Shown piece after piece: positions 1 through 64,000 of a stretch of 64,000 nt of DNA. Below the pieces are notes generated by a model that worked only from the letters and a program-made list of their open reading frames with translations, ran no database searches and was not told where the DNA came from. This DNA is from Halichondria panicea. Its lineage: Eukaryota. A program made the position numbers and the translations under genes. Positions within the stretch are counted from its first letter, which is position 1. The number at the start of each line of letters is the position of its first letter. The stretch is taken from assembly GCF_963675165.1 (NCBI RefSeq), contig NC_087392.1:14022-78021 (forward strand), given 5' to 3'.

Positions 1-690
1 AGTCTAGTATTATGCTCCTGGCCAGTATTATTATTGTACATGCAGTAGCACTAATAATTATGTGTATTATTTTGTTCCCTTCCCTCCCATGCAGTGGTAG
101 CTCGTATGTGAACAAAAGTCAAGAGGTTGAGGGGCTATCTAAAGAGTTTGTGAGTGAGAAAGCACCGCGCTCTGGTGTCGGTGTGGCTGCTAATGGCTCA
201 CTGTTCCTGTTACAGGTGATATATACTGATACTATAATGGCCTGCACAATACTCTCATGCAGGTAGATGGTGAGGAGGACAAACACGAGGGGCTGGATCT
301 GTGGGAGTTTGCTGAGGTGGCAATCTCATGTGGTCTAGCCCATCTTGTGGTTAGTTGCTAATGTGTGTTGATCATTGTATATACTCCCCCATTGCATGCA
401 GAACCTGGATGGTGGAGGGAGCAGTGTGTCTGTACAGAATGGCAAAGTTATTGACAGACCAACTTGTTTAGACATCAGCTTGCTCTGTGAGAGACCAGTG
501 ACAAGCATTACCTGTATTCATTAACGTGCTTTGTGTGAAAATTATTATTGTCGTCATCATGACGATCATTACCTATGTTGTCATAGTAATTGAGTAATGA
601 GTTCTCCAACAAGCAACCTCAAGAAGCCCAAGAGAAGTCCATTGCCTGCAGCAGGCCGTCGGGATGGGTTAGTTACATTGCCTGCTCTGT

Positions 691-1793
691 GTGTGTGTGC
701 TTACTGTAGTTTCCCGCAGCGTTCCCTTTCGACAGCCTGCAGATTGTAGGCCCTCCCCTAGTCTAAAAGCTTCTGCTGCTACTGGTGGTGGTGATCTACT
801 GGCGTCCATGGCTCATAGATTAGCCTCTGCTGAGGGAGAGCTGCAGAGTTATAAGAGAGAGCTTGCAGAGAAGGTGATGTTCGTGCGTGTATTGTACTGA
901 TGTGTGTGATTGTTGGTGTGTGTGTGCAGGAGGTATACATTCATCGACTAGAGGAGAGACTCAGACTTACTACAGAGGAGGACAGAGGGACACTAGAAGC
1001 ACGCTGTCTGGCATTGCAACACCAGGTTGAGGAGATGGAGGTAGTTATGTCCGCCCACCCCCACCTCTATGTATCCCCTCACTTGTAGGAGTTCCTGAAT
1101 GACTATGGGATGGTGTGGGTGGGTGGAGACCAACACAAGGCAAATGATGACCAAGTGCACTTTGACCTCATTCTCAAGCATATCCAAGAGCTGAATGGAT
1201 TGTGTGAACACACTGACATTACAAGCACCTCGACTGGAGCCACCTTCAAGGTATATCTCTACTCACACTTGTACCAGTAGAGACACACTCCTCTACCACT
1301 AGAGTCGTCAAGCGGTACCACTCACACTCTATCAGAACGGATTGCTTCTCTTCAAGGGACCTTTCAGACCCTACTCCCATCCCAGCACTCAGGAGTTACT
1401 GGCTGACCTTTGTGAGGGATATTTCCCCTCTGAGCTGCAATCCTCTTATCCTAATGGTGTGCCCATCAAGTGTGAGGACCTGAGGGACACAGTGTACACA
1501 CAACCCAGCTTCCCTGGTGGAGGGGATATGGTAGGGGAGGGAGAGACTGTGCAATCCTTCTTATCAAGACTCCCAGCCAGTGTAGTGAGGGGAGGCAAAG
1601 TGGTGGACATCAGGGCCAGCATTGCACACACACTCCAGGTTAGGGAGGGTACTGTAACCCACTGATGCACATAACTGGGTGCTTTTTCAGAGCTAACTTT
1701 GAGAGTCTATTACTTGTACTAGGAACATCCAATTTCAAATCTAAATCTTTATGTTGACAATAATAATTTTATTGTGGCATTTGTATGAATGTA

Positions 1794-1843
<50 letters not shown>

Positions 1844-2250
1844 GGTGTTGAGGTGGTGAACACACCAGTACTGGAGGAGCTAAGAGAGAGGTTGACACTA
1901 GAGGAAAGACCACCTACTCCATCACACATGTGCACACTCAGAGTGCGCTCCTCTGATATGGTATGAGAACAACTATGCTGCATTAGTATTAAGGTATCAA
2001 TGTTTACAGACCTATGTGCTTAAGATGAGACACAGTGACACAATTGGCTCTGTGAGAGAACACATAGACAGGCTGAGGTAAGGCCCACTATACACCAGTC
2101 CTACTCTAGTGTATTGTACATGCAGAGGTGTTGCACTGGACTACACACTCAAGTCATCATTCCCTCCAAGAACATTCAATGACACAACACAAACACTGTT
2201 AGACCTTGGACTCACTCCAACTTCAAATTTGTTCATTTCTTAATTATTAT
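691..2250 (+). CDS. UBX + SEP domain protein (p47 / UBXN11-like), multi-exon gene span (5' end uncertain)
   Basis: Coiled-coil exons (691-1088: ASAEGELQSYKRELAEK; EERLRLTTEEDRGTLEARCLALQHQVEEME). SEP-like exon 1342-1560 (ELLADLCEGYFPSELQSSYPNGVPIKCEDLRDTVYTQPSFPG). UBX-like exons 1841-1960 (MCTLRVRSSDM), 2030-2085 (RHSDTIGSVREHIDRL|gtaagg) and 2163-2248 (TFNDTTQTLLDLGLTPTSNLFIS*). A (GT)n microsatellite at 1795-1842 lies in an intron. Confidence 0.4.
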
Positions 2251-2462
2251 TACTTGTATAATTATATAATAATTATAATTATACAGTATAATTTTTTATA
2301 CTTTTATAATCAATTAACCGCGGCGTTTATTAAAATAATTACCGCAGCTACTGTAGTAGGGGTGTGGTCATTTGAACTTAACTGTTACCTACCCGCGGCT
2401 CTTTTCTGAGTCTAACCCAAAAATAATTTATTTTATTTTTACTTTTTATTACATAATAGGAT

Positions 2463-3500
2463 ATGTCGTTGTCGATTTGTGATGACAAGAAGAGTATTGT
2501 GGAGGAGACTGCAGGATTCAAGATATTCCTGAGAGACATTAGCCAGCCGATGGTGGATGCGTGGAGGGATACACAAGCCTTTGGATGTGAGTCTTTCACA
2601 GACTCCATACAGGTATGCTACGCCACACACAGGATTGTATTGATCCATGCATGCATGCATGCTACAGATATCTCAAGGTGATATATTCCAAGGTGCTCCG
2701 GCTGCAGACGCTATAGTAAGGAAGTGAAGGAAGTGTTGCTATTTGATATTGCATGGTACATGCTTTCTTCATAGGTGTCACCAGCTAACAGCTATGGCTT
2801 CATGGATGGTGGGATTGATATGGTCTATTCCAGACACTTTGGTTGGCAGATGTGAGTTACATACCATATTTAAACATTATGCAAACTTCGCAAGCGTTTG
2901 ACCTTTTAAAAATGAAATCGCAAAACCTGAATTTATAGTACGTACTGGTAAATTACACACGATCCTTGCAGTGTATCATGAGTGTTTGTACTGTAGGCAG
3001 GAGAGGCTACAGAAACTTCTGAGGGAAGAGCATGATGGAGAGCTACCAGTCGTGAGCTAAGCACTCACACACCTCACACCCACTCCACTCTTTACACAGG
3101 GTCAGGCAGTCATCATTCCAGCGTACTCTAGCCTCCAGGGGGAGGGGTCTAACTTGTCTCCCAGTGTAAACCAGGGTACACCTATCAGCTATCTCATTGC
3201 AGCACCTACTATGAGGATACCTACCAATGTCAGCAAAACTGTCAATTCCTACTTAGCCTTCAGAGCTATACTCAGAGAAGGTGTATATCTCCTGCTAGTA
3301 CTCCTGGCATTAGTATATTGTGTGTGTGTGTAACCCCACGCATGCATGTGCAGTGAGGGAACACAATCGTTGTCATCCTGACAAGCTCATTAGCTCCGTG
3401 CTGTGTCCCGGATTAGGGACTGCCGTCGGTAGGATGCCTTTCATGAGATGTGCCCATCAAATGAGAACTGCTTATAATGCTGTCATCCACCGCAATGTTC
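2463..3500 (+). CDS. macro-domain-like protein (multi-exon, span approximate)
   Basis: Exon 2463-2613 ends at gtatgc. Exon ~2775-2853 encodes ANSYGFMDGGIDMVYSRHFGWQ, a glycine-rich diphosphate-binding loop typical of macro/Appr-1-p folds. Exon ~3380-3490 encodes SVLCPGLGTAVGRMPFMRCAHQMRTAYNAVI. Family assignment is by motif only. Confidence 0.3.
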
Positions 3501-3781
3501 CTGCTATCAATTGTCCTCGTGACCTTAGTGAACCTTGCTCTGCACATGTGCAGTTGACTAGGGTAATTAAAACCACTAGTATCACTTTATGCTTGCACTA
3601 TAATAATTATACAGTTTGGGGAGAATTCTGGAACCAAGTTCCCACCCAAAGCCACAATTGGAGAACTTTTTATAGAACAATGAACTATTAGAAACACTTT
3701 ATATGACATCGTTATTGATAACAATAGTTTGTGTAAACATGAAGTGAGAGTCTTATAATAATAATACAGTCAATAATACAG

Positions 3782-5136
3782 TCAATTTTCTTTGCCAGTT
3801 TTTAGCAGATTCAAAGCTTTAGAGAGATAATCAATTGCTCCTTCAACATCATCGTAATCAATGGCACTCGAGGCAAACTTGCAATACTTCTGAGCCTTGG
3901 TTGTCTCTCCAGCTCCTACCACCACACGGGCAACACTAGTACTTGCCACCTCTGGCTGACCACGAGGCCTGGGAACTGGTTTCACTTCAGGGGGTAGCTG
4001 AGGCCGTATCTGGTGGGGTTGAGGTTGTGGGGGTTGCTGTGGCCAGTTCTGGGGGGGTTGCTGTGACCACACCTGAGGAGGTAGAGGTTGGGGGGGTTCC
4101 TGCGGCCAGTTCTGGGGAGGTGCCTGCACTTGGGGGGATTCCTGTGGCCATTTTGGGGAAGGTGCCTGCACTTGGGGGGGTTGCAGTTGGGGGACTGGAG
4201 GAAGATCAAATCCTATTGGAACATCACTAGACGATCCTGGCTGGTTGCCATAGTTACCAGTAGGCTCATTCAGAGAAGCTGGTTCATCATGTTGTTCTTT
4301 GAAGCCTCCAGGAGGACCGGGAGTGGGCATGATGCCATTCTTGAGACACTTGTCAATCTCCACAGCTTTCCATTTAGCATACTTCATCTTCCCCTCAATC
4401 TATGAGATACAACATGACACGATTACAGGGGCTAGCCCACTGGGCATCAATACGACACGATTACAGGGGCACTTTAATTACCTCCTCAGAAAGGTCTCCG
4501 AATTGCTTGAGGGACATAAAGATCTGACTGGCAGTGAAAAAGCGTTTGGACAAATTCCTGGCAAAGTGTGTATAATAAAAAATAATGAACCCAGTACAAC
4601 TGTAAAGAGCTTACTTGGTGAACCTTGCTGCCCTGTCCTCCTGATCAGCTGTGTCAAACAGATCCAGTGCATAGTTCTCAATACGCGCTTGAGCTCCAAT
4701 AACATTATCACTTCCCATATCCTCTTTCAAATCAGGATTACACAATAGCTCGTTCTTCATCTGCAAGGAAGGGACGTGTCAGTTAAGGAAGGGGTTCCCA
4801 ACTTATTCATAATTTATACCGTATCCAGTTTGTCCATGCTTTTGAACAAGTATGTCTTTCCCTCTGGAGATTTGCTCACTTTAATGCCCTCCTGGACAGC
4901 ATACAAGAGCACTACACGGGGGGTACACACACACACACACACATGAGCACTACACGGGGTACACACACACACACACATGAGCACTACAGGGGGGGGGGGG
5001 TACGCACACACGATGGAGTAGCCTCACCAAAGTAAGCCACTACAGGGTGCTCTCTCTCCAACTGCTTGTGGATAATGAGGAAAGGTTTGACAGCTTTTAG
5101 GTCCATCGGGATATCTCCTGCACGAGGTGTCGCCAT
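3782..5136 (-). CDS. VTA1: VTA1/LIP5 homolog (Vps4 cofactor), 5 exons
   Basis: Minus-strand exons read ~5028-5136 (MATPRAGDIPMDLKAVKPFLIIHKQLEREHPVVAYF|gtgagg), ~4841-4912, ~4602-4753 (ENYALDLFDTADQEDRAARF), ~4476-4550 and 3782-4399. The last exon carries the MIT-linker KYAKWKAVEIDKCLKNGIMPTPGPPGG, a P/Q-rich linker and the C-terminal VSL motif AQKYCKFASSAIDYDDVEGAIDYLSKALNLL. A (CA)n run in intron 1 (4925-4975) produces the spurious CVCVC ORF. Confidence 0.85.
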
Positions 5137-6345
5137 CTCTAGCTAGCTAGCTCTAGCCACAAAGTACAGTGTATGTATCCCTTTCCTTGCCATTCGTGAA
5201 ATCTGGAACAGGAGCGTCTTTAGGTCGATCAATTAGTGTGGATCCGGCCTCACCACGCCTCCAAGTCATTCTATTAGTCTAGATCCGGCTAGCAATTCTA
5301 GCTGGGACTCCCAGTTCTAGCTCCTTTTGTTTAGCGTGTCAGAGACTGGGAGAAGATGATTGGCACTCCCTGGCTCCTTTGGATGTACAGCTGTCCAGAT
5401 CCCTAGAACATACCCTCCATTCTGACGAGTTATCAGTGCATAGGGTGCTTACTAGATTCTTGCCAGCCAGTACAGTTCAAGCTACACACAGCACCGCTCA
5501 ACTATTCTCTACCCCATTATCTAGCTAAATCTGGTCCAACTAGACAGCAGACACAGCTAGTTAATTCAGTAAAGCCAGGGGTAGCCCTACTTCTACGGTT
5601 GTTCAGTACCCACGGTAACAATTCCTCTGGGCTGGGCTAACTAGTTGAGCCACGCCTCCCAATTCTCAAGGCTAGGTACATGTCTCTGTCTAGCTGCTTC
5701 TTCAGCTTCTTGCTCAGTTTTGTGGCTTAGAGAAAGGCCAGCTACTCAGGGGGAAGAGTCCAGATGAAAGTCTGGCAGCCAGGTGACGTCCAAACGGTCA
5801 GTTATTCTTTCCACCAACTTTTTAATCTAGTCTAGTCCTGCTTGCACTGCTACTACTACTGCTGCCTACTGCTGCTACTCTTCCTAGCTAGTCAAAGGTT
5901 TCTTTTTTTTTTTTTTTTTTTTTTATAACTACATATGCACAAAGAGACATCAAAGCTTACATCAAAGGACACAGATTTTTAGCCTACTTGACTGATAAGG
6001 CGGTTACCTAGACTACAGTTTGTTTGTCAGGGAGGAGCTCACATACAACTTCATCTAATTCATCATAACGATTCCTTACCCATTGTTGTAATTTCTACAA
6101 CAGATTGCCAAGGAAAGAGGTATATGCGTTAGCTAGAAGTTTGTGCTGAGCCAGCAAACACATGACATCTAAAAGTTTAAAGGTGAATAGACTCCAGTAT
6201 AGTATACAGTACATGTACAGTGTACAGGCGCTAGGCCCAGGAGCACTATAGAGAGGCAGTTTGTGTGAACACAGTGGGACCAGGACTGTACCAGGGTAAG
6301 TGTTGTAGCCTGTGTGTACACCACCTCTATACTGTACGTGTAGGA

Positions 6346-9122
6346 ATGGCTTTGTTAGAGGATGATGAGTTATTGGATCTGGAGGGACCCCCCAGCAGCA
6401 GTCAATCTGATCAATGGTCAGATAAACCTCTTTTCAGTGACAAACGGGACAAGAAGAATCGGCTTGAAGATAAACGAAGTTCCATTAGAGCACTCCCATG
6501 GACCAAGTCCAAGGATTCAACTCTTGAGAAAACTCCCAAGAAAAGCAAACACAATCGCAATAAGTCCGGATCTCGTACTCCCCCGGCCCCGGTCCCAGAC
6601 TCTCCTAAACTATTGAGAGGAGAAGTTGTTCGAGGAAATCAACCTTCTCCTAATATCAAGAACAATCGCAAGACCTACTCCCAACTGGGAGACTGGTCTG
6701 ATGAGGAGAGTGTTCCTGGCTACACATTCTCCAATGAGCCAGCCTTAGCCTCTAGTCCCTCCAAAACCACCTCACTATCAACAGAACCACTAGCCTCCCC
6801 TTGGACCACCTCCCTATCATCAACAGAACCACTAGCCTCCCCCTGGACCACCTCTCTGCCAACAGAGCCACTAGCCTCCCCCGGGAGACAGACCACTGTA
6901 CAGTTCCCTGTCTTATTTAGTGGAGAGACGCAGGCACACACAAGCAGAGCCAGTGTTCCACTGTTGCCCATGTTCCCCCTTCAATCACCGACACAGTCAC
7001 TAGGTCCACTTGAGGTTAGGGTACCAGCCAGCCCACCACTGGAAGCTGATTGGAAGGTTTCTGATGAGCTGCGGGACAAGTGCACTAGTCAGTTCCAAGA
7101 GTTGAGTACATCTGATGGTCTGCTGCAAGGGGACAAAGCTCGAGAATTCTTTGTCCTCTCCAAACTACCCAACCAAGAACTATCAACTATTTGGTGGGTT
7201 TCTACACTGTGTTGTGTGGGCGTGTGTCATGTGTGCTGTGTGTGTGTAGGAGGCTGGCTGATGTGAACAGAGACAACGCTCTCTCTGAGGGAGAGTTTTG
7301 TGTTGCCATGAAGTTAGTCATGATGAGACGCAATGGCCACGAGATCCCATCCTCCCTACCAACCACACTACTACCTTATCTAGTGTCAAGTGAGTGCCAT
7401 TATATTGCTCTAGCATCAACCAGCCTTTACCACTAGCTACAGTGTACACAGTGGGACTTACACTAGAGTAGAATTGTTGCTTTTGTTTTTCAAATGTATG
7501 CTCAAGTGAGGGTTGTACCTCTGTGTGTGTGTAGGGAAGACTGGACCTCTCACCTCTACACTGGAGGGCACAGGTGAACATCACGTGTATAGTGTATTGC
7601 TGCTATTGATAATGAAACAGCTTTGTTTACAACAGGTGTCCTAGTTGATTTTGGAGGGGAAATCCCTGATATTAACACACTGTTGGATTATGTGGAGGAA
7701 ACATCTGAAGATACGTTGGACTTTGGAGTGATCGTTGCCCCTGGCGACACGCTGGTAGACCTTGGAGGGATCATTGCCCCCGGCGACACACTGGTAGACC
7801 TTGGAGAAGCCCCTGATATTGATACGATGATGTTCCTTGAAGAAGATACCAGTGATGCTAGTACAGCATTGGTTGAACTTGAAGACCCTGATATTAATAT
7901 GCCAATTGGAGGAGTTGCCCCTGGCAACACGCTAGTTGGAGAGGTTGCTATTAGCGACGACGATGGTGACAGTACAATATTAATGCGGAGACGTACGGGG
8001 TCAGAGGGCAGCATATCAAGACAACCAACAGCAACAGTTCGAAGGTCAAAAACACTTCGAGAGACTGGGGAAATTCTTATCAACATTGACCAAGGAACGC
8101 CACAACCAACACACAAGACAAGCAAGTGAGCTAACAACACTGGGGGGAGCTAACAACGCAGGGGGGAACTAACTTAGAGAGGGCCATTACTTGCGCTAAT
8201 GCTACAATAATGATGGTGTACTTAGATTCAGTGATTTATTTCAGCATTACCTGTATCTCTGAGACCAGACTGTCTGTGTAATGTCATGTGTTAACCTGGT
8301 GTAGGAAGTATCAAGCACTGGATTGCTCTGATGATGACTCTACAGATGGAGACTGGTTGGAAGGAAAGGTCAAAGGTCACTCACGCGGCAAGTCTCTAGA
8401 CCTCAACAAGATGATAAGTGGTCGAGATGGTAAGTGTGTGGGCGTACATGTATGTTGTGTGTGGGCGTGCGTATGTTCTAATTATATCCCCTACAGTTTT
8501 AAAGGACCTTCCGTTAGCTGAGCCCCCCAAACTTCCACCGGTAAGGCTACAGAATATTTATGTGTATATCATACTGTTCGTAACAACACCACAGCGTCCA
8601 CATGCATCCCCTCCACTGGAGCACACCATCAAGGTAAGTAGCTGTGTATCATACATTCACTCCTTATATCTCGTTAGACTGAGGAGGAGAGTGGGCGTGT
8701 GCGGTCCCTGTCCACTGGATCCATACACACACATAATGAAGCTCACGATACAAACACACTAGTGGAGGACAAACCAAAGACATTAGTGGAGGACAAACCA
8801 AAGAGAAAGGTACATGTATGTACCCTCCCACCCCACCTCACACCTCACACCTCACACACACAGCACCGTGTGGCCCCACGCCGCCCACCCCCTCCTGTCA
8901 AGAAGCCAGAGATAAAGACAGACAAGAAAGAGTTGCAAGTATCAATCCGACAACTTAAGGATCAGAACGCGGGTTTGACTGAAGTGAATAAAGCTCTCGA
9001 GACTCAGCTATTCAAGGTGTGAAGGCAACAGTTAGTGTGTGTGTTTGTTGATTATCATTACTGTGCAGCTGATGGAGGAAAGAGTTCGTTTAGAGCACCA
9101 GCTGGAACTACTCAATATCTAG
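6346..9122 (+). CDS. EH-domain protein with C-terminal coiled coil, REPS1/2-like (RalBP1-associated Eps-domain protein); ~10 exons, 5' end uncertain
   Basis: Large exon 6346-7196 is S/P-rich with PLASPWTTSL repeats. An EH domain is split by an intron: ...REFFVLSKLPNQELSTIW|gt ... ag|RRLADVNRDNALSEGEFCVAMKLVMMRR (7244-7389). Later exons read ~7535-7575, 7632-8124 (acidic PGDTLVDLG repeats), 8303-8430, 8497-8541, 8591-8632, 8678-8809, 8865-9018 (KELQVSIRQLKDQNAGLTEVNKALETQLFK coiled coil) and 9070-9122 (stop). Confidence 0.6.
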
Positions 9123-9289
9123 CTGAACCTGTTTCTGTGTTGGCATAGACATATAATACCTGATTGTAAATGCATATTAATGTTTTTCTGTCCTACAATA
9201 ATTGATTGTAGTTATTATTCCACTAGCTCCTAGAGACAAACAAATATAACAATATTGTTAAAAAACAAGTATAATGTTATAACAGAGTT

Positions 9290-9770
9290 AAGTGCTTGTT
9301 CGTGCCAGACTCTGCCTGCCTTGTGCATACTCGGCATCAACCTACACAGGGAGCATAAAAAACTTGCCACACAACATAGCTAGCTACTCATCTGTGTGTT
9401 AGCTGTTACAGTGGCTCCTCCACACGCAATCAACCTACACAGGGAGCATAAAAGACTTTCCATGCAACATAGCTACTAGCTTATCTGTGTGTACTCCTCC
9501 AGAAGTGATCAACCTACACAGGGAGCATAAAAGACTTGCCACACAACATAGCTAGCTAGCTACTCATCTGTGTATGCTGTTAAGGTGGCTCCTCCACACG
9601 TCATCTACCTACACAGGGATCATAAACCACACAACATAGCTAGCTACTTATCTGTTTGCATATGCTGTTACAGTGGCTCCACAGCAATTAATGAACCTAC
9701 ACACAGAGCATGAAAGACATGCCACACAACATAATACATAGCTAGGTACTTATCTGTTGTGTATAGATGC
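9290..9770. repeat. minisatellite, ~95-110-bp unit x4-5 (..caacctacacagggagcataaaagacttgccacacaacatagctagctactcatctgtgt..)
   Basis: Direct reading: near-identical units begin at ~9330, 9430, 9500, 9610 and 9690, just 3' of the REPS-like gene. Confidence 0.8.
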
Positions 9771-11689
9771 GGTGGCCCCTCAAAGAAGCTACGTATCTTT
9801 TGTTGTTGTGCAGACATCAACCTATACATCATAGAATGCATGAGACACTGTACATGTAGCCAGCCATACTCATCTCCATACATACATGCAGAGACAATCC
9901 ACCTGCACACACCACCTCTCATAGTCTACTTTGTAATGAACACAATGATAGTATAGTAGTGGGCGATGAGATCCGAGCCCCACCCCCTAAAAAGAGATGT
10001 GGGGGCGTACAGTCAAGCCCCGCCCCCTCCAATACCTGCAAACAGAACATGCAGTCATTGATCAGGTTAGTAATCCTCCCTGGGTCCCAGAGCAGCATGG
10101 CTTGTCCGTACCTGGGGGAGAGAGGAAACAAAAACAGTGAGAGAATAACACACTAGTACAGTAGCTAGTAGGAGGAGCTGTGTGCATTGTGGTTGCAAGA
10201 GAACAAGCAAATGCATGCATGGTTACATTGAGCACAGCAGTTCAAACAAAACCATCCACTCAACACAATACAATACCAGCCAATCACCACCACAGCTGAC
10301 ATTGTCATCACAATATAATTATTACCAATACTCCCACAATCCAATTTCAAACATGCAGTGTTGTTGTGCAGAGAAGAGATGACCAATCAATTCTACAACC
10401 ATGCAAGACTGCACCACAAGACCACCAGATAATCATAATCAACACAATACCAGACAAATACAAACATCATGTCAAACCAACTGTGCAGAGAAGAGACAGA
10501 ACTTCCCATAATAAACCCACCACAACAACCAATCAAATCGACCAATCACAGGACCACTACCAGTAGTTTCCTTGCCCAAGGGACTAATACAATAAGGGCA
10601 TAATAAACTAAAGGGACCCTGTGACTGTGAGTACCATTAACTGAGCACAGAAGTAATCAACCAGAATGTGTGGGATGGTTCAACAACAGTAGACTCACAG
10701 AGACAACACCTCCTTGCTCTTGAAGCCCTTGTCGACTCCAGTTGCAACAAGCCTGGCACGCAAGGCTTGCACAAGTGCTCAAGACTACTCTTCACTAATC
10801 CAGTCAAAGGCTACAGTTCCCTTGGCACACCTATAGTTTAGTTAAAGCCTGAACTTACCAATTCCATGTGCAGTAGGCACAGAGTTAAGATCCTAAAAAG
10901 CCGTTATAACAGATTAGCATAAGCCAAGAAGCAGCAGTTGTCCAACTATATTATAGCTAGCTATTTCTAATGATCCTAGCTAGCTAACTAACTATTGGAA
11001 CTGATAACGAGATCTTAACACTCCCAATTATGGCAGGATCCTGTGCTGCTTTCCCTTTAGGCAGGTACTAACAGCAGAGTGCTCCCTCAATAGACTGGAG
11101 TGCCATGAGTAATCCATCATTGCACCCCGAAGGCTGGTTCAACAACGGTTCCAAGAACAAGAAGATGCTGTCCTGCGACCCGACTGTTGAAGAACCTTCC
11201 ACACACATTCTGATTGATTACTTGAGTGCTACGGACACCCCCCCCCCCCCCACCAAGGGTTCAAGGCCATGCAGGTAATAGACTCTTAGCCACGCGTACA
11301 TGAAAAACAAATTATAAGCGCAACACCAACACGAGTTTAGACATGCATACATGCATTCAACGTGCGCTTGCTGGCAAGTATGTATCTATTAAGCTGCATG
11401 ACCTACACACCTCACAGTCAAGAAGGGGCCACACTTAAAACACCAGGAATACAAGGGCAAAATAATCACCAACCAGAAAAGTCCACGCTCAACAAAAAGC
11501 AAACAACACCGGTACGCTCAAGGCCAGAGTGAACAATCTAATCAATAGCTGCAACACACGCAACAAGCTAGCTACAGATATTAAGATGAACATACAGAAG
11601 TACAGTTTTAACTTACAATAGACTCATGCAGCCTGCACTGCTTCCGATGATCCATCTCTATCTCTTTCCTTCCATGACTGGAAAATCCT

Positions 11690-11860
11690 CGCGCTGCTCC
11701 GCTGGAAAGGTTGCGATGGTTCTGCAACACAGTGGAAGGTTTTCGAAGGTTCTGCAACACGGTGGAAGGCTCGCGATGATTCTGCAACACGGTGGAAGGC
11801 GCGCGATGATTCTGCAACACGGTGGAAGGTTTGCGCTGGTTAAGGTTCTGCAAAAAAATC
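11690..11860. repeat. 30-bp tandem repeat x5 (ggttctgcaacacggtggaaggcNcgcgat)
   Basis: Direct reading. It generates repetitive pseudo-ORFs on both strands (STVLQNHR.. / GRxAMILQHG..). Confidence 0.8.
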
Positions 11861-12247
11861 AAGTCAATAGCAATCAGTACATGTAATAGACAGCAAACAA
11901 TGCCACAATGCTCCACAAGGCTTCCTAGTCTAACATTCCTGCAAACATGCGAGATACAAGCAAAGAAACTCACCTCTTCCAGCAAGACACTTGGCTTCTT
12001 CTTCAATCTTCAAAGGAACTGAGCTTCTGGAACTGGATCTGAGAATATTCCAGGCCATTGACGTCAGGAGATGCCATGGAGACCGGACCGCAGGAGTAGA
12101 CTCTACTAGCTACAAGGTGTTGCGAGTATTGTGGGTGTCCTGTCCAAAAGCTCCACTTTATGCGCTAGCCTCGATTCCAGGCCGCTCAGGCCTTGTGAAG
12201 GAGGCTATTTATGCGCATGCTTATTTTATTATTATTGTATTGTAGCA

Positions 12248-13602
<1,355 letters not shown>

Positions 13603-13688
13603 TAACTTGTTATCAAGACCCTTGATGTTATTCTGTGCAATATTTTGCTGAATTATTCTTATTCTTGTTTTCAACAAAACAATTGATA

Positions 13689-13914
13689 CCGTATTACTAG
13701 AATATTTTGCGGGTGAAAAACCTTTGCGAATGAGCCAAATCAGCAGAACATTTGACCCTTTGCGATATAACTATTGCGTTCTGGCAAGGATCGTGTGTAT
13801 TTACTAGTAATAATTTAGGTTTTGCGGATTTTATTGTTGCGAATTGATCAACCATCGCAAAGTTCGCAAATGTTTGATGCTCGCAAAACATTCTAGTAAT
13901 ACGGTACCTGTGGT
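13689..13914. mobile_element. MITE (~226 bp) with 23-bp terminal inverted repeats and flanking TA duplication (Tc1/mariner-Stowaway-like)
   Basis: The left end ccgtattactagaatattttgcg (13689-13711) is the inverted complement of the right end cgcaaaacattctagtaatacgg (13892-13914) with 1 mismatch. The flanks are ..gaTA| and |TAcc. A related internal fragment lies at 2878-2965. Confidence 0.6.
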
Positions 13915-14381
13915 GAAACTTGTCCATTCCATACAACAGCAATATCTGTGTACATGTAACTTGGCTGTAACCACAGTAAAAAGATAATGATTATGAATAT
14001 CATTAAACCATGTTGATGCAGTAAGCAGCAAGCACTAAGTCCTAATTATAAAATCGTGTAACAGCCTCATAAAACATATCCATATGCCAATGAAAACTCG
14101 GTTGAGAATAGTGTATTATTGACCTTGCTTGACCCAATATAATTATTTTGCAAGTTTCCCTATATTTATACAAACAAGAGCCTAAGAGGTGCATGTGGCG
14201 GTGTCGGTGTGGTAGGCAAAGCATCACTGAATAAGTAGCATGATATGGGTGTAGTGTTATCTTGAAACTGATGAGAACCCCAGACACTTTGATACACCAT
14301 TCTCAATTGAGAGCTCTTGGCATATGGAGCTGTTCTGAGGCTGTGCAAAGTCATTATCATGGTGTACACTGTACAGTATAA

Positions 14382-14666
14382 GCCTTGCCCAATTATGCTA
14401 GCATAATTTTGAGACTAATAGGGCATTGAGCATTATGCCAGCCTAATAGGCAAAAAATATTAGCCTATTAGGTAATTTTTACCAAATTTTGGTATATAGA
14501 AAGTATGATTTTATAGAAGCATCTGTGGTGTTGCAGTATAATTCTCATTGATCAAGAATAATGGGTAATAATTAAAGACTAATAAAAGACTAATAGGTAC
14601 AATGAATGAGACTTGCAATTGGAGACTAGACTAATAGGTAAAATTTTGAGCATAATTGGGCAAGGC
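14382..14666. mobile_element. MITE-like element (~285 bp) with 17-bp terminal inverted repeats (gccttgcccaattatgc ... gcataattgggcaaggc)
   Basis: Perfect inverted termini at 14382-14398 and 14650-14666. The AT-rich interior has reiterated ctaatagg motifs and no coding capacity. Confidence 0.5.
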
Positions 14667-15400
14667 CTACTGTATATACAGTGCTTCATATATGCATGTG
14701 GTTACAACAGCCAAGTTACCCAAAATATTGCTAGTGTATAACTTGAATTCTGTGGATCCAATGTCAAAAATTTTATGATTTTCTGAAAGCTCAGAAAAAG
14801 ACCTTTCCAATGGTGTCATCAAACTTTGTATTTGAGAGATAAAAGTATTTGCCAATTTGGTGATACCATGGATTATAGCCCATGGTCCGAGGCCGAAAAA
14901 TGTCAAATTTAGACTCCAAAGAAGTTTTGGATTAAAACATATCATTTGAAAGGTCTTTTTCTAAGCTTTCAGAAAATTAGAATATTTTTGACATTGGATG
15001 AACGGTACTCAAGTTAATGGCTGTTGAAAGATGTTCCCCCTGCACAATTTAATCAATGGTTTTGGGACTCTTTCAGCTGCTATAACTTGAATTCTGTGGA
15101 TCCAATGTCAAAAATTTTATGATTTTCTGAAAGCTCAGAAAAAGACCTTTCAAATGGTGTCATCAAACTTTGTATTTGAGAGATAAAAGTATTTGCCAAT
15201 TTGGTGATACCATGGATTATAGCCCATGGTCCGAGGCCAAAAAATGTCAAATTTAGACTCCAAAGAAGTTTTGGATTAAAACATATCATTTGAAAGGTCT
15301 TTTTCTAAGCTTTCAGAAAATTAGAATATTTTTGGCATTGGATGAACAGTACTCAAGTTAATGGCTGTTGAAAGATGTTCCCCCTCCACAATTTGGTTTG
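14667..15400 (-). repeat. two adjacent copies of the ~348-bp dispersed/tandem repeat family
   Basis: Near-identical blocks at 14667-15010 and 15080-15400. The same unit forms the tandem array at 40600-42640. The [27 protein letters not shown].. ORFs are translation artefacts of this repeat. Confidence 0.8.
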
Positions 15401-15689
15401 GACTCTTCCAGCTGCTACTACATGTACTACAGTGTAGTGCACTTGCAACAAAACCACAATTTATAGGTATGATAATCAAAACTGAAAGGGAAAATCATAT
15501 TTAGCATACATGTCGTTATTTCGGTCACTTCTGATTCTACAAAATGAATAATTCTAGCACATATTATTCTGAGAATAATAAAGACAGAACCTAATCTACC
15601 AAAAAGGGAAAGTTGGGACCAAGACACTCCAACTTGATTATGTACTTGACAGGAGAATGATGCATTCAAAAGTTAGAGTTATTGATTCG

Positions 15690-15915
15690 TAAAGAAATGA
15701 AGAAAAGTCCCCCAAGAGGGAATCGAACCCATGTCTTATCTATCATATGATCTACGAAGCCACCACCCTAACCACTAAGGCACTCCCAGAGATCTTTATA
15801 AGCCTATACAGATTAGGGGATTAGTTTAGGGTTTTAGGCTAGATGAAATAAAATATTATTGTGGTTTTTTTGCTGTAAGGTAATTCTCTGTTGCAAGTGC
15901 ACTGCAATCCACTGT
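15690..15915. mobile_element. tRNA-derived SINE-like element
   Basis: A tRNA-like module (gggaatcgaacccatgtcttatctatcatatgatctacgaagccaccaccctaaccactaaggc, including a B-box-like GTTCGATTCCC in reverse complement) is followed by an A-rich stretch and the conserved 3' box ttctctgttgcaagtgcactgcaatccactgta. Related copies lie at 21597-21850 and 42880-43165, and 3' box fragments occur at 37370-37545. Confidence 0.6.
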
Positions 15916-16116
15916 AAAATAATAATTTTAATAAACCATCAGATACAATACAATAATAACAATAGCTACAGTTCACTGGATCTACACTAGTACTGTGTCC
16001 ATCTATATATACACTAGCACTAGAACGGCATTATTGATCAGTCACAGTTGGTGAAGTGAAACTCTTCCTGCAATACAAACATGGGTAAGGGATACACTCA
16101 CTATGCAAACTAAGGC

Positions 16117-18192
16117 TTACTGTGCAGGAGGGTTCGTAGGGTCAAAGTGTTTGTGTAGTCCTTGCCAGCACTTGTAATAAGAGGGGTCCAATGTGAGGCA
16201 GCTCTTCTCTCCCCACTCTGTCACACACATGCTGAACATGCTCTCAAACATGAACGCCTGCAGGGTTCATAGAGGTCAATCAATACATGGTGACACAGGG
16301 TTCACATAGGTTAACACACGGTGACCTGACATGCAACAACCAAATCAGACAATCGACAATCCCAACTAGAAATCAAAGGTAGCTATCAAAGCAAGCCCAT
16401 TCAGCTGAAAATTAAGTCGCTGAAAAAGGAGCCATTTGGCAAGCTACTTGGGAAGTCATAATAAGTAATAGATGCATTCTGTAGCTCTGACTTGGTGTGA
16501 GCAAATCAAAGTTCTGGTAGGGAAGACTCACGGTACAATGTATGTAGGTCATGCTTTTCCATCAACATTTTAAGATTTGGGCCCATTAGCAAGTGTTGTA
16601 AGGACGTCACTCTCACTTGTGTGCCCTCCAGTTTGACTGGAGACAATGGAGCAGCAGAAGAGGCTTTAGAGAATGCATCAGCATCAGGGCCATGCGGAGT
16701 CATCATACTGTGTAGAGTGGCTCCTCCTGGCATAAAGCCTTCCTGTTTAGCCTCATACCGACCATGGATGAGCCCCATAAACTCACTCATGCAGTTCCCT
16801 ACAGGAAGAATAGCATACCTCACTTGAAATGTGGAGTCAACATAGCTACAGTGAACACAGTAAGACAATACATCATGTGCGTCCATAGCTACAGTGAACA
16901 CAGTAGGACAATACATCATGCGTCCATAGCTACAGTGAACACAGTAGGACAATACATCATGCGTCCATAGCTACAGTGAACACAGTAGGACAATACATCA
17001 TGCGTCCATAGCTACAGTGAACACAGTAGGACAATACATCATGCGTCCATAGCTACAGTGAACACAGTAGGACAATACATCACGCGTATAGTCTACACAC
17101 TGCAAGAGTAGATAAGCTTCTGCTTTTTTTCAAGCGAAGTGAAAATGGTGGTAGGAAATATTGCAGTGACTAATATACTGACTCACTGTGGTACCAAGGA
17201 GGTCTGAAAGTGTGCTCTTGTACACACCATCTAGGAGGGAAGATGACAAAGTCAGCCAAAGCCACTCCAGGAGTAGAGCTAGGAGCAGTGAGTACAGTGA
17301 ATATGGAGGGGTCCTGGGAATAGATACATTGGTTCTATATACTCAAAGGGGCAGTGAGATACTTACACAATGATCGAATGAAACAGCATTGACTGCCATG
17401 AACCTGCTCAGATCGTACTTATACGGGTAGTAGTTACCGTGCCAACCAACCACATCAAATGGAGAGTGGTCCTGTGTGTGTGTGGGCGGTAGTGTGTGTG
17501 TGTGTGGGTGGTGGTCTTACCTGCTCAGCTGAGAATAGCTCTCCCTGGAACTTTGACACAACGATGTATGGCTTCTCTTTGTCTTCGTACCAAGCGACTG
17601 GACACAAAAAGTCTCGAGGGTTCGCAAGACCGTTCGCACCTACAGTTACCATGGATACACAGTTACCAATGATAATGGACATTTCAGAGTGGTGCTGTAT
17701 ATATTCCCATACATGTACGCTATGAGTGTTGTATTGAAACAGCCACAGCTAGTGTATGTAATTATAGCGTGTGTATTTACCAATAGGGCCTAGTTGAGGT
17801 AGTTGGAAGTGTGCTCCAAATACCTCTAGGATGTATCCTCGTGAAGGTCCACTCACTGCCACTGAAAAGCGCTGACCTTGCTGTATTACTAGGATCTCAT
17901 TAGACGTCACTTCCAAACACCCAAATTCAGTGATGACACTCAGAGCACCTTGTTGAGGAACTGCAATTAAGGGGCTCATAATGACAGGGGCAGAGAGAGA
18001 ACAACTCCTCACCAATCAAGAAGTCACCATCAGCATTGTACATACACTTATTGTCCATGGACTGGTTGCAAGTGTACACATGAATAGCAATTCCATTTCT
18101 GAGCTTTGGGTCTCCAGCTCCACACACTGTATGCAGGCCCTACACATACACAGCTTAACACATGCACACACGCACACACACACACACGCGCG

Positions 18193-18255
<63 letters not shown>

Positions 18256-18676
18256 CTACGAAGTCTGTTGGTTTGTCAGGCATGGTGAATGGCTTCCAGC
18301 GCATCTGTAGGGTGAGGGGTAAGAGTGGGCGGGAGTATAATATAGGGGGGTACCTGATTGGGGTTAGGGGGCCAATCAAAAGTGTTAGTGAGGTCTCCTT
18401 TGCTCATGCGTTGGAAGGGTTGATGGACTACTGAGGGACGAATGCGATACAGCCAGCTCCTCCTGTTGCTCTCACGAGGAGCTGTAAACGCAGTCCCAGA
18501 CAACTGCTCACAATACAGACCGTAAGGACAATTCTGAGGATTGTTCTGAAATACAACAGCTCATGATAATCCAATGCAAGGCACACCGTCCTCACCTGTC
18601 CTACAGGCAGGGCTCCAGGTAGCGCCTCAGAGGAGATCTCACTACCAAACCCAGGATGATAGCGCAGACACTCCAT
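16117..18676 (-). CDS. HGD: homogentisate 1,2-dioxygenase, multi-exon
   Basis: Minus-strand exons, from N- to C-terminus: [27 protein letters not shown] (start 18676); [17 protein letters not shown]; [37 protein letters not shown]; [43 protein letters not shown]; [35 protein letters not shown]; [49 protein letters not shown]; and the C-terminus [46 protein letters not shown], with the stop at ~16117. Introns carry a 45-bp x5 tandem repeat (16835-17085) and a (CA)n run (18160-18252). Confidence 0.9.
16835..17085. repeat. 45-bp tandem repeat x5-6 (catagctacagtgaacacagtaggacaatacatcatgcgtc) in an HGD intron
   Basis: Direct reading: near-perfect copies. Confidence 0.85.
18160..18252. repeat. (CA)n microsatellite (~45 repeats, interrupted) in an HGD intron
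   Basis: Direct reading. It generates the HTHTHT / CVCVCV pseudo-ORFs. Confidence 0.95.
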
Positions 18677-18883
18677 TCCTATATCCTATATCAATCCACT
18701 TCAGCACTGTCCAGCTAGCTAGTCTGGGGTCGTTATTCGATCCAAGGCATGAAGTAGCCCCACCCACCTTTATGATTTATTGCAGCAGAATATAAACTCA
18801 TTTCAAACACATTTCCATTACAACAATGAGCCAAACTAGTAAGCACACTAACAGAGAGCAGTCAGTCAGTGAGGCATGGCTAA

Positions 18884-19760
18884 CTATAAAGATGGTGTTG
18901 TAGCAGTAGCCTTGACTTTCCTCCTCTCCTGGACATCCCAGTTATACACTCTGGCCATGTCCACCTCAATGGTGGTGATCTGATCCTTGACTCTATCCAG
19001 CTCACTCTGCACTTGAGTCAATGAACCTTTGGCAGTGGAGAGGTTCTGAGTTAACATGGCTGCCCCTTCCTCAATAGGGTACTCAAGCATCACATTCGCC
19101 TGCACACAAGCAGAGGCAACATTAGAAAACAATGAAGTGCACGACACAAACATTAACTAGATGTCACATAGCAGATTATTCACTATGTTCAAGCTTGCTG
19201 GGATCTGGGATATAGCTTTGTGTAATTTTTATGAAATAAACAGTTTTGGCAAGCTACTTTCGAGGTCATAACTTCACTAATATTGAGGAGATGCATTCCG
19301 TACCCCAAGCCATAACATGATAGAGTCAGTGTGAGGTATGTCTGCAGTGGCAAACACACTATCAGAGAGCATATAGTTGGTAGTGATGAGTCTGCCCTCT
19401 TTCTGCTTGCTCTGTAGAGTGGCCACAGTGTCCAGAGAAGTTTGTATCTCAGGGATTTGATCACGCAGCCTGCACACACACCCGTCAGTACACACGCGCA
19501 CACACACACACACACACACACAAAGGTCACCTCTTCTTCTTTTGACTCAGATTATACTCCATGAATTTGTATTTCTTGTAGAGCTCATCAAAGCGCCTAA
19601 TAACCACCTCAGCTGAGGGATTCTCTGGCTTGGCCATGAAAGACTCCACGTCATCCTGCATCACACACACACACTCACATACATATACACTGACTGTAAG
19701 GACACTCACGAGAAATATGGCCTCAGGAATAGTACTGCTCAGCTCCTTCTCCACCTCCAT
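18884..19760 (-). CDS. VBP1: prefoldin subunit 3 (VBP1), ~4 exons
   Basis: Exons read MEVEKELSSTIPEAIFL|gtgagt (start 19760); DDVESFMAKPENPSAEVVIRRFDELYKKYKFMEYNLSQKKKR; LRDQIPEIQTSLDTVATLQSKQKEG..DSIMLWLG; and ANVMLEYPIEEGAAMLTQNLSTAKGSLTQVQSELDRVKDQITTIEVDMARVYNWDVQERRK..* (stop 18884). Confidence 0.8.
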
Positions 19761-19892
19761 GCTGCTCTATCCAATTATACGATCCATGCTTCAGAAGTTC
19801 AAAGTTCAGCATTAGGTATTGAAATATTGAAACACTTTGCATGATATGTTGTCGAGCGACCCTGTACCAGATCTACACACCGTAAAGAAAGA
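19761..19892. promoter_or_regulatory. putative bidirectional promoter (~130 bp) between divergently oriented VBP1 (-) and aldo-keto reductase (+) start codons
   Basis: Both first ATGs are read directly: VBP1 Met at 19760 on the minus strand and AKR Met at 19893 on the plus strand. No TATA box is evident. The inference rests on gene arrangement only, and unannotated 5'UTR exons could change the spacing. Confidence 0.35.
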
Positions 19893-22080
<2,188 letters not shown>

Positions 22081-22611
22081 ACTCTGACTCTTTAGAAACT
22101 ATAGCCACAGAATAGCCACAGGTGTTAGTTTATTTTTTAGTTTTTATAATTATTAGACAGTTGAGTTGACCAAAAAACAATTTTTACAATGATAAGTACC
22201 AGGGTACCTAGTTATGTATACAAGCAGGAGTGCACTCCTGATACAAGTGATGGGTTGGTTAATCATTATATCAATAAAGGTGTGAGGGTGATAGTTGGGA
22301 GCTAGCTTGTCGTGCAAAGTTCTGCTCATTTCTTTGCCTTGCTAGTTTCCTTGCCTGTGCCTCTGTGTGGCTAATAGAGTGAGAGCTCCTGGTACCATAG
22401 TAACTACCAAGCTTCTTGAGGGAACTATACTTGCTCACATTATCAGCAATCTGCATAAGCAAATACATGCATTATAATAATACCCCACTCTAAGAAAGGC
22501 CAACTACACAACATAAAGGCCAGGTCCCAAATGAATATGAAGCAACCAAGGCCAGCTCTGTGTATAAGAGCCAACACTCTGTATTATACTGAGGGGTTCC
22601 ACTGTACATGA

Positions 22612-24701
22612 TTATACCTCTTTCTCCACGGGATTGCTCATTCTGCTGCCATGTATGTCCAGTACAGTGAGTGTTGTATTGCTCTGACAGAGGACCTCAC
22701 ACAGTCTAGTCCCACCCTCATCTCCAAATGGATTGTCTCCAATTAGCAGCATATCGAGACCAGAGTTGACTGCCAGGCACTCTGCAAGTGCTGCCACTGC
22801 ATTGTCTCCCAACAGGTTGCTAGAGAGTAGTACTTTACGCAGCGATTGATTGTGTCTCAACATGTCAGCAATGCTCTTGCCTCCATCATCAGCTAAAGAG
22901 AAGGGAGTAGTGAGTCTGTCATAGCACTACCAAACACCTACTAAATGCAACTTTTAAATTTAAAATCGGACGTTCTTAGTAGTACAAGTACAACCCTCAA
23001 AGGCCTGATTCTAAAATACCCACATATAATTATAGACCAGGCTCTTCAATTGCTGATTCAATGCTATCAAACAGCTACTAGTTAGGGCACCTATTTGGTT
23101 TCCTCCTAATCCGAGGGATCGCAGAGTGGTGTTCAACTTGAGTGCTGCTGCTAGATGTCCCGCCCCCTCATCTCGTATCTCATTACCCCCCAAACCAATA
23201 GACTGCAGACTGCACACGTTGTCTGAGAGTGGAGATATTGTAATCTCTATATCTAATGTTTGTATGAACTATAATTATTATACTCATGCTGCTATAACTT
23301 CGTAAGCTCAGAATAGTGACGTAGAATCTTATTCCACAGTTTTAATTTTTCAGATTAGCTAATGCTCTAAAATGAATGCCCTGGATTAATCCGCTATACA
23401 GTACCTTGCAATAGAGTGGCTAGATGCAGTGCCCCCTTGTCCCCCAGCTCATTGCCCCCCAGACCCATCCACAGGAGACTGTTGTTGTCCTGTAGACTCT
23501 GGGAGAGAGCCCAAGCACCTTCTGCTCCAATGTGGTTACTACCCAGTCCAATCCACAGCAGTGTCTTGTTGCCCTACACACACACAACAATATTTAGACT
23601 ATAGAATAACAACATTCACAATATGGGATTGTTAGCATTCTGTTGGAGCTAGTAACGTGAACAGTGGACACAATTCCTCCCACCAAACTATACTTGTTGT
23701 ATACCCAAACACACACACACACACAGTAGTAATTGCACACACCATCAGTGTAACTGACACACTGACATGGCTCCTTGTAAATGTGTAGCGGACATTGTTA
23801 CCTGCAGCCCCTCTGCCAAGCGTTGTGCTCCTTGTCCTGAGATATCATTCTGCCAGAGAGACAATCCCTCCAGTTTAAAGTTGAGTTTGAGAGATCCTCC
23901 CAAATACTGAGCACTCACATCTGTCAGACTGTTGGTCCCCACTTCTAGAGTCACTAGTGTTCTGTTCCTACACAGAGCTGTAGAGTGGGTGAGTGTGAGA
24001 AGTGGAGTGGGCGGGAATGATAGCTCTTACCAGTGGCCAAAGCCTCAAGTCCTCTGTCTCCAATATCACAGTTATTGAGGGCAAGATGTTGTAGTACTTT
24101 GTTAGTCTCTAGTACAGCAGCTAGACTCTCTGCACCCTCAGGGCCAATCTGTGCAGCAAGTGAGTGGGTGTATGACTGGGAAAGGGGAAGGGCTGACTGA
24201 CTGACTGACTGTACCTGCTCATTGTCTGATAGGTTGAGTTTGGTGATGTTGCAAGTGAGGAAAGAGTTGCACAGTGTGTCTGATATGTGCTGAACACTCA
24301 CAGGGCCCACACCACAGCCTACCACACTCAGCTCCTCTACAACACTGCACAGGGTGGAAATAAGGTGATAGGCTTTAAAGTAAACACATCTCCCTGGAGA
24401 CACAGTATATTTTACATAAACAACTGAGTAGACATGGCAATAATCCTGTACATTAGAGGCCTACCTAGAGTCTATAGTGAGGTAGCTAGAGCCTTTAGTG
24501 AGGCAGCTAGAGCCGTTAGTGAGGCAGCTAGAGCCTATAGAGCCAGGTACCTGTTCCTTCTGAGAGCTTCAGAGAGCTTCCTAATAGACTTGTCTGATAC
24601 TTGCAAGCCCTCCACTTTGACCTCAGTAGTTCCACTACCATTCTCCTTAATATCCCTGCGCAGATGACTCAGTTTAGAGGCGTCCTGGCCCATGGCTGCA
24701 G
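22612..24701 (-). CDS. leucine-rich-repeat protein of ribonuclease-inhibitor / NLRC3-like type, multi-exon, with N-myristoylation-type N-terminus
   Basis: N-terminal exon MGQDASKLSHLRRDIKENGSGTTEVKVEGLQVSDKSIRKLSEALRRN|gtacct (start 24701). Downstream exons carry consecutive ~28-aa RNI-type LRRs (LNLSDNEQ..GAESLAAVLETNKVLQHLALNNCDIGDRGLEALA; SLWQNDISGQGAQRLAEGLQ; LGLGGNQIGA..; SIGLGGNEIRDEGAGHLAAALKLNTTL; LLIGDNPFGDEGGTRLCEVLCQSNTTLTVLDIHGSRMSN), ending ..PVEKEV* at ~22612. No NACHT/NB-ARC exon was found in the window. Confidence 0.65.
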
Positions 24702-24825
24702 CCTGGAATAGTGATCAGTGTGTTGTGTGTATCTTGTTGCTTGAGACTTGAGGACCTCCCACTAATAATAATCATATTCATATCATACCGATGGTCTAGG
24801 TCGGCGGGGGGGGGTGTGTCGACAC

Positions 24826-25895
24826 AGCATGGCAGAGCTAGAGGACAAAGAACAACTGAGTGACTCTCAGCTGTGTGAGGAGCTGGCAAGGCTGGGTAGT
24901 CAGTCTGGTCCCATCACTGACACAACACGGCTAGTATACCAGCGACACTTGCGGAGGCTGTACTCTGGAGAGCACCCAGCAGCCAAAGGTATTTTTATCA
25001 AGGAGTTTGTATATTTACGAATCTCTTGCCTATGAGTTATAGTTATTGACTGGTTGACTATAGTAAATGGCTTATAACAACCAATGCTGAGGGATCATAT
25101 TCAGTGCTAGGACACAGTGAATCAGTGAATCATATTATGCTGTTATTGTCCACGTACGTACAGAGCCCTTGTCTGGTGAGGCTGCCTGCAATGTCAGTGG
25201 AGCCAGTGACTCAGGTGAGATCACATGTCATACCACAGCAATGTCTTCCGATTTCAAATCTAAAACTTGTAGTGCTACAATAATTATGATGTGCATAGTT
25301 CAGCGATACAATTCCGGCCCAATATAATTATGTTAAGAATCAGGCCTGTTTTCAGAGCTAACTTTGAGAGGCCATAACTTGTGCTAGGAACATCAGATTT
25401 CAAATCTAAAAGTTGCATGTAGTAGCTGCTGTAGGGGACCAGCTTGTACCATAGCATCTTGTGTTCCCTTTAGGTAAGGATGTATTCATCAGCTATGGGC
25501 GAGGGACAGTGGTCGGTCTGGAGGAGCTCAAGAGTCACCTAGAGAGTGCTGGCTATACTGTGTGGCTGGACTGCCTGGATATGAGTGGTGGGAGTGACTG
25601 GCATACTGTCATTGGTGAGGCAGTCAGGAACTGTCGTTGTCTAGTAGCCCTCATCAGCACCAAGTACACTACCTCGAAGCACTGCAAGAATGAACTGTTC
25701 ATGGCCAACTCACTGGGCAAAGCTCTAATCCCTGTAGTGCTGGAGACAGTGGAGGACCCAGGAGTACAGTTTGCCATTTCTTCTCTTAATTGGATACTAG
25801 CCACTGATGGATTTAGACCGAAGACAATCGCTCAACAATTAATACAGGGACTGCAAACATTAGGCATTAGTCCTCGCCACATCATCTTTCCGTGA
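24826..25895 (+). CDS. LEM-domain exon spliced in frame to TIR-domain exon (putative LEM–TIR protein)
   Basis: Exon 24826-24989 encodes MAELEDKEQLSDSQLCEELARLGSQSGPITDTTRLVYQRHLRRLYSGEHPAAK(g), which matches the LEM consensus LSDxELRxEL..G..PGPIT.TTR..Y.KKL, and ends at gtattt in phase 1. Exon 25474-25895 follows a ccctttag acceptor in the matching phase: GKDVFISYGRGTVVGLEELKSHLESAGYTVWLDCLDM..CRCLVALISTKYTTSKHCKNELFMANSLGKALIPVVLE.. (TIR with a conserved glutamate in the CKNELF context). A possible small intervening exon lies at ~25153-25205. Confidence 0.55.
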
Positions 25896-26989
25896 TTTCT
25901 TGTGTGCAGTACAACATTTGTTATGACATTCAATGAACTTTGTTTACATGGTAAAACCACTTTGAAGTTTACATGTCCAGTTTTCCTCTGATATAACGCA
26001 ACAAAAAGAATTGAATAAACAGTTGTTTCTTTGATGACCCTTTACCACACAAGCTCGCCAACAGAATTTGTTTCTTTGATGACCTTTTACCAGACAAGCT
26101 TATCACCATATGGAGACGGCTGGTGAGGAAAAGCGTTCACTTGTCCTTCCCTCTAGCAGCTTCCACAAGGCTGGATGTCGGGTGGATACTCACCCAAAAG
26201 GCCAGCAGCAATGGATCATGAGGCAAAAAGCATCGCAGCGAGTACAAGTGAGTGGCTAGTCATGATCAAAAGTGGACCACCTAGTATAGTGTATAGGCTG
26301 CTTTAGATGGCTGGCATTCTAATAGATATCATTACTAGTGATCAAACTATACAGCCTCTGTATAAAATGCATACATTGCTACACATTTGTTGACCCGTTA
26401 CTTCATTGCGTACAGTGATGGAGAGCACGAGAGGGGCGGAGTCAGTGACAAGTTGCTATGACAACAGATGATGATGGAATTACAAGGTGACACTGTGGAA
26501 TTTGCGTACAACCCATTGGACGTCTTTCACTGCAGATAGAGGAACACAATTAAGAAATAGTGAGTACTGCCGCGTGCAGAGTGTGACTCTTTCCCCCACC
26601 AGAACTGTGATCTGAGCATGTCATGTGATAGGCCTTGTCTAGAGCTACAGAATGCATCTCTTAGTTTTGATATTGATCGATTTTTCATAAAGTTATGACC
26701 TCCAGAAATCAGCTGGCCGAACTGCATCAACAGGTGATGGATGAGTTACAATTGACACTGGTGGGAGATGGGGACGACCCATTGGACGTCTTCATGGCTG
26801 CCTGGTGTACAGGTGTGATAAGTGGACGTCTTGGTGTACAGGTGTGATAAGTGGGTCTGTAATTATTCTTGTCCATACAGACTGAAGTGGATGGACCAAT
26901 AGCCATCTAGATGTCAGTGACTCAGGTGCATGGCGTACCATTAGCAATGTGTAATACTGTGTTCACTTCAGGCATGCAAGAATCTACTG

Positions 26990-27130
26990 TTGATGACCAA
27001 CTCACTGGGCAAAGCTCTAATCCCTGTACTGTACTGCTGGAGACAGTGGAGGACCAGGAGTACACATTGTGGATACGTACTAGCCACTGATATATGGCTC
27101 ACACCAACATTTAATTACAGAGACTGTAAA
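26990..27130 (+). pseudogene. decayed partial copy of the TIR exon (corresponds to 25685-25870)
   Basis: tgatgaccaactcactgggcaaagctctaatccctgtactgtactgctggagacagtggaggaccaggagtacac.. matches the TIR exon (..ELFMANSLGKALIPVVLETVEDPGVQ..) at ~90% with frame-breaking indels, and the matching tail tagccactgat..ttaat(t)acag(a/g)gactg(t/c)aaa(c/t)attag follows. The rest of the TIR domain is absent. Confidence 0.5.
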
Positions 27131-27302
27131 TTAACATTAGCTAGGCTCACAGTAACCTTGTTGAATAATTATATCATCCCGTCATAATAATTATTTCAGC
27201 TTTGACTGTATTATTATCATAATTATGATGAATAATTTACACAAATTTGCAGTCAACATTTTGTACAAACAGCAATTGAGACAGACAACACACAAACAAG
27301 TG

Positions 27303-29700
27303 TCAGTCAGTTATATCTGCGTCCCTTCTTGGCCCAGCACTCTGGTTGAATAGTGAGGGCATCCACTGACACAGACAACGCTCTAGTGGGCACTTCTCTG
27401 AACTCCTTACGACCAGAGTTGTATCTAATGAGGGCAAAGGGCAAAGGTGGATACACAAGCAGTCAATACACACTCGTAGCTTACTTGTAGACATGAGCCA
27501 CCATGGCTGACTTGATGACCTTTGGACCATTCCCAAACAACTTGACCACCTGAAGAACGGTATGGAAATAATAGCCCATGCTTTTTCTTCGGAAATGGAT
27601 TAGAAAGCAATCACTAAACAATTAATTTTTTTTATTCTGACTTAAGAAATGAGGGCTCACAGTAGCAGGCCCATTACTGACGCACGCACACACACACCAT
27701 ACCTGGTCAGAGTCTGGTAAATAGGAATAGAGACCTCTGAACTTGAATCCAATGATATCTCTGAAGAGTACCATGACATGACTAGCAGAGCAGCTCTCCA
27801 ACTCCTACATGACACAAGTGAACACACACAGTGTGTAAGGTAAGCACTTACTGCCAGAGCTCTCTGCTTGGCTGACACATTAGGCTCCCCTGCTAGACAC
27901 ACATATGATATTGCATTCTTGATGAGCTTCTTGTTGGATTTAGCACGAGGGGCAATATATAGGTCAGGTCCAGTGTGTGTGATGATGTCCCCACCAGTGT
28001 GTCTCCGCTCCACAGTGGCCACACGTCGCACACGCTCACGCTCATATAGTCGAGCACGTACATCAGCCTCTCGTTGTTGCCGCAGTAACTCGTCGTTACC
28101 CTGGTAACCAACACATATAGTAGAAGACACAGTACACACATCAACACACAACCTTTGCAGTTCCTTGTGTCCATGGGTTGTCCTCGGGAGCGACTACAGG
28201 ACTGGGGTTGCTGGTTCCTTGTATGGGAGAGAAGGGGAACTTGCCGAGTGATGTGCCACTATCTTCCTTGAAAAGTGCTGAACAAATTAGTTTCCTTCTA
28301 TTCTCTCTAGCAAGATTATCTCTCCCTTTGATTCTCTCATACACTGCTAGCAATTGTTGCAGCTTCTCTGATGGCTCTGGAGTAGAGAGAGTAGAGGCCA
28401 TGGCAGGTGGGTATATTGAGAGATGGATGTGTCTAGATTCCTCTTCACCACTCTCTGGATGATCATTCAATGGAGGTTCAATGACTGTGAGGCCAGCAGC
28501 AAGGGCAGTCTGATGTGTAGACACTGTGAAGCTTCTGCGTAGCTCCTCTAAAGGAGGTGCTGAAGTTTTGAGTCGTGTGATTGAGAGGCGAGGTTGTAGG
28601 AATGTTTGTGGGGGGAGAGCATCAGCCGAGATGAGGTCATGACTGGACATAGATCCCCTCAGTGGGGCCTTAAACACAGTCACCGCTTGTGGGGGGAGAG
28701 CATCAGCCGAGATGAGGTCATGACTGGACATAGATCCCCTCAGTGGGGCCTTAAACACAGTACGTCTACTAAGAGAGATATCGGAGGTAGACTGGAGGGT
28801 TGTCCTGCTGTAGTGTTTGTTCTCTAGACAGTGGTATAGGTGTGCCACAAGGGCAGTAGTGTTAGTACTCAAGTGAGTTGTGGGTGATCGATGCAGTTCC
28901 TCTGGTAGAATGTGGAACCCTGGTCGATCCAAATGATGGTTGAGGAATGAAACAGCTTTTGTCAGATTATCCAATGCTTGTTGAGGCGAGAGTGATTTGC
29001 CAAGGTGGAAATCTGGGGAGAAGGTGTTCATGACATGTGATATAAGGACAGTTTACCTGACACTGTGAAGAGCTTGGGTGTGTAGTGCAGTAGTAAAGCA
29101 GGCAGGCACTGGCCAGCATGCAGAGCGTCTGTGAGAGTAGAGGCTGGTGTTCTCACTAGAGGCATCTTATTGAGCCAGAGTAATAGACCCTCTGAGACAG
29201 TACAGGGAAGGTCCTTGGAGGCGACTAGTTTACCCACACGTCTGTAATCAGAGACTAGATACTCAGTTAGTTAGAGGATGGGTTCTTACCGGATAGTCCT
29301 CACGATAGCTGGTAGGGTAGCTATGGACCTAGTATAGAGTGTCATGAGCCCCTCCATCACTGCCAAGTGGCTGGCCTGTATTGCAAGCATAGCTAATAAG
29401 AGTACACACATAGGTCCAGGTAGACACACTTGTCTGATTGGTGCTGTCTGCTCAAGGGATGAGCTGTTAACCTCCTCTGTCATGAACACGCCATGACGTG
29501 CAAGCTTATGCACTAGAGCAGAGAAGTCACTTAATGGTCTTTCCTTTGGCAGTATCCTCGTCAGTAGGGAGCAGTAGATCCCTGGATGAGTGAGTGCCTT
29601 CACCACTCTCCTACAAAGGCATCCCTCTGATGTCAGTGGATCCACCAATAGGCTGATAGCAGGATGATTTGATGGCAACATGCTGGCAACCCAGCGTAGG
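27303..29700 (-). CDS. CAMSAP-family microtubule minus-end binding protein (CH domain ... CKK domain), compact multi-exon gene; 5' end may extend to ~30000
   Basis: The N-terminal CH-domain region (29286-29681 and 29028-29237) reads LVHKLARHGVFMTEEV..PIRQVCLPGPMCVLLLAMLAIQASHLAVMEGLMTLY and DLPCTVSEGLLLWLNKMPLV..DALHAGQCLPALLLHYTPKLF, which resembles CAMSAP CH (..AMVFWINKVN.. DGAALLAVIHYYCP..). The C-terminal CKK-domain exons (27303-27900) read RAKSNKKLIKNAISYVCLAGEPNVSAKQ, then ..VKLFGNGPKVIKSAMVAHVYK, then RYNSGRKEFREVPTRALSVSVDALTIQPE..*. The central exon 28141-29031 is a long open S/T/P-rich linker. Confidence 0.65.
28605..28759 (-). repeat. perfect 81-bp in-frame tandem duplication inside the CAMSAP linker exon (27-aa duplication VFKAPLRGSMSSHDLISADALPPQ..)
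   Basis: Two identical 81-bp blocks sit at ~28605-28678 and ~28686-28759, and the reading frame is preserved. Confidence 0.85.
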
Positions 29701-30056
29701 GAGACACACAGGCCATTCTACAGCGGGGAAGACACTTTATATACACACCATTACATCAATATACACACCATTCTCGCATCACAGCAGCTTGCCTAGCTTC
29801 CAGCTTTATCTGAGTCATATTAATTCTATATAAAGAGCACCAAAATCGCCATAGAAACTTGATATGACCTTTGACCTCTGTCAGACTATTTTTTCTTTGG
29901 GAGAGTGATGATTCTTACCGTATTAATATTAATTTGGGTAAAGTATAGTCACTCTCCAAAAGCAAAACAGGGCCTAAAACTGCGCATGTGCATTGGATAC
30001 AGCTACTAATCCTGTGCAGCATAGCCACATAGATAGTACTATTTCACTCCAGCACA

Positions 30057-30809
30057 ATGGAAGAGCTGGCTATGCGACTAGAATCAGAGAACAAGGCTCT
30101 CAAGAGAGAGATTGCTGAGTTAAAGAACTCCTGTGTGCACCGCAGCGAGCTGGATGAATTGAAACAAGATCTGGATCGACTCAAGAAATCCTCTCCTGAT
30201 AGTTTTGGATGTTCTCCTGGTATCTACTCACGAGTCAAGACAGTCAAGAAAGGTCGTCCCCAGTCACTACACGAGGTAACACAAGCAATGCAGGACCAGC
30301 TAGCCAAACCTCCACTCATCAGAGAATGCTCTTGTGGTTCACTACCTCCCTTCTATTTCACTGTGGAGAACTATGCTCATCATAAGAAACATTCTCTCAA
30401 ATGGTACAGTTCACCATTCTATAGTTGTCCAGGAGGGTATAAGATGTGTGTGGGAGTTAGTGCTGGTGGCTGTGGTGTGGGAGAAGGCACTCATGTCTCT
30501 GTACTCGTTCACTTCTTAAGAGGAGAGTTTGACACTTCTCTACAGTGGCCATTTCGAGGGACATTGGCCATTCACTTGCTCAATGAACGGCGAGACGGAT
30601 CTCATCATTGCCATGAGGTGGTGTTTGGTAAAGATGTGCCTGTGATGCAGTCTGGATGTGTGAGCGGAGGCTTTGAGAAGACCCTGGGTTATGGACTACC
30701 ATTGTTCATTGATCATGCTCAGTTGTCCTATAACCCGACACTGGATTGTGAGTATCTCAAGCATGACAGACTACGCTTTGTATTAGATATTGTGAAACTT
30801 GACAGTTAA
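30057..30809 (+). CDS. TRAF-like protein: coiled coil + MATH (TRAF-C) domain, single exon, no RING/zinc fingers in this ORF
   Basis: 250-aa ORF. The N-terminal heptad region reads MEELAMRLESENKALKREIAELKNS..ELDELKQDLDRLKK. The MATH domain reads FYFTVENYAHHKKHSLKWYSSPFYSCPGGYKMCVGVSAGGCGVGEGTHVSVLVHFLRGEFDTSLQWPFRGTLAIHLLNERRDGSHH..FVLDIVKL and matches the TRAF-C pattern ..S.PFYT...GYK.C.R.YLNGDG.GKGTH.SLFF..M.GE.D..L.WPF..KVTL.L.DQ. Confidence 0.75.
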   Translation: MEELAMRLESENKALKREIAELKNSCVHRSELDELKQDLDRLKKSSPDSFGCSPGIYSRVKTVKKGRPQSLHEVTQAMQDQLAKPPLIRECSCGSLPPFYFTVENYAHHKKHSLKWYSSPFYSCPGGYKMCVGVSAGGCGVGEGTHVSVLVHFLRGEFDTSLQWPFRGTLAIHLLNERRDGSHHCHEVVFGKDVPVMQSGCVSGGFEKTLGYGLPLFIDHAQLSYNPTLDCEYLKHDRLRFVLDIVKLDS

Positions 30810-30977
30810 TTGTTTGTACAACTTGTGTATCACTTGAATTCACATCATTCATCAGTTTATGGTTGTTTTTGTGCAAAGAATGTGTTGATATTGAAAGCAT
30901 GATATTGAAAGCAAAAAGAATGAAAAAACAAACATTATATTTATATATAATTATAATTATAGGTGTGTTTGTCATTA

Positions 30978-34488
<3,511 letters not shown>

Positions 34489-34545
34489 TGCTTTGAGTAA
34501 GGTTAAGGTCGTCGGTAGAAGAAACCGTTTTTAGCGTTTTGCAGT

Positions 34546-35335
34546 ATCTTCTTCTTCTTCTTCTTTGTAGCCTCCAAATAATGAAGAGTAGCCCATTGGG
34601 CAGACAAAAAAGAATATTGAAAATGGGTATTATTATAACACGCAGAAAGAGGGTGGAGCTTTAAACCAATGTGCTTGTGAGAAGGAGATCAGCGCGGGTT
34701 TGCCTTAGATCTTTGATGAAGAGCAAGAGCCACTCTTGCGCATGGGCAGCTTTCAGCCAGACAAGGCCTTGCAGGAGATTGTAGAGGGTGTCATGTAGTG
34801 CCTTTGGGTCGTGGGGGAGGTGAACACTGATGCAGGATGGGGCATCCTGCAGGAGAGCAAGTCTGCGCATTGAGAGAGCAGGGCAACTTACTAAAAAGTG
34901 TGAAGGTGATTCTTCTTCAGTGTTGCATAGTTTGCACGATGCATCACCGGGAGAGATATTTCCTCTGTTGCGATATCTAAACCTGGACGCATCCAGCTCG
35001 AGCCCGTCACAGCCCACTAGGAGCCTGATTCTGAAATTTGAGGGGCCATGCATAGAACGATCCAGCTGACAGCATGACCATAGCATCGAAGGGCGACCTA
35101 GAAGGGCGGGGAGGGATGAGATAGGGAGATTTGTGCATGTGTCTGTCATCTTGACGTATTGTGTGACTAGTGCAGATTTCTTTGCAGCAGTCTTAAAAGA
35201 CCCTTTGTTTTTCCCGTTTGAGATCATAGACGAGAGTGAAGGGTAGCAACGAGATAAGACTAGTGTGGACCATGTTTTTAAGAGACCTGATGGAGAGGTA
35301 TCACGTGATCCTCATCATAGTCGATCCCATAAGGA
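34546..35335 (-). mobile_element. 5'-truncated non-LTR retrotransposon (LINE) 3' fragment with CCHC-type ORF2 C-terminal motif and (AAG)n tail
   Basis: The minus-strand ORF 34661-35227 ends with ..CKLCNTEEESPSHFLVSCPALSMRRLAL.., the C-x2-C-x8-H-x4-C motif typical of CR1/L2/RTE-type ORF2 C-termini. A (CTT)n run at 34546-34566 is the (AAG)n 3' tail on the minus strand. It is flanked by similar direct repeats, ggtcgtcggtagaagaaaccgtttttagcgtt at 34508-34539 and ggtcgtcggtagaactaactgttttagcgtt at 35340-35370. It sits between the divergent CDC40 and ISCU starts. Confidence 0.5.
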
Positions 35336-35449
35336 AAAGGGTCGTCGGTAGAACTAACTGTTTTAGCGTTATGGTCGTCGGTTAAAGAAGTACTTGTGTC
35401 TCTGTGTTGCCAAACAAGCCAGCCTTTAACTTAACTTTGTTTGTTTATT

Positions 35450-36239
35450 ATGGCCTTTCTTATTCATCAAGTTAGAGTTGGTTTGAGGAGCAGCGCTGTG
35501 TCTAGTGCCCGTGTCTGGGCGGCTTCTTATCATGAGAAGGTGAGGGAGGGACTATGGCAGTGAAGGCTGTGTCTGTCTTACACCATGCTGTACTGTCATT
35601 TTTATAGGTAATAGATCATTATGAAAGACCTCGCAATGTTGGCTCCATGAACAAAGATGATTCTAACGTTGGCACTGGATTGGTGGGAGCCCCAGCCTGT
35701 GGTGATGTCATGAAGCTTCAGGTACGTACGTACCATTAATGTTGTCATACGTTGAATGTTTGTAATTATGTAACTATTAATAGATTAAGGTTGATGATGA
35801 TGGCAAGATAGTGGATGCCAAGTTCAAGACATTTGGTTGTGGGTCAGCTATCGCCTCGAGCTCTCTGGCTACCGAGTGGATCAAGGGAAAGTCTGTAAGT
35901 ATCAGTACATCATATTATGTCAGCAATAATTATCCTAGCCATGTATAGACAGTTAAGCTAGTATTGCATATACACTCGTCTCCCCTGTCCAGCTGGAGGA
36001 TGCCACTAAGATCAAGAACACAGACATTGCCAAGGAACTCTCTCTCCCACCAGTCAAACTCCATTGCTCCAGTAAGCACTATACAGTCTATACGGTTACC
36101 TACTGTCATAGCTATAGTAGTGTGCTGTCCTCATGTGTTGTCACTCCCTCCTCTCCCTGTAGTGTTGGCTGAGGACGCCATTAGAGCAGCCCTCAAAGAT
36201 TATAAAATCAAGCAAGGGAAACAAGAAGTCACTGGCTGA
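35450..36239 (+). CDS. ISCU: iron-sulfur cluster assembly scaffold protein ISCU, 5 exons
   Basis: Ex1 35450-35538 (MAFLIHQVRVGLRSSAVSSARVWAASYHEK|gtgagg, an R/S-rich presequence). Ex2 ~35615-35722 (VIDHYERPRNVGSMNKDDSNVGTGLVGAPACGDVMKLQ). Ex3 ~35788-35895 (IKVDDDGKIVDAKFKTFGCGSAIASSSLATEWIKGKS). Ex4 ~35993-36068 (LEDATKIKNTDIAKELSLPPVKLHCS). Ex5 ~36171-36239 (MLAEDAIRAALKDYKIKQGKQEVTG*). All three conserved Cys are present. Confidence 0.9.
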
Positions 36240-36917
36240 CTCAACACATTATTAACATTGCTGTGTATAATTATGATAATTATGATTGCGCTGTTATTGT
36301 GTTGTTTTGTTCAAATGTTTGTATCTGACAATGTTCAAATGATATCCTCCTTTCTTTGTCCGATCTCCTATCTCCGTGACAACCACTCGTCCATGACCCT
36401 GCTCTCCTAGTGTCAATTCAATAGTGTCCCCAACACCCACCTACATGCAAGCGTGGGGTGTGTGTGAGTGGGTGGGTGTGTGGGGAGGTGACCTGGGAGC
36501 TATGTTTCTTGACTGGGTGGCCATTGAGAGACAAACCTCCTTCTAACCAGCACTCCCACACACGTCTACATGAACACACGTACAAGAGAGAGGATTGGAT
36601 AATTATCATACATAGTGAGTGGTACTGACTTCCTTGATATTGTGAGTCCCTTGGCAGCCACAGTGTCCACTCTGAGGGAAGAGACAGTAAGAGAGAGAGC
36701 CTTCCCAGCAGCATTGCTACACCACCCTCTGGCCAATACTAGCAGGCATGACATCATGAAGCAGGGAGTAAGCTGGTTAAGGTCATGAAAGTTATCACCA
36801 CAATAGGAGTGAATAAATGATTATGCAATTAAAACAAGAGTAGAAGAGTACTCTCAAAATTTATTCAAACACACACGCATACAATATTATTAATACAATG
36901 CCACAATGTATATTAAA

Positions 36918-39900
36918 CTAGACACATTCGTAGAGGTTAGTTTCATGTTCTAGTTGTGTTGGGCTGGTGGCACAACGGACGATCCTCTCATTCTCATAGA
37001 TATCATCATCATTCGGGAGAGATGATGGCAGCACTTGCAGGTACCCGGATGCAGCCTCCTCTTCAGTCAAGGTGTGTATACTAGCAGTGCTACGATGGCT
37101 GAGGGGGGTCGCTGTCATATACACGTGTGTCTCCAGTGACTTGGGGTCCAGAGCTTTGTACTGCCCATCACTGTTGTGTGGAACAGAGATCTCCTGAGGG
37201 TCAATGTATTGATAGCTGTCATTATTAGCATAGTCAGGATCACGTCTTAAGGTCTCATAATGTCTGTCTGCCGTCTCAGTCTCTGCAGTGCAGCCCTCCA
37301 GCCTCACGTCACCACCCTACGAACAATTGGCATTCAGTTTCAATAATATAATTACTTTCTGGTGGTGGTGTAGTACTCCTGTCAAGTACATAATTAAGTT
37401 GGTTCTGTATATATTTTCAGATCTGCACTACAATTATTCAAGATCAGAAGTGCCCGAAATATTCAACTACGCAAAAAATAGATTTCCCTTTTCAATGGCA
37501 TAATTAACTGTTTCGTTGTGCAAGTGCACTGCAATCCACTGTATCTGGTGTTTTTACTGACTAGGTGATTATCAAGAGTATAGTATAGCTACTCACATTC
37601 TCCCGCTTCAGATTGACACTTCCTTTCTTCATCCTGATTGTCTGTTTCTTGTTCCTAAAGGGCAGAGGTCAAATAAGAGCTACACTCGCACACACACACA
37701 CTTACCTAGAGAGGAAACAACAAAGGAAACAGAAGCAGGAGAGTACCAGACACAGGAGCAAAGCTAGTCCCCCTCCCACACTGGCTCCAATGATGACCAG
37801 CAGAGGAGGTCCCACAGTCACAGTCATACACACATTGTCAAAATAAGCCATTCCTGAATCACCGCCATCCACAAACAGTTGTAGTGAGAGTAGATCTATT
37901 GGTTGGGGGAAGTCTATCGCCTTGCCTACCCACTGCCAGGCCTGGGACACATTGTCGGGATTGGTTAGCGTCAGCAAGCCTTGAGAAGTGAGTAGCCTAA
38001 CAGTGGCCAGTCCTCGTGAAGAGGGGTTGGAGGTGGTCTGCTGAACACGAACACGAGCACTACACAGGAAGGGGGATAGCAGTAGGGAAGACCAAGGGGA
38101 GGGGGAGTGTCCGGCTCACCTGATCTGCAGACTAGTGACTTGAAGCTGCGGTAGTGACTGAGAGAAATTAGTGCCATTAATGGAGTAGTCCAACACAAAC
38201 ACTTGCTCATCTGTATAGTAGTGTCCATATAATTATGGAGAGTGAGTCCATATACAGTACTTACTGTTGATAGTGTCTACACGAGCGTTATTATTACTGG
38301 GTGTCCACATTGATCCATTGGAAGCATCACCATCCACCACAACATCCACTCCTCCACTGCACACATCTGCACACAAGGCACACAGTACACACCCACCCAC
38401 ACATATAGTCAGTAGCAACCACTCACTCACCCACTAGACTGACGGTGAAGGACATGCTCTTAGACTTCACAGAGTTACTGATGTGACACGTGTAGACACC
38501 ATCTCCCTCCACTCTGATATAGTTGAGGCCGTGTGTGGAGTTAGTGAGGGGGCGGCCATCACGTTGCCATGACACTAGAGGTGTGTCATACGTCCTCTCC
38601 ACACCAGCACAGGGCAAGAGTGGGCGGGGGTGTGTGGAGGAGAGGGCCAGGAGTGTGGGCGGGAGAATAGATGAGAACTTCAAGCTCTCTGTAATAACAA
38701 ACATGGGGTCATAGTTCATACAGAGGAGGGCATGGGATACCCCCATACCTATAATAGAACCTCACCTCCCACCACACTGTACACACACCCTCACCTCCCA
38801 CCCACACTGTACACGCACCCTCACCTCTCACCCACACTGTACACACACCCTCACCTCTCACCCACACTGTGATACAGTGGTGGTTGATTTGTTGGTCAAG
38901 ATAAGACACAGTACAGCAATAGTAGCCAGCATCACTTGATTGTGGGGGTACACTGGAGAGAGTCAGGTTATCATCTGTCTGGCTGGATAATAGTGTATAG
39001 TCTTTGAACCATTGGACTGTGATGTTGTTACTCTGAAGGTTGAGTCCAGTACAGGAGAGCGTGAGAGGAGTGGTGATATTGGTGGGTAGGTTGTGTGGAG
39101 TGGGTCGGTCCTCTAGGGGTGAAGTGTAGGGGGGGGCTGGAGTATCTGTGATACTAACAACAGTACGTGTAGCATTGACAACACCAAAGTCATTGGAGAG
39201 CTGACAATAGTATCCCCCACTTTCTGTCCTTGTGTAGTTGTGTATGATGAGGGAGTTGCTCCTGGGGTCCACTCTTAGTGAGTTACTCTCTAACACTGGG
39301 TCATCAGAGCCCTGCACGGGTGTGTGTGTGTGGGGGGCTTAGTGAGTTACTCTCTAACACTGGGTCATCAGAGCCCTGCACGGGTGTGTGTGTGTGTGTG
39401 GGGGGCTTAGTGAGTTACTCTCTAACACTGGGTCATCAGAGCCCTGCACGGGTGTGTGTGTGTGTGGGGGGCTTAGTGAGTTACTCTCTAACACAGGGTC
39501 ATCAGAGCCCTGCACGGGTGTGTGTGTGTGTGGGGGTGGAGTGACGTGTGTGTGTGTGTGTGGGGGGTATAGTGACGTGTGTGTGGGGGGGGTACAGTGA
39601 CGTGTGTGTGTGTGTGGGGGGGGGGGTAGAGAAACTCACATCCCTCCAGGTGATGACTGGTGGTGGACTGCCATTACTTACACAGCCTAGCTCCACACGA
39701 GAACCACTCACTACATTGTATGATATCGATACTGTCTCCACAGAAGTTGGAGAGGCTGCAGGAGAGTTGTCATAGGCACTACAATCAAACTCCCATATAT
39801 ATAATTATATACATGGATGCAGTTTATAAGGAAACTGGATAGACCTTAGGGAATATATTGTATTGTGTGTGTTGACTTACAGCCGACTATGAGAAGGAAG

Positions 39901-40292
39901 TGTTGATGTAGTGCAGTAGGGCCCACACAAGAGTACCAGCCTGCTTGTGAAGCTGAGACACTATCAAACCTCAGGTCCCCCTCAGGTGTGAAGGTCTGTC
40001 TAGAAATAGAGTTGGGTATGGGAATGTTGTTCTTGTACCAGGCCACAGGACCCACATCAGCAGAACAGTTTAATAACACACAACCAGACTCCTCAGCATA
40101 CACCACCTCAGGCACTCGTGCAGTTACTGGCACCCCAGGCGCTATAGGCATCACAGTCACAGTGTTTATACAAGCAACTGAATGTACACACAACAACTCA
40201 CTATTGACACAATCCACAGCAGAGCACCAATCAATGTTGACCAACACCACTAAACACACACACCACACCACTCTACTAGTATAAATATTCAT
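36918..40292 (-). CDS. Ig-superfamily single-pass transmembrane receptor with tyrosine-motif cytoplasmic tail, multi-exon (span approximate)
   Basis: Signal-peptide exon (MNIYTSRVVWCVCLVVLVNIDWCSA..) plus Ig exon (..ESGCVLLNCSADVGPVAWYKNN..AGWYSCVG). Further Ig exons read VELGCVSNGSPPPVITWRDV; LTLSCTGLNLQSNNITVQWFKDYTLLSS..DAGYYCCTV; GGYYCQLSNDFGVVNATRTVVSI; and RPLLPCAGVERTYDTPLVSWQRDGRPL..DGVYTCHISN. TM exon (..VGPPLLVIIGASVGGGLALLLCLVLSCFCFLCCF) and cytoplasmic exon 36918-37307 with YQYIDP, YENERI and NLYECV* motifs. Introns carry a ~57-bp tandem repeat (39290-39620) and a ~31-bp x4 repeat (38775-38880). Confidence 0.6.
39290..39620. repeat. ~57-bp tandem repeat x5 (gcttagtgagttactctctaacactgggtcatcagagccctgcacgggtgtgtgtgtgtgggggg) in an IgSF-gene intron
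   Basis: Direct reading. The last units degenerate into (gt)n(g)n. Confidence 0.85.
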
Positions 40293-40580
40293 CTCTTGTA
40301 TCTACAGCTAGCTAGCTGGGTCGTCAGTGCGATATCTAATTATGTATCTGCATTGTCAGCAGGTTCACCCACGCAATCACTGATACCACACTTCTTCATA
40401 ACATCTAGCCTCGACTCCAGCCCCTTGAATAGTGGGTCTTTTTCAGCGGCTTGGAATCGAGGCTACATAACATCATGCAGAGGATTGTCAGATTGTCTAG
40501 CCTCGATCCCAGCCCCTCTCACAACTGAGAGCGGTCTGGAATCGAGGCTAGTCTCTGGTGGATTGTAGTTAGGCCTTGCC

Positions 40581-40630
40581 TAGCCTCGAGACCACGCCGA
40601 TATATTTTAATCGGCGTGGTCTCGAGGCTA
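40581..40630. repeat. perfect palindrome: 21-bp arms (tagcctcgagaccacgccgat) around an 8-bp AT loop
   Basis: tagcctcgagaccacgccgat-atatttta-atcggcgtggtctcgaggcta. The preceding 280 bp (40296-40580) contain 5 more copies of the ctagcctcga(c/t) motif. Confidence 0.8.
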
Positions 40631-42640
40631 ATGTCAAATATTCTGAAAGCTTAGAAAGAGAGCTTTCAAATGATATGTTTCAATCCAAAACTTCTTTGGA
40701 GTCTAAATTTGACATTTTCGGCCTCGGACCATGGGCTATAATAATCCATGGTATCGCCAAATTGGCAAATACTTTTATCTCTCAAATACGAAGTTTGATG
40801 ACACCATTTGAAAGGTATTTTTCTGAGCTTTCAAAAAATCCTTAAAATTTTTGACATTGGATCCACAGAATTCAAGTTATATATAGCAGCTGAAAGAGAC
40901 CCCAAACCATTAATTAAAATTAATCATGCAGGGGAACATCTTTCAACAGCCATTAACTTGAGTACCGTTCATCCAATGTCCAAATCAAGTAATGGCAGCT
41001 GAAAGATTCGCCCACACTACCGGCACACTACGGCACACTACACTACACACACTACTGGCACATTACGGCAAATTACAGTCACACTACCGTCACACTGATG
41101 ATACCATATGAAAGCTCTCTTTCTAAGCTTTCAGAAAAACATAAAATGTTTGGTTTTAGATCCACAGAATTCAAGTTATGGCAGCTGAAAGATTCGCCCA
41201 CACTACCGCCACACTACAGCACACTACACTACACACACTACCGGCACATTACGGCACATTACAGTCACACTAACGTCACACTGATGATATCATATGAAAG
41301 ATCTCTTTCTAAGCTTTCAGAAAATCAGAACATTTTTGACAATGGATCCACAAAATTCAAGTAATATATAGCAGCTGAAAGAGTCCCCGAACCAAATTGT
41401 GGAGGGGGAACATCTTTCAACAGCCATTAACTTGAGTACCGTTCATCCAATGTCCAAAATATTCTAATTTTCTGAAAGCTTAGAAAGAGACCTTTCAAAT
41501 GATGTGTTTCAATCCAAAACTTCTTTGGAGCCTAAATTTGACATTTTTCGGCCTCGGACCATGGGCTATAATCCATGGTATCACCAAATTGGCAAATACT
41601 TTTATCTCTCAAATACAAAGTTTGATGACATTATTTGAAAGGTCTTTTTCTGAGCTTTCAGAAAATCAGAAAATTTTTGACATTGGATCCACAGAATTCA
41701 AGTTATATATAGCAGCTGAAAGAGTCCCCGAACCATTGATTAAATTGTGGAGGGGGAACATTTTTCAACAGCCATTAACTTGAGTACCGTTCATCCAATG
41801 TCCAAAATATTCTAATTTTCTGAAAGCTTAGAAAGAGACCTTTCAAATGATGTGTTTCAATCCAAAACTTCTTCGGAGCCTAAATTTGACATTTTTTGGC
41901 CTCGGACCATGGGCTATAATCCATGGTATCGCCAAATTGGCAAATACTTTTATCTCTCAAATACGAAGTTTGATGACATCATTTGAAAGGTCTTTTTCTG
42001 AGCTTTCAGAAAATCAGAAAATTTTTGACATTGGATCCACAGAATTCAAGTTATATATAGCAGCTGAAAGAGTCCCCGAACCATTGATTAAATTGTGGAG
42101 GGGGAACATTTTTCAACAGCCATTAACTTGAGTACCGTTCATCCAATGTCCAAAATATTCTAATTTTCTGAAAGCTTAGAAAGAGACCTTTCAAATGATG
42201 TGTTTCAATCCAAAACTTCTTCGGAGCCTAAATTTAACATTTTTCGGCCTCGGACCATGGGCTATAATCCATGGTATCGCCAAATTGGCAAATACTTTTA
42301 TCTCTCAAATACGAAGTTTGATGACATCATTTGAAAGGTCTTTTTCTGAGCTTTCAGAAAATCAGAAAATTTTTGACATTGGATCCACAGAATTCAAGTT
42401 ATAGCAGCCCGAACCATTGTGGAGGGGGAACATCTTTCAACAGCCATTAACTTGAGTACCGTTCATCCAATGTCCAAAATATTCTAATTTTCTGAAAGCT
42501 TAGAAAGAGACCTTTCAAATGATGTGTTTCAATCCAAAACTTCTTCGGAGCCTAAATTTGACATTTTTCGGCCTCGGACCATGGGCAATCCATGGTATCG
42601 CCAAATTGGCAAATACTTTTATCTCTCAAATACGAAGTCT
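40600..42640 (+). repeat. tandem array (~6 units, 348-bp period) of the repeat family that also occurs dispersed
   Basis: Repeated ORF starts at 41499, 41847, 42195 (and ~42540) are exactly 348 bp apart. Units are >95% identical. The early units (40640-41400) are variants carrying a cacactaccggcacactacggcacactacactacacacactac insertion. The dispersed copies lie at 14667-15400, 32940-33480, 47905-48000, 50740-51010, 51590-51680 and 59960-60370. Confidence 0.85.
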
Positions 42641-42879
42641 TGTAGCTAACAAAAAGCTAGCGCTTTAGTGCAAGGCTAACTCATATGTTGAATACAAAGT
42701 TTGTGCGAACAGATGATGCTATGAAAGATTCTGAAGAGACTGCAACAGCCTTCAATGTGAGTCAAACTAGCCATAACTCGAGAAAGAAGCTTTAGTTTGC
42801 TAATCCACGAATCAAAATCCAAGAGAACGTGGCTAGAAGCCTATAGAAGCTGTTAGTTTTCGTCGCATTGCAACCGTTG

Positions 42880-43165
42880 AGCAGTTACTGCTGGAATACA
42901 CACACACACAGACAGACAGACACGTATCCCTCCTGCGGCTACGCCTCGAGGCATAATGCAGAAAAGTCCCCCAAGAGGGAATCGAACCCACGCCTTATCT
43001 ATCATATGATCTACGAAGCCACCACTCTAAAACCACTAAGCCACGCTCCCAGAGATCTTATACAGATACAGGTTTAGGGTTATAAGGCTACATGTAATAA
43101 AATATTATTGTGGTTTTGCTGTTAGGCAATTCTTTGTTGCAAATGCACTGCAATCCACTGTATCA
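42880..43165. mobile_element. tRNA-derived SINE-like element (same family as 15690-15915)
   Basis: A (ca)n(gaca)n leader is followed by the tRNA-like module gggaatcgaacccacgccttatctatcatatgatctacgaagccaccactctaaaaccactaagcc, a spacer and the 3' box ttctttgttgcaaatgcactgcaatccactgta. Confidence 0.6.
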
Positions 43166-43745
43166 CACCATGCACCAGACTGACTCTGCTACCTCAACTC
43201 ACTGTTGGGTTTCAGCAATTAAAAATACTGCATCCATGAAACATTATTACAAACATCAATTTATAGGCTATGGATGAACAATTTGCTTGCTATATAATAA
43301 GTTAGTTAGTTATATATCGTGGTGTAGACTGCATGTGCTTGTGGAGGGGGTGGGCGACACTGAAGGGGGGAGGGGCACAAAGCGATACAGTTCCTCTCTG
43401 GTGACATAGCCTGCTAATGAGTGGGTGTAGCCTGCTGATGAGTGGGTGACTATAAGAGGGGGTGTCTGAGTGGTCTTGTCAGTGGAGGAGGGAGGAGGTT
43501 CTTTATCAGTCATACTAGTTAGTACAGGGAGCTTGTAGTGTGATAGGGAGGGTTGTGGTGGGAGGGGACACACTGAGAGCTGCTCACTTTGATCACCCTT
43601 GGACAGTACAGAAGTCAGACCTGCACATATGAAGTAAACAGTATAATTATAGTGTAATCTGATAACACAACACAGCCTGTGTTTACATATACCAATTCAA
43701 CACACACAATACACACAACTACGATACGGACACTATAGTATATAT

Positions 43746-46319
43746 TCACCATTGAGATACAGACACACTTATATATTCACCATAGGTGGATGAATTGCGC
43801 TGGTGAATGAGATGGATCCCTCCATTAGAGCAGATGCTATCTTGTCTTGGTCTACGATCATTCTCACTGCTCTGATACTCCTTCTTCATCTGGGAGAACA
43901 GGAAATACACCTTGGGGGCAAACAGACAGCACAGGGTGGTGGTGGCGCTCAGAGCTATCCCTAGGACAAGAGAACTTGTCTGAAAGATTGTACCTAGCTG
44001 CGAGGTGGCAAAATATGTAGGGATAAATGCCAGCCAGATAATGACAATGGTGTACAATGTGAGATTGATGAATTTGGCCTCATTGAAATTCTGAGGAACC
44101 TTGCGAGCTCGAAATGCAAAATATGTACTCAACAACAACAGAAATAGACTGTAACCAAATGATGCTGATATTCCAATATAGGGAGACTCGCCACATTTCA
44201 GCTCTGTACTGAAATCATTGTAGACCAATAGAATGCTTGGCGGTTCCACTACCAACCAGATCACAGCAATGACTACCTGTACAGCAATGAGCAGTAGTGT
44301 TAGTGCCACCTGGCTCTGTGGACTAATGAGGGAGGGGGTGCTAACTGAACCAGGTCTACGGTTGAATATACGATGAATACGATTAGTCTTAATCAACAGT
44401 GCACTATAGCAAAGAGTGAAACAGAAACCAAGCCCAAACCTTCGAATACCACACACAACAGCAGAGGGTCGAATAATGAAAGCAAAGGGAAGCAAATAAC
44501 ACAACAATAACCCAGTCAACAGGAAAGCACTCAACTCGCGACTAGAGCCCTTGACAATCTGATGCTTGTAGAACACAACAAAGATGATAATAACACTCAC
44601 TGTTAGTGCAATCCCAACAATAGCAACAACCATGATGATAATAGACCATGCATGAGACCATGTCAGGAAGGTGAGGGGTATGAGCTCACACTGGGTCATG
44701 TTCGTATTAGGGGCATAACCTTGTTCACATTCTCTACACTTCTCGCCAGTACTCACGTGCCTGTTGCCAAGACAACGCTTACAGATCCAACAACAAGCAG
44801 CTTGATCTGATACCCTCTCTGGATACTGCCCGCCCCCACACTTGACACTACACACTGACTCTGGCATGTCTCCATCAATCCACTCCACATCACTGTGTAG
44901 AGACAGCATTGCATTAGAGGCAGTCCACACACCCACCTGTCTGAACCTATGCTGCCCACTCTCCAACTGAAGGTTCTTAATGATGAAGCTGCCTTGTTCA
45001 TCTCCACTGGCATCAAATGAAATCTCTCGTGCAGAAGCTCCTGGTGAGAATGAAACATTGTGTAAATACGTTTGTAATAGTTCTCCATTCACTGCATTAG
45101 TCCGAGGGTCAGTCATATCACGACATAAACCATGGCCACCGGGACACAAGGCTCTCTGCATGTCAGTCATAGCATGGGCAAAAGCATACACAGCATCAAT
45201 AGCAAAGGGAACTTTACTGTTCTGACGATATTCATTGTTGACTGAGATCCTGTCATTGCCATCACACTCCCTCACACCTGCCACTGGTTGAAATGAGCAG
45301 TTGAACACATTCTCCCAATATTCGCTAAACCACGGATTGTCAGCATTGTTGAGAGGGGTCAGTCCAGTGAAGTAATCATCAAACTGTTGGCTGTGTTTGG
45401 CCTGAGGGAGAACAGCTAACATACCATGCGCCACAGGGTACAAGTGGGAGGGGATCTGGTCCCCCCAAGCATCACTGGCTATCCACGTTATGTTCTTGAG
45501 AGGTCCACTTCCTCTGCTCCTGTCTACAGCCTCCAGCACTTTCACAGCAGTGGCTAATTGTCCAAACAACACAGCCACAGATGCATTATTGACCCAGCTG
45601 CGTGACATGTCCAGCAACACCTCATCCAAGTCTTGACTAGTGGCCACCACTGGGACACTGATTTGAGTGGCTACACATGTCTCTGAACAGTTTCTACCCT
45701 CCAACGCTTTGAGCAATGCCTGAATTCCCACTGTACCATATACATCATCAGAGTGGAGGGCATACACATAGCTCCAGTTGAAGTGGTCAATCAGATCAGC
45801 CATGACTTGCGTCTGAAGAGAGTCAGGAGGTATCGTACGAAAGAAATAATCGAATCTAGTTCTGTCACTCAAAGTTTCTGCGGTGGAGGCATAACTGATT
45901 TGAGGGATCTTGAATAATCTGAGCAAACTAGCCACAGCAATAGAGACACTGCTTGAGGCTGCACCCACAACACCAGATATACCCAACACGCCGCGAGAGC
46001 TCACAAAGTGCAGGCTTTGTTCGAGGGCATAGTTAGACTGTGTGCAAGTGTCTCTAATCTCAAAGCTGAGTGTTATGCCAGGGAGAAGGGCTGTGTTGTT
46101 GTTGACCTTATCCACTGCTAATACCATTGCTTCAAGTCGTTGCAGTCCAAGGTCCAACACGTCACCACATTGGTTGTCCATGTTCTTGTGTACAGGGAAT
46201 AGAGCTCCTAAGATGACAATGTCTCCATGAGTAGGTAATGGTCCATTATAGACAGTGGCCCCAGCTAGGCACACAACACACACTAGTAACAAGGCAATCA
46301 TGATAGCTACTCTCCGCAT
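43746..46319 (-). CDS. class C (mGluR/CaSR-like) GPCR: signal peptide, Venus-flytrap ANF-receptor domain, cysteine-rich domain, 7TM; single exon
   Basis: 857-aa uninterrupted ORF. N-terminal signal MRRVAIMIALLLVCVVCLAGA. The VFT region reads ..GDIVILGALFPVH..SYASTAETLSDRTRFDYFFRTIPPDS... The cysteine-rich region reads CSVKCGGGQYPERVSDQAACCWICKRCLGNRHVSTGEKCRECEQGYAPNTNMTQCELIP. Seven hydrophobic segments follow, and the TM3 ..FGLGFCFTLCYSALLIKTNRIHRIF.. carries the class-C K/R-I-x-R-I-F signature. Confidence 0.85.
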   Translation of the reverse strand: MRRVAIMIALLLVCVVCLAGATVYNGPLPTHGDIVILGALFPVHKNMDNQCGDVLDLGLQRLEAMVLAVDKVNNNTALLPGITLSFEIRDTCTQSNYALEQSLHFVSSRGVLGISGVVGAASSSVSIAVASLLRLFKIPQISYASTAETLSDRTRFDYFFRTIPPDSLQTQVMADLIDHFNWSYVYALHSDDVYGTVGIQALLKALEGRNCSETCVATQISVPVVATSQDLDEVLLDMSRSWVNNASVAVLFGQLATAVKVLEAVDRSRGSGPLKNITWIASDAWGDQIPSHLYPVAHGMLAVLPQAKHSQQFDDYFTGLTPLNNADNPWFSEYWENVFNCSFQPVAGVRECDGNDRISVNNEYRQNSKVPFAIDAVYAFAHAMTDMQRALCPGGHGLCRDMTDPRTNAVNGELLQTYLHNVSFSPGASAREISFDASGDEQGSFIIKNLQLESGQHRFRQVGVWTASNAMLSLHSDVEWIDGDMPESVCSVKCGGGQYPERVSDQAACCWICKRCLGNRHVSTGEKCRECEQGYAPNTNMTQCELIPLTFLTWSHAWSIIIMVVAIVGIALTVSVIIIFVVFYKHQIVKGSSRELSAFLLTGLLLCYLLPFAFIIRPSAVVCGIRRFGLGFCFTLCYSALLIKTNRIHRIFNRRPGSVSTPSLISPQSQVALTLLLIAVQVVIAVIWLVVEPPSILLVYNDFSTELKCGESPYIGISASFGYSLFLLLLSTYFAFRARKVPQNFNEAKFINLTLYTIVIIWLAFIPTYFATSQLGTIFQTSSLVLGIALSATTTLCCLFAPKVYFLFSQMKKEYQSSENDRRPRQDSICSNGGIHLIHQRNSSTYGEYISVSVSQW

Positions 46320-46946
46320 GCAGCCCTACACTATGTGGGGGTCATGCATCCCTATACACTATGTTCAGGGGGGTCTATTATAGGATGCAATATCACACCT
46401 GCATATCACACTAACTATCAGCTATGGCTGACACCACACGGTGCTAATAATAGGAATCCAATCACAGGTAACCATGACCACTATATACCATTAAAAAAAT
46501 TTTGCTTATAATTATTATCATTCCTATTATTCTCCATTGAAAAGCCAACATAACCATGAACCATAAACAGATCTAAATGACATTGCAGCCATATAACTGA
46601 AACTAAACAACTGACTTACATCAGAATAATGATATTATTGACCTCTATATGACCTTTTAAACCTCTGACTCTACCTATTTTTTCAGCCTCACCTATTATT
46701 CTCAAAATTATTCTAGAATAATTGGGACAGCCCTAAGTAGTACAGGCCAGAGTAGGCACAATGCTCAGCCCTAAGTAGTACAGGCCAGAGTAGGCACAAT
46801 GCTCATGCAATACCACAACTATGTGTACTGTACATATATATATATACGTCGTCATGTATGTATCTTATGGAATGTTAACAATCAATTATTATTGTAAAAT
46901 TATTTTGCACAAAGGTGTAAATGGGATGAGTGCTATACGCTGATAA

Positions 46947-49111
46947 ATAAAGCTAATCTACCTGCTGTTGACATTGTCCCAGTGTGCATGAGGTCTAGAA
47001 GAGCTGAGTGCTGTGACAGTTATATACTCATCAGGATTGTCACGAGCAGAATACAACTCCTCCAGTTCTGAGATAGCTCTCTCTTCAATCTGTATCACTT
47101 TGAGTGGTTTCCTCACCGTCAGTCTGCAATGGACAAACTACTACATGTATGTGTAGCTATGAATTATTTGCGTGGGCCCAAAAGATTTAAGCAGGCCATT
47201 CAATAGAGCAAAAGAAAGAGCAACAAAATACATGCATCACTTTTGAAATCAAACCATCCATCAAGGCCATTGTTACATGACCATCCATCAAGGCCATTGT
47301 TGCATGACCATCCATCAAGGCCATTGTTACATGACCATCCATCAAGGCCATTGTTACATGACCATCCATCAAGGCCATTGTTACATGACCATCCATCAAG
47401 GCCATTGTTGCATGACCATCCATCAAGGCCATTGTTGCATGTAACTGGTGCATTGACACACGTCACGTGTTGATGGGTGTAGTTGATACTTATGACTATG
47501 GGATGCACTCTATCTACTGACCTTTGCTACCCCACTCACTGACCTTTGCTGGTCTTGTTCCATCTTTTGAGAGTGAACAACAGAGGAAAATGAAACTTGC
47601 TGATGCTGCACTTTGACTGGTGGTAGCTGTTCACCTCCTCTGATCTGCTGTTGTGGTACTACACACTGGGCCTGTCTCTGAGCAGCAGTCTCGGCCTGTC
47701 TCCTCTGAGCAGCAGTCTCTGCCTCTGCCATGAGTTGTCTCAGGGACACACGTGGAGGAGGGGAACTATTGCAACTCCTACACATTAGGAGGGAGGGCAA
47801 TCTAACAACATGACATTAGCTCAATCAAAGAGCTTCTAGAGTTGCCTTTGTGTAACTAGAGTTTTGGTGGTGTGGTAGTCTGTCACTCACTGGGTCACCA
47901 TGGCCCATGGTATATATAGAGTTTTGATTTTAACAAGCTTTCAGAAAATCATAAAATTAACGATATTGGATCAACGGAACTAAAGTTATGGCCGTTGAAA
48001 ATGCTCTATTTTGATAGTACAATTGGCTCAGTAGTTACTACACACACACAACGTAAGGTACCATGGGTTGACGGGGGAGTGGGCATGTGGAGGGGGGAGG
48101 GGACTGTCCCCTTGAGATATGAGCACACTTGAAGACTTCTGTTTCGTCACCTCCTGTATAGGGACATCATGACAACGTGGTAACCATGGAAATGCGCTTA
48201 CCTGTTGTGTGTGTTCCTCCTCTCTTGCCATGATCTCCCGGAGACTCTTACTACTGCTGAGTCAGCAATATTCAACACCATACCATACATATAATATTAT
48301 AGTACTCACTTCGATGAGAGGGGTTCCCCCCACACTGCCGCCCCCTCCACTGATGAGAGGGGCTTTCCCCACACTTCCGCCCCCTCAACTGATGGACTCT
48401 CATTGAACCTCCAGGCTAGTCTAGTGCGAACACCTCGCTCCTTCAACACACACTTCCTAGACTTCTGATTGGACGATTGTGGAGTATTGTTGGCCTTCTG
48501 ATTGGACGATTGTGGAGTACCGTTGGCCTTAATCTGATTGGACGATTGTGGGGTAGTTTTGGCACTTTGATTGGATGCTATTGGAGTTGTCTGACTGGCC
48601 GCTTGAGGAGGGGGTGTGGCCAGGTGTAAAGGAGGGGGTGTGGTCAGGTGTGGAGGAGGGGGTGTGGCCAAGTGTGGAGGTGGGGACTCCACTCTCTTGT
48701 TCTCACTCTGACTGCCCTTACGTCGTCTCTTCTTACGACCTCCTGAGCTCCGAGGCTCACTGATTGGTCCCCTGTGATGAGGGGTGTGGTTAAGGGGCGC
48801 AGTCATAATATAGGGGGACTCACTGTTCCTTGGGTTCTTCATTGACCTTTGACCCATCGTCCTCCAGGAAGTAGCTATCTGGGAGGCTATCCAATGGTGG
48901 CTCTGTATAACCAGCGTCCCTGTGTGTACAGTATAACACACACACAAGTGCTCACCTGATAACTTGATAGCTCTCTTGGTTACACATGGAGCCTGTGTGA
49001 GGGAATGAGCAGTAGCTTACAATATGATCACTAACCATGCTCTGATAAGCAGAGGAGAGGGCGTCCAGTAAAGTGTGATCCAACCCATCCAATAGTCTGG
49101 GGGGGGCACAT

Positions 49112-49184
<73 letters not shown>

Positions 49185-52100
49185 GTGCCTCCAGGAGAGC
49201 TGCTGCATTGACACAGATGAACTGAAGACAGGAGCTCTTGAGTTGAGAGGCAGAGTAGGTGTCTGCTATCTCCAGTAGCTCAGGAACATTCCTCAGGGTC
49301 ACTACACACACAGACAGTGGAGGGGGCGGTTGTGTGGGTGTGGCTTACGTGAGGAGGAGAGGGAGAGTTGACAGAGATCCTTCAGTCTGAAGAGGAGCAG
49401 TTGGTCTGCCACTATCAACACCCTCACCAGCCACTTCACACAATCATTATCTACACACACACTACAATGCATTATCAGGAGTGTCAATACTCACTCTCTA
49501 TTGATGGGCAAGTGTCAGAGTATATGAACTGCAGGATAGCTTTGAGTACCTCTTCCTCCACTGGTAACTGTAGACTCTCCACTCCATCACAAGACTACAC
49601 ACACACACACAGTGATGGAGACCACAAGAGAAGGAGACCTCACCTCACTCCAACCCATGAGCAACATACTCCTAAAGTAGTCTGAGCGAGCCACTAACAC
49701 ACAGCGGTGACACGGGTGGGTGGAGCCTTCCTCGCTCACCAGGACAAGGTCAGAGTACAAGGGGGAGGGACTAAGACGAGGTATATGACAGTGTAGTAGG
49801 TGAGGCTTGTTGAGAAGTCTACCACCACTCAGCAGTTCCTTAATACTGCAAGGAAGGAGTCAGAATACTCTGTGTGTGTGTGAAGTGTACCTTGTGTGTG
49901 AAGTGTACCTTGTGTGTGAAGTGTACCTTAATTGTGTGTGGAGCTAGTGTACCTTGTGCCTTGTGTGTGGAGTGTACCTTGTGTGTAAGTGCTCCAGGCC
50001 AAACTGACTGGCCAGAGTTAGTAGTGCCTTGAGGTCAGCTCTGGTGTCTACCAGCTGTAGCGTACATGCCACACCCCTCTCTGGCTGTAGTGGGGGTTTC
50101 CCCTTCTTCCTGGGCGTGCTCACACGAACAGGGGCCTGTGCACAAGAGAGAGAGACTAACACACACACACACAAACTGTATATGTCAGCTGACCTGTAGC
50201 TCGTCCATCATTGCTGACTTATGAGGTTGAGTGAAGGTATCGTAGAGATCAGTGAGGTCGTCTTCATTGAAGGAGGTGTCAGGAGTAGCCTCATCACTCA
50301 GAGCAGGGCTGGCTAGTGTAGGGGTGTCGAGTGGGACTAGTGTAGGGGGGTGTAGTTGGAGGTGACTACCATACAGATAGCGTAGGAAGGCCTTCACGAT
50401 GACTGTCTGATGACATGAGAGGGACAGGAGGTGATCACTGGCTACCAGGGAAGCTGCCTTGGAACTAACAGAGCCAACAATGACGCGATGGCAACGAAAT
50501 ATCTGCCCTCCAGCCTAGGGACAAATGATGAGTCACCTCAGAAAAAATTGAGAGGGGGACCCACCTTGATCTCCAAGTCAGCCACAGAGTGGGAGAGAGT
50601 GTCGAGGAGCTCAACCAGGTCCTCCACCAGAGTGCCAGGGGATACTGTCGGCTGGTGTGGAGATCTGAGGGGACTCAGTTAATGCATGAGATCCACTAAT
50701 AGCCACACACACACACACACACGTTCGATATAAACAGCGTTATTAAAAAGAGCATCTTTTTCGTTCCGTTGGTTAATTTTATGATTTTCTGAAAGCTTAG
50801 AGAGAGGCATTTCAAATTATGTGTTAAAATCAAATTTTTGGCCTGTTTTTGACACAATACCATGGGCCAAATACCATGGTTTTTTTTCGAAAATAAGAAA
50901 TTATGGCCCATTTTAAATTTGTGATTTGAGCATATCATCTGATAGAGCTCCTTCTAAGCTTTCATAAAATCATAAAATCGTTGAATTTGGACCATCAGAA
51001 CTCTAGTTACAGAGCGGACTGGCTAGTACCTGTACAGTTCCTGTGTGAAGGTGAAGTTGTTGGACTTGAAGTCAGTGAAGATAGCTCTGGCATTGTGTAG
51101 TCCAGGCAATCTCTCAAGTGAGAGTGGTCCCTTAGAGAGTGCAGCCAGGCCACTCAACACCTCCCCCTGTCCTGGAGGTCACATGACATATAGCGGGTGA
51201 GGGGGCGGGGACTATAACTCACTGGATACTATAGAGAGATGACGACCAAGTGAGAACTGCAACACTACAGAGAGAGAGAGTGTGGTAGGGGACTAGTACA
51301 CACAACGTTACAGAGAGAGAGAGTGTGGTAGGGAACTAGTACACACAGTCAGTGTCTAGTTGGTAGGTACCTTTGAGTCTGGCCAGTCCGGGCAGGAGGA
51401 TGGGGGTGTGGCCTCGTACTGTAGGTAACCACACCCACAAGTCATGTGATGAATCCAATAACAACACTTTTGGTGCTTCTGTCTCCACCTTCCTTATATG
51501 GTCAAGATCATTCAGACTAGCACACACACTGAACTGTCGACAAGGTCTGCTCTCCAGAAACCCACACCTACACAATGGTTCCGTTGATCCAATAACGTTC
51601 ATTTTATGATTTTCTGAAAGCTTAGAGAGAGGCCTTTCAGATAATGTGTTAAAATTAAATTCAGAAAATCATTGAATTTGAATCAATTACTGTTGCAAGG
51701 TGAACCTTTTTGCAGTGGCCTTACTGGGAAACTTTTTTCATATTTTGAACGGCACTTTTGTGGCCATCACTTGAACTTTCTGGCACATTTCTTGTATAGG
51801 TGTTCTCACCGTATTGTCTTGATGGTGTATGCTGTACACACAAACACACGCCCTCTTCTAGTGAGCACAGCTGTAGCAGCATCACTAGCTGATAGTTGAG
51901 TGATGACATCATCACAGTCCAGGCCCACACCTGGTATCTGGTAGGGACTATAGTGTGATTAGAGTGACCCATTCCCACCACTCACAGCTCTGGGTGATAT
52001 CTGAGTATCATAGTTCCTCTCATAGCCCAGTTGGCCGTGGTTCTTGCCCATAGTGAACACCTCCGTGTGTGTAGCTAGCGCTGTGTGATAACGACCTGCC

Positions 52101-53493
52101 CCCACTAACATCACAGCCTTTGCTTTGAGTGACTTGATCTGCATGAAGTGAGCTACAATGGTGGGAGGGGGGAGGAGGGGGGATTGCTTACATGTTTAGG
52201 TAGCAGTGCTGATGATGGTGCAGTGGAGGGGTTGGATCCGAGGCCTAACTGATGAGCATCATTCAAACCACACGTGTACACAGACCCACTGCTCAGGGGG
52301 GGGTCTCAATAATAGCAGCCACTGATTGTAAGGCTCACCTTTTGGTTAGGATGACAGTATGGTTCCTAGCTGCAGCCACACCCACAGCCACACCCTCTAC
52401 AGTCCTCACAACACACGGAGTCTGCAACACAAGAGCCCCTCCATTTTTTTAGGTCAAAATTATAATTTCTATTTTAATACACACACACACAGAGCCTCAC
52501 CACTAGACTGTGCTCTGAGCCCCCCTCCCCACACATACACACACAGAGGCTCACCACTAGACTGTGCTCTGAGCCCCCCCCCCCCACACACACACACAGA
52601 GGCTCACCACTAGACTTTGCTCTGAGCCATGTCCCAGACGTCCACCTAGACCATGACCACATGTCAGCACACGCCCACACTCACTCAGGAACACACTGTG
52701 GAACTTGCAGAGGACCACCTGCAGAGGAAGTGAGGGGGTGTATGGAGTGAGGGGGTGTATGAAGTGAGGGGTGTATGGAGTGAGGGGTGTATGGAGTGAG
52801 GGGGTGCATGGAGTGAGGGGGTGTATGGAGTGAGGGGGTGTATGAGGAGAGCTACCTGAGCAGGTGAGAGGTTGTCTGGTAGCTCCAGTCTCTGAGGTGT
52901 ACTGCCTGAGAGGTCATGGCCTAGTGTAGTGTTGGTATTACTGCCCCAACTGTGGCCACTCACACCACCCACACCTGAGGGAGGGGGTCAATAAGAGGGA
53001 GGGGGGGTCACACTAACTAACGTACTCAGAGAGCTACTGAAGGTCTCCCTGTCCATATTGAGAATGGTGAGTGGTGTAGCGTTGTCATGGTCCCTCTGAC
53101 GAAGGTCTCCTCCAGCCTACAGGGATATAGTACAGAGGTTATACCATCACCCCATACCTTGACCAGTAGTGCTGCTGTCCCTAGCTGGCCATAATAAACA
53201 CTCCTGTGTAGAGCAGTCCATCGTGACTCCAGATCAGAGGTGTGTAGTTGAACCTTGTTATCCAGTAGCCATTGCACTAGTTGCAGATGACCCTTGGAGG
53301 CAGCCACATGGAGAGCAGTGCGACCGAGACTGTCTCTAATGTGCAGGTAGTTGCCACATAAGCAGCTGCAATGTTGGAGCAGCTTCAAGTTCCCCAGATA
53401 AGCCACTCCTAGGACTAGAGAAGCATGCGCCTCATAGGAACAATCTCGTGTGCAGTCCACACATACACTGCTCAGTCTAGAGCGCCTCGACAT
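46947..53493 (-). CDS. IBTK: inhibitor of Bruton tyrosine kinase (IBTK)-like: ankyrin repeats + RCC1 repeats + two BTB domains, multi-exon
   Basis: N-terminal exon 53026-53493: ..GRTALHVAASKGHLQLVQWLLDNKVQLHTSDLESRWTALHRSVYYGQLGTAALLVK (ANK). RCC1-type exons (..HSWGSNTNTTLGHDLSGSTPQRLELP..; ..AVMLVGAGRYHTALATHTEVFTMGKNHGQLGYER..). BTB exons (..IVKAFLRYLYGSHLQL..; ..ALLTLASQFGLEHL..; WLVRVLIVADQLLLFRLKDLCQ; VTLRNVPELLEIADTYSASQLKSSCLQFICVNAAALLEAR). An S/P-rich linker exon 48306-48947 and terminal exons end near 46947. Introns hold a (CA)n run at 49110-49180, a 30-bp x7 repeat at 47240-47455 and copies of the 348-bp family. Confidence 0.75.
47240..47455. repeat. 30-bp tandem repeat x7 (catgaccatccatcaaggccattgtt(a/g)) in an IBTK intron
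   Basis: Direct reading. It produces the MALMDGH.. / DHPSRPLLH.. pseudo-ORFs. Confidence 0.9.
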
Positions 53494-53854
53494 GACACCA
53501 CTAGCTCACTCCATCATCTAGGGGGACAGAATGGCTGTTTATAGGGCTAGGGTATGTGGACTAGTAGATATAGCGGTTTATAGTATATAGCATGTATAGT
53601 GTGTGGGTGGCTGATTGCATACTAGCTGGACTGGTGTCTCTAACTCACCTACAGTAGTACACAGTAGTCATCAGTTGCAGTGGAAGGGACGGTGTATAGG
53701 GAGACACAAGTACCTGAGAAAATACTCATTTAAAACTCATTCACACCACACCCCTCAATATTTCTAGCGGCGTATAATCGAGGCTGCACAGCGCTGAAAC
53801 AACGCATGCGCAGTATACTAACGGCTTCCTAAGGCAAAAACCGTAAACTTTAGG

Positions 53855-55020
53855 ATGCAAAATTCGAACTGGTTTTTAGAAGAGATGACAGTGTCTTATT
53901 ACTTGACTCTACTTGTTGTAACCTGCTTGTTGTGTAGGCTCAGTGCTGGCTATCCTTTCTCAGGTAAGAGAAACAATATGACTTACCTATCATTCAAAAC
54001 TATCCATACCTGACTGCTCACTGTAGGAGAGGACAAGCACTTCGATAAGGTAACTGTTGACATAAAAGATGTCACTAACACCACTGCTCTCATGGAGTGG
54101 GTGGTTCCACATGATCAAGGACAAGTTGACAGTTACACTGTAGGTGTCTCGTGCACATTGTATTCTTTATCTTGTCATCCTGCAGGTCTCTTGTACTACT
54201 TCAGAATCTCAGCCTCTGGAATTCCCTGCTTCTAATGAAGCCAAGCAGATGGCTCTCACTGACTTGATACCCAATACTGACTATTCGTGTTCTCTATTGG
54301 CCAATGACAAGACAAGATGGAAAAACATCCTGGACCCGATCCACTTCACCACCCTCAATACTACCAAAGGTGAACTCTCTATCATAATGCACTAGTATAA
54401 GTGTTTGTTGCAGGCTCAGTTGCCAAGTCATCAGTGACCACTAAAAATAGGACCCTACTCTTGCTGAGTATTCTACTGCCAATCTTTCTGCTAACAGTCT
54501 GCATAGGAGGCTGTGTCCTTACCATACTGGAAGTGAAGAAGAAGAAAATTGATGAGAACAAAAAGTAACTTAACTTGTTTTTTTCATATATATACTGGAG
54601 TGTTGTCATATTAATTCACGCAGACCTATGAGTTATAAGTCTGTGAGTTATAGAGGACAAGGGTCCAATCCAGACACACTAAAGAAGGATTACAAGAAGC
54701 TTTGGCAAGACATGCGCACCAAGTATAAGCGACCAGAACTACAGACTCCCTCAAACACAAAATCCAACAATCAAGTTCTGTTTGATAAGAGCCCCGAACC
54801 AAATTCCCACCACAACCCAGTGCTACAAGACAACGAAGCTGAGGCTGAGATACTGATATCACCTCTGATGCCATTAACTCTTTTAGATCTCTCTACTTCT
54901 CTGTTGCCTAGTATGCAAACACAGTTGATAGAAGACTACTCCAAGCTGGACCACAACATGACACTGGACAATGTACAGCTCCCGTTCCCACCTCCTAGTG
55001 AGGATGACATTATCGTCTAG
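53855..55020 (+). CDS. small type-I membrane protein with one fibronectin-III-like ectodomain, ~5 exons
   Basis: Ex1 53855-~53962 (MQNSNWFLEEMTVSYYLTLLVVTCLLCRLSAGYPFS|gtaag). Ex2 ~54003-54140 (GEDKHFDKVTVDIKDVTNTTALMEWVVPHDQGQVDSYTV). Ex3 ~54186-54372 (SCTTSESQPLEFPAS..DYSCSLLAND..). The TM exon reads ..[31 protein letters not shown]. The cytoplasmic exon 54628-55020 reads ..KKLWQDMRTKYKRPELQ..EDDIIV*. FN3 assignment rests on the W..Y..C pattern only. Confidence 0.45.
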
Positions 55021-55167
55021 TACATTCAAGAAATCACATTAAAATCACATTTGTTGCATATCATTATTATTTTTATGGTCAAGTTATGATTCGTATAATT
55101 ATATCATTGGTGTACGTACATACAGTTCAAATCACAACAGCTATAATTATAATTAAATGTAATAAAA

Positions 55168-56688
55168 CTAAAGTGGTTCTAGATTGATCTTGATACCATT
55201 CTTGCTTCGTAACACAACTTTAGGGGCTGTCTCAACTTTGTGTCCTTGTACTAGCGATAACTTGAATCTGTTTAGAATGGAGGCAATCACAATCCTCTCT
55301 TCATTCAGAGCAAAGTTCTGTCCAATGCAGTTTCGCTGACCACCAGAAAATGGAATGTAGGCATAGGGGTCACGACCCTCGCAGTTGCTGGGATGGAAAC
55401 GAAGAGGGTCATATTCATCAGGATTCTCCCAAGTTTCCGGGTGGCGATGGATCTGTCGTATACCAATGCCAAAGTTCATCCCCTTGGGAATGATATGGCC
55501 GTCCAGTATCATTTCCTCCGTTGCTTTTCTGAATATAAAGAAGACAGGAGGGTAGAGTCTCATGGCCTCCTTGATGGCCCACTGAGTGTACTTGAGCTCT
55601 TTAAGATCATCATAGTCAAGGGTGTCTCGTCCCTGAAGCACACTCCTCACCTCCTCACGTACTTTCTCCTGGGCCTCAGGATGCTTTGCTAGACAGTACA
55701 GGGTCCAGCACATCCCACTGGTCGTCGTGTCATGGCCCTCAAACATGAATGTGTCCACTTCATCTTGAATCTCTTGATCGGTGAGGCCATTGCCATCCTC
55801 GTCTCTAGCTATGAGCAGAACGTCCAGGAAATCCAGGTACTTCCCCTTCTTTCTAGTCCGCAGCTCACTCTCTGAGAAGCCAGTTTTGCCCACTTCCAAC
55901 TCTTCCTTTCTCTTTTGTACAACCATTCTCGAGTGACTGTGCACAAACTGACAAAGTTTGTTGTACTTGCGTCCAGTGGGTGTCAAGTTGAATAGCCAGT
56001 CAATTCTGCCAACCAAAGTAACGAATCTCTCTGTGGTCAGTTCTACTAGCTCTTGAACCGCCTCAATATATGGATGGCTTTGTGTAGTGTCTTGACAATT
56101 GCTGGAGAAACTGAAAGAGCACTGAAGGATGATATCCAGTGAGAGCAAACTAATGCTATTAAAAAGTTCAATTTGTTTATTTTTATCCATCAATGCTGTC
56201 CACTTGTCAAGTAATTCCTTAACACAATTGTTGTACACAGGCACATAAGGCTTGAGGATTTCGTAGTGAAAAGCTGGAGTTAGCAAACGACGATTTCTGG
56301 CCCATTTTGATCCTTTGGATATAAGAAGTCCATCGCCAAGCCAAGGTTTGAACAAACGATACTCGGCAGCGTTCTTAGGTTGCTTGAGCACCTTCCCTGC
56401 AAGACTGCAATGATAAATGTCGATGGACGGTTGGAATGGACCGATCCATGTTCTAACCATTTTCCAGCGCTTTTCTTTCACGGCATATTTCATAACTTTG
56501 TGATATTCCTCTTCAGATTCCAACATCTTTCGTACGTCAAGTAAGTTTCCAAACAGCCAATGTGCTGGAAGTCCTGGGATGTTTCTAACTGCCTTCCAAT
56601 GAACATAGTATCGAAACAGACGACCTGGAACATTGAAGATGAACAATCCGACCAGTAAGAGTGCAGAAATCACAAGCAAAGGCTCCAT
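55168..56688 (-). CDS. cytochrome P450, CYP4-clan, single exon (copy A, 506 aa)
   Basis: N-terminal membrane anchor MEPLLVISALLLVGLFIF; I-helix EGHDTTTSGM; ExxR EAMRLYPPV; PERF-like DPLRFHP; heme-binding FSGGQRNCIGQNFA. The CYP4-type motif EVDTFMFEGHDTT is present. Confidence 0.9.
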   Translation of the reverse strand: MEPLLVISALLLVGLFIFNVPGRLFRYYVHWKAVRNIPGLPAHWLFGNLLDVRKMLESEEEYHKVMKYAVKEKRWKMVRTWIGPFQPSIDIYHCSLAGKVLKQPKNAAEYRLFKPWLGDGLLISKGSKWARNRRLLTPAFHYEILKPYVPVYNNCVKELLDKWTALMDKNKQIELFNSISLLSLDIILQCSFSFSSNCQDTTQSHPYIEAVQELVELTTERFVTLVGRIDWLFNLTPTGRKYNKLCQFVHSHSRMVVQKRKEELEVGKTGFSESELRTRKKGKYLDFLDVLLIARDEDGNGLTDQEIQDEVDTFMFEGHDTTTSGMCWTLYCLAKHPEAQEKVREEVRSVLQGRDTLDYDDLKELKYTQWAIKEAMRLYPPVFFIFRKATEEMILDGHIIPKGMNFGIGIRQIHRHPETWENPDEYDPLRFHPSNCEGRDPYAYIPFSGGQRNCIGQNFALNEERIVIASILNRFKLSLVQGHKVETAPKVVLRSKNGIKINLEPL

Positions 56689-56865
56689 GTTTTAGCTCAG
56701 CTATAATTAATTATTATTTTGCCATTCAGCAGCCCCTCCCCTTTAGGCTTACCTTAGGGGAGGACTACTACTACTGCAATTTATAAGAATAAGAATCAAA
56801 TTTTCAGTGTTCCAACAAAAATATAATATAAACTCTAGAGCTAGAAGAATGGAATACATCACACA

Positions 56866-58401
56866 TTACAATGCAGACTCAATGTTCACTAAAATATCAT
56901 TCTTGCTTCGTAACACAACTTTAGGAACAGTCTCAACTTTGTGTCCTTGTACTAGCGATAACTTGAATCTATTTACAATGGAGGCAGTCACAATCCTCTC
57001 TTCATTCAGAGCAAAGTTCTGTCCAATGCAGTTTCGCTGACCACCAGAGAATGGAATGTAGGCATAGGGGTCACGACCCTCGCAGTTGCTGGGATGGAAA
57101 CGAAGAGGGTCATACTCATCAGGATTATCCCAAGTGTCCGGGTGGCGATGGATCTGTCGTATGGACAGGCCAACAGTCATACCTTTAGGAATCTCGTGGC
57201 CATCCAGAACAAGGTTTCCATCAGATTGGCGGAATATAAAGAAGACAGGAGGGTAGAGTCTCATGGCCTCCTTGATGGCCCACTGAGTGTACTTGAGCTC
57301 TTTAAGATCATCATAGTCGAGGGTGTCTCGTCCCTGAAGCACACTCCTCACCTCCTCACGCACTTTCTCCTGTGCCTCAGGATGCTTTGCTAGACAGTAC
57401 AGGGTCCAGCACATTCCACTGGTCGTCGTGTCATGGCCTTCAAACATGAACGTGTCTACTTCATCTCTAATCTCGAGGTCAGTCAGTCCCTCTCCAGTCT
57501 CATCTTCAGCAGTGAGTAGAATGTCGAGAAAATCTAAATGTCTCTTTTGTCGTGTTTTAGCTAACAGTTCTTCTCGTTTCAACACTTTCTCTCCTGAATC
57601 AAGGCCCAGAAACTCCTTTCTTTCCTTTATAACCCCCTCAGAGTATTGATGAGCTTTGTTGCAGGCATCACGGAATTGTCTCCCCTCAGACGTGAGGTAG
57701 TACAGTATATCAATCCTCTTGAGTGGTGATGTGAATCGTGTTGCAGTCAGTTCAACAAGGTCTTGTACTGTTCTAATGTACGGGTGAGCAGTGGTGGCAG
57801 TTTGACAGTTACTCTGAAAGCTAAACGCACATTGCATTATCACGTCCAGTGAGAGCAGCCCGATTGAATCGAAGAGCTTCACCGACTGACCACCTTCAGC
57901 CGGTGAAACACTCCACTTGTCCAATAGTACCTCTGTACAGTCGTTGTAGATACCCACATAGCCTTTGAGGATATCGTAATGGAAAGCTGGAGTGAGGAGG
58001 CGACGATTCCTGAACCATTTGCTCCCTCCAGAGATGAGAAGTCCATCCCCTAGCCATGGCTTGATGAGACCATACACCTCACTATCCTTGGAGGCCTTGA
58101 GCACAGGACCGACAAGAGAGCAATGCTGAATAGCAACCATCGGAAAGAATGGGCCCAGCCAACTCCTAGTCAACTTGTGCTTGTTCTGAAATATGAAGTT
58201 AGTCCATTTCTTGGTAGTTTCTTCATCCAGATTGATTTGATGTAGGTTTCCCCATAGCCAGTGTGTTGGCCATCCAGGCAGCGCCCTCACTGCATTGCAC
58301 TGTATGTAATAGCCATAGAGCGCTGGTGGGAGCTTTAGAAGGAGCACTGCAATCACGAGAGTGGCTGCAGCTACACACAACAGGGACACAACATACTCCA
58401 T
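56866..58401 (-). CDS. cytochrome P450, CYP4-clan, single exon (copy B, 511 aa), tandem paralogue of copy A
   Basis: Same motif set as copy A. The C-terminal ~190 codons are ~97-98% identical at the DNA level to copy A (e.g. 56891-57150 vs 55201-55460), whereas the N-terminal halves are strongly diverged. Only ~177 bp separate the copy B stop from the copy A start. Confidence 0.9.
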   Translation of the reverse strand: MEYVVSLLCVAAATLVIAVLLLKLPPALYGYYIQCNAVRALPGWPTHWLWGNLHQINLDEETTKKWTNFIFQNKHKLTRSWLGPFFPMVAIQHCSLVGPVLKASKDSEVYGLIKPWLGDGLLISGGSKWFRNRRLLTPAFHYDILKGYVGIYNDCTEVLLDKWSVSPAEGGQSVKLFDSIGLLSLDVIMQCAFSFQSNCQTATTAHPYIRTVQDLVELTATRFTSPLKRIDILYYLTSEGRQFRDACNKAHQYSEGVIKERKEFLGLDSGEKVLKREELLAKTRQKRHLDFLDILLTAEDETGEGLTDLEIRDEVDTFMFEGHDTTTSGMCWTLYCLAKHPEAQEKVREEVRSVLQGRDTLDYDDLKELKYTQWAIKEAMRLYPPVFFIFRQSDGNLVLDGHEIPKGMTVGLSIRQIHRHPDTWDNPDEYDPLRFHPSNCEGRDPYAYIPFSGGQRNCIGQNFALNEERIVTASIVNRFKLSLVQGHKVETVPKVVLRSKNDILVNIESAL

Positions 58402-58603
58402 ACTTTACTGAACTTTCAGCTAGCTTGTAATTTATATGTTTACCTTGATGTCACATGACCACAAAGTACATGCAACTTGAGCACCCACCCACGCAATTGC
58501 CAATTGGTTGTTTTTTGACATTGCAGAATAATTATTAAAATCACCAGGCAACACAGCACTAGATTCTACACATAAAATACTACACAAACACAAATATCGA
58601 CAC

Positions 58604-61600
58604 TGTCAAGTTGGTCGTGGTAAAAGTCCATTCATATCAGGCTGTAAGAATTCATCCATGATGCTCTGCACAGTGTCACTGAGAGTGGCCCTCAGCTCTG
58701 CCTCCGGGGTCCTGAGAGGGTAGGGAGGTAGCCATACACTAGTGACAGGGAGAACTTACTTGGTTCTTGGTTCAGTGAATAGCTCAACGTAGTACTTGAC
58801 CTTTGGTTCTGTCCCACTAGTCCTGAGTGTGAACACACAGTTGTTGTCCAGAGTGAAGGTGATGAGTTGAGAGCGAGGGTCCACTGGCAATACCTGGAAA
58901 CACTATATATGATACACACACTTGCATGCAATGACCTTTACCGGAAGGTAGTGAGGAGGCCTTGTGCTGTCATAGCCGACAGTGAGGTCTACCACAGAGG
59001 TCACGTTGTGTTTCCCACACCTCGTGGGGTACTAGGAGAGAGGGGGCAATACACAGAGGCATAGGGGGTAGTGTACCTACCTCCAACTATACACAGAGGC
59101 GTAGGGGGTAGTGTACCTACCTCCAACTATACACAGAGGCGTAGGGGGTAGTGTACCTACCTCCAACTATACACAGAGGCGTAGGGGGTAGTGTACCTAC
59201 CTCCAACTATACACAGAGGCGTAGGGGGTAGTGTACCTACCTCCAACTATACACAGAGGCGTAGGGGGTAGTGTACCTACCTCCAACTATACACAGAGGC
59301 GTAGGGGGTAGTGTACCTACCTCCAACTATACACAGAGGCGTAGGGGGTAGTGTACCTACCTCCAACTATACACAGAGGCGTAGGGGGTAGTGTACCTAC
59401 CTCCTTGTTGCCACGCAGTCTGTCAAAGATCCTCTGTATAGTGACTTGGTCATAGCATATATAGTAGGAGACATGTGTGAGGTAGTAGCCATACCTACAG
59501 ACAGGGCAGTGAGTGGTACTGCACACAGTGATGGAGCTCACCTGTGGTAGAGAATGGCGAGTTGATCATGGAAAGTCTTGTCCTGAGAGTGGAGCCATCC
59601 GCCATACTCTGCCAACACTGCAGCTGCACTGATGCCATCTTTATCCAGTACTGTACTGCCAAACATGTAGCCAATAGCCTCCTCATAAGCAAACAGCACT
59701 GTCTTTCCCTCAGCCTGCAAGCTATGGGTCCTATTGCCCATCCACTTGAACCCTGTCAGTGTCTCCTGTTACAGGGACAAAGGCTGAACACAGTGTACAG
59801 TGAGAGATGCAAGGTCACCTCAAAGTTGAAGCCCTCCTCTTTAGCAAGAGATCGGATGAACTTGGAGGACACTGTGCTGGCCAGCATATACACCTTAGAC
59901 CCTGCAGGAGGTCAGTGCAGGAGGTCAATGCAGGAGGTTAGTTATTAGAACCAAACTGAAAGATTTAGTGCAGCGGCCACTTCTACAAAATCATGACATT
60001 GGATCAACGGTACTAAAGTTATGGCTGTTGGAAAGATGGACTCTTTCAGCTGCCATAACTTAAATTCCGTGGATACAATTGCAACGATTTTTTGATTTTC
60101 TGAAAGCTTAGAAAGAGATCTTTAAAATGGTATCATCAAAATTCTTATTTGAGTGATAAAATTATTTGCCAATTCAGCCATACCATGGATAATAGCCCAT
60201 GGTCCAAGGCCGAAAAACGAGAAATTAGAGCCCCGACAAAATTTTGGATCGAAACACATCATTTGAAAGGTATTTTCCTAAGCTTTCAGAAAATCATAAA
60301 ATTTTTGACATTGGATAAACGGTACTAAAGTTATGGCTGTTGAAAGATGTTCAACTACACCCCTCCGTTTAATCTCAGAATAGTATCAAGAACTGACCAT
60401 CAAAGGAGGAAGTAAGTGAGTCCTTGTAGATGTTGACGGCCCACCATGACAACAAAGCCCCTGTCTCATTCCCACTGAATATCTTCCATTGTCCAGTAGT
60501 GGGATGCCTCTCAGCCAGAGCCAGTCTATCAGCATCAGGGTCAGTGGCGAGGATCACAGAACTCCCATTCTCCTCAGCTGTACGCATAGCCAGGTCCTGT
60601 GTTAGACAGTAGGTGTGTCTGTCGGGTATTGCTATAGCAACGGCTTACAAGGGCACTCTTTCCTTCCTCTGGGTTAGGGAACTGGACAGTGGGGAAGTCA
60701 GGGTCAGGGGTCATCTGTTCCTTGACTGGTATCAGCTCTGGTAGTCCAAATGCTTGGAAGGCCTTGACCACAGCATCCCCGCCCACTCCATGCATGGGTG
60801 TGAAGGTGTACCTCAAACCAGGCTCAGAATTGAACACACGTCTGTAGTGTCATATCACATTTAGTGGTGTGTTGTACCTGACACAATGCCTCTGTATCTA
60901 TAGTGGTGTGTTGTACCTGACACAATGCCTCTGTATGGCCTGGTAGTAGCACTCCTCAACGCCTGCCAGTGGGTCACTCACTAGGTGACTGCTAGTAATG
61001 ACCTCCGTGAACCATGACCTCTCCCAAGGGGTCAACTGGGCCTCAATCTGCGTTGCTATGCCAACATCGTGAGGGGGGATAATCTAAAAGGGTAGCAAGT
61101 CCATTAAAAGCAGCTCTAGGATTGTTAGCACACACCCACACCCCCGCACACACACCCCCGCACACCCACACACACCTGTGCCCCGTTGTCCCAGTAAACC
61201 TTGTAGCCATTATACTCCTTTGGGTTGTGAGAGGCAGTGACTTGAACACCTGCTACACAACCATAGTGGAGTACAGCATACGCCTGGGAGGAGGGGCAAT
61301 AGATCACATGACACAAGGTCAACACTCTCACCACATAGGGGGTGGGAACGTGGTGGGAAAACAGACGAACTTTGAACCCTTTGTTGAGGAATATCGAGGC
61401 AGTGAGTTGTGCAAACCTGGGAATTGATTACCATGACAACAGTTATTCGCGTATAAAAGGTTCTGCTCACCGGAGGCTATTGTATCGTGCATCATAGCCG
61501 ATAGCCACACCCCTTTCCAGTACCTGTGAGGGCGTGAAGCACTGCAGGAGGTAGCTGGCCAGGCCCTGTGTGTGTGTGTGTGTGTGTGAGGTGATGACAT

Positions 61601-62119
61601 AAGACAAGCTATTGAGTACGAGGTATGAAAACCATTCACAGCATTTGTGTGAGTGTCATACCTGAGTGGTTTGAATGATGGTGAGGTCGTTCATCATACT
61701 GTAGCCAGCCCCCATCTTGGCACGAAGACCTAGTATAACATCATTATACAATATACATTAGCACATACATACTGGCCGAACCCTGTACTCTGTACCCTGA
61801 GAGCCTCACCTGCTGTTCCGAATGCCATCCTCGAGCCTAGTCGACAGTTGAGCTCTCCTTCATTCTCCTCTCCAAGCAGACGCTCTATCACAGCACGAGT
61901 GACTGGGTCCTGGGATGGAGACAACACACTCAAGGACTATCACAATGGCCACCAGCCTAGCTAGCTGCACTCAAGGTCTATCAATGACCACCAGTCTAGC
62001 TAGCTGCACACCTTGTCCAGCCTCAGCCATTCTTCCACTAGCTCCTTGGTTCGATCAGTGAGTCCTCTCTCCATCATACTGCCTGCACCATTCTCCATCA
62101 AGCAGCTAACCTCTTCCAT
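58604..62119 (-). CDS. PGM2: phosphoglucomutase-2 / phosphopentomutase (PGM2-like), multi-exon
   Basis: N-terminal exon [36 protein letters not shown]|gtgtgc (start ~62119). Then ..[16 protein letters not shown]..; the active-site exon ..[29 protein letters not shown] (phosphoserine loop TASHNP); ..[55 protein letters not shown]; ..[35 protein letters not shown].. (Mg-binding DPDADR); ..[31 protein letters not shown]..; and the last exon ..[34 protein letters not shown] (stop ~58604). Confidence 0.85.
59040..59400. repeat. 40-bp tandem repeat x9 (cagaggcgtagggggtagtgtacctacctccaactataca) in a PGM2 intron
   Basis: Direct reading: nine essentially perfect units. Confidence 0.9.
59960..60370. 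repeat. copy of the ~348-bp repeat family in a PGM2 intron
   Basis: Shares ..ataatagcccatggtccaaggccgaaaaa.. and ..ttttgacattggat(c/a)aacggtactaaagttatggctgttg.. with the units at 40600-42640. Confidence 0.7.
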
Positions 62120-62816
62120 CTCTGTGTGTTCAGATCAGACTAGTTATAAGCAGTACCTCGTACACCAGCGGAGCCCTGGATGTGCACTTCTTTAGCATCC
62201 GCACGTACTTAACTTATGAAGTAGCTAGTTTCTGTTTACCTTGTTATCACGTGTGTGTGTGTGCGTGTGTAAATATTAGATCTCTGATTAGATCTTTATC
62301 CCTTGGTCGCGTGTGATCAAACTATTGAGCTCTGACAGACAAGGTTCAGGTTCAATTCCTGCAAGGGACATGGTACTCTTTTTTTTCCAATAACTTTTTT
62401 GGTCAAAATAACAATAGGAAAACAAAATAATGATACACTAATAAGTTCTACTAATAAGTTCTACTATATGTATAACTATAAGTACTAATAAGTTCAAATT
62501 CTCTCTGCCCTATTGCGACCTTTAGACCTTGACTGCACGGCCGGCCCATGACATTGCTCATGTGATCACCTGCAGGCTAAGCAGGAACAATACAATAATA
62601 GCACAATAGAGAGCGACTACTACCCTGGCCAATCACATGGCAGGCTAGTAGCAACAGCTGTTGCCGTATTTGCTAGTTAGAATCATATGATTTTACTTTT
62701 AAACAAACTTGTCACGATTAACATTATTCATAAGTCAGCACATGACCCACATTCACCCCACACAGCACATATAAACCCCATGCAGCTTGGGTCCCATTAC
62801 ACCACCCATTGACAAC

Positions 62817-64000
62817 ATGAAGACTCACCTTGCTCTAGTAGCCTTGGCTGTGTTCTGTGTAGCCGTGGAGGGACAACAACCTGGTAACCAGAAGCCAGAG
62901 ATCCACCCCCAACTCTCCATGCAGACATGCACACAGTCAGGAGGCTGTGTTACACAACAGAAGAGTGTAGTGCTGGATGCCAACTGGCGATGGCTACACA
63001 CGGTCACTGGATACACCAACTGCTACACTGGCACCACCTGGGACAAGAGCCTCTGTCCTGATGGCAAGACATGCGCTACCAACTGTGCCCTAGATGGGGC
63101 AGATTATGAGGGAACCTACGGAGTACATGCAAGTGGCAACTCTCTTAAACTAGACTTTCTTATTAAGGGACAATATGCTATCAATGTGGGCTCTAGACTT
63201 TACCTAATGGACTCAGAGAACGAGTACTACATGTTCAAGCTTAAGAACAAAGAGTTCACCTTTGATGTTGATGTGTCCAACCTTCCTTGCGGCATCAATG
63301 GTGCACTATACATGATTCAGATGGACGGAGATGGAGGCACATCACGATTCCCAGCTAACAAAGCCGGAGCAAAGTTTGGAACAGGTTATTGTGATGCACA
63401 ATGTCCCCACGATATCAAGTTCATCAACGGAGAGGCCAACTGCGAGGATTGGGACTCCACAAATGCAGTGGGTAAATATGGTACCTGCTGTAGCGAGATG
63501 GACATCTGGGAGTCCAACAGCATCTCCACAGCCTACACCACTCATGTGTGCACAGTCCAGGGCCAGACAAGGTGTGAGGGGCAACAATGTGGCGATGGCA
63601 GTCAGAGACACGATGGGGTGTGTGACAAGGACGGTTGTGACTTTAATCCATATCGAATGGGAGACAAGAGCTTCTTTGGTCCAGCACAAAACTTCAGCAT
63701 TGACTCAACGCAAGTGTTGACAGTGGTGACTCAGTTCATAACTGCTGACGGCACAGATACTGGTGACCTGAAGGAGATTAAGAGGATATGGGTACAAAAT
63801 GGAAAGGTCATTCAAACACGAAATGTCAACGTCATGAACAGCACCTTCAACTCCACTACTGACGATTTCTGCAACAAACAGAAGGCATCGTTTGGAGATC
63901 CTAATGATTATGAGAAGAGAGGTGGTAACAAGGCAATGGGTGATGCTATGGACAAGGGGATGGTACTAGCTCTGAGCCTATGGGACGATCATGCTGCCTA
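62817..64000 (+). CDS. glycoside hydrolase family 7 cellobiohydrolase (secreted), apparently intronless; 3' end runs off the window
   Basis: One continuous frame from ATG 62817 to the window end (394 codons; no stop within the window, so it is absent from the ORF track). Signal peptide [21 protein letters not shown]7 hallmarks: QTCTQSGGC..; ..LDANWRWLH..; ..[26 protein letters not shown]..; ..[21 protein letters not shown]..; and the catalytic motif [13 protein letters not shown] (E-x-D-x-x-E). Confidence 0.85.

What the first reader, a model, noticed from the sequence alone, without database searches (positions are those of the whole stretch)
22612..30809. Neighbourhood of innate-immunity-type genes: RNI/NLRC3-like LRR gene, LEM–TIR gene, TIR-exon pseudocopy, MATH-only TRAF-like gene
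Three genes of the kinds that expand in invertebrate immune repertoires lie within 8 kb (LRR 22612-24701, TIR 24826-25895, TRAF-MATH 30057-30809). A decayed duplicate of part of the TIR exon sits at 26990-27130, and short repeated exon-like pieces lie at 26400-26800, both signs of local duplication turnover. The only other gene among them is the cytoskeletal CAMSAP gene. The LRR protein has an MGxxxS N-terminus (myristoylation consensus) and no NACHT exon in the window. The TRAF-like ORF has a coiled coil plus MATH domain but no RING or zinc fingers and is intronless. The cluster may reflect a co-regulated or rapidly evolving locus.
Basis: inference. Interest (0 to 1): 0.55.

Follow-up and report, generated by a model that had tools for sequence, protein, structure and literature searches.

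The report
Sponge LEM–TIR gene and conserved neighbours
The three "immune-type" genes are real, but they are old, single-copy, slowly evolving genes of the sponge Halichondria panicea that conserved gene order happens to place together; the one unusual item is a small protein joining a chromatin-tethering LEM domain to a SARM1-like TIR domain.

Summary
The window comes from the demosponge Halichondria panicea. All the features described are present.

- **LRR gene:** it has 8 exons and encodes 440 aa. It is not NLR-like. It belongs to an N-myristoylation-motif LRR family with full-length orthologues (39-42% identity) in choanoflagellates.
- **LEM–TIR gene:** 210 aa, identical to RefSeq XP_064404432.1. 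Its TIR is closest to SARM1 and keeps the catalytic Glu. Orthologues in two other sponges are LEM–TIR–SAM, so the H. panicea gene is a SAM-less derivative.
- **LRR/LEM–TIR pair:** the two genes sit head to head in six sponge species. A 10-nt motif is conserved in the shared promoter region.
- **MATH-only gene:** RefSeq calls it "TRAF5-like". It is a conserved intronless sponge gene paired head to head with CAMSAP, not with the TIR gene.
- **Origin of the neighbourhood:** in another sponge a MutS gene lies between the two pairs. The 8-kb neighbourhood therefore reflects conserved microsynteny plus a lineage-specific loss.
- **Selection:** dN/dS is 0.07-0.22 and the gene order is single-copy in a relative, which argues against a fast-evolving cluster.
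- **Turnover:** only the TIR exon shows it (a decayed copy here, a deletion allele in a close relative).

The proposed mechanism is inferred, not shown: LEM/BAF-tethered clustering of a TIR NADase.

The parts
22271..24693 (-). Stand-alone RNI-type LRR gene: 8 coding exons, 440 aa, N-terminus MGQDASK (N-myristoylation consensus). Exons: 24551-24693, 24215-24344, 24031-24148, 23802-23977, 23405-23573, 23091-23222, 22618-22892, 22271-22450.
   Evidence: The exons were spliced by hand and checked by script. Pfam finds LRR_6. Full-length orthologues exist in choanoflagellates, 41-45% by BLASTP and 39-42% in the joint alignment, which is colinear. There is no NACHT domain. The nearest solved structures are generic RNI-like LRRs: NOD2, LRRC34, RNH1 and ciliary LRR proteins.
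24694..24828 (.). 135-nt region shared by the divergent LRR and LEM-TIR start codons (putative bidirectional promoter). It contains the conserved motif GACCTCCCAC at 24753-24762 (+), followed by ATTCAT.
   Evidence: RACCTCCYAC occurs once in the 64-kb window. It occurs once in each locus carrying this gene pair, in six species, always in this intergenic region and in the same orientation relative to LEM-TIR. L022 and L023 were fetched after the motif was defined.
24829..25895 (+). LEM-TIR gene: 3 exons (24829-24988 LEM; 25164-25214 linker; 25474-25895 TIR), 210 aa, soluble. The candidate catalytic Glu is E144, in the motif CKNEL.
   Evidence: Pfam finds LEM and TIR_2. The product is identical to RefSeq XP_064404432.1. 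SARM1 TIR is the best solved match and its catalytic Glu position aligns with E144. Foldseek's top hits are SARM1 and other TIRs. A profile of the LEM exons hits the BAF-binding LEM domains of LAP2 and emerin. No hydrophobic segment suggests a membrane span.
26146..26708 (.). Non-coding stretch "X". In a close relative the homologous sequence lies upstream of the TIR exon; here it lies downstream of the working TIR exon and upstream of the decayed copy.
   Evidence: blastn gives 77-86% identity to L006 675-1184 and L007 718-1233. No protein similarity was found.
26462..26854 (.). Local repeats: 26462-26526 and 26728-26792 (about 79% identical), plus a perfect 23-nt repeat spaced 29 nt apart at 26803-26854.
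   Evidence: the repeat finder families D3 and D5; self-hits through L001. The close relative has a single copy of this sequence.
26915..27140 (+). Decayed, collapsed copy of the 3' part of the LEM-TIR gene: the end of exon 2 with its donor (26915-26950), the intron end with its acceptor (about 26936-26976), and the last two thirds of the TIR exon (26975-27140) with frame-breaking indels.
   Evidence: Its intron end (GTGTTCACTTCAGG) matches the acceptor of the TIR exon in the close relative better than it matches the working H. panicea copy. It lies about 170 nt from the 3' end of CAMSAP, the same spacing as the TIR exon in relatives.
27306..29717 (-). CAMSAP gene (CKK domain at the 3' end, CH domain at the 5' end), head to head with the MATH gene.
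   Evidence: Pfam finds CAMSAP_CKK and CH_CAMSAP2_N. The CAMSAP<->MATH pairing is conserved in L005, L006, L010 and L024.
30057..30809 (+). Intronless MATH-only TRAF-like gene (250 aa): N-terminal helices 2-45, a disordered linker, and a MATH beta-sandwich at 99-248.
   Evidence: Pfam finds TRAF-mep_MATH and MATH_2. The best solved matches are the TRAF5, TRAF3 and TRAF4 MATH domains. There are 28 homologues at 41-100% identity, 26 of them covering at least 96% of the query, each a single ORF. RefSeq XP_064404438.1 is named "TNF receptor-associated factor 5-like". The AF2 model has pLDDT 85-95 in the MATH domain.

Best explanation
**What the region is.** This is an ordinary, conserved stretch of the Halichondria panicea genome. 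It holds two independent head-to-head gene pairs.

**Pair 1.** One gene encodes an ancient LRR protein with an N-myristoylation motif, shared with choanoflagellates. The other encodes a small soluble LEM-TIR protein.

**Pair 2.** CAMSAP sits opposite an intronless protein made of a coiled coil and a MATH domain. It resembles the C-terminal half of a TRAF.

**Why the pairs are adjacent.** In this lineage the MutS gene that separates them in another sponge, and the SAM-coding end of the TIR gene, are no longer there. All four genes are single-copy and under purifying selection. The only recent turnover is a partial duplication of the 3' part of the TIR gene, one copy of which has decayed.

**How the LEM-TIR protein most likely works (inferred, not shown).**
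- The LEM domain docks on BAF, the metazoan DNA-bridging protein.
- Many LEM-TIR molecules are thereby concentrated on BAF-coated DNA or chromatin.
- Crowding lets the SARM1-like TIR domains self-associate, which is what switches on TIR NAD+-cleaving or signalling activity.
- In orthologues that keep the C-terminal SAM domain, SAM would add constitutive oligomerisation, as in SARM1.

**The other two proteins (inferred).** The MATH-only protein most likely acts as a RING-less TRAF adaptor or regulator that trimerises through its coiled coil. The LRR protein is most likely a membrane-anchored protein-binding scaffold expressed from the same promoter region as LEM-TIR.
For: **Organism and gene models.** RefSeq names and exact identity establish the species and two of the models.

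**LRR family.** Orthologues come from Helgoeca, Savillea, Diaphanoeca, Barroeca and Hartaetosiga. BLASTP gives 36-43% identity over 91-100% of the length for the named choanoflagellate hits, and the joint alignment gives 39-42%. The C-terminal block LLGSxxG is conserved. MGxxxS/T starts the proteins of 5 of the 6 species named.

**LEM-TIR conservation.**
- The three-exon structure with phase 1/1 introns is kept in L005, L008 and L022. L012 and L023 have two exons.
- Pfam finds LEM plus TIR_2 in all four spliced models scanned: L005, L012, L022 and L023.
- The motifs GPIT..TR and CKNEL are invariant in the four-species alignment.
- SARM1 is the best sequence match and the best fold match, and Glu144 aligns with the catalytic position.
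- The LEM profile hits LAP2 and emerin LEM domains, including entries listed as emerin (2odc/2odg).

**SAM in orthologues.** The TIR exon continues into a tail whose profile hits only SAM domains, including SARM1's.

**Synteny.**. No MutS gene lies in the window.

**Selection.** dN/dS values are.

**Promoter motif.**

**Literature.**
- LEM domains bind BAF, a conserved metazoan dsDNA-binding protein (PMC3198171, PMC2173821).
- LEM-3/ANKLE1 is a precedent for a LEM domain fused to an enzyme that acts on DNA (PMC3285610).
- The legend of Figure 1 in PMC8242945 lists LEM among the domains drawn for H. panicea receptor transcripts. This suggests the gene is transcribed.
Against: - No biochemical or expression data bear on the mechanism. 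BAF was not looked for in H. panicea.
- The AF2 model of the LEM part has low confidence (pLDDT 50-60).
- A conserved Glu is necessary for TIR NADase activity but does not prove it. Signalling-only TIRs also appear among the fold matches.
- The LRR/LEM-TIR adjacency is no better conserved than the adjacency of LRR to the unrelated aldo-keto reductase gene. Synteny alone therefore does not show a functional link.
- The other loci come from unnamed sponge or metagenome assemblies, so the taxonomic depth is judged only from sequence identity.
- In L008 the LEM exon carries an in-frame TAA.
- The order of events that produced the decayed copy is not resolved. The relative's contig ends before any LEM exon.
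Confidence: 0.6

Rival explanations
1. The three genes form one functional innate-immune module: an LRR sensor, a TIR effector and a TRAF-like adaptor. They are kept together by selection for co-regulation.
For: LRR and LEM-TIR share a promoter region of 135-363 nt with a conserved motif in six species. Two relatives carry a canonical kB site, GGGACTTTCC, in that region. In H. panicea and L005 all three genes lie within 8 kb. TRAF-annotated genes respond to LPS in H. panicea (PMC8242945), although this particular gene was not identified there.
Against: The MATH gene is paired with CAMSAP, not with the TIR gene. A MutS gene separates it from the TIR gene in ctg5891. L010 has CAMSAP-MATH with no LRR or TIR within the 20.8-kb locus fetched. 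L012 and L022 have LRR and LEM-TIR next to MutS. The LRR family predates animals. The H. panicea intergenic region has no kB consensus site.
Confidence: 0.12
2. LEM-TIR is a non-enzymatic adaptor or nuclear-envelope-associated scaffold. Its TIR mediates only TIR-TIR protein contacts, for example with sponge Ig-TIR receptors or MyD88. The conserved Glu would then be structural.
For: Fold matches include the signalling TIRs of Hydra TRR-2, IL-1RAcP, MyD88 and MAL, with scores close to those of the NADase TIRs. Identity to SARM1 TIR is only 21-27%.
Against: The best sequence and fold matches are SARM1. CKNEL is invariant in the four aligned species, and the Glu is kept in all six orthologues. Orthologues carry a SAM domain, as SARM1 does. 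The TIR is of the TIR_2 type.
Confidence: 0.2
3. The locus is a hotspot of duplication and decay, a birth-and-death immune locus. The present single-copy state is a snapshot.
For: There is a decayed partial TIR copy plus local repeats. A close relative carries an allele with a 19-nt frame-shifting deletion at the start of the TIR exon. Another assembly holds a partial second TIR copy, 94% identical in protein. The SAM domain has been lost at least twice.
Against: Turnover is confined to one exon of one gene. LRR, MATH and CAMSAP show none. The gene order is conserved and single-copy in L005. dN/dS is 0.07-0.22. No intact paralogue lies in the 64-kb window.
Confidence: 0.08

Closest known systems
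SARM1 (ARM-SAM-SAM-TIR NAD+ hydrolase)
   Same: The TIR domain is the best sequence match (E 2e-4) and the best fold match. The catalytic Glu position is conserved, as are the DVFISY strand and the Asp/Gly of the loop after strand B. Orthologues in two sponges also carry a SAM domain whose profile hits SARM1's SAM.
   Different: There is no ARM domain. The domain order is LEM-TIR-SAM rather than SAM-TIR. The H. panicea protein has no SAM at all. A LEM domain is not found in SARM1. TIR identity is only about 21-27%. Enzymatic activity is untested.
ANKLE1 / C. elegans LEM-3 (LEM domain plus GIY-YIG nuclease)
   Same: A soluble protein in which a LEM domain is fused to an effector domain that acts at DNA or chromatin (PMC3285610). 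It is the nearest precedent for LEM acting as a delivery module for an enzyme.
   Different: The effector here is a TIR domain, not a nuclease, and there are no ankyrin repeats. BAF binding by the sponge LEM domain is inferred from sequence only.
TRAF family, especially the TRAF-N/TRAF-C half and RING-less TRAF1
   Same: The MATH domain is closest to those of TRAF5, TRAF3 and TRAF4. N-terminal helices precede it. RefSeq names the product TRAF5-like.
   Different: There is no RING and no TRAF zinc finger. The protein is only 250 aa and the gene is intronless. It forms a sponge-wide family of single-exon genes lying next to CAMSAP.
RNI-like LRR proteins (ribonuclease inhibitor, NLRC3/NOD2 LRR, LRRC34, DRC5)
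   Same: The repeats are 28-29 residues long and of the LRR_6 type. PDB matches to NOD2, LRRC34 and RNH1 have E-values of 1e-27 to 1e-33.
   Different: It is a stand-alone protein with a myristoylation-type N-terminus and its own conserved C-terminal block. The identifiable orthologues are choanoflagellate proteins and unnamed transcript-length or sponge-associated contigs; the best hit from a named animal was 36% over 66% of the length. There is no NACHT domain.
TIR-STING fusion of oysters (recalled from memory, not checked here)
   Same: An invertebrate protein that couples a TIR domain to a module of a DNA-sensing pathway.
   Different: The partner domain differs (STING rather than LEM), and the resemblance is conceptual only. 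No homology outside the TIR domain is claimed.

Membership tests
TIR domain superfamily (Pfam TIR_2 / TIR) | Sequence match above the curated threshold and a flavodoxin-like TIR fold | tested here: met
   TIR_2 scores 79.8 bits against a cut-off of 28, and TIR 30 bits against 21.3. The AF2 TIR region has pLDDT 70-93, and Foldseek gives probability 1.0 to many TIR structures.
SARM1-like / enzymatic TIR NADases | Catalytic glutamate at the position of SARM1 E642 | tested here: met
   E144 aligns with the Glu of SARM1's HKEI motif. It is invariant in the four aligned LEM-TIR orthologues and is also present in L022 and L023. That this SARM1 residue is E642 is from memory.
SARM1-like / enzymatic TIR NADases | NAD+ cleavage activity | not testable with these tools
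   This needs a recombinant enzyme assay.
SARM1 orthologue | ARM-SAM-SAM-TIR domain architecture | tested here: not met
   The 210-aa window protein has no ARM and no SAM. The L022 and L023 orthologues have one C-terminal SAM but no ARM.
LEM-domain proteins | LEM motif above the Pfam threshold, of the BAF-binding type rather than the DNA-binding LEM-like type | tested here: met
   LEM scores 47.1 bits against a cut-off of 24. The profile's best PDB hits are the LAP2 LEM domain (1h9f, and 1gjj residues 112-149) and emerin LEM entries.
LEM-domain proteins | Binding to BAF | not testable with these tools
   Inferred from homology only. The presence of BAF in H. panicea was not checked.
Inner-nuclear-membrane LEM proteins (emerin/MAN1/LEM2 type) | Transmembrane segment | tested here: not met
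   The maximum Kyte-Doolittle mean over 19 residues is 1.38, and it falls inside a TIR strand.
NLR (NLRC3-like) | NACHT/NB-ARC nucleotide-binding domain joined to the LRRs | tested here: not met
   The gene starts 135 nt from the LEM-TIR start codon. The protein is colinear with choanoflagellate proteins of 439-461 aa. No NACHT appeared in the Pfam results for window ORFs, of which 25 of the 34 matched families were displayed.
N-myristoylated proteins | N-terminal Met-Gly-x-x-x-Ser/Thr | tested here: met
   The H. panicea protein starts MGQDASK. Of the nine choanoflagellate-type orthologues with an intact N-terminus, eight start MGxxxS/T and one starts MGNQQAT. The sponge orthologues L005, L008, L012, L022 and L023 also keep the motif. 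Actual lipidation cannot be tested here.
TRAF family | C-terminal TRAF-C (MATH) domain preceded by a coiled coil | tested here: met
   Pfam finds TRAF-mep_MATH at 1e-20. PDB matches are the TRAF5, TRAF3 and TRAF4 MATH domains. The model has helices at 2-25 and 28-45. Trimerisation was not tested.
TRAF family | N-terminal RING and TRAF-type zinc fingers | tested here: not met
   Pfam finds neither. The CAMSAP 5' end lies about 340 nt upstream, leaving no room for further exons. The RefSeq product is the same 250 aa.
Tandemly expanded immune gene cluster | Several intact paralogues side by side, varying in number between relatives | tested here: not met
   There is one TIR, one MATH and one LRR gene in 64 kb, plus one decayed TIR fragment. 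The arrangement is single-copy in L005.

The most novel reading that the evidence does not exclude
LEM-TIR(-SAM) is a previously uncharacterised animal sensor-effector. BAF coats exposed or foreign DNA, such as viral DNA, ruptured nuclei or engulfed bacterial DNA. BAF then recruits and crowds LEM-TIR molecules, which switches on a SARM1-type NADase or nucleotide-signal synthase. The membrane-anchored LRR protein, expressed from the same bidirectional promoter and inherited from the unicellular ancestors of animals, would be its regulatory partner. This would be a DNA-triggered TIR pathway in the earliest animals, independent of cGAS-STING.
Probability: 0.1. Interest if true: 0.8.

Novelty: new variant of a known kind. 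Interest (0 to 1): 0.4.

Why it matters
As an "immune gene cluster" the finding is ordinary. It is conserved microsynteny of single-copy genes that RefSeq has already annotated.

What is worth keeping is the LEM-TIR(-SAM) family.

- **A new partner for a SARM1-like TIR.** TIR domains that cleave NAD+ are central to bacterial, plant and animal defence and to axon degeneration. They are switched on by forced oligomerisation.
- **A possible link to DNA surveillance.** A sponge family that pairs such a TIR with a BAF-binding LEM module, and ancestrally with a SAM domain, suggests a way of tying TIR activation to DNA or chromatin.
- **Prior description.** I found no discussion of this in the searchable literature. 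The LEM+TIR combination seems only to have been drawn, without comment, in one H. panicea figure.
- **Directly testable.** A 210-aa soluble protein can be tested in vitro.

The LRR gene is also a clean example of a conserved protein with a myristoylation motif, for which the only named full-length orthologues found here are choanoflagellate.

Tried and rejected
1. **NACHT or death-fold exons near the LRR gene.** None appeared in the Pfam results for window ORFs, of which 25 of the 34 matched families were displayed.
2. **Repeated pieces at 26400-26850 as remnants of the SAM exon seen in orthologues.** tblastn with four SAM tails found nothing better than E=0.16 in any downstream region. Rejected.
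3. **First look for LEM in the nearest TIR relatives.** Pfam on ORF-level proteins found none. This was misleading: the LEM exon is separate, and fetching the contigs showed it.
4. **Word-indexed protein search with LEM-TIR.** It gave only 5 hits. The metagenome scan added only two contigs of one assembly and some distant TIRs.
5. **Exact look-up of my LRR model and of a shorter variant.** Neither is in the collection. The model was validated against orthologues instead.
6. **MAFFT alignment of the intergenic regions.** It misaligned the motif, so I replaced it with a pattern search.
7. **Reading the motif as an NF-kB site.** It does not fit GGGRNWYYCC. True kB sites occur only in L012 and L022. 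It also resembles the GLI site GACCACCCA, but that is from memory and was not tested.
8. **Two dN/dS segments (LEM exon, CKK piece).** They were entered in the wrong frame and their values are discarded.
9. **L013-L015.** They hold an LRR orthologue with long introns, and the 5' exon lies outside the fetched locus, so adjacency could not be scored.
10. **Literature searches.** The "LEM domain" + "TIR domain" search returned two papers, on unrelated topics judging by their titles. The BAF + Amphimedon search found none.

Full report
**Source and gene content.** The window is eukaryotic, with short GT-AG introns and CA microsatellites. An exact-sequence look-up places it in the demosponge Halichondria panicea. 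The TIR ORF clusters with RefSeq XP_064404432.1, "uncharacterized protein LOC135349756". That 210-aa sequence is identical to the product I spliced by hand from 24829-24988, 25164-25214 and 25474-25895. The MATH ORF clusters with XP_064404438.1, "TNF receptor-associated factor 5-like", 250 aa. Among window ORFs, Pfam showed no other TIR or MATH gene and no NACHT or death-fold domain; LRR_6 matched only the two ORFs of this LRR gene. These results come from the ten longest ORFs and from the 25 families displayed out of 34 matched among the 116 ORFs of at least 88 aa. The rest of the window holds unrelated genes, including HgmA, prefoldin, aldo-keto reductase, a class-C GPCR, two P450s and a GH7 enzyme.

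**The LRR gene.** It has eight coding exons on the minus strand and encodes 440 aa. The last exon, 22271-22450, lies outside the reported interval. The protein is not NLR-related.
- Its best database matches are complete proteins of 439-461 aa that cover 88-100% of its length. BLASTP identity is 40-45%, and a joint alignment gives 39-42%.
- The named ones come from choanoflagellates: Helgoeca nana, Savillea parva, Diaphanoeca grandis, Barroeca monosierra, Hartaetosiga balthica and H. gracilis.
- The alignment is colinear from end to end. It includes a conserved C-terminal LLGSxxG block, which validates the extra exon.
- The sponge protein and eight of the nine choanoflagellate-type orthologues with an intact N-terminus begin Met-Gly-x-x-x-Ser/Thr, the N-myristoylation consensus. 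The ninth begins MGNQQAT.
- Matches to NOD2, LRRC34, ribonuclease inhibitor and ciliary LRR proteins reflect only the shared repeat type.
- Exon-level dN/dS against a relative is 0.07-0.14.

**The LEM-TIR gene.** The TIR domain is of the TIR_2 type.
- Its only solved-structure sequence matches are SARM1 TIR domains. The alignment puts Glu144 (motif CKNEL) on the Glu of SARM1's HKEI motif, which I recall as catalytic E642.
- An AlphaFold model built from a shallow alignment is confident only in the TIR part (pLDDT 70-93). It returns SARM1 as the top Foldseek hit, followed by plant, bacterial and animal TIRs.
- A profile of six sponge LEM exons hits the true LEM domain of LAP2 and the LEM domain of emerin. 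This is the BAF-binding kind, not the DNA-binding LEM-like kind (PMC3198171).
- The protein has no hydrophobic segment that could span a membrane.

**Orthologues of LEM-TIR.** I recovered orthologous loci from five other, unnamed sponge sources: L005, L008, L012, L022 and L023.
- In each, a LEM exon splices in frame (phase 1) to the TIR exon. Pfam finds LEM plus TIR_2 in the four spliced models scanned.
- GPIT..TR and CKNEL are invariant in the four-species alignment.
- In L022 and L023 the TIR exon runs on into a tail of about 70 aa. The profile of that tail matches only SAM domains, including SARM1's.
- The family is therefore LEM-TIR-SAM, and the H. panicea gene is a SAM-less form. L012 also lacks SAM, so the domain was lost at least twice.
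- A rough neighbour-joining tree interleaves forms with and without SAM.

**Prior description.** I found no paper that discusses a LEM+TIR protein. The legend of Figure 1 in Schmittmann et al. 2021 lists "LEM" among the domains drawn for H. panicea receptors. The combination was therefore probably seen in the transcriptome but never analysed.

**Gene order.** A relative with 68% TIR identity (L005) has exactly the same order: HgmA-prefoldin-AKR-LRR-LEM-TIR-CAMSAP-MATH-WD40, each gene once.
- LRR and LEM-TIR lie head to head, 135-363 nt apart, in all six species.
- The 10-mer RACCTCCYAC occurs once in the 64-kb window and once in each of those loci. It is always in this intergenic region and in the same orientation. 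That includes the two loci fetched after the motif was defined. It is usually followed by ATTCAY.
- CAMSAP and the MATH gene form a second head-to-head pair, conserved in L005, L006, L010 and L024.
- On one 54.5-kb contig the order is LRR, LEM-TIR-SAM, MutS, CAMSAP, MATH.
- L012 and L022 also have MutS after the TIR gene.
- L010 has CAMSAP-MATH with no LRR or TIR in the fetched locus.
- No MutS gene lies in the window.

The tight 8-kb neighbourhood therefore arose because MutS and the SAM-coding end are missing between two older pairs. The LRR/LEM-TIR adjacency is no more conserved than the LRR/AKR adjacency, so synteny alone does not prove a functional link.

**Rate of evolution.** Nei-Gojobori estimates against a close relative (dS 0.3-0.45) give the following dN/dS values:

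| Gene | dN/dS |
|---|---|
| TIR exon | 0.17-0.22 |
| MATH | 0.22 |
| CAMSAP | 0.33 |
| Neighbouring WD40 gene | 0.30 |

The MATH gene has 28 homologues at 41-100% identity, each a single ORF, and 26 of them cover at least 96% of its length. Its model shows two N-terminal helices, a disordered linker and a confident MATH sandwich. Nothing here indicates fast evolution.

**Turnover at the TIR exon.** The decayed copy is real.
- It is a collapsed copy of the end of exon 2, the intron ends and the last two thirds of the TIR exon.
- It sits about 170 nt from the 3' end of CAMSAP. That is where relatives have their TIR exon.
- Its acceptor region resembles the relative's acceptor more than it resembles the working H. 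panicea copy.
- The stretch at 26146-26708 lies upstream of the TIR exon in the relative, but downstream of the working exon here.
- The fragment is therefore probably the original exon, replaced by a duplicate nearer the LEM exon. The relative's contig ends too early to prove this.
- In the relative, one contig version has a 19-nt deletion that removes KDVFMSY and shifts the frame. Another version from the same sample is intact.
- Turnover exists, but it is confined to this one exon.

**Mechanism (inferred).**
- LEM-3/ANKLE1 shows that a LEM domain can deliver an enzyme to DNA (PMC3285610).
- From general knowledge, TIR NADases such as SARM1 are activated by self-association.
- The simplest reading is that BAF-coated DNA or chromatin concentrates LEM-TIR and so activates its TIR, with SAM adding oligomerisation in the ancestral form.
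- None of this was tested.
- The MATH-only protein most plausibly acts as a RING-less TRAF-like adaptor or regulator.
- The LRR protein is most plausibly a membrane-anchored scaffold.

**Verdict.** The interpretation as a co-regulated or rapidly evolving immune cluster is only partly supported. The region is conserved microsynteny of annotated genes. The LEM-TIR(-SAM) family is a new variant of SARM1-like TIR proteins and merits a biochemical test.

Noticed in passing
window 62775-63998 (+), runs off the window end: An intronless ORF encodes a glycoside hydrolase family 7 cellobiohydrolase (Pfam 2.7e-167). Its best solved match is the cellobiohydrolase 2xsp (1.3e-162), which I recall as fungal. 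From memory, the hit list also includes crustacean and Dictyostelium GH7 enzymes. A GH7 cellulase gene in a sponge genome is unusual and might be a horizontal acquisition.
   Followed up: partly
window 55171-56691 (-), 56869-58404 (-) and 43749-46325 (-): Two tandem cytochrome P450 ORFs of about 510 aa, apparently intronless, and an uninterrupted 859-aa class-C GPCR ORF (ANF_receptor + NCD3G + 7tm_3). The P450 pair, unlike the TIR/LRR/MATH genes, is a true tandem duplication.
   Followed up: no
window 28606-28761: A perfect 81-nt tandem duplication (27 aa, twice) lies inside the large CAMSAP exon. Both copies are also present in the close relative L006.
   Followed up: partly
L012 3600 and L022 5259 (LRR/LEM-TIR intergenic regions): The classical NF-kB site GGGACTTTCC (read as GGAAAGTCCC) sits 172 and 177 nt from the LRR start codon in these two sponges. 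It is absent from the same region in H. panicea, L005, L008 and L023.
   Followed up: partly
L008 (= L016, VSKX01091235.1), about 445-447: The LEM exon of this orthologue has an in-frame TAA at a conserved basic position, while the TIR exon is intact. This could be a pseudogene, a polymorphism or an assembly error. The same assembly has a partial second TIR copy, 94% identical in protein (L017).
   Followed up: partly
L006 about 1577-1600 and L007 about 1655-1680, compared with L009 52-75: Two contig versions of the close relative's TIR exon differ. One lacks 19 nt, which removes the KDVFMSY strand and shifts the frame. The other, from the same sample, is intact.
   Followed up: partly
window 24465-24540: A 21-nt unit repeated 3.6 times (CTAGAGCCTATAGTGAGGCAG) lies in intron 1 of the LRR gene.
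   Followed up: no
proteins P0133, P0136 and P0137: Close TIR relatives (49-52% identity over the matched stretch) carry a shared N-terminal region of about 200 aa with no Pfam match (LWPYMS..LQ.RLLG...HGKLSVKK) in place of LEM. P0133 also has a SAM domain. The same TIR module has therefore been combined with different front ends.
   Followed up: no
proteins P0121-P0125 and others: The highest-scoring hits to this TIR in the 1.8-billion-protein library are giant proteins with 5-7 tandem TIR_2 domains. P0121 also has WD40 repeats. Their source organisms are unknown.
   Followed up: no

What the first reader, a model, noticed from the sequence alone, without database searches (positions are those of the whole stretch)
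24826..25895. In-frame LEM-domain–TIR-domain exon junction (possible novel domain architecture)
Exon 24826-24989 encodes a canonical LEM motif, LSDSQLCEELARLGSQSGPITDTTRLVYQRHLRRL. In animals the LEM fold binds BAF at the nuclear lamina. The exon ends at a GT donor in phase 1. The next strong acceptor (ccctttag, 25473) opens a TIR domain in exactly the compatible phase, DVFISYGRG...CKNELF..., so a two-exon transcript gives an uninterrupted LEM–TIR protein. The TIR domain has the compact glutamate-bearing architecture of SARM1/bacterial NADase-type TIRs rather than TLR/MyD88 TIRs. A TIR tethered to a chromatin/lamina-binding module is not a commonly described combination. It would suggest a nuclear-envelope-localised TIR signalling or NAD-hydrolysing protein.
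Basis: partly seen in the sequence, partly recalled or inferred. Interest (0 to 1): 0.75.

Follow-up and report, generated by a model that had tools for sequence, protein, structure and literature searches.

The report
Sponge LEM–TIR fusion gene
This is a real, already annotated but unstudied gene of the sponge Halichondria panicea. It joins a LEM domain, the module that docks onto the DNA-binding protein BAF, to a TIR immune-signalling domain. The same fusion is kept in several other sponge-derived genomes, which hints at a chromatin- or DNA-linked TIR pathway in early animals.

Summary
The + strand carries a three-exon gene: 24829-24988, 25164-25214 and 25474-25895. All introns are GT..AG and phase 1.

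Its 210-aa product is identical to RefSeq XP_064404432.1, "uncharacterized protein LOC135349756 [Halichondria panicea]". Pfam calls LEM (46 bits, cut-off 24) and TIR_2 (78 bits, cut-off 28).

The fusion is not a one-off. Seven distinct loci from sponge-derived assemblies have a LEM exon, a phase-1 intron and a TIR exon in the same layout. LEM and TIR are under purifying selection, and the linker is not. Two lineages add a C-terminal SAM domain.

The protein has no membrane segment, so it is a soluble LEM protein, not an inner-nuclear-membrane one.

A 2021 H. panicea transcriptome paper lists LEM among the domains drawn in its receptor figure, so the architecture was probably seen before but never analysed. 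Verdict: a real, conserved, uncharacterised variant of TIR proteins of moderate interest.

The parts
24829..24988 (+). Exon 1: start codon plus the LEM domain (residues 1-53 and the first base of codon 54). The Pfam LEM match covers residues 8-44 (nt 24850-24960).
   Evidence: It aligns to the BAF-binding LEM of LAP2 (residues 111-150) and to emerin, not to the LEM-like domain. The donor is AAAG|GT.
24989..25163 (+). Intron 1 (GT..AG, phase 1)
   Evidence: The position and phase are conserved in L005, L006, L010, L009/L013, L014 and L015.
25164..25214 (+). Exon 2: a 51-nt linker mini-exon (EPLSGEAACNVSGASDS), phase 1-1
   Evidence: It is included in the exact RefSeq product. Counterparts of 69, 54, 45 and 93 nt, all multiples of 3, occur in L005, L006, L010 and L009/L013. 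It is predicted disordered, and pN is about equal to pS.
25215..25473 (+). Intron 2 (GT..AG, phase 1)
25474..25895 (+). Exon 3: the TIR domain plus the stop codon. The Pfam TIR_2 match covers residues 74-189 (nt 25482-25829). The conserved Glu E144 is at 25692-25694, and the stop TGA at 25893-25895.
26014..26019 (+). AATAAA polyadenylation signal, 119 nt after the stop. It marks the likely 3' end, so no SAM exon follows in this species.
   Evidence: pattern scan; tblastn with SAM queries finds nothing in the window
24694..24828 (.). A 135-bp spacer between the ATG of the divergent LRR gene (minus strand, ATG at 24693) and the ATG of the LEM-TIR gene. It is a putative shared (bidirectional) promoter region.
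   Evidence: The same head-to-head LRR neighbour occurs in L005 and L015. The promoter function is inferred.

Best explanation
The region is a bona fide three-exon gene of the demosponge Halichondria panicea (LOC135349756). It encodes a small soluble protein: an N-terminal LEM domain, a ~25-residue disordered linker, and a C-terminal TIR domain. It belongs to a family so far found only in sponge-derived assemblies. In that family a BAF-binding-type LEM domain is fused to a TIR_2-type TIR, and some lineages add a C-terminal SAM domain.

Proposed mechanism (inferred, not shown). The LEM domain docks the protein onto BAF, the dimeric dsDNA-bridging protein found on chromatin, at the reforming or ruptured nuclear envelope, and on foreign cytosolic DNA. 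Dense BAF-DNA arrays, helped by SAM in the longer orthologues, bring TIR domains together. TIR domains become active only when they self-assemble. The output would be either NAD+ cleavage through the conserved Glu (as in SARM1) or recruitment of other TIR adaptors (as with MyD88). The gene would thus couple a chromatin or DNA-exposure cue to TIR signalling or cell death.

Shown here: the gene structure, the two domains, their conservation, the purifying selection, and the absence of a membrane anchor. Inferred: BAF binding, assembly-driven activation, and the nature of the TIR output.
For: Gene and architecture:
- The exact 210-aa product equals RefSeq XP_064404432.1. P0001 places the window in H. 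panicea assemblies.
- LEM scores 46 bits and TIR_2 78 bits.

Conservation:
- LEM plus TIR occurs with the same phase-1 intron in L005, L006, L010/L011, L009/L013, L014 and L015/L016. All junctions are GT..AG and in frame.
- In the five conceptual orthologues scanned with Pfam, LEM scores 38.7-56.3 bits and TIR_2 76-85 bits.
- Synteny is shared: an aldo-keto reductase gene, an LRR gene, and a CAMSAP or MutS gene.

Selection:
- Non-synonymous difference pN is 0.17-0.40 in LEM and 0.16-0.41 in TIR, against synonymous pS of 0.55-0.98. In the linker pN is about equal to pS.

LEM type:
- It aligns to the BAF-binding LEMs of LAP2 and emerin.
- The sponge sequences keep L15, G27-P28, T33-R34 and mostly Y37. 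These lie within emerin mutation sites m11, m24, m30 and m34, described as conserved residues shared with LAP2beta (PMC3810338).
- Tested LEM domains bind BAF, a conserved metazoan dsDNA-binding protein (PMC3198171).

TIR:
- The best PDB sequence hits are SARM1, with Glu aligned to E642. Glu is invariant.
- The TIR model is confident. Foldseek's top hits are SARM1, SPARTA and plant TNL TIRs.
- The C-terminal extension in L009/L013/L014 is a SAM domain (profile against PDB E=6.7e-6, including SARM1 SAM hits).

Precedents:
- A soluble LEM protein can carry an effector enzyme: LEM-3/ANKLE1 (PMC3285610).
- BAF and the LEM protein ANKLE2 restrict vaccinia virus (PMC12724269).
Against: - No experiment or transcript read was available here. 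Expression rests on the RefSeq model and on an indirect reading of a figure legend (PMC8242945).
- BAF binding is untested, and I could not check that H. panicea encodes BAF.
- The aromatic residue four positions before the Glu is Trp in SARM1 (from my reading of the alignment); own knowledge says the same holds for plant TIRs. It is His in the Halichondria-like sequences and Tyr in the others.
- One orthologue (L006) has an in-frame stop in the LEM exon.
- The H. panicea protein lacks SAM, so any oligomerisation must come from elsewhere.
- Invertebrate genomes hold many lineage-specific TIR domain combinations, so a fusion alone does not prove a dedicated pathway.
Confidence: 0.45

Rival explanations
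1. Non-enzymatic adaptor. The TIR acts only as a scaffold, like MyD88 or MAL. It links a LEM-bound nuclear or chromatin partner to the sponge TLR-like/MyD88 pathway, or sequesters TIR adaptors, without cleaving NAD+.
Against: The TIR_2 model scores far higher than the TLR-type TIR model (78 against 29 bits). SARM1 has the best sequence E-value and the highest identity, 26%. Glu is invariant even when bacterial TIRs are included. SAM occurs in orthologues, as in SARM1.
Confidence: 0.35
2. Housekeeping nuclear-envelope or mitotic function. The protein would be a soluble LEM protein acting in nuclear reassembly or in DNA-damage and chromatin-bridge surveillance, comparable to ANKLE1/LEM-3 or ANKLE2. 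The TIR would be a cell-death or NAD-metabolic module rather than a pathogen-response element.
For: The known soluble LEM proteins work in these processes (LEM-3 in the DNA-damage response, LEM-4 in BAF dephosphorylation; PMC3285610 and PMC3585021). The gene is single-copy and syntenic across sponges rather than expanded. Both domains are under strong purifying selection rather than diversifying.
Against: TIR domains are overwhelmingly tied to immunity or cell death. The conserved neighbours are an RNI/NLR-type LRR gene, head-to-head, and a TRAF-like MATH gene. A decayed tandem TIR copy lies next door, which fits the turnover typical of immune loci.
Confidence: 0.15
3. Annotation artefact. The LEM exon and the TIR exon belong to separate transcripts, or the LEM exon is untranslated, and the fusion exists only in silico.
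For: No transcript reads were examined here. A scan of JGI metagenome contigs for the exon 1/2 junction found nothing, though this collection is unlikely to hold the sponge's mRNA. The exon-only ORFs (P0001, P0074) are what ORF callers report.
Against: Seven loci keep the LEM exon 30-800 bp upstream of the TIR exon, on the same strand, always with a phase-1 junction and no stop codons except in one. The LEM exon shows coding-type constraint. The TIR exon has no in-frame ATG of its own upstream of the domain, apart from a GTG-start ORF-caller artefact. RefSeq joins the exons. A transcriptome-based figure lists LEM among the receptor domains.
Confidence: 0.04

Closest known systems
SARM1 / TIR-1 (ARM-SAM-SAM-TIR NAD+ hydrolase)
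   Same: It is the best sequence match in the PDB for the TIR (E=2e-4, 26% identity), with the catalytic E642 aligned to E144. The TIR is of the Pfam TIR_2 type. Orthologues of the sponge protein also carry a SAM domain, which gives weak profile hits to SARM1 SAM.
   Different: There is no ARM autoinhibitory domain. SAM, where present, is single and C-terminal to the TIR. The N-terminus is a LEM domain. The residue at -4 from the Glu is His or Tyr instead of Trp. The H. panicea protein has no SAM at all. It is not an orthologue.
ANKLE1 / C. elegans LEM-3 (LEM + GIY-YIG nuclease) and other soluble LEM proteins (LAP2alpha, ANKLE2)
   Same: These are soluble proteins in which a LEM domain delivers an effector domain to BAF or chromatin (PMC3285610; PMC3198171 for LAP2alpha). 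Like them, the sponge protein has no transmembrane segment.
   Different: The effector here is a TIR domain, not a nuclease, ankyrin repeats or a coiled coil. No LEM+TIR protein is discussed in the papers searched.
Inner-nuclear-membrane LEM proteins (emerin, MAN1/LEM2, LAP2beta)
   Same: The LEM domain is of the same BAF-binding type, with the conserved L, GP(I/V), TR and Y positions.
   Different: There is no transmembrane helix, no MSC domain and no lamin-binding region.
MyD88 / MAL-type bipartite TIR adaptors, and invertebrate TIR fusions such as oyster TIR-STING
   Different: The targeting module is LEM, not a death domain, a lipid-binding motif or STING.
Unnamed N-terminal-domain-TIR-SAM proteins from metagenome and SRA assemblies (P0018, P0168, P0170, P0171)
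   Same: They are the closest TIR relatives outside the LEM-bearing set (38-52% identity). They share the motifs DIFxSY, SVWLD, GSDWH and YCKNEL and a C-terminal SAM. They intermingle with the LEM-TIR sequences in a rough neighbour-joining tree.
   Different: A ~190-aa unannotated N-terminal region replaces the LEM domain. Their source organisms are unknown.

Membership tests
LEM domain (Pfam PF03020) | The profile match exceeds the curated gathering score. | tested here: met
   46.3 bits against a cut-off of 24, E=3e-12. Five orthologues score 38.7-56.3 bits.
LEM domain (Pfam PF03020) | A two-helix fold, with the conserved G-P-(I/V) loop and the T-R / Y positions of BAF-binding LEMs. | tested here: met
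   The AF2 model has helices at 12-24 and 31-45, at only moderate confidence (pLDDT ~70). G27, P28, T33, R34 and L15 are invariant in 8 sequences. It aligns with the LAP2 LEM at 111-150 and with emerin, and scores -1.0 bits on the LAP2 LEM-like domain.
LEM domain (Pfam PF03020) | Direct binding to BAF. | not testable with these tools
   This needs a pull-down or ITC with sponge BAF.
Inner-nuclear-membrane LEM proteins (emerin/MAN1/LAP2beta) | A transmembrane anchor (and an MSC domain for MAN1/LEM2). | tested here: not met
   The maximum 19-residue hydropathy is 0.63-1.38 in all 8 proteins, always inside the TIR core. No other Pfam domain was found.
TIR domain (Pfam PF13676 TIR_2 / PF01582 TIR) | A profile match above the gathering score, and the flavodoxin-like TIR fold. 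| tested here: met
NAD+-cleaving TIRs (SARM1, plant TNL, bacterial AbTir/ThsB/SPARTA) | The catalytic glutamate at the position of SARM1 E642. | tested here: met
   E144 aligns with E642. It is invariant in alignments A1 and A5, including bacterial TIRs. Own knowledge: many non-enzymatic TLR TIRs also have a Glu here, so this feature is necessary but not sufficient.
NAD+-cleaving TIRs (SARM1, plant TNL, bacterial AbTir/ThsB/SPARTA) | The aromatic Trp four residues before the Glu (SARM1 W638), and overall closer similarity to NADase TIRs than to scaffold TIRs. | tested here: inconclusive
NAD+-cleaving TIRs (SARM1, plant TNL, bacterial AbTir/ThsB/SPARTA) | Measured NAD+ hydrolase or cyclase activity. 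| not testable with these tools
   This needs a biochemical assay.
SARM1 orthologue | The ARM - SAM - SAM - TIR domain order. | tested here: not met
   There is no ARM domain. There is no SAM in the window, either as protein or as a DNA remnant. In L009/L013/L014 a single SAM follows the TIR.

The most novel reading that the evidence does not exclude
LEM-TIR(-SAM) is the effector of a BAF-dependent DNA alarm in early-branching animals. BAF coats foreign, viral or mislocalised self dsDNA, or chromatin exposed at a ruptured nuclear envelope. It recruits LEM-TIR at high local density. The TIRs then assemble into an active NADase or nucleotide-signal synthase, which triggers NAD+ collapse or a second messenger. 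This would be a route from DNA exposure to TIR immunity or cell death that is independent of cGAS-STING, built from a nuclear-envelope module.
Probability: 0.15. Interest if true: 0.85.

Novelty: new variant of a known kind. Interest (0 to 1): 0.55.

Why it matters
TIR domains are the shared currency of immunity in bacteria, plants and animals, and what sets them off is fixed by the domain they are fused to. Here the partner is a LEM domain, whose only known ligand class is BAF, or DNA for the LEM-like forms. BAF marks chromatin, nuclear-envelope ruptures and foreign cytosolic DNA, and it restricts DNA viruses.

A LEM-TIR(-SAM) protein conserved and selected across sponges would be a simple, testable link between DNA or chromatin exposure and TIR signalling in an early-branching animal lineage. 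It would also be a new kind of soluble LEM effector alongside the nuclease ANKLE1.

If the TIR is an NADase, it would join SARM1 among the few animal TIR enzymes, and it would come with a different trigger logic. If it is a scaffold, it would point to a nuclear input into the sponge MyD88 pathway. Either way the protein is small (210 aa) and easy to express.

Tried and rejected
- Single-sequence AlphaFold gave an unusable model (pLDDT 37.6). It was replaced by a run with a 20-sequence alignment.
LEM-only ORFs were misaligned by MAFFT onto the TIR, so the LEM part of the model had no alignment depth.
- The word-indexed homology searches returned few hits (5, 16 and 18). They found no other annotated full-length LEM-TIR protein. 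Sensitivity there is limited, and full-length models can hide inside clusters represented by exon ORFs, as happened for this gene.
- The 1.84-billion-representative search listed only the top 150 of 17,383 hits. None showed a LEM-plus-TIR match apart from the gene's own exon ORF.
- A scan of JGI metagenomes for the exon 1/2 junction found nothing. A family scan there returned almost only bacterial TIRs and no new LEM-TIR.
- The AFDB Foldseek library was unavailable.
- Supplementary files of PMC8242945 hold no LEM or PF03020 entry, so the transcript ID behind the figure could not be recovered.
- The species behind L005, L006, L009-L016 could not be named.
- I considered and rejected three ideas: an inner-nuclear-membrane protein (no transmembrane segment), a SARM1 orthologue (wrong architecture), and two separate genes (conserved phase-1 junctions plus the RefSeq model).

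Full report
**What is in the sequence.**
The window is eukaryotic DNA with about 45% G+C. On the + strand an ATG at 24829 opens an exon that runs to 24988 and ends AAAG|GT. It encodes MAELEDKEQLSDSQLCEELARLGSQSGPITDTTRLVYQRHLRRLYSGEHPAAK.

A 51-nt exon follows at 25164-25214. It has an AG acceptor and a GT donor, and encodes EPLSGEAACNVSGASDS. A third exon starts after the acceptor AG at 25472-25473, and the stop TGA is at 25893-25895. It encodes the TIR domain (GKDVFISYGRG...CKNELF...).

Exon 1 is 160 nt and exon 2 is 51 nt, so both junctions are phase 1. Both the three-exon product (210 aa) and the two-exon product (193 aa) are open. An AATAAA lies 119 nt after the stop.

Its guessed mini-exon is about 10 bases off.

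**Is it more than chance?**
Pfam gives LEM (PF03020) at 46.3 bits against a cut-off of 24, E=3e-12. It gives TIR_2 (PF13676) at 78.3 bits against 28, and TIR (PF01582) at 28.9 bits against 21.3.

The LEM part aligns with the BAF-binding LEM of LAP2 (residues 111-150) and with emerin. It does not align with the DNA-binding LEM-like domain of LAP2.

**Whose gene is it?**
The TIR-exon ORF (P0001) is found identically in the Halichondria panicea assembly GCA_020423275.1 and in three other sponge-derived assemblies (PMC8994243).

An exact-sequence look-up shows that the 210-aa three-exon product is RefSeq XP_064404432.1, "uncharacterized protein LOC135349756 [Halichondria panicea]". The 193-aa two-exon product is not on record. 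An independent eukaryotic annotation pipeline therefore joins exactly these three exons, and nobody has named the protein.

A 2021 study of the H. panicea immune repertoire screened a de novo transcriptome for TIR (PF01582) proteins and drew their domain models. [quoted passage not shown] The figure itself and the transcript ID are not available to me. I therefore read this as probable, not certain, prior sighting and transcript support. The text does not discuss the architecture, and no other paper in the library combines the two domains meaningfully.

**Conservation.**
By following homologues of the TIR and LEM ORFs to their contigs, I reconstructed the same gene at seven distinct loci:
- the window itself;
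- L005 (ERZ25070530);
- L006 (GCA_008849205.1);
- L010/L011 (GCA_022599445.1);
- L009 and L013 (ERZ27314237 and a Tara metagenome);
- L014 (ERZ25069764);
- L015/L016 (ERZ25069786).

In every case a LEM exon ends in phase 1 at a GT donor just after the motif RRLS(S/T)G..., and the TIR exon begins in phase 1 after an AG. Five loci have a mini-exon between them, of 51, 69, 54, 45 or 93 nt, always a multiple of three. Two loci splice LEM directly to a longer TIR exon.

All conceptual products are open. The exception is L006, which has a TAA inside the LEM exon (a pseudogene, an allele or an assembly error). Pfam calls LEM (38.7-56.3 bits) and TIR_2 (76-85 bits) in all five conceptual orthologues that I scanned.

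Gene order is shared. An aldo-keto reductase gene lies upstream and an RNI-type LRR gene sits head-to-head. Downstream there is a CAMSAP gene in the Halichondria-like loci or a MutS gene in the others. The species behind most loci could not be named. That they are sponges is inferred from this synteny and from the sample types.

**Selection.**
Synonymous sites between these loci are near saturation (pS 0.55-0.98). Non-synonymous differences are 0.17-0.40 in LEM and 0.16-0.41 in TIR, whereas in the linker pN is about equal to pS. Both domains are therefore maintained as protein, and the linker is only a tether. The AlphaFold model agrees: residues 49-67 are disordered.

LEM positions L15, L19, G23, G27, P28, T30, T33, R34, V36 and L41 are invariant in the eight sequences. 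Several of them lie within the emerin sites mutated in m11, m24, m30 and m34 (PMC3810338).

**A SAM domain in some orthologues.**
L009/L013 and L014 continue about 70 residues past the TIR. A profile of this extension hits SAM domains in the PDB: best E=6.7e-6, with Scm, liprin, polyhomeotic and SARM1 SAM among the hits. The window has no such exon or remnant.

The nearest non-LEM relatives are N-terminal-domain-TIR-SAM proteins, which carry an unannotated N-terminal region. In a rough neighbour-joining tree without support values, they intermingle with the LEM-bearing sequences. The broader family is therefore TIR-SAM with exchangeable N-termini. The H. panicea gene is a short LEM-TIR form.

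**What kind of TIR?**
Sequence evidence points toward SARM1:
- It is the best PDB hit (E=2e-4, 26% identity).
- E144 aligns with the catalytic E642.
- TIR_2 scores far above TIR.
- The Glu is invariant in the family, even when bacterial TIRs are included.

The residue four before the Glu is Trp in SARM1 (my reading of the alignment). It is His in the Halichondria-like sequences and Tyr in the others. From my own knowledge, many TLR TIRs also keep a Glu at this position.

**Localisation.**
None of the eight proteins has a hydrophobic stretch compatible with a membrane helix, and no further domain is detected. This is a soluble LEM protein, like LAP2alpha or ANKLE1, not an emerin/MAN1-type inner-membrane protein. 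"Nuclear-envelope-localised" is therefore not supported by the sequence. The supportable inference is recruitment to wherever BAF is.

**Most likely mechanism (inferred).**
[quoted passage not shown] BAF and the LEM protein ANKLE2 restrict vaccinia virus (PMC12724269). LEM-3/ANKLE1 shows that LEM can deliver an enzymatic effector to chromatin (PMC3285610). By established knowledge, TIR domains act when they are brought together.

I therefore propose that LEM docks the protein on BAF-DNA. Clustering there, reinforced by SAM in the longer orthologues, assembles the TIRs. The assembled TIRs then either cleave NAD+ or nucleate other TIR adaptors. I put about 0.45 on this general model. The enzyme and scaffold outputs are roughly equally likely. 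About 0.15 goes to a non-immune nuclear-envelope or DNA-damage role, and about 0.04 to an annotation artefact.

**Novelty and score.**
The gene is annotated and its architecture has probably been drawn once. However, it has never been analysed, and no LEM-TIR protein is described in the literature I could search.

New here are four results: the fusion is conserved across several sponge-derived genomes; both domains are under purifying selection; the fusion is related to TIR-SAM proteins; and the protein is soluble.

Lineage-specific TIR fusions are common in invertebrates, which tempers surprise. The BAF connection gives a concrete, testable hypothesis. I rate it a new variant of a known kind, with interest 0.55.

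Noticed in passing
window 26975-27064 (compare L007 1570-1905, L008 1648-1983): This is a ~90-bp remnant (83.5% identity) of a second, tandem TIR exon. That exon is nearly intact (P0002, P0004) in a related Halichondria-like metagenome, probably from the White Sea sponge study PMC8777954. L007/L008 are collinear with window 26146-29000. No LEM exon precedes that copy, and in H. panicea the copy has decayed.
   Followed up: partly
window 22612-24693, minus strand: An RNI/NLR-type LRR-only gene (Pfam LRR_6, 98 bits). Its best PDB matches are LRRC34-like ciliary LRR proteins, NOD2 and ribonuclease inhibitor. It lies head-to-head with the LEM-TIR gene, with the two ATGs 136 bp apart. The same arrangement occurs in L005 and L015. 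Its N-terminus MGQDASK resembles an N-myristoylation motif (own knowledge, untested). The pair may be co-regulated.
   Followed up: partly
window 30057-30809 (+); L005 10419-11186; L007 5552-6292: A TRAF-like MATH-domain ORF lies a few kb downstream, beyond the CAMSAP gene, and keeps that position in two related loci. Three immune-type genes (LRR, TIR, TRAF-MATH) therefore lie within ~8 kb.
   Followed up: no
L006 / L017 nt 433-435 (GCA_008849205.1, VSKX01091235.1): There is an in-frame TAA within the LEM exon (YSR*LQRL), where the other species have K, H or Y. The TIR exon is intact. A second TIR contig from the same assembly (L018) differs slightly. This could be a pseudogene, an allele or an assembly error.
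   Followed up: no
proteins P0018, P0021, P0022, P0168, P0170, P0171 (metagenome/SRA assemblies): These are close TIR relatives with a conserved, unannotated ~190-aa N-terminal region (LWPYMS.DLQ.RLLG..HGKLSVKK ... CE.FFL.L...G.SPLL..W..DG) in place of LEM, followed by TIR; a C-terminal SAM or SAM-like tail is evident in four of them (P0018, P0168, P0170, P0171). Pfam finds nothing in the N-terminal region. Their source organisms are unknown.
   Followed up: no
L009 2256-3533, L013 5444-6714, L014 4054-5786: These orthologous loci encode a longer LEM-linker-TIR-SAM protein (313-322 aa). The linker of L009/L013 contains basic patches (ARKRS, TPKRD) that could be nuclear localisation signals.
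   Followed up: partly
window 55168-58401 (-), 43746-46319 (-), 32100-32700: The window also holds two tandem cytochrome P450 (CYP4-like) ORFs of 506 and 511 aa, an 857-aa class-C GPCR-like ORF in a single exon, and long (GT/CA)n microsatellites inside a WD40-gene intron.
   Followed up: no

What the first reader, a model, noticed from the sequence alone, without database searches (positions are those of the whole stretch)
55168..58401. Tandem intronless CYP4 duplicates: 3' halves homogenised (gene conversion) except a divergent substrate-recognition patch
The two P450 genes are only ~177 bp apart. Their 5' halves are strongly diverged, but their 3' ~570 bp are 97-98% identical (55201-55460 vs 56891-57150; 55540-55770 vs 57238-57470). 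That pattern indicates recent gene conversion of the 3' part. Within the homogenised tract, one ~70-bp patch (55470-55540 vs 57168-57238) is completely different. It encodes the loop between the ExxR and PERF motifs: ILDGHIIPKGMNFGIGI in copy A versus VLDGHEIPKGMTVGLSI in copy B. In P450 structures this loop is substrate-recognition site 5. Preservation of a divergent SRS patch inside a converted tract suggests selection for different substrate specificities. Both genes are intronless, unlike most animal CYP4 genes, which may point to a retroposed ancestor.
Basis: seen in the sequence. Interest (0 to 1): 0.65.

Follow-up and report, generated by a model that had tools for sequence, protein, structure and literature searches.

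The report
Mosaic gene conversion in sponge P450s
Two neighbouring intronless cytochrome P450 genes of the sponge Halichondria panicea keep overwriting two stretches of each other's 3' third by gene conversion, while a 69-bp island between the stretches stays gene-specific; the same mosaic recurs in further paralogs and in at least three other sponge assemblies, so it is a clean example of a known evolutionary process rather than a new kind of system.

Summary
Copy A (55168-56688, -) and copy B (56866-58401, -) are uninterrupted P450 ORFs 177 bp apart.

- **Identity between A and B:**
  - 5' 61% of the CDS: 55% nt
  - Tract 1 (234 nt): 97.0%
  - Island (69 nt): 53.6%
  - Tract 2 (264 nt): 96.2%
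  - Last 9 codons: 41%
- **Synonymous differences (pS):** 0.79, 0.15, 0.79 and 0.08 across the first four segments.
- **Gene conversion is strongly supported.** Permutation tests give P<1e-4. In trees from the tracts, genes group by species (87-100% bootstrap). In trees from the 5' part and the island, they group by paralog type.
The same mosaic occurs independently in three other sponge assemblies. It also involves a third paralog type 245 kb away and two more copies on another contig.
- **The SRS5 claim does not hold for A versus B.** The SRS5 hot spots (5th and 9th residues after ExxR: V382, F386) lie in the homogenised tract. The island covers the end of β1-4, the β2 hairpin and β1-3.
- **A second island exists.** Codons 487-488, at the SRS6 edge, also escape conversion.
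- **Selection on the island is plausible but unproven.**
- **Retroposition has no support.** Intronlessness is old and family-wide.

The parts
55168..56688 (-). Copy A: intronless CYP4-clan P450 CDS (506 aa plus stop) = XP_064404150.1
   Evidence: PDB best hit is rabbit CYP4B1 (E=5e-113). AF2 model pLDDT 92.9; Foldseek TM 0.87-0.93 to 5t6q/6c93.
56866..58401 (-). Copy B: intronless CYP4-clan P450 CDS (511 aa plus stop) = XP_064404149.1
55765..56688 (-). Copy A, aa 1-308: paralog-type-specific part (membrane anchor to helix H; SRS1-3). Within it, aa ~273-308 is homogenised with paralog C1 but not with B.
   Evidence: 55% nt identity to B with pS 0.79. Groups with A orthologs at 100% bootstrap. 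A/C1 are 99% identical over aa 281-308.
57466..58401 (-). Copy B, aa 1-312: paralog-type-specific part
   Evidence: Groups with B orthologs of four other assemblies at 100% bootstrap.
55531..55764 (-). Conversion tract 1 in A (aa 309-386): I helix with the CYP4 signature EVDTFMFEGHDTT (SRS4), helices J and K, ExxR (E374-R377), and SRS5 including hot spots V382 and F386
   Evidence: 97.0% identical to B; all 7 differences are synonymous. Paralog dS 0.16 against ortholog dS 0.34-0.37. Species clades at 97-100% bootstrap. Permutation P<1e-4.
57232..57465 (-). Conversion tract 1 in B (aa 313-390)
   Evidence: As for tract 1 in A.
55462..55530 (-). Unconverted island in A (aa 387-409, RKATEEMILDGHIIPKGMNFGIG): end of β1-4, β2-1/β2-2 hairpin, β1-3
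   Evidence: 53.6% nt identity to B with pS 0.79. 93% identical to the A ortholog in GCA_022075345.1. Secondary structure from the AF2 model.
57163..57231 (-). Unconverted island in B (aa 391-413, RQSDGNLVLDGHEIPKGMTVGLS)
   Evidence: Groups with B orthologs (all-B clade 76%, Hp_B+S4_B 90%); species clades get 0%.
55198..55461 (-). Conversion tract 2 in A (aa 410-497): K' helix, meander/PERF-like DPLRF, Cys pocket PFSGGQRNCIG, L helix, β3-3 and β4 hairpin
   Evidence: 96.2% identical to B, dS 0.08. Permutation P<=2e-4. Species clades at 99-100% bootstrap.
56899..57162 (-). Conversion tract 2 in B (aa 414-501)
   Evidence: As for tract 2 in A.
55225..55230 (-). Micro-island inside tract 2 in A: codons 487-488 (ACA GCC, Thr-Ala) in strand β4-1 at the N-terminal edge of SRS6
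   Evidence: B has ACT GTT (Thr-Val). All five B orthologs keep Val. The flanking 13 and 9 codons are homogenised in both H. panicea and GCA_022075345.1. β4-1 is 487-489 and β4-2 is 493-495. SRS6 spans β4-1 to β4-2 (PMC6263019).
56926..56931 (-). Micro-island in B: codons 491-492 (ACT GTT)
55168..55197 (-). Copy A C-terminal tail (aa 498-506 plus stop): not shared with B, but 96% identical to paralogs C1-C3
   Evidence: The A/C1 similarity stops at the last codon.
56866..56898 (-). Copy B C-terminal tail (aa 502-511 plus stop): B-type-specific 'DILVNIE'
   Evidence: 41% identity to A. Conserved in the B orthologs of four assemblies.
56689..56865 (.). 177-bp spacer between the B stop codon and the A start codon. 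It contains a hairpin (56735-56763) and a G-rich box (GGGAGGGGCTG, 56730-56740) that is conserved upstream of copy A in three assemblies.
53026..53493 (-). Ankyrin-repeat exon downstream of A: a synteny anchor
   Evidence: Pfam Ank. The same neighbour is present in L007.
60574..60837 (-). Phosphoglucomutase exon upstream of B: a synteny anchor
   Evidence: Pfam PGM_PMM_II. L001 has a PGM exon, then B, then A.

Best explanation
A and B belong to an intronless CYP4-clan P450 family in halichondriid-like sponges. H. panicea has at least five copies: A and B in tandem, C1 245 kb away on the same contig, and C2/C3 on another contig.

**What happens (shown).** The family undergoes recurrent, ongoing interlocus gene conversion. 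The conversion is confined to two blocks of the conserved catalytic core:
- Tract 1: the I helix through the K helix, ExxR and SRS5.
- Tract 2: the K' helix, meander, Cys pocket, L helix and β4.

Each species therefore carries its own uniform version of these blocks in all paralogs. Three parts keep the identity of each paralog type and track orthology across species:
- the N-terminal ~60% of the protein;
- a 69-bp island (end of β1-4, the β2 hairpin and β1-3);
- codons 487-488 at the SRS6 edge, together with the C-terminal tail.

The two tracts were converted in separate events. Their paralog dS values differ within each species.

**Why the islands persist (inferred).**
- Converted alleles that overwrite the islands are probably removed by purifying selection on paralog-specific residues.
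- These residues may shape the substrate channel. Alternatively, they may have to match the type-specific N-terminal strands of the same β-sheet.
- The ~46% nucleotide divergence of the 69-bp island also hinders heteroduplex formation, so the boundary reinforces itself.
For: **Conversion**
- Paralog pS between A and B is 0.15 and 0.08 in the tracts, against 0.79 in both the 5' part and the island.
- Ortholog dS between H. panicea and GCA_022075345.1 is 0.25-0.37 in every segment. That exceeds paralog dS in the tracts of both species (0.16/0.08 and 0.02/0.11). Conversion therefore post-dates their split, in both lineages.
- A and B of GCA_022075345.1 share derived amino-acid changes in the tracts: D->H in TLHYDD, R->K and I->V.
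- Permutation tests give P<1e-4 in three species pairs.
- NJ bootstrap: the tracts give species clades at 87-100%. The 5' part gives type clades at 100% for types A and B (the C clade gets only 17%). The island gives type clades at 54-100% and species clades at 0%.
- Boundaries are at the same codons in four assemblies: A/B at ~309, A/C at ~273 (Hp and S2), and the island at 384/387-409/417.
- Synteny (PGM exon, B, A, Ank exon) is conserved.

**Separate events for the two tracts**
- dS for tract 1 against tract 2 is 0.16/0.08 (Hp), 0.02/0.11 (S4), 0.16/0.34 (S2) and 0.15/0.77 (S3).

**Selection on the islands**
- Ortholog dN/dS in the island is 0.17-0.31, below 1.
- B-type motifs (S-D/E-G-x-L and G-L/I-S-I) are kept in five assemblies.
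- A 2-codon island (487-488, Val in all five B orthologs) survives with homogenised sequence on both sides, in two species. Two or three mismatches cannot act as a homology barrier.
- Heterology is not an absolute barrier. In ERZ25069764 the diverged C-terminal tail and ~240 nt of 3' flank were overwritten between B and its neighbour.
Against: - No test here separates selection from a purely mechanical barrier for the 69-bp island.
- dN/dS between paralog types cannot be estimated because dS is saturated.
- The island is the least conserved block of the C-terminal third across 99 homologs. Its ortholog dN/dS is higher than elsewhere, as expected for a weakly constrained surface element.
- With only about 5 lineages, the absence of island-spanning conversions is weak statistical evidence.
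- GC3 is raised in tract 1 (0.51-0.74 against 0.40-0.57 in the 5' part) but not in tract 2. A GC-biased conversion signature is therefore only partial.
- Between distant species, pS in the tracts (0.53-0.58) is lower than in the 5' part (0.74-0.82). Some synonymous constraint or composition effect in the tracts cannot be excluded.
- No expression or functional data are available.
Confidence: 0.7

Rival explanations
1. Homology barrier only. Conversion is real, but the 69-bp island persists simply because ~46% divergence blocks heteroduplex extension. Tracts can only form inside blocks that purifying selection on the protein keeps similar. No selection against homogenising the island is needed.
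For: - The tracts coincide with the most conserved parts of the P450 fold (I helix, K helix/ExxR, Cys pocket, L helix).
- The island is the most variable block family-wide and has the highest ortholog dN/dS.
- Conversion never extends into the unalignable UTRs.
- The two tracts have different ages, so they were converted separately.
Against: - The 2-codon island at 487-488 is far too short to be a barrier, yet it persists in two species between homogenised flanks.
- A diverged C-terminal tail was overwritten in ERZ25069764, so heterology can be crossed.
- The island is under purifying selection, with type-specific motifs kept in five assemblies.
- 234 nt and 264 nt of near-identity on either side should allow gap repair across 69 nt. 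This rests on established knowledge of double-strand-break repair and was not tested here.
Confidence: 0.25
2. The island is SRS5, and it is kept different by diversifying selection for different substrate specificities of A and B.
For: - The island lies between ExxR and the PERF-like motif and directly follows SRS5.
- Family-wide, the variable block reaches positions 7-9 after ExxR. The C-type differs from A/B at the 9th position (S vs F).
- β1-3 may line the outer access channel. This is my own knowledge from P450 BM3 and was not tested here.
Against: - Residues 1-10 after ExxR, including both SRS5 hot spots (V382, F386), are identical in A and B. Positions 1-9 lie in the homogenised tract.
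- SRS4 is also homogenised.
- There is no evidence of positive selection. Ortholog dN/dS is 0.17-0.31, and the island is no more diverged than the 5' part (54% against 55% nt).
Confidence: 0.15
3. RNA-mediated conversion. Both the intronless state and the 3' bias of the homogenised tracts reflect recombination of genomic copies with partial, 3'-biased cDNAs of paralogs.
For: - All family members are intronless.
- The homogenised blocks lie in the 3' 40% of the CDS.
Against: - The 3' UTRs and, for A/B, the last 9 codons are not homogenised. A cDNA primed at the poly(A) tail should carry them.
- No reverse-transcriptase gene or poly(A) remnant was seen next to the genes.
- Ordinary DNA-level conversion explains everything.
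Confidence: 0.05
4. There is no conversion. The identity of the tracts reflects extreme purifying or synonymous constraint, or it is an assembly artefact.
For: - The tracts encode the most conserved P450 motifs.
- pS between distant species is somewhat lower in the tracts than in the 5' part.
Against: - The same tracts differ between species by 6% (close pair) to 17-26% (distant pairs), while paralogs within a species differ by 0.4-5% in tract 1 for most within-species pairs (up to 11% in S3), and more in tract 2 for S2 and S3.
- Species-specific synonymous and nonsynonymous states are shared by paralogs.
- The pattern is reproduced in four independent assemblies and in two H. panicea assemblies.
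Confidence: 0.02

Closest known systems
Primate CYP2D6/CYP2D7/CYP2D8 concerted evolution (Yasukochi & Satta 2015, PMC4419802)
   Same: Tandem P450 paralogs are homogenised by gene conversion. Trees from non-SRS sequence cluster the paralogs together, while substrate-recognition residues keep orthology. The authors interpret this as functional constraint limiting homogenisation.
   Different: - Here the genes are intronless and clan 4, and they come from a sponge.
- Conversion is limited to two short coding blocks with codon-sharp boundaries that are conserved across at least four assemblies.
- Several paralog types are involved, including unlinked ones.
- SRS4 and SRS5 are inside the homogenised block. 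The escaping parts are the N-terminal 60%, the β1-4/β2/β1-3 island and the SRS6 edge.
CYP4BL/CYP4BK cluster of the gastropod Cyphoma gibbosum (PMC3022543)
   Same: [quoted passage not shown] Most of the variation lies in or near the SRSs.
   Different: That study used cDNA only, with no genomic loci, no cross-species test and no mapped tracts. Here the tracts, boundaries and independent recurrences are demonstrated at the DNA level.
CYP21A2/CYP21A1P non-allelic gene conversion (PMC3843699)
   Same: Non-allelic conversion between tandem P450 duplicates (abstract only).
   Different: That case is a gene/pseudogene pair in which conversion is mainly deleterious. Here all copies are intact ORFs under purifying selection.
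Vertebrate CYP4 omega-hydroxylases (rabbit CYP4B1, PDB 5T6Q/6C93; CYP4F)
   Same: - Best sequence match (E=5e-113) and best fold match (TM 0.87-0.93).
- Exact CYP4 I-helix signature EVDTFMFEGHDTT, including the Glu that esterifies the heme in CYP4B1.
- ExxR, a PERF-like motif and the Cys pocket are present (Glu310 role cited in PMC6167488).
   Different: - Only 37-38% identity to CYP4B1.
- Intronless.
- Substrates unknown.
- Sponge-specific expansion.

Membership tests
Cytochrome P450 superfamily | Full-length Pfam PF00067 match, ExxR, a PERF-type meander motif, and the FxxGxRxCxG Cys pocket | tested here: met
   PF00067 E=1e-110 (A) and 4e-104 (B), covering the whole profile. EAMR (374-377), DPLRF and PFSGGQRNCIG were read in the translation.
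CYP4 family / clan 4 | The closest solved and named relatives are CYP4 enzymes | tested here: met
   PDB best hit is CYP4B1 at E=5e-113; the next is CYP97 at 2e-47. Foldseek top 3 are all CYP4B1. RefSeq names are 'CYP4F6-like' and 'ultra-long-chain fatty acid omega-hydroxylase-like'.
CYP4 family / clan 4 | CYP4 I-helix signature EVDTFMFEGHDTT with the heme-esterifying Glu (the signature is recalled from my own knowledge; the Glu role is cited in PMC6167488) | tested here: met
   DEVDTFMFEGHDTTTSG is present in A and B and in 15 of the 17 genes aligned (exceptions S3_g3 and S5_C2's neighbour-free copy excluded only S3_g3 by motif). The S3_g3 copy has Gly at the Glu position.
CYP4 family / clan 4 | At least 40% amino-acid identity to a named CYP4 member (P450 nomenclature rule, my own knowledge) | tested here: inconclusive
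   37-38% identity to rabbit CYP4B1. 44% identity over 83% of the query to an automatically named Branchiostoma 'CYP4F2-like' protein. No curated CYP4F or CYP4V sequence was available to test.
Interlocus gene conversion / concerted evolution | Within the tract, paralogs in one species are more alike than orthologs between species; outside the tract the reverse holds | tested here: met
   Tracts give species clades at 87-100% bootstrap. The 5' part gives type A and type B clades at 100%.
Interlocus gene conversion / concerted evolution | Synonymous sites are homogenised too, which excludes protein-level constraint as the cause | tested here: met
   pS of 0.15 and 0.08 in the tracts against 0.79 in the 5' part and the island. 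Paralog dS is below ortholog dS.
Interlocus gene conversion / concerted evolution | Statistically significant shared fragments (GENECONV-type test) | tested here: met
   My own permutation of polymorphic sites gave P<1e-4 for Hp A/B, S4 A/B, S2 A/B, Hp A/C1 and Hp B/C1. GENECONV and RDP themselves were not run.
Interlocus gene conversion / concerted evolution | GC-biased signature in the converted sequence | tested here: inconclusive
   GC3 is raised in tract 1 in all 17 genes but not in tract 2.
Interlocus gene conversion / concerted evolution | Non-reciprocal transfer observed directly (donor and recipient alleles in a population or pedigree) | not testable with these tools
   This needs population or pedigree sequence data.
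Substrate recognition site 5 (as the identity of the island) | The segment from ExxR to β1-4 that contains the 5th and 9th residues after ExxR | tested here: not met
   The definition comes from PMC6263019 and PMC3224734. V382 and F386 are in tract 1 and are identical in A and B. The island is aa 387-409, with its first amino-acid difference at residue 388, the 11th after ExxR.
Retrogene (processed copy) | Intronless CDS | tested here: met
   The ORFs equal the RefSeq proteins.
Retrogene (processed copy) | A poly(A) remnant or target-site duplications, a dispersed location, and an intron-containing parent gene | tested here: not met
   - No poly(A) tract was seen in the 3' flanks.
- The copies lie in tandem arrays with conserved synteny in four assemblies.
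- No intron-containing parent was found among the 17 genes.
- An ancient retroposition before the family expanded cannot be excluded.

The most novel reading that the evidence does not exclude
The family may be run as a modular system. One shared catalytic core (I helix to SRS5, and Cys pocket to L helix) would be actively kept uniform across all paralogs of a species by conversion. This could be adaptive, for example to keep every paralog matched to a single redox partner or to spread beneficial core mutations. Private 'specificity cassettes' would be shielded from conversion by selection over a time span in which synonymous sites have saturated. These cassettes are the N-terminal β/SRS1-3 part, the 23-residue β1-4/β2/β1-3 island, and a single SRS6-edge codon. 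Under this reading the 69-bp island is a previously unrecognised specificity or channel determinant of CYP4-type enzymes lying outside the six classical SRSs.
Probability: 0.2. Interest if true: 0.6.

Novelty: new member of a known kind. Interest (0 to 1): 0.42.

Why it matters
- It is an unusually clean natural experiment on how gene conversion and selection partition a protein. The boundaries are codon-sharp and were reproduced independently in several sponge lineages and paralog types.
- It marks which parts of a CYP4-type enzyme can be swapped freely and which cannot.
- It points to the β1-4/β2/β1-3 segment and residue 488 as candidate paralog-specific determinants for mutagenesis.
- It is a warning for phylogenetics and annotation of sponge P450s. 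Whole-gene trees will mix species and paralog signals, and 90%-identity clustering merges different paralogs.
- It does not reveal a new kind of biological system.

Tried and rejected
- **SRS map for CYP4.** I looked for a published map in the CYP4B1 and CYP4F literature. The CYP4B1 structure paper is not in the library, and the reviews give no SRS5 coordinates. I therefore used the general definition (ExxR to β1-4; 5th and 9th positions) from PMC6263019 and PMC3224734, plus the DSSP assignment of the AF2 model.
- **Distance to the heme or cavity.** I could not measure it for island residues because structure prediction returns no coordinates.
- **P0121 (RefSeq C1).** It could not be looked up. 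The ENA copy P0127 worked.
- **Hairpin search.** The first pattern search had a wrong gap size and found nothing. It was redone.
- **GC-biased conversion.** Tested through GC3 and only partly seen.
- **Literature.** A search for sponge P450 gene conversion or intronless CYP4 found nothing specific.
- **Rejected: unequal crossing-over or a recent partial duplication.** The pattern alternates diverged, identical, diverged, identical and diverged inside the CDS. It also involves copies 245 kb away and on another contig.
- **Rejected: assembly collapse.** The pattern recurs in four independent assemblies.
- **Not attempted: covariation between the island and N-terminal strands.** Shared phylogeny of all unconverted segments would confound it.
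- **Not resolved: species identity.** The species behind ERZ25070530, ERZ25069764, GCA_022075345.1, GCA_022076545.1 and ERZ23492373/GCA_022599445.1 remain unidentified.

Full report
**1. What is at the coordinates**

The window holds two uninterrupted ORFs on the minus strand: A (55168-56688, 506 aa) and B (56866-58401, 511 aa). They are 177 bp apart.
- Both match Pfam p450 over the whole profile (E=1e-110 and 4e-104).
- tblastn finds no third copy in the window.
- Copy A is identical to RefSeq XP_064404150.1 ('ultra-long-chain fatty acid omega-hydroxylase-like'). Copy B is identical to XP_064404149.1 ('cytochrome P450 4F6-like'). Both are from the demosponge Halichondria panicea. The source organism is therefore known, and the coding regions are intronless.
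- The best solved relative is rabbit CYP4B1 (E=5e-113; the next family, CYP97, scores 2e-47).
- An AlphaFold2 model of A (pLDDT 92.9) superposes on CYP4B1 with TM 0.87-0.93 at 37-38% identity.
- Both proteins carry the CYP4 I-helix signature EVDTFMFEGHDTT, ExxR (E374-R377 in A), DPLRF and the Cys pocket PFSGGQRNCIG.

**2. Check of the observation**

A codon alignment gives these values for A against B:

| Segment | nt identity | Notes |
|---|---|---|
| aa 1-308 | 55.2% | |
| aa 309-386 (tract 1) | 97.0% (227/234) | all 7 differences synonymous |
| aa 387-409 (island) | 53.6% (37/69) | 13 of 23 residues differ |
| aa 410-497 (tract 2) | 96.2% (254/264) | |
| aa 498-506 | 40.7% | |

- blastn finds no similarity in the 3' flanks.
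- Nei-Gojobori pS is 0.79, 0.15, 0.79 and 0.08 for the 5' part, tract 1, island and tract 2. The island carries old divergence at synonymous sites too. It is unconverted sequence, not a recently accelerated patch.
- A Sawyer-type permutation of polymorphic sites gives P<1e-4 for the two main shared fragments.
The corrections are small: the coordinate register is off by 3-11 bp, identity is 96-97% rather than 97-98%, and the island is 54% identical rather than 'completely different'.

**3. Related loci change the picture**

Homologs and their contigs gave 17 intronless genes from six assemblies.
- **H. panicea has at least five copies.** A and B are in tandem. C1 lies 245 kb away on the same ENA contig, in the same orientation. 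C2 and C3 lie on another contig.
- **GCA_022075345.1 ('S4')** is a close relative, with ortholog dS of about 0.3. It has B, then A, then an ankyrin exon, as in the window.
- **ERZ25070530 ('S2')** has a PGM exon, then B, then A. It also has a C1 ortholog beside an ankyrin/TRP-channel gene, as in H. panicea.
- **ERZ25069764 ('S3')** has a B ortholog followed by at least four A-like copies.

**4. Segment-wise comparison**

- **5' part (aa 1-280):** genes group by paralog type.
  - Hp_A/S4_A 92%, Hp_A/S2_A 68%.
  - Hp_B/S4_B 92%; the other B orthologs 64-71%.
  - Different types 51-58%.
  - Type A and type B clades get 100% bootstrap.
- **Tract 1:** genes group by species.
  - Hp A/B/C1 97%; S4 A/B 99.6%; four S2 paralogs 94-96%; S3 89-97%.
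  - Between species, 74-94%.
  - Species clades get 97-100% bootstrap.
- **Tract 2:** the same pattern, with species clades at 99-100% for Hp+S4, S2 and S3.
- **Island:** genes group by type again.
  - Hp_A/S4_A 93%, Hp_B/S4_B 88%, between types 45-59%.
  - Type clades get 54-100% bootstrap, and species clades get 0%.
- **Timing:** paralog dS in the tracts (Hp 0.16/0.08; S4 0.02/0.11) is below the Hp-S4 ortholog dS (0.25-0.37 in every segment). Conversion therefore continued after these two lineages split, in both of them.
- **Shared derived changes:** S4_A and S4_B share derived amino-acid changes in the tracts (TLHYDD, NEEKIV, ASVLN).
- **Boundaries recur at the same codons.**
  - A/B tract 1 starts at about codon 309 in all four assemblies.
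  - A/C tracts start at about codon 273 in both Hp and S2.
  - The island spans 384/387 to 409/417 in every pair.
- **Separate events:** tract 1 and tract 2 have different dS within each species, so they were converted separately.
- This is multi-paralog concerted evolution with a stable mosaic. It is not a single recent event between two neighbours.

**5. Where the island lies in the protein**

- The AF2 model gives K helix 366-378, β1-4 384-388, β2-1 393-395, β2-2 398-400, β1-3 405-409 and K' 410-414.
- SRS5 is defined as the stretch from ExxR to β1-4. Its selectivity-determining residues are at the 5th and, in some P450s, the 9th position after ExxR (PMC6263019; PMC3224734).
- In A these are V382 and F386. 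Both are in tract 1 and both are identical in B. SRS4 (the I helix) is also in tract 1.
- The first amino-acid difference of the island is at the 11th position after ExxR (K388Q). The island continues through the β2 hairpin and β1-3.
- For the A/B pair the island is therefore next to SRS5, not in it.
- Family-wide, the variable block does start at positions 7-9 after ExxR (consensus of 99 homologs; S2 and S3 pairs). The C type differs from A/B at position 9 (S vs F).

**6. A second, smaller island**

- Inside tract 2, codons 487-488 differ: ACA GCC (Thr-Ala) in A against ACT GTT (Thr-Val) in B. S4 shows the same situation.
- The 13 codons before and the 9 codons after are homogenised.
- All five B orthologs keep Val at this position.
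- The residue lies in β4-1 (487-489), at the N-terminal edge of SRS6. SRS6 spans β4-1 to β4-2.
- Two or three mismatches cannot stop heteroduplex formation. This island is therefore the best evidence here that selection removes homogenised variants at a recognition-site residue.

**7. Why the 69-bp island persists**

*Shown*
- The island is under purifying selection among orthologs (dN/dS 0.17-0.31). This is weaker than in the 5' part (0.06-0.14) and the tracts (0.01-0.09).
- It is no more diverged between types than the 5' part.
- It is the most variable block of the C-terminal third family-wide.

*Inferred*
- Selection against overwriting 13 residues at once is plausible. One possible reason is that β1-3 and the β2 hairpin may shape the outer substrate channel. 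Another is that these strands belong to the same β-sheet as the type-specific N-terminal strands β1-1/β1-2 (aa 77-91) and must match them. This rests on P450 topology from my own knowledge.
- The divergence itself also hinders conversion.

*What the data cannot settle*
- The data cannot separate selection from a pure homology barrier for this island.
- Heterology can be crossed: in S3 the diverged C-terminal tail plus about 240 nt of 3' flank were overwritten.
- The 487-488 island argues for selection.
- With about five lineages, the absence of island-spanning events is weak evidence.

**8. Intronlessness and retroposition**

- All 17 genes are single ORFs. They lie in conserved synteny and tandem arrays.
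- More than 100 further full-length homologs in sponge-derived assemblies are called as single ORFs. That these are intronless is my inference from the ORF-style gene calls.
- No poly(A) remnant is visible.
- Another long single-exon gene, a class C GPCR at 43746-46319, lies in the same window.
- The intronless state is old and family-wide, and the copies arose by DNA-level duplication. An ancient retroposition before the expansion is neither supported nor excluded.

**9. Comparison with what is known**

- The closest precedent is the primate CYP2D cluster. There, non-SRS sequence is homogenised by conversion while SRS residues keep orthology (PMC4419802).
- Concerted evolution was also suspected in the gastropod CYP4BL cluster (PMC3022543).
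- The process is therefore known.
- The new points are the host (a sponge), the intronless family, the codon-sharp boundaries conserved across lineages and paralog types, and the nature of the escaping elements. Those elements are not SRS4 or SRS5. They are the β1-4/β2/β1-3 segment and one codon at the SRS6 edge.

**10. Verdict**

- The feature is real, and gene conversion is firmly established.
- The SRS5 label is wrong for this pair.
- Selection is plausible but unproven for the 69-bp island, and better supported for codon 488.
- Retroposition is unsupported.
- This is a new member of a known kind, of moderate interest.

Noticed in passing
window 56689-56865 (hairpin 56735-56763; G-box 56730-56740, minus strand): The spacer between the B stop codon and the A start codon is only 177 bp (113 bp and 248 bp in two other assemblies). 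It contains a perfect 8-bp-stem hairpin, CCTCCCCT...AGGGGAGG. It also contains a G-rich box, GGG(A/C)GGGGCT, about 45-60 nt upstream of the A start codon, and this box is the only well-conserved block of the spacer in three assemblies. It may be a core promoter element for A. The terminator of B and the promoter of A must share this tiny interval.
   Followed up: partly
window 43746-46319 (-): An 857-aa single-exon ORF encodes a class C (mGluR-like) GPCR, with ANF_receptor, NCD3G and 7tm_3 domains. It is another long intronless gene in the same window, so intronless genes are not peculiar to the P450 family in this genome.
   Followed up: partly
window 55393-55692 (+) and 57094-57393 (+): Two 99-aa antisense ORFs lie opposite tract 1, the island and tract 2 of A and B. 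They are nearly identical only because they sit in the converted sequence. They have no independent support and are most likely mechanical by-products.
   Followed up: no
L002 15326-16843 (-) (protein P0012, ERZ25069764): One A-like copy in the expanded cluster reads EVETFMYGGHDTT. The I-helix Glu that esterifies the heme in CYP4 enzymes is replaced by Gly. This copy may have a non-covalently bound heme and different regioselectivity.
   Followed up: no
L002 10001-13775 (ERZ25069764): In this assembly the B ortholog and its neighbour are 100% identical over the last 14 codons, and their similarity continues about 240 nt into the 3' flank. In H. panicea, by contrast, the B tail stays type-specific. 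This shows that conversion can overwrite diverged sequence.
   Followed up: partly
tract 1 of all 17 genes (window 55531-55764 and 57232-57465): GC3 is higher in tract 1 (0.51-0.74) than in the 5' part (0.40-0.57) and, in most genes, the island (0.22-0.57). It is most extreme in ERZ25070530 (0.69-0.74 against 0.22-0.30 in the island). Tract 2 shows no such rise. This may be GC-biased gene conversion acting on the most frequently converted block.
   Followed up: partly
window 53026-53493 (-), 60574-60837 (-); L001, L007: The gene order PGM exon, P450-B, P450-A, ankyrin-repeat exon is conserved between H. panicea and two other sponge assemblies. The C1 paralog sits next to an ankyrin/TRP-type ion-channel gene in both H. 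panicea and ERZ25070530.
   Followed up: yes
protein cluster of P0011: The 90%-identity protein clusters merge different H. panicea paralogs (C1, C2, C3) with sequences from other assemblies, because the converted tracts inflate identity. Orthology assignment from such clusters would be misleading for this family.
   Followed up: no

What the first reader, a model, noticed from the sequence alone, without database searches (positions are those of the whole stretch)
62300..64000. GH7 cellobiohydrolase gene embedded in an animal-type genomic neighbourhood
A near full-length GH7 cellobiohydrolase lies ~700 bp from PGM2 (upstream of its start) and within 4.5 kb of the CYP4 pair. Seen: signal peptide, the catalytic E-M-D-I-W-E motif and ~394 codons without interruption. 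The surrounding DNA is clearly eukaryotic and metazoan-like: GT-AG introns, (CA)n runs, a REPS-like EH-domain gene, a class-C GPCR, IBTK, CAMSAP and TRAF. GH7 is essentially a fungal/protist family. In animals it is known from only a few lineages (certain crustaceans), where it underlies endogenous lignocellulose digestion. Its presence here is either a lineage-specific endogenous cellulase or an old horizontal acquisition. Its apparently intronless structure contrasts with the intron-rich neighbours (PGM2, IBTK). Because the gene is at the window edge, linkage to the host genome rests on only ~700 bp of upstream sequence plus PGM2 on the opposite strand.
Basis: partly seen in the sequence, partly recalled or inferred. 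Interest (0 to 1): 0.8.

Follow-up and report, generated by a model that had tools for sequence, protein, structure and literature searches.

The report
Sponge's own GH7 cellulase gene
The window ends in a real, intact cellulose-degrading enzyme gene (family GH7) that belongs to the genome of the breadcrumb sponge Halichondria panicea, not to a contaminant; sponge GH7 genes are already on record but have never been studied biochemically.

Summary
An open frame starts at ATG 62817 and runs 394 codons to the window edge. It matches Pfam GH7 (PF00840) at E=2.4e-167 and carries a 19-residue signal peptide and the catalytic motif E227-M-D229-I-W-E232.

It is 100% identical to the first 394 residues of RefSeq XP_064404155.1, an "uncharacterized protein" of 455 aa from Halichondria panicea.

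Contamination or chimerism is excluded:
- The PGM2–GH7 junction is base-identical in six other assemblies.
- A 1.97-Mb contig continues into host genes (L4-family ribosomal protein, DEP-domain gene, a class-II tRNA-synthetase-domain (PF00152) gene, dynactin p22).
- CpG depletion (0.32) equals the window's (0.33).
- A syntenic orthologue gives dN/dS = 0.06.

In my trees the protein sits in a 97%-supported clade with the published Amphimedon GH7 and about 75 unlabelled sequences on eukaryotic contigs, often as tandem pairs. That clade never joins the crustacean GH7s (0/300 bootstraps) and does not nest in sampled fungi. Its deeper origin is unresolved.

The predicted fold matches cellobiohydrolases (TM 0.92) better than endoglucanases (0.73–0.80). 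The B2 tunnel loop is 5 residues shorter.

Most likely this is a secreted digestive cellobiohydrolase. It is a new member of a known kind, of modest interest.

The parts
62817..64000 (+). GH7 coding sequence, codons 1-394 of 455, cut by the window edge. The full gene is a single 1368-bp ORF.
   Evidence: Translation. PF00840 at E=2.4e-167. 100% identity to XP_064404155.1 / P0121. Full ORF at L003 10001-11368.
62817..62873 (+). Signal peptide, residues 1-19 ([19 protein letters not shown]). The predicted mature N-terminus is Gln20.
   Evidence: Hydrophobic core read directly from the sequence. Residue 20 aligns with residue 1 of the mature chains 2xsp, 1q9h and 1gpi. pLDDT is below 50 for residues 1-17. 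No dedicated signal-peptide predictor was available.
63495..63512 (+). Catalytic motif E227-M-D229-I-W-E232: nucleophile Glu, Asp, and acid/base Glu of retaining GH7 enzymes.
   Evidence: E227, D229, W231 and E232 are invariant in the 38-sequence alignment. The residue roles come from established GH7 knowledge (TreCel7A E212/D214/E217).
63441..63479 (+). B2 tunnel-loop region (C209-Y221). It holds a 5-residue deletion relative to most sponge, fungal and crustacean GH7 cellobiohydrolases, and the clade-specific unpaired Cys209.
   Evidence: Alignment blocks. Cysteine and diagnostic-column analysis. Functional importance of the B2 loop from PMC8329511.
62770..62775 (+). TATAAA, 47 bp upstream of the start codon. 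Candidate core promoter element.
   Evidence: Read directly from the sequence. Inference only; there is no transcript-start data.
62120..62816 (.). Intergenic region of 697 bp between the divergently oriented PGM2 and GH7 start codons.
   Evidence: The same DNA spans both genes at 100% identity in L003-L008. No tRNA and no Rfam match lie inside it.
62012..62119 (-). First coding exon of the neighbouring phosphoglucomutase-2-like host gene (36 codons, [36 protein letters not shown], followed by a GT donor). This is context that anchors the GH7 gene in the host genome.
   Evidence: Read. Downstream minus-strand exons match PGM_PMM_I and PGM_PMM_II (for L004).

Best explanation
This is the 5' 87% of an intact nuclear gene of the demosponge Halichondria panicea. 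It encodes a secreted glycoside hydrolase family 7 enzyme of the cellobiohydrolase type, consisting of a catalytic domain only, with no carbohydrate-binding module.

Shown here: the gene is endogenous, complete (455 codons, single ORF), under strong purifying selection, and carries every catalytic and fold feature of GH7 cellobiohydrolases.

Inferred mechanism: after signal-peptide cleavage, the enzyme threads a beta-1,4-glucan chain through a loop-covered tunnel. It cleaves it by the retaining double-displacement mechanism (Glu227 nucleophile, Glu232 acid/base, Asp229 helper) and releases cellobiose.

Inferred role: digestion of cellulose in filtered food, such as walls and thecae of microalgae and algal or plant detritus. 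This would happen in or around the phagocytic cells of the sponge, as proposed for Daphnia, Limnoria and phagotrophic protists.

The 5-residue shortening of the B2 tunnel loop, shared by a subclade of the sponge family, probably makes the tunnel more open and the enzyme less strictly processive.

Evolution: the gene belongs to an old sponge GH7 family, often found as tandem pairs. That family is distinct from the crustacean GH7s. Whether it descends from a phagotrophic ancestor or came by ancient transfer from a marine protist or fungus is not resolved.
For: Identity:
- 394/394 residues identical to XP_064404155.1 of H. panicea.

Endogeny:
- Window 52817-64000 is 100% identical to a 1.97-Mb, ~159x ENA contig (L003).
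- Window 59290-64000 is 100% identical to an independent NCBI assembly (L004).
- Four Logan assemblies from separate runs cross the PGM2-GH7 junction colinearly.
- Downstream on L003 lie an L4-family ribosomal protein gene, a DEP-domain gene, a class-II tRNA-synthetase-domain (PF00152) gene and dynactin p22; a COMM-domain gene appears in L004.
- GH7 CpG o/e is 0.32 against 0.33 for the window. The RSCU correlation with host genes is 0.65, within the host range of 0.43-0.77.

Function retained:
- dN/dS = 0.062 (dS 0.53) against the syntenic orthologue in L001.
- The catalytic motif and 18 canonical cysteines are conserved.

Fold and subtype:
- AlphaFold model, pLDDT 88.7.
- TM 0.92 and rmsd 1.4-1.6 A to cellobiohydrolases; TM 0.73-0.80 and rmsd 2.8-4.0 A to endoglucanases.
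- HMMER bit scores of 400-545 to CBHs against 230-290 to EGs.

Family:
- Sponge clade supported at 97% bootstrap.
- Tandem pairs in L002, L011, L013 and L015.

Role:
- GH7 is among the genes predictive of phagotrophy, is expressed by heterotrophic flagellates and is absent from the phototrophs examined (PMC10268365).
- Amphimedon holds seven cellulase-containing GH families (PMC6011409).
Against: - There is no expression evidence. The Logan contigs that carry the gene look like genomic DNA: two start at a (GT)n repeat, none has a poly(A) tail, and the intergenic DNA is included.
- There are no biochemical data for any sponge GH7, so substrate and mode of action are inferred from homology alone.
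- The shortened B2 loop departs from the canonical cellobiohydrolase pattern. A published single-loop rule (more than 4 B2 residues means CBH) might class it as endoglucanase-like.
- Only two members of the 'sponge clade' carry a species name.
- My trees are neighbour-joining on simple distances, and the backbone is unresolved.
Confidence: 0.8

Rival explanations
1. Contamination or assembly chimera: the GH7 ORF comes from a fungus or protist living in the sponge and was joined to sponge DNA by mis-assembly.
For: GH7 is mainly a fungal and protist family. The gene sits at the window edge. Its GC3 (0.525) is slightly above that of the neighbouring host genes, 0.43-0.50.
Against: - The junction is identical in six assemblies made from different data.
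- Host genes lie on both sides on a 1.97-Mb contig at ~159x.
- CpG depletion equals the host's.
- A syntenic orthologue exists in a related genome: 88% nucleotide identity, with the L4-family gene downstream.
- The closest named non-sponge protein is only about 62% identical.
Confidence: 0.01
2. The enzyme works as an endo-acting or mixed-mode beta-glucanase rather than a processive cellobiohydrolase, because the truncated B2 loop opens the tunnel.
For: There is a 5-residue deletion in B2, shared by a subclade. B2 length alone separates CBHs from EGs with 96.9% accuracy. B2 deletions change TreCel7A behaviour more than B3 or B4 deletions do (PMC8329511).
Against: - Overall sequence and predicted structure are clearly closer to CBHs than to EGs.
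- B3 has the same length as in Heterobasidion Cel7A.
- The B4 and A3/A4 regions show no EG-type deletions.
- The N-W-R-W tunnel-entrance tryptophans are kept.
- In true EGs all four loops shorten together.
Confidence: 0.15
3. The gene serves a non-nutritional purpose, for example defence against cellulose-walled oomycetes or algal epibionts, or clearing bacterial cellulose biofilms from the canal system.
For: The protein is secreted and has no cellulose-binding module. The sponge family is found as tandem pairs at several loci, as defence genes often are. Nothing in the sequence specifies a digestive compartment.
Against: There is no direct evidence for this role. In other phagotrophs and in crustaceans, GH7 is linked to feeding (PMC10268365, PMC6011409). 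Strong purifying selection (dN/dS 0.06) is not the pattern of an arms-race gene.
Confidence: 0.12
4. The gene is a silent relic of an old transfer: intact by chance but not expressed.
For: No transcript evidence was obtainable here. There is no canonical AATAAA; only an ATTAAA lies about 33 nt after the stop codon.
Against: The ORF is 455 codons and intact in at least two diverged lineages with dS 0.53 and dN/dS 0.06. All catalytic residues and disulfide cysteines are conserved. A TATAAA lies 47 bp upstream. RefSeq models it as a protein-coding gene.
Confidence: 0.03

Closest known systems
Amphimedon queenslandica GH7 (Amphimedon_queenslandica.22707; Chang & Lai 2018, PMC6011409)
   Same: It is a demosponge GH7 with the same architecture: signal peptide plus catalytic domain, about 455-459 aa, no CBM. 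It is 69.8% identical and lies in the same 97%-supported clade. It shares the clade markers Cys209, Trp325 and W-E-S-N after the catalytic motif. The authors also found that it breaks metazoan GH7 monophyly.
   Different: Amphimedon keeps a full-length B2 loop and a B3 loop two residues longer. It sits in a different subclade and a different sponge order. No synteny was shown.
Fungal Cel7A cellobiohydrolases, e.g. Heterobasidion Cel7A (PDB 2XSP), Talaromyces emersonii Cel7A (1Q9H), Phanerochaete Cel7D (1GPI)
   Same: They are about 60% identical over the whole catalytic domain. The predicted structure superposes at TM 0.92 and rmsd 1.4-1.5 A. The catalytic motif, the 18 cysteines and the mature N-terminal Gln-Gln are the same.
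   Different: The host is an animal. B2 is 5 residues shorter than in 2XSP and 1Q9H, whereas 1GPI is only 2 shorter. There is an extra unpaired Cys209 and a Trp where all others have Tyr. There is no CBM1. In my trees the sponge clade does not nest inside the sampled Dikarya.
Crustacean GH7 cellobiohydrolases (Limnoria LqCel7B 4GWA, Daphnia pulex CBH 4XNN, copepod and Artemia genes)
   Same: These are endogenous animal GH7 enzymes without a CBM, with a presumed digestive role in aquatic feeders. The fold matches at TM 0.89-0.93.
   Different: Identity is only 48-56%. Crustaceans form their own clade at 85% bootstrap. An exclusive sponge+crustacean group appears in 0 of 300 bootstrap trees on the full-length alignment and 0 of 500 on the C-terminal alignment. 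This gives no support for a single animal GH7 lineage.
GH7 of marine phagotrophic protists (diplonemids Artemidia motanka and Namystynia karyoxenos; unlabelled P0110)
   Same: These are the nearest non-sponge sequences, at 61-63% identity. They share W-E-S-N. Artemidia also shares the extra Cys at position 209. They are the weakly supported sister group of the sponge clade (32-38%).
   Different: They are unicellular euglenozoans. Some of these sequences carry C-terminal Cys-rich extensions that the sponge proteins lack. The relationship is not statistically supported.

Membership tests
Glycoside hydrolase family 7 (CAZy GH7 / Pfam PF00840) | Significant match to the family profile above the curated threshold | tested here: met
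   PF00840 at E=2.4e-167, 557.5 bits against a cut-off of 27.
Glycoside hydrolase family 7 (CAZy GH7 / Pfam PF00840) | Catalytic E-x-D-x-x-E motif (nucleophile, helper Asp, acid/base) | tested here: met
   E227-M-D229-I-W-E232. These residues are invariant in a 38-sequence alignment.
Glycoside hydrolase family 7 (CAZy GH7 / Pfam PF00840) | Beta-jelly-roll (curved beta-sandwich) fold superposable on solved GH7 structures | tested here: met
   AlphaFold2 model with pLDDT 88.7 and pTM 0.89. Foldseek gives TM 0.92 and rmsd 1.4-1.6 A to 2xsp, 1gpi and 1q9h.
Glycoside hydrolase family 7 (CAZy GH7 / Pfam PF00840) | Retaining hydrolysis of beta-1,4-glucosidic bonds | not testable with these tools
   This needs enzyme assays.
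GH7 cellobiohydrolase subtype (as opposed to endoglucanase) | Closer in sequence and structure to CBHs than to EGs | tested here: met
   Bit scores are 400-545 (CBH) against 230-290 (EG). TM is 0.89-0.93 and rmsd 1.4-1.9 A (CBH), against TM 0.73-0.80 and rmsd 2.8-4.0 A (EG).
GH7 cellobiohydrolase subtype (as opposed to endoglucanase) | Conserved tunnel-entrance Trp (TreCel7A Trp40; rule from PMC8329511) | tested here: met
   The N56-W57-R58-W59 motif is invariant. The rule is cited.
GH7 cellobiohydrolase subtype (as opposed to endoglucanase) | Long B2 loop (more than 4 residues by the rule of PMC8329511) | tested here: inconclusive
   B2 is 5 residues shorter than in 2xsp, 1q9h and Amphimedon. 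The paper's exact loop boundaries are in a figure that is not held, so the count could not be matched to the rule.
GH7 cellobiohydrolase subtype (as opposed to endoglucanase) | CBH-length B3, B4 and A4 loops | tested here: met
   B3 equals that of Heterobasidion Cel7A. The B4 and A3/A4 regions show no EG-type deletions.
Endogenous animal gene (as opposed to contaminant) | Physical linkage to host genes on both sides, reproduced in independent assemblies | tested here: met
Endogenous animal gene (as opposed to contaminant) | Host-like composition and purifying selection across species | tested here: met
   CpG o/e 0.32 against 0.33 for the window; RSCU r = 0.65. dN/dS = 0.062 against the syntenic orthologue.
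Endogenous animal gene (as opposed to contaminant) | Polyadenylated transcript in host RNA | not tested
   No RNA data were reachable. The Logan contigs look genomic.
Crustacean-type animal GH7 lineage (single metazoan origin) | Exclusive common ancestry of sponge and crustacean GH7 | tested here: not met
   0/300 bootstraps on the full-length alignment and 0/500 on the C-terminal alignment. The method was neighbour-joining only. The result agrees with PMC6011409.
Horizontally acquired gene | Nested with support inside a donor clade | tested here: inconclusive
   The sponge clade is not nested in the sampled fungi. A sister relation to diplonemids plus P0110 has only 32-38% support, and the backbone is unresolved.

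The most novel reading that the evidence does not exclude
Sponge GH7 genes may be an old family, widespread in demosponges, of single-ORF digestive cellobiohydrolases that are often found as tandem pairs. The family is independent of the crustacean one and nearest to those of marine phagotrophic protists. That would mean either retention from a phagotrophic pre-animal ancestor or a very early protist-to-sponge transfer. Sponges would then be direct, host-encoded degraders of particulate cellulose in the sea. Within this family the Halichondria subclade has evolved a B2-loop-truncated form, a natural hybrid between cellobiohydrolase and endoglucanase tunnel architecture.
Probability: 0.3. Interest if true: 0.55.

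Novelty: new member of a known kind. Interest (0 to 1): 0.35.

Why it matters
Animal-encoded GH7 cellobiohydrolases are rare, and the crustacean ones have attracted interest as salt-tolerant cellulases. This work shows three things. The sponge gene is truly endogenous. It is strongly conserved. It belongs to a sizeable sponge-specific family, often arranged as tandem pairs.

That points to host-encoded cellulose digestion in a major group of marine filter feeders. Sponge carbohydrate breakdown is usually credited to the microbiome.

The natural B2-loop deletion variant could inform engineering of processivity in Cel7 enzymes.

None of this is conceptually new. GH7 in Porifera is already noted in the literature, and the protein is already in RefSeq as an uncharacterised product.

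Tried and rejected
1. Crustacean GH7 sequences from the supplements of PMC6011409. The stored files are truncated and held only the Amphimedon GH7.

2. Daphnia sequence from PDB alignments. Daphnia ranked 6th with full-length and N-terminal queries. Only the C-terminal 193 residues could be recovered.

3. A tree on those 190 C-terminal columns had too little signal: sponge clade 18-28%, crustaceans 56%. It was replaced by a full-length tree after a third protein search supplied named copepod and Artemia sequences.

4. A protein search with the 193-aa fragment returned only short fragments, apparently because of a length filter.

5. Logan contigs as evidence of transcription were rejected. They are colinear with genomic DNA, two start in a (GT)n repeat, and none has a poly(A) tail.

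6. Synteny with more distant sponge-clade loci (L002, L009-L012). None was found within ±10 kb.

7. The species behind L001 (sample RUSA22-1). A White Sea Halichondria metagenome paper could not be linked to that sample.

8. tRNA, Rfam and bacterial promoter/terminator scans of the intergenic region showed nothing meaningful.

9. The intronless coding sequence as a sign of foreign origin was rejected. Three neighbouring host genes are also single ORFs. In addition, the related sequences were found through prokaryote-style gene calls, which favour intronless copies.
Full report
**What is in the sequence**

The + strand has an ATG at 62817, followed by 394 codons with no stop up to the last base of the window. 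The translation matches Pfam PF00840 (glycoside hydrolase family 7) at E=2.4e-167, covering profile positions 2-376 of 435. It matches 40 distinct solved GH7 chains. The best is Heterobasidion Cel7A (2xsp) at E=1e-162.

Residues 1-19 form a typical signal peptide. Residue 20 (Gln-Gln...) aligns with residue 1 of the mature crystallised enzymes. The catalytic motif E-M-D-I-W-E occupies codons 227-232, bases 63495-63512.

The neighbour on the minus strand is a phosphoglucomutase-2-like gene. Its first coding exon ends at an ATG at 62119, so the two start codons are 698 bp apart, head to head (Pfam PGM domains). The two P450 ORFs lie 4.4 kb upstream.

**Which organism, and is the gene really part of its genome**

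A search of the large protein collection gave a 94%-identical cluster. One member of that cluster is XP_064404155.1, "uncharacterized protein LOC135349549 [Halichondria panicea]", 455 aa. The window's 394 residues are 100% identical to it. The window is therefore breadcrumb-sponge DNA.

Evidence that the gene belongs to the sponge genome:
- The last 11,184 bases of the window are 100% identical to part of a 1.97-Mb, ~159x contig of an ENA assembly (L003).
- The last 4,711 bases are identical to an independent NCBI assembly (L004).
- Four Logan assemblies of separate sequencing runs each cross from PGM2 into the GH7 gene without a single difference.
- Beyond the window the gene ends after 455 codons. 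On L003 it is followed by an L4-family ribosomal protein gene (in two exon pieces), a DEP-domain gene, a class-II tRNA-synthetase-domain (PF00152) gene and dynactin p22. A COMM-domain gene appears in L004.
- The gene's CpG observed/expected ratio (0.32) is the same as the window's (0.33).
- Its codon usage correlates with that of neighbouring host genes as well as they correlate with each other (r=0.65; host range 0.43-0.77). GC3 is slightly higher, 0.525 against 0.43-0.50.
- A second locus (L001, from an unnamed metagenome) carries an orthologue with 88% nucleotide and 94% protein identity and the same L4-family gene downstream. Between the two, dS=0.53 and dN/dS=0.062.

Contamination, chimerism and pseudogene status are thus excluded as far as sequence data can exclude them.

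**Gene structure**

The coding sequence is one uninterrupted ORF. However, the class-C GPCR (857 aa) and both P450 genes in the same window are also single ORFs. The related genes I found elsewhere came from prokaryote-style gene calling, which favours intronless copies. I therefore give no weight to intronlessness as a sign of foreign origin.

A TATAAA lies 47 bp upstream of the ATG. An ATTAAA lies about 33 nt after the stop codon. Both are suggestive only. I found no transcript evidence. The Logan contigs are colinear with genomic DNA, two begin in a (GT)n repeat, and none has a poly(A) tail.

**What kind of GH7**

An AlphaFold2 model of the full protein, built from a 38-sequence alignment, has mean pLDDT 88.7.

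| Comparison | Cellobiohydrolases | Endoglucanases |
|---|---|---|
| TM-score | 0.89-0.93 | 0.73-0.80 |
| rmsd | 1.4-1.9 A | 2.8-4.0 A |
| HMMER bit score | 400-545 | 230-290 |

Further features:
- The tunnel-entrance N-W-R-W motif, the 18 canonical cysteines and the B3, B4 and A3/A4 loop regions are cellobiohydrolase-like.
- There is no linker or CBM1. The protein ends a few residues after the catalytic domain.
- The B2 loop is 5 residues shorter than in Heterobasidion, Talaromyces, Amphimedon and most relatives. The deletion is shared by a subclade (H. panicea, P0001, P0013, P0012, P0126, P0039, P0002).
- According to Gado et al. (PMC8329511), B2 length alone separates cellobiohydrolases from endoglucanases with 96.9% accuracy. 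B2 deletions alter TreCel7A behaviour most. The enzyme may therefore have a more open tunnel and a more endo-capable mode. I could not match the paper's exact loop boundaries, so this stays inconclusive.
- Clade-specific residues are an unpaired Cys209 at the base of B2, Trp325 where every fungal, crustacean and diplonemid/P0110 sequence in the alignment has Tyr, and Pro278. Ser follows the catalytic W-E where fungal and crustacean sequences have Ala.

**Relatives and evolution**

I built neighbour-joining trees with Kimura-corrected distances and bootstrapping.

- Of the 120 best database hits, 78 fall with the Halichondria and Amphimedon proteins in one clade with 97.5% support.
- Only those two species are named. 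The rest come from ENA, NCBI and Logan assemblies. Many lie on contigs of 0.4-4.5 Mb whose flanks hold split eukaryotic genes (Nop14, FANCI, mitochondrial carrier, fn3, collagen).
- Tandem or inverted GH7 pairs occur in four of these loci (L002, L011, L013, L015).
- I added named crustacean sequences (Tigriopus x2, Eurytemora, Artemia, Daphnia-like), a stramenopile, diplonemids, an oomycete and fungi. With these, the sponge clade keeps 96-97% support (95.7%, 97%) and crustaceans form their own clade at 85%.
- An exclusive sponge+crustacean group never appears: 0/300 on the full-length alignment and 0/500 on a C-terminal alignment that includes the Daphnia crystal sequence.
- The sponge clade is not nested in the sampled Dikarya. 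Its nearest neighbours are diplonemid protists and an unlabelled sequence, with only 32-38% support. The backbone is unresolved.

Identity of the H. panicea protein to others:

| Comparison | Identity |
|---|---|
| Amphimedon | 69.8% |
| Diplonemids | 62-63% |
| Fungal Cel7A | ~60% |
| Crustaceans | 48-56% |

This agrees with Chang & Lai (PMC6011409), who listed an Amphimedon GH7 as the exception to metazoan GH7 monophyly. I cannot decide between ancient vertical descent with many losses and an early horizontal acquisition.

**Likely function**

By homology, the mature enzyme hydrolyses beta-1,4-glucan chains by the retaining mechanism and releases cellobiose. This is inferred, not shown.

The most plausible role in a filter feeder that digests particles by phagocytosis is breakdown of cellulose in algal walls, dinoflagellate thecae and plant or algal detritus. 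Three points support this:
- GH7 belongs to a gene set predictive of phagotrophy, is expressed by heterotrophic flagellates and is absent from the phototrophs examined (PMC10268365).
- Crustacean GH7s are linked to feeding.
- Amphimedon carries seven cellulase-containing GH families.

Defence against cellulose-walled organisms or biofilm clearing cannot be excluded.

**Novelty and verdict**

The sequence is already in RefSeq as an uncharacterised protein. GH7 in Porifera is noted in the GH7 literature (PMC8329511), and an Amphimedon gene was catalogued in 2018. Searches found no paper that characterises a sponge GH7 or mentions one in Halichondria.

The finding is real and correctly interpreted, but it is a new member of a known kind. 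The modest extra interest lies in three points: the size of the sponge-specific family and its frequent tandem arrangement, its separation from crustacean GH7s, and the natural B2-loop deletion variant.

Noticed in passing
window 59049-59404: A minisatellite of 8.9 copies of a 40-bp unit at 99% identity, inside the PGM2-like gene region. The independent assembly L004 starts within it, which suggests it breaks short-read assemblies.
   Followed up: partly
window 55168-56688 and 56866-58401 (minus strand): A tandem pair of cytochrome P450 genes, each a single uninterrupted ORF (506 and 511 aa; Pfam p450 E=1e-110 and 4e-104). One segment of 587 bp is 91.7% identical between them, indicating a recent duplication or gene conversion.
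   Followed up: partly
window 43746-46319 (minus strand): A class-C GPCR (ANF receptor + NCD3G + 7tm_3) encoded as one 857-codon ORF without introns, in an otherwise intron-rich region.
   Followed up: no
L002 10001-13618; L013 1174-4585; L015 7660-11386; L011 10001-11452 and 16613-17591: In other, unnamed eukaryotic contigs of the same GH7 clade, the genes occur as tandem or inverted pairs, all as single ORFs. The copy in L011 is split into fragments and may be decaying.
   Followed up: partly
window 63441-63443 (Cys209); L003 10973-10975 (Trp325): Sponge-clade signature residues. An unpaired 19th cysteine is present in 97% of the clade and in one diplonemid. A Trp replaces a Tyr that is invariant in every fungal, crustacean and diplonemid/P0110 sequence in the alignment. 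Their structural meaning is unknown.
   Followed up: partly
L005-L008 3' ends (= L003 11561, 193 nt after the GH7 stop codon): All four Logan assemblies stop at exactly the same base downstream of the gene, without a poly(A) tail. The likely cause is a repeat or heterozygous branch point starting there. It was not examined.
   Followed up: no
window 60862-60936 and 61927-62009: Two short tandem duplications with a period of 39 bp, in PGM2-like introns or near exon 1.
   Followed up: no
window 60047-60344 (+): A weak Rfam match to the plant family MIR8007: 31 bits against a gathering score of 195, E=0.005. It is almost certainly a chance match.
   Followed up: no
L001 (ERZ23495869, sample RUSA22-1_SAMN23283058): A sponge-associated metagenome contig carries the syntenic GH7 orthologue at dS 0.53. 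This implies a distinct Halichondria-like host species or a deeply diverged population. Prokaryote-style gene calling gave it a spurious 32-residue N-terminal extension.
   Followed up: partly
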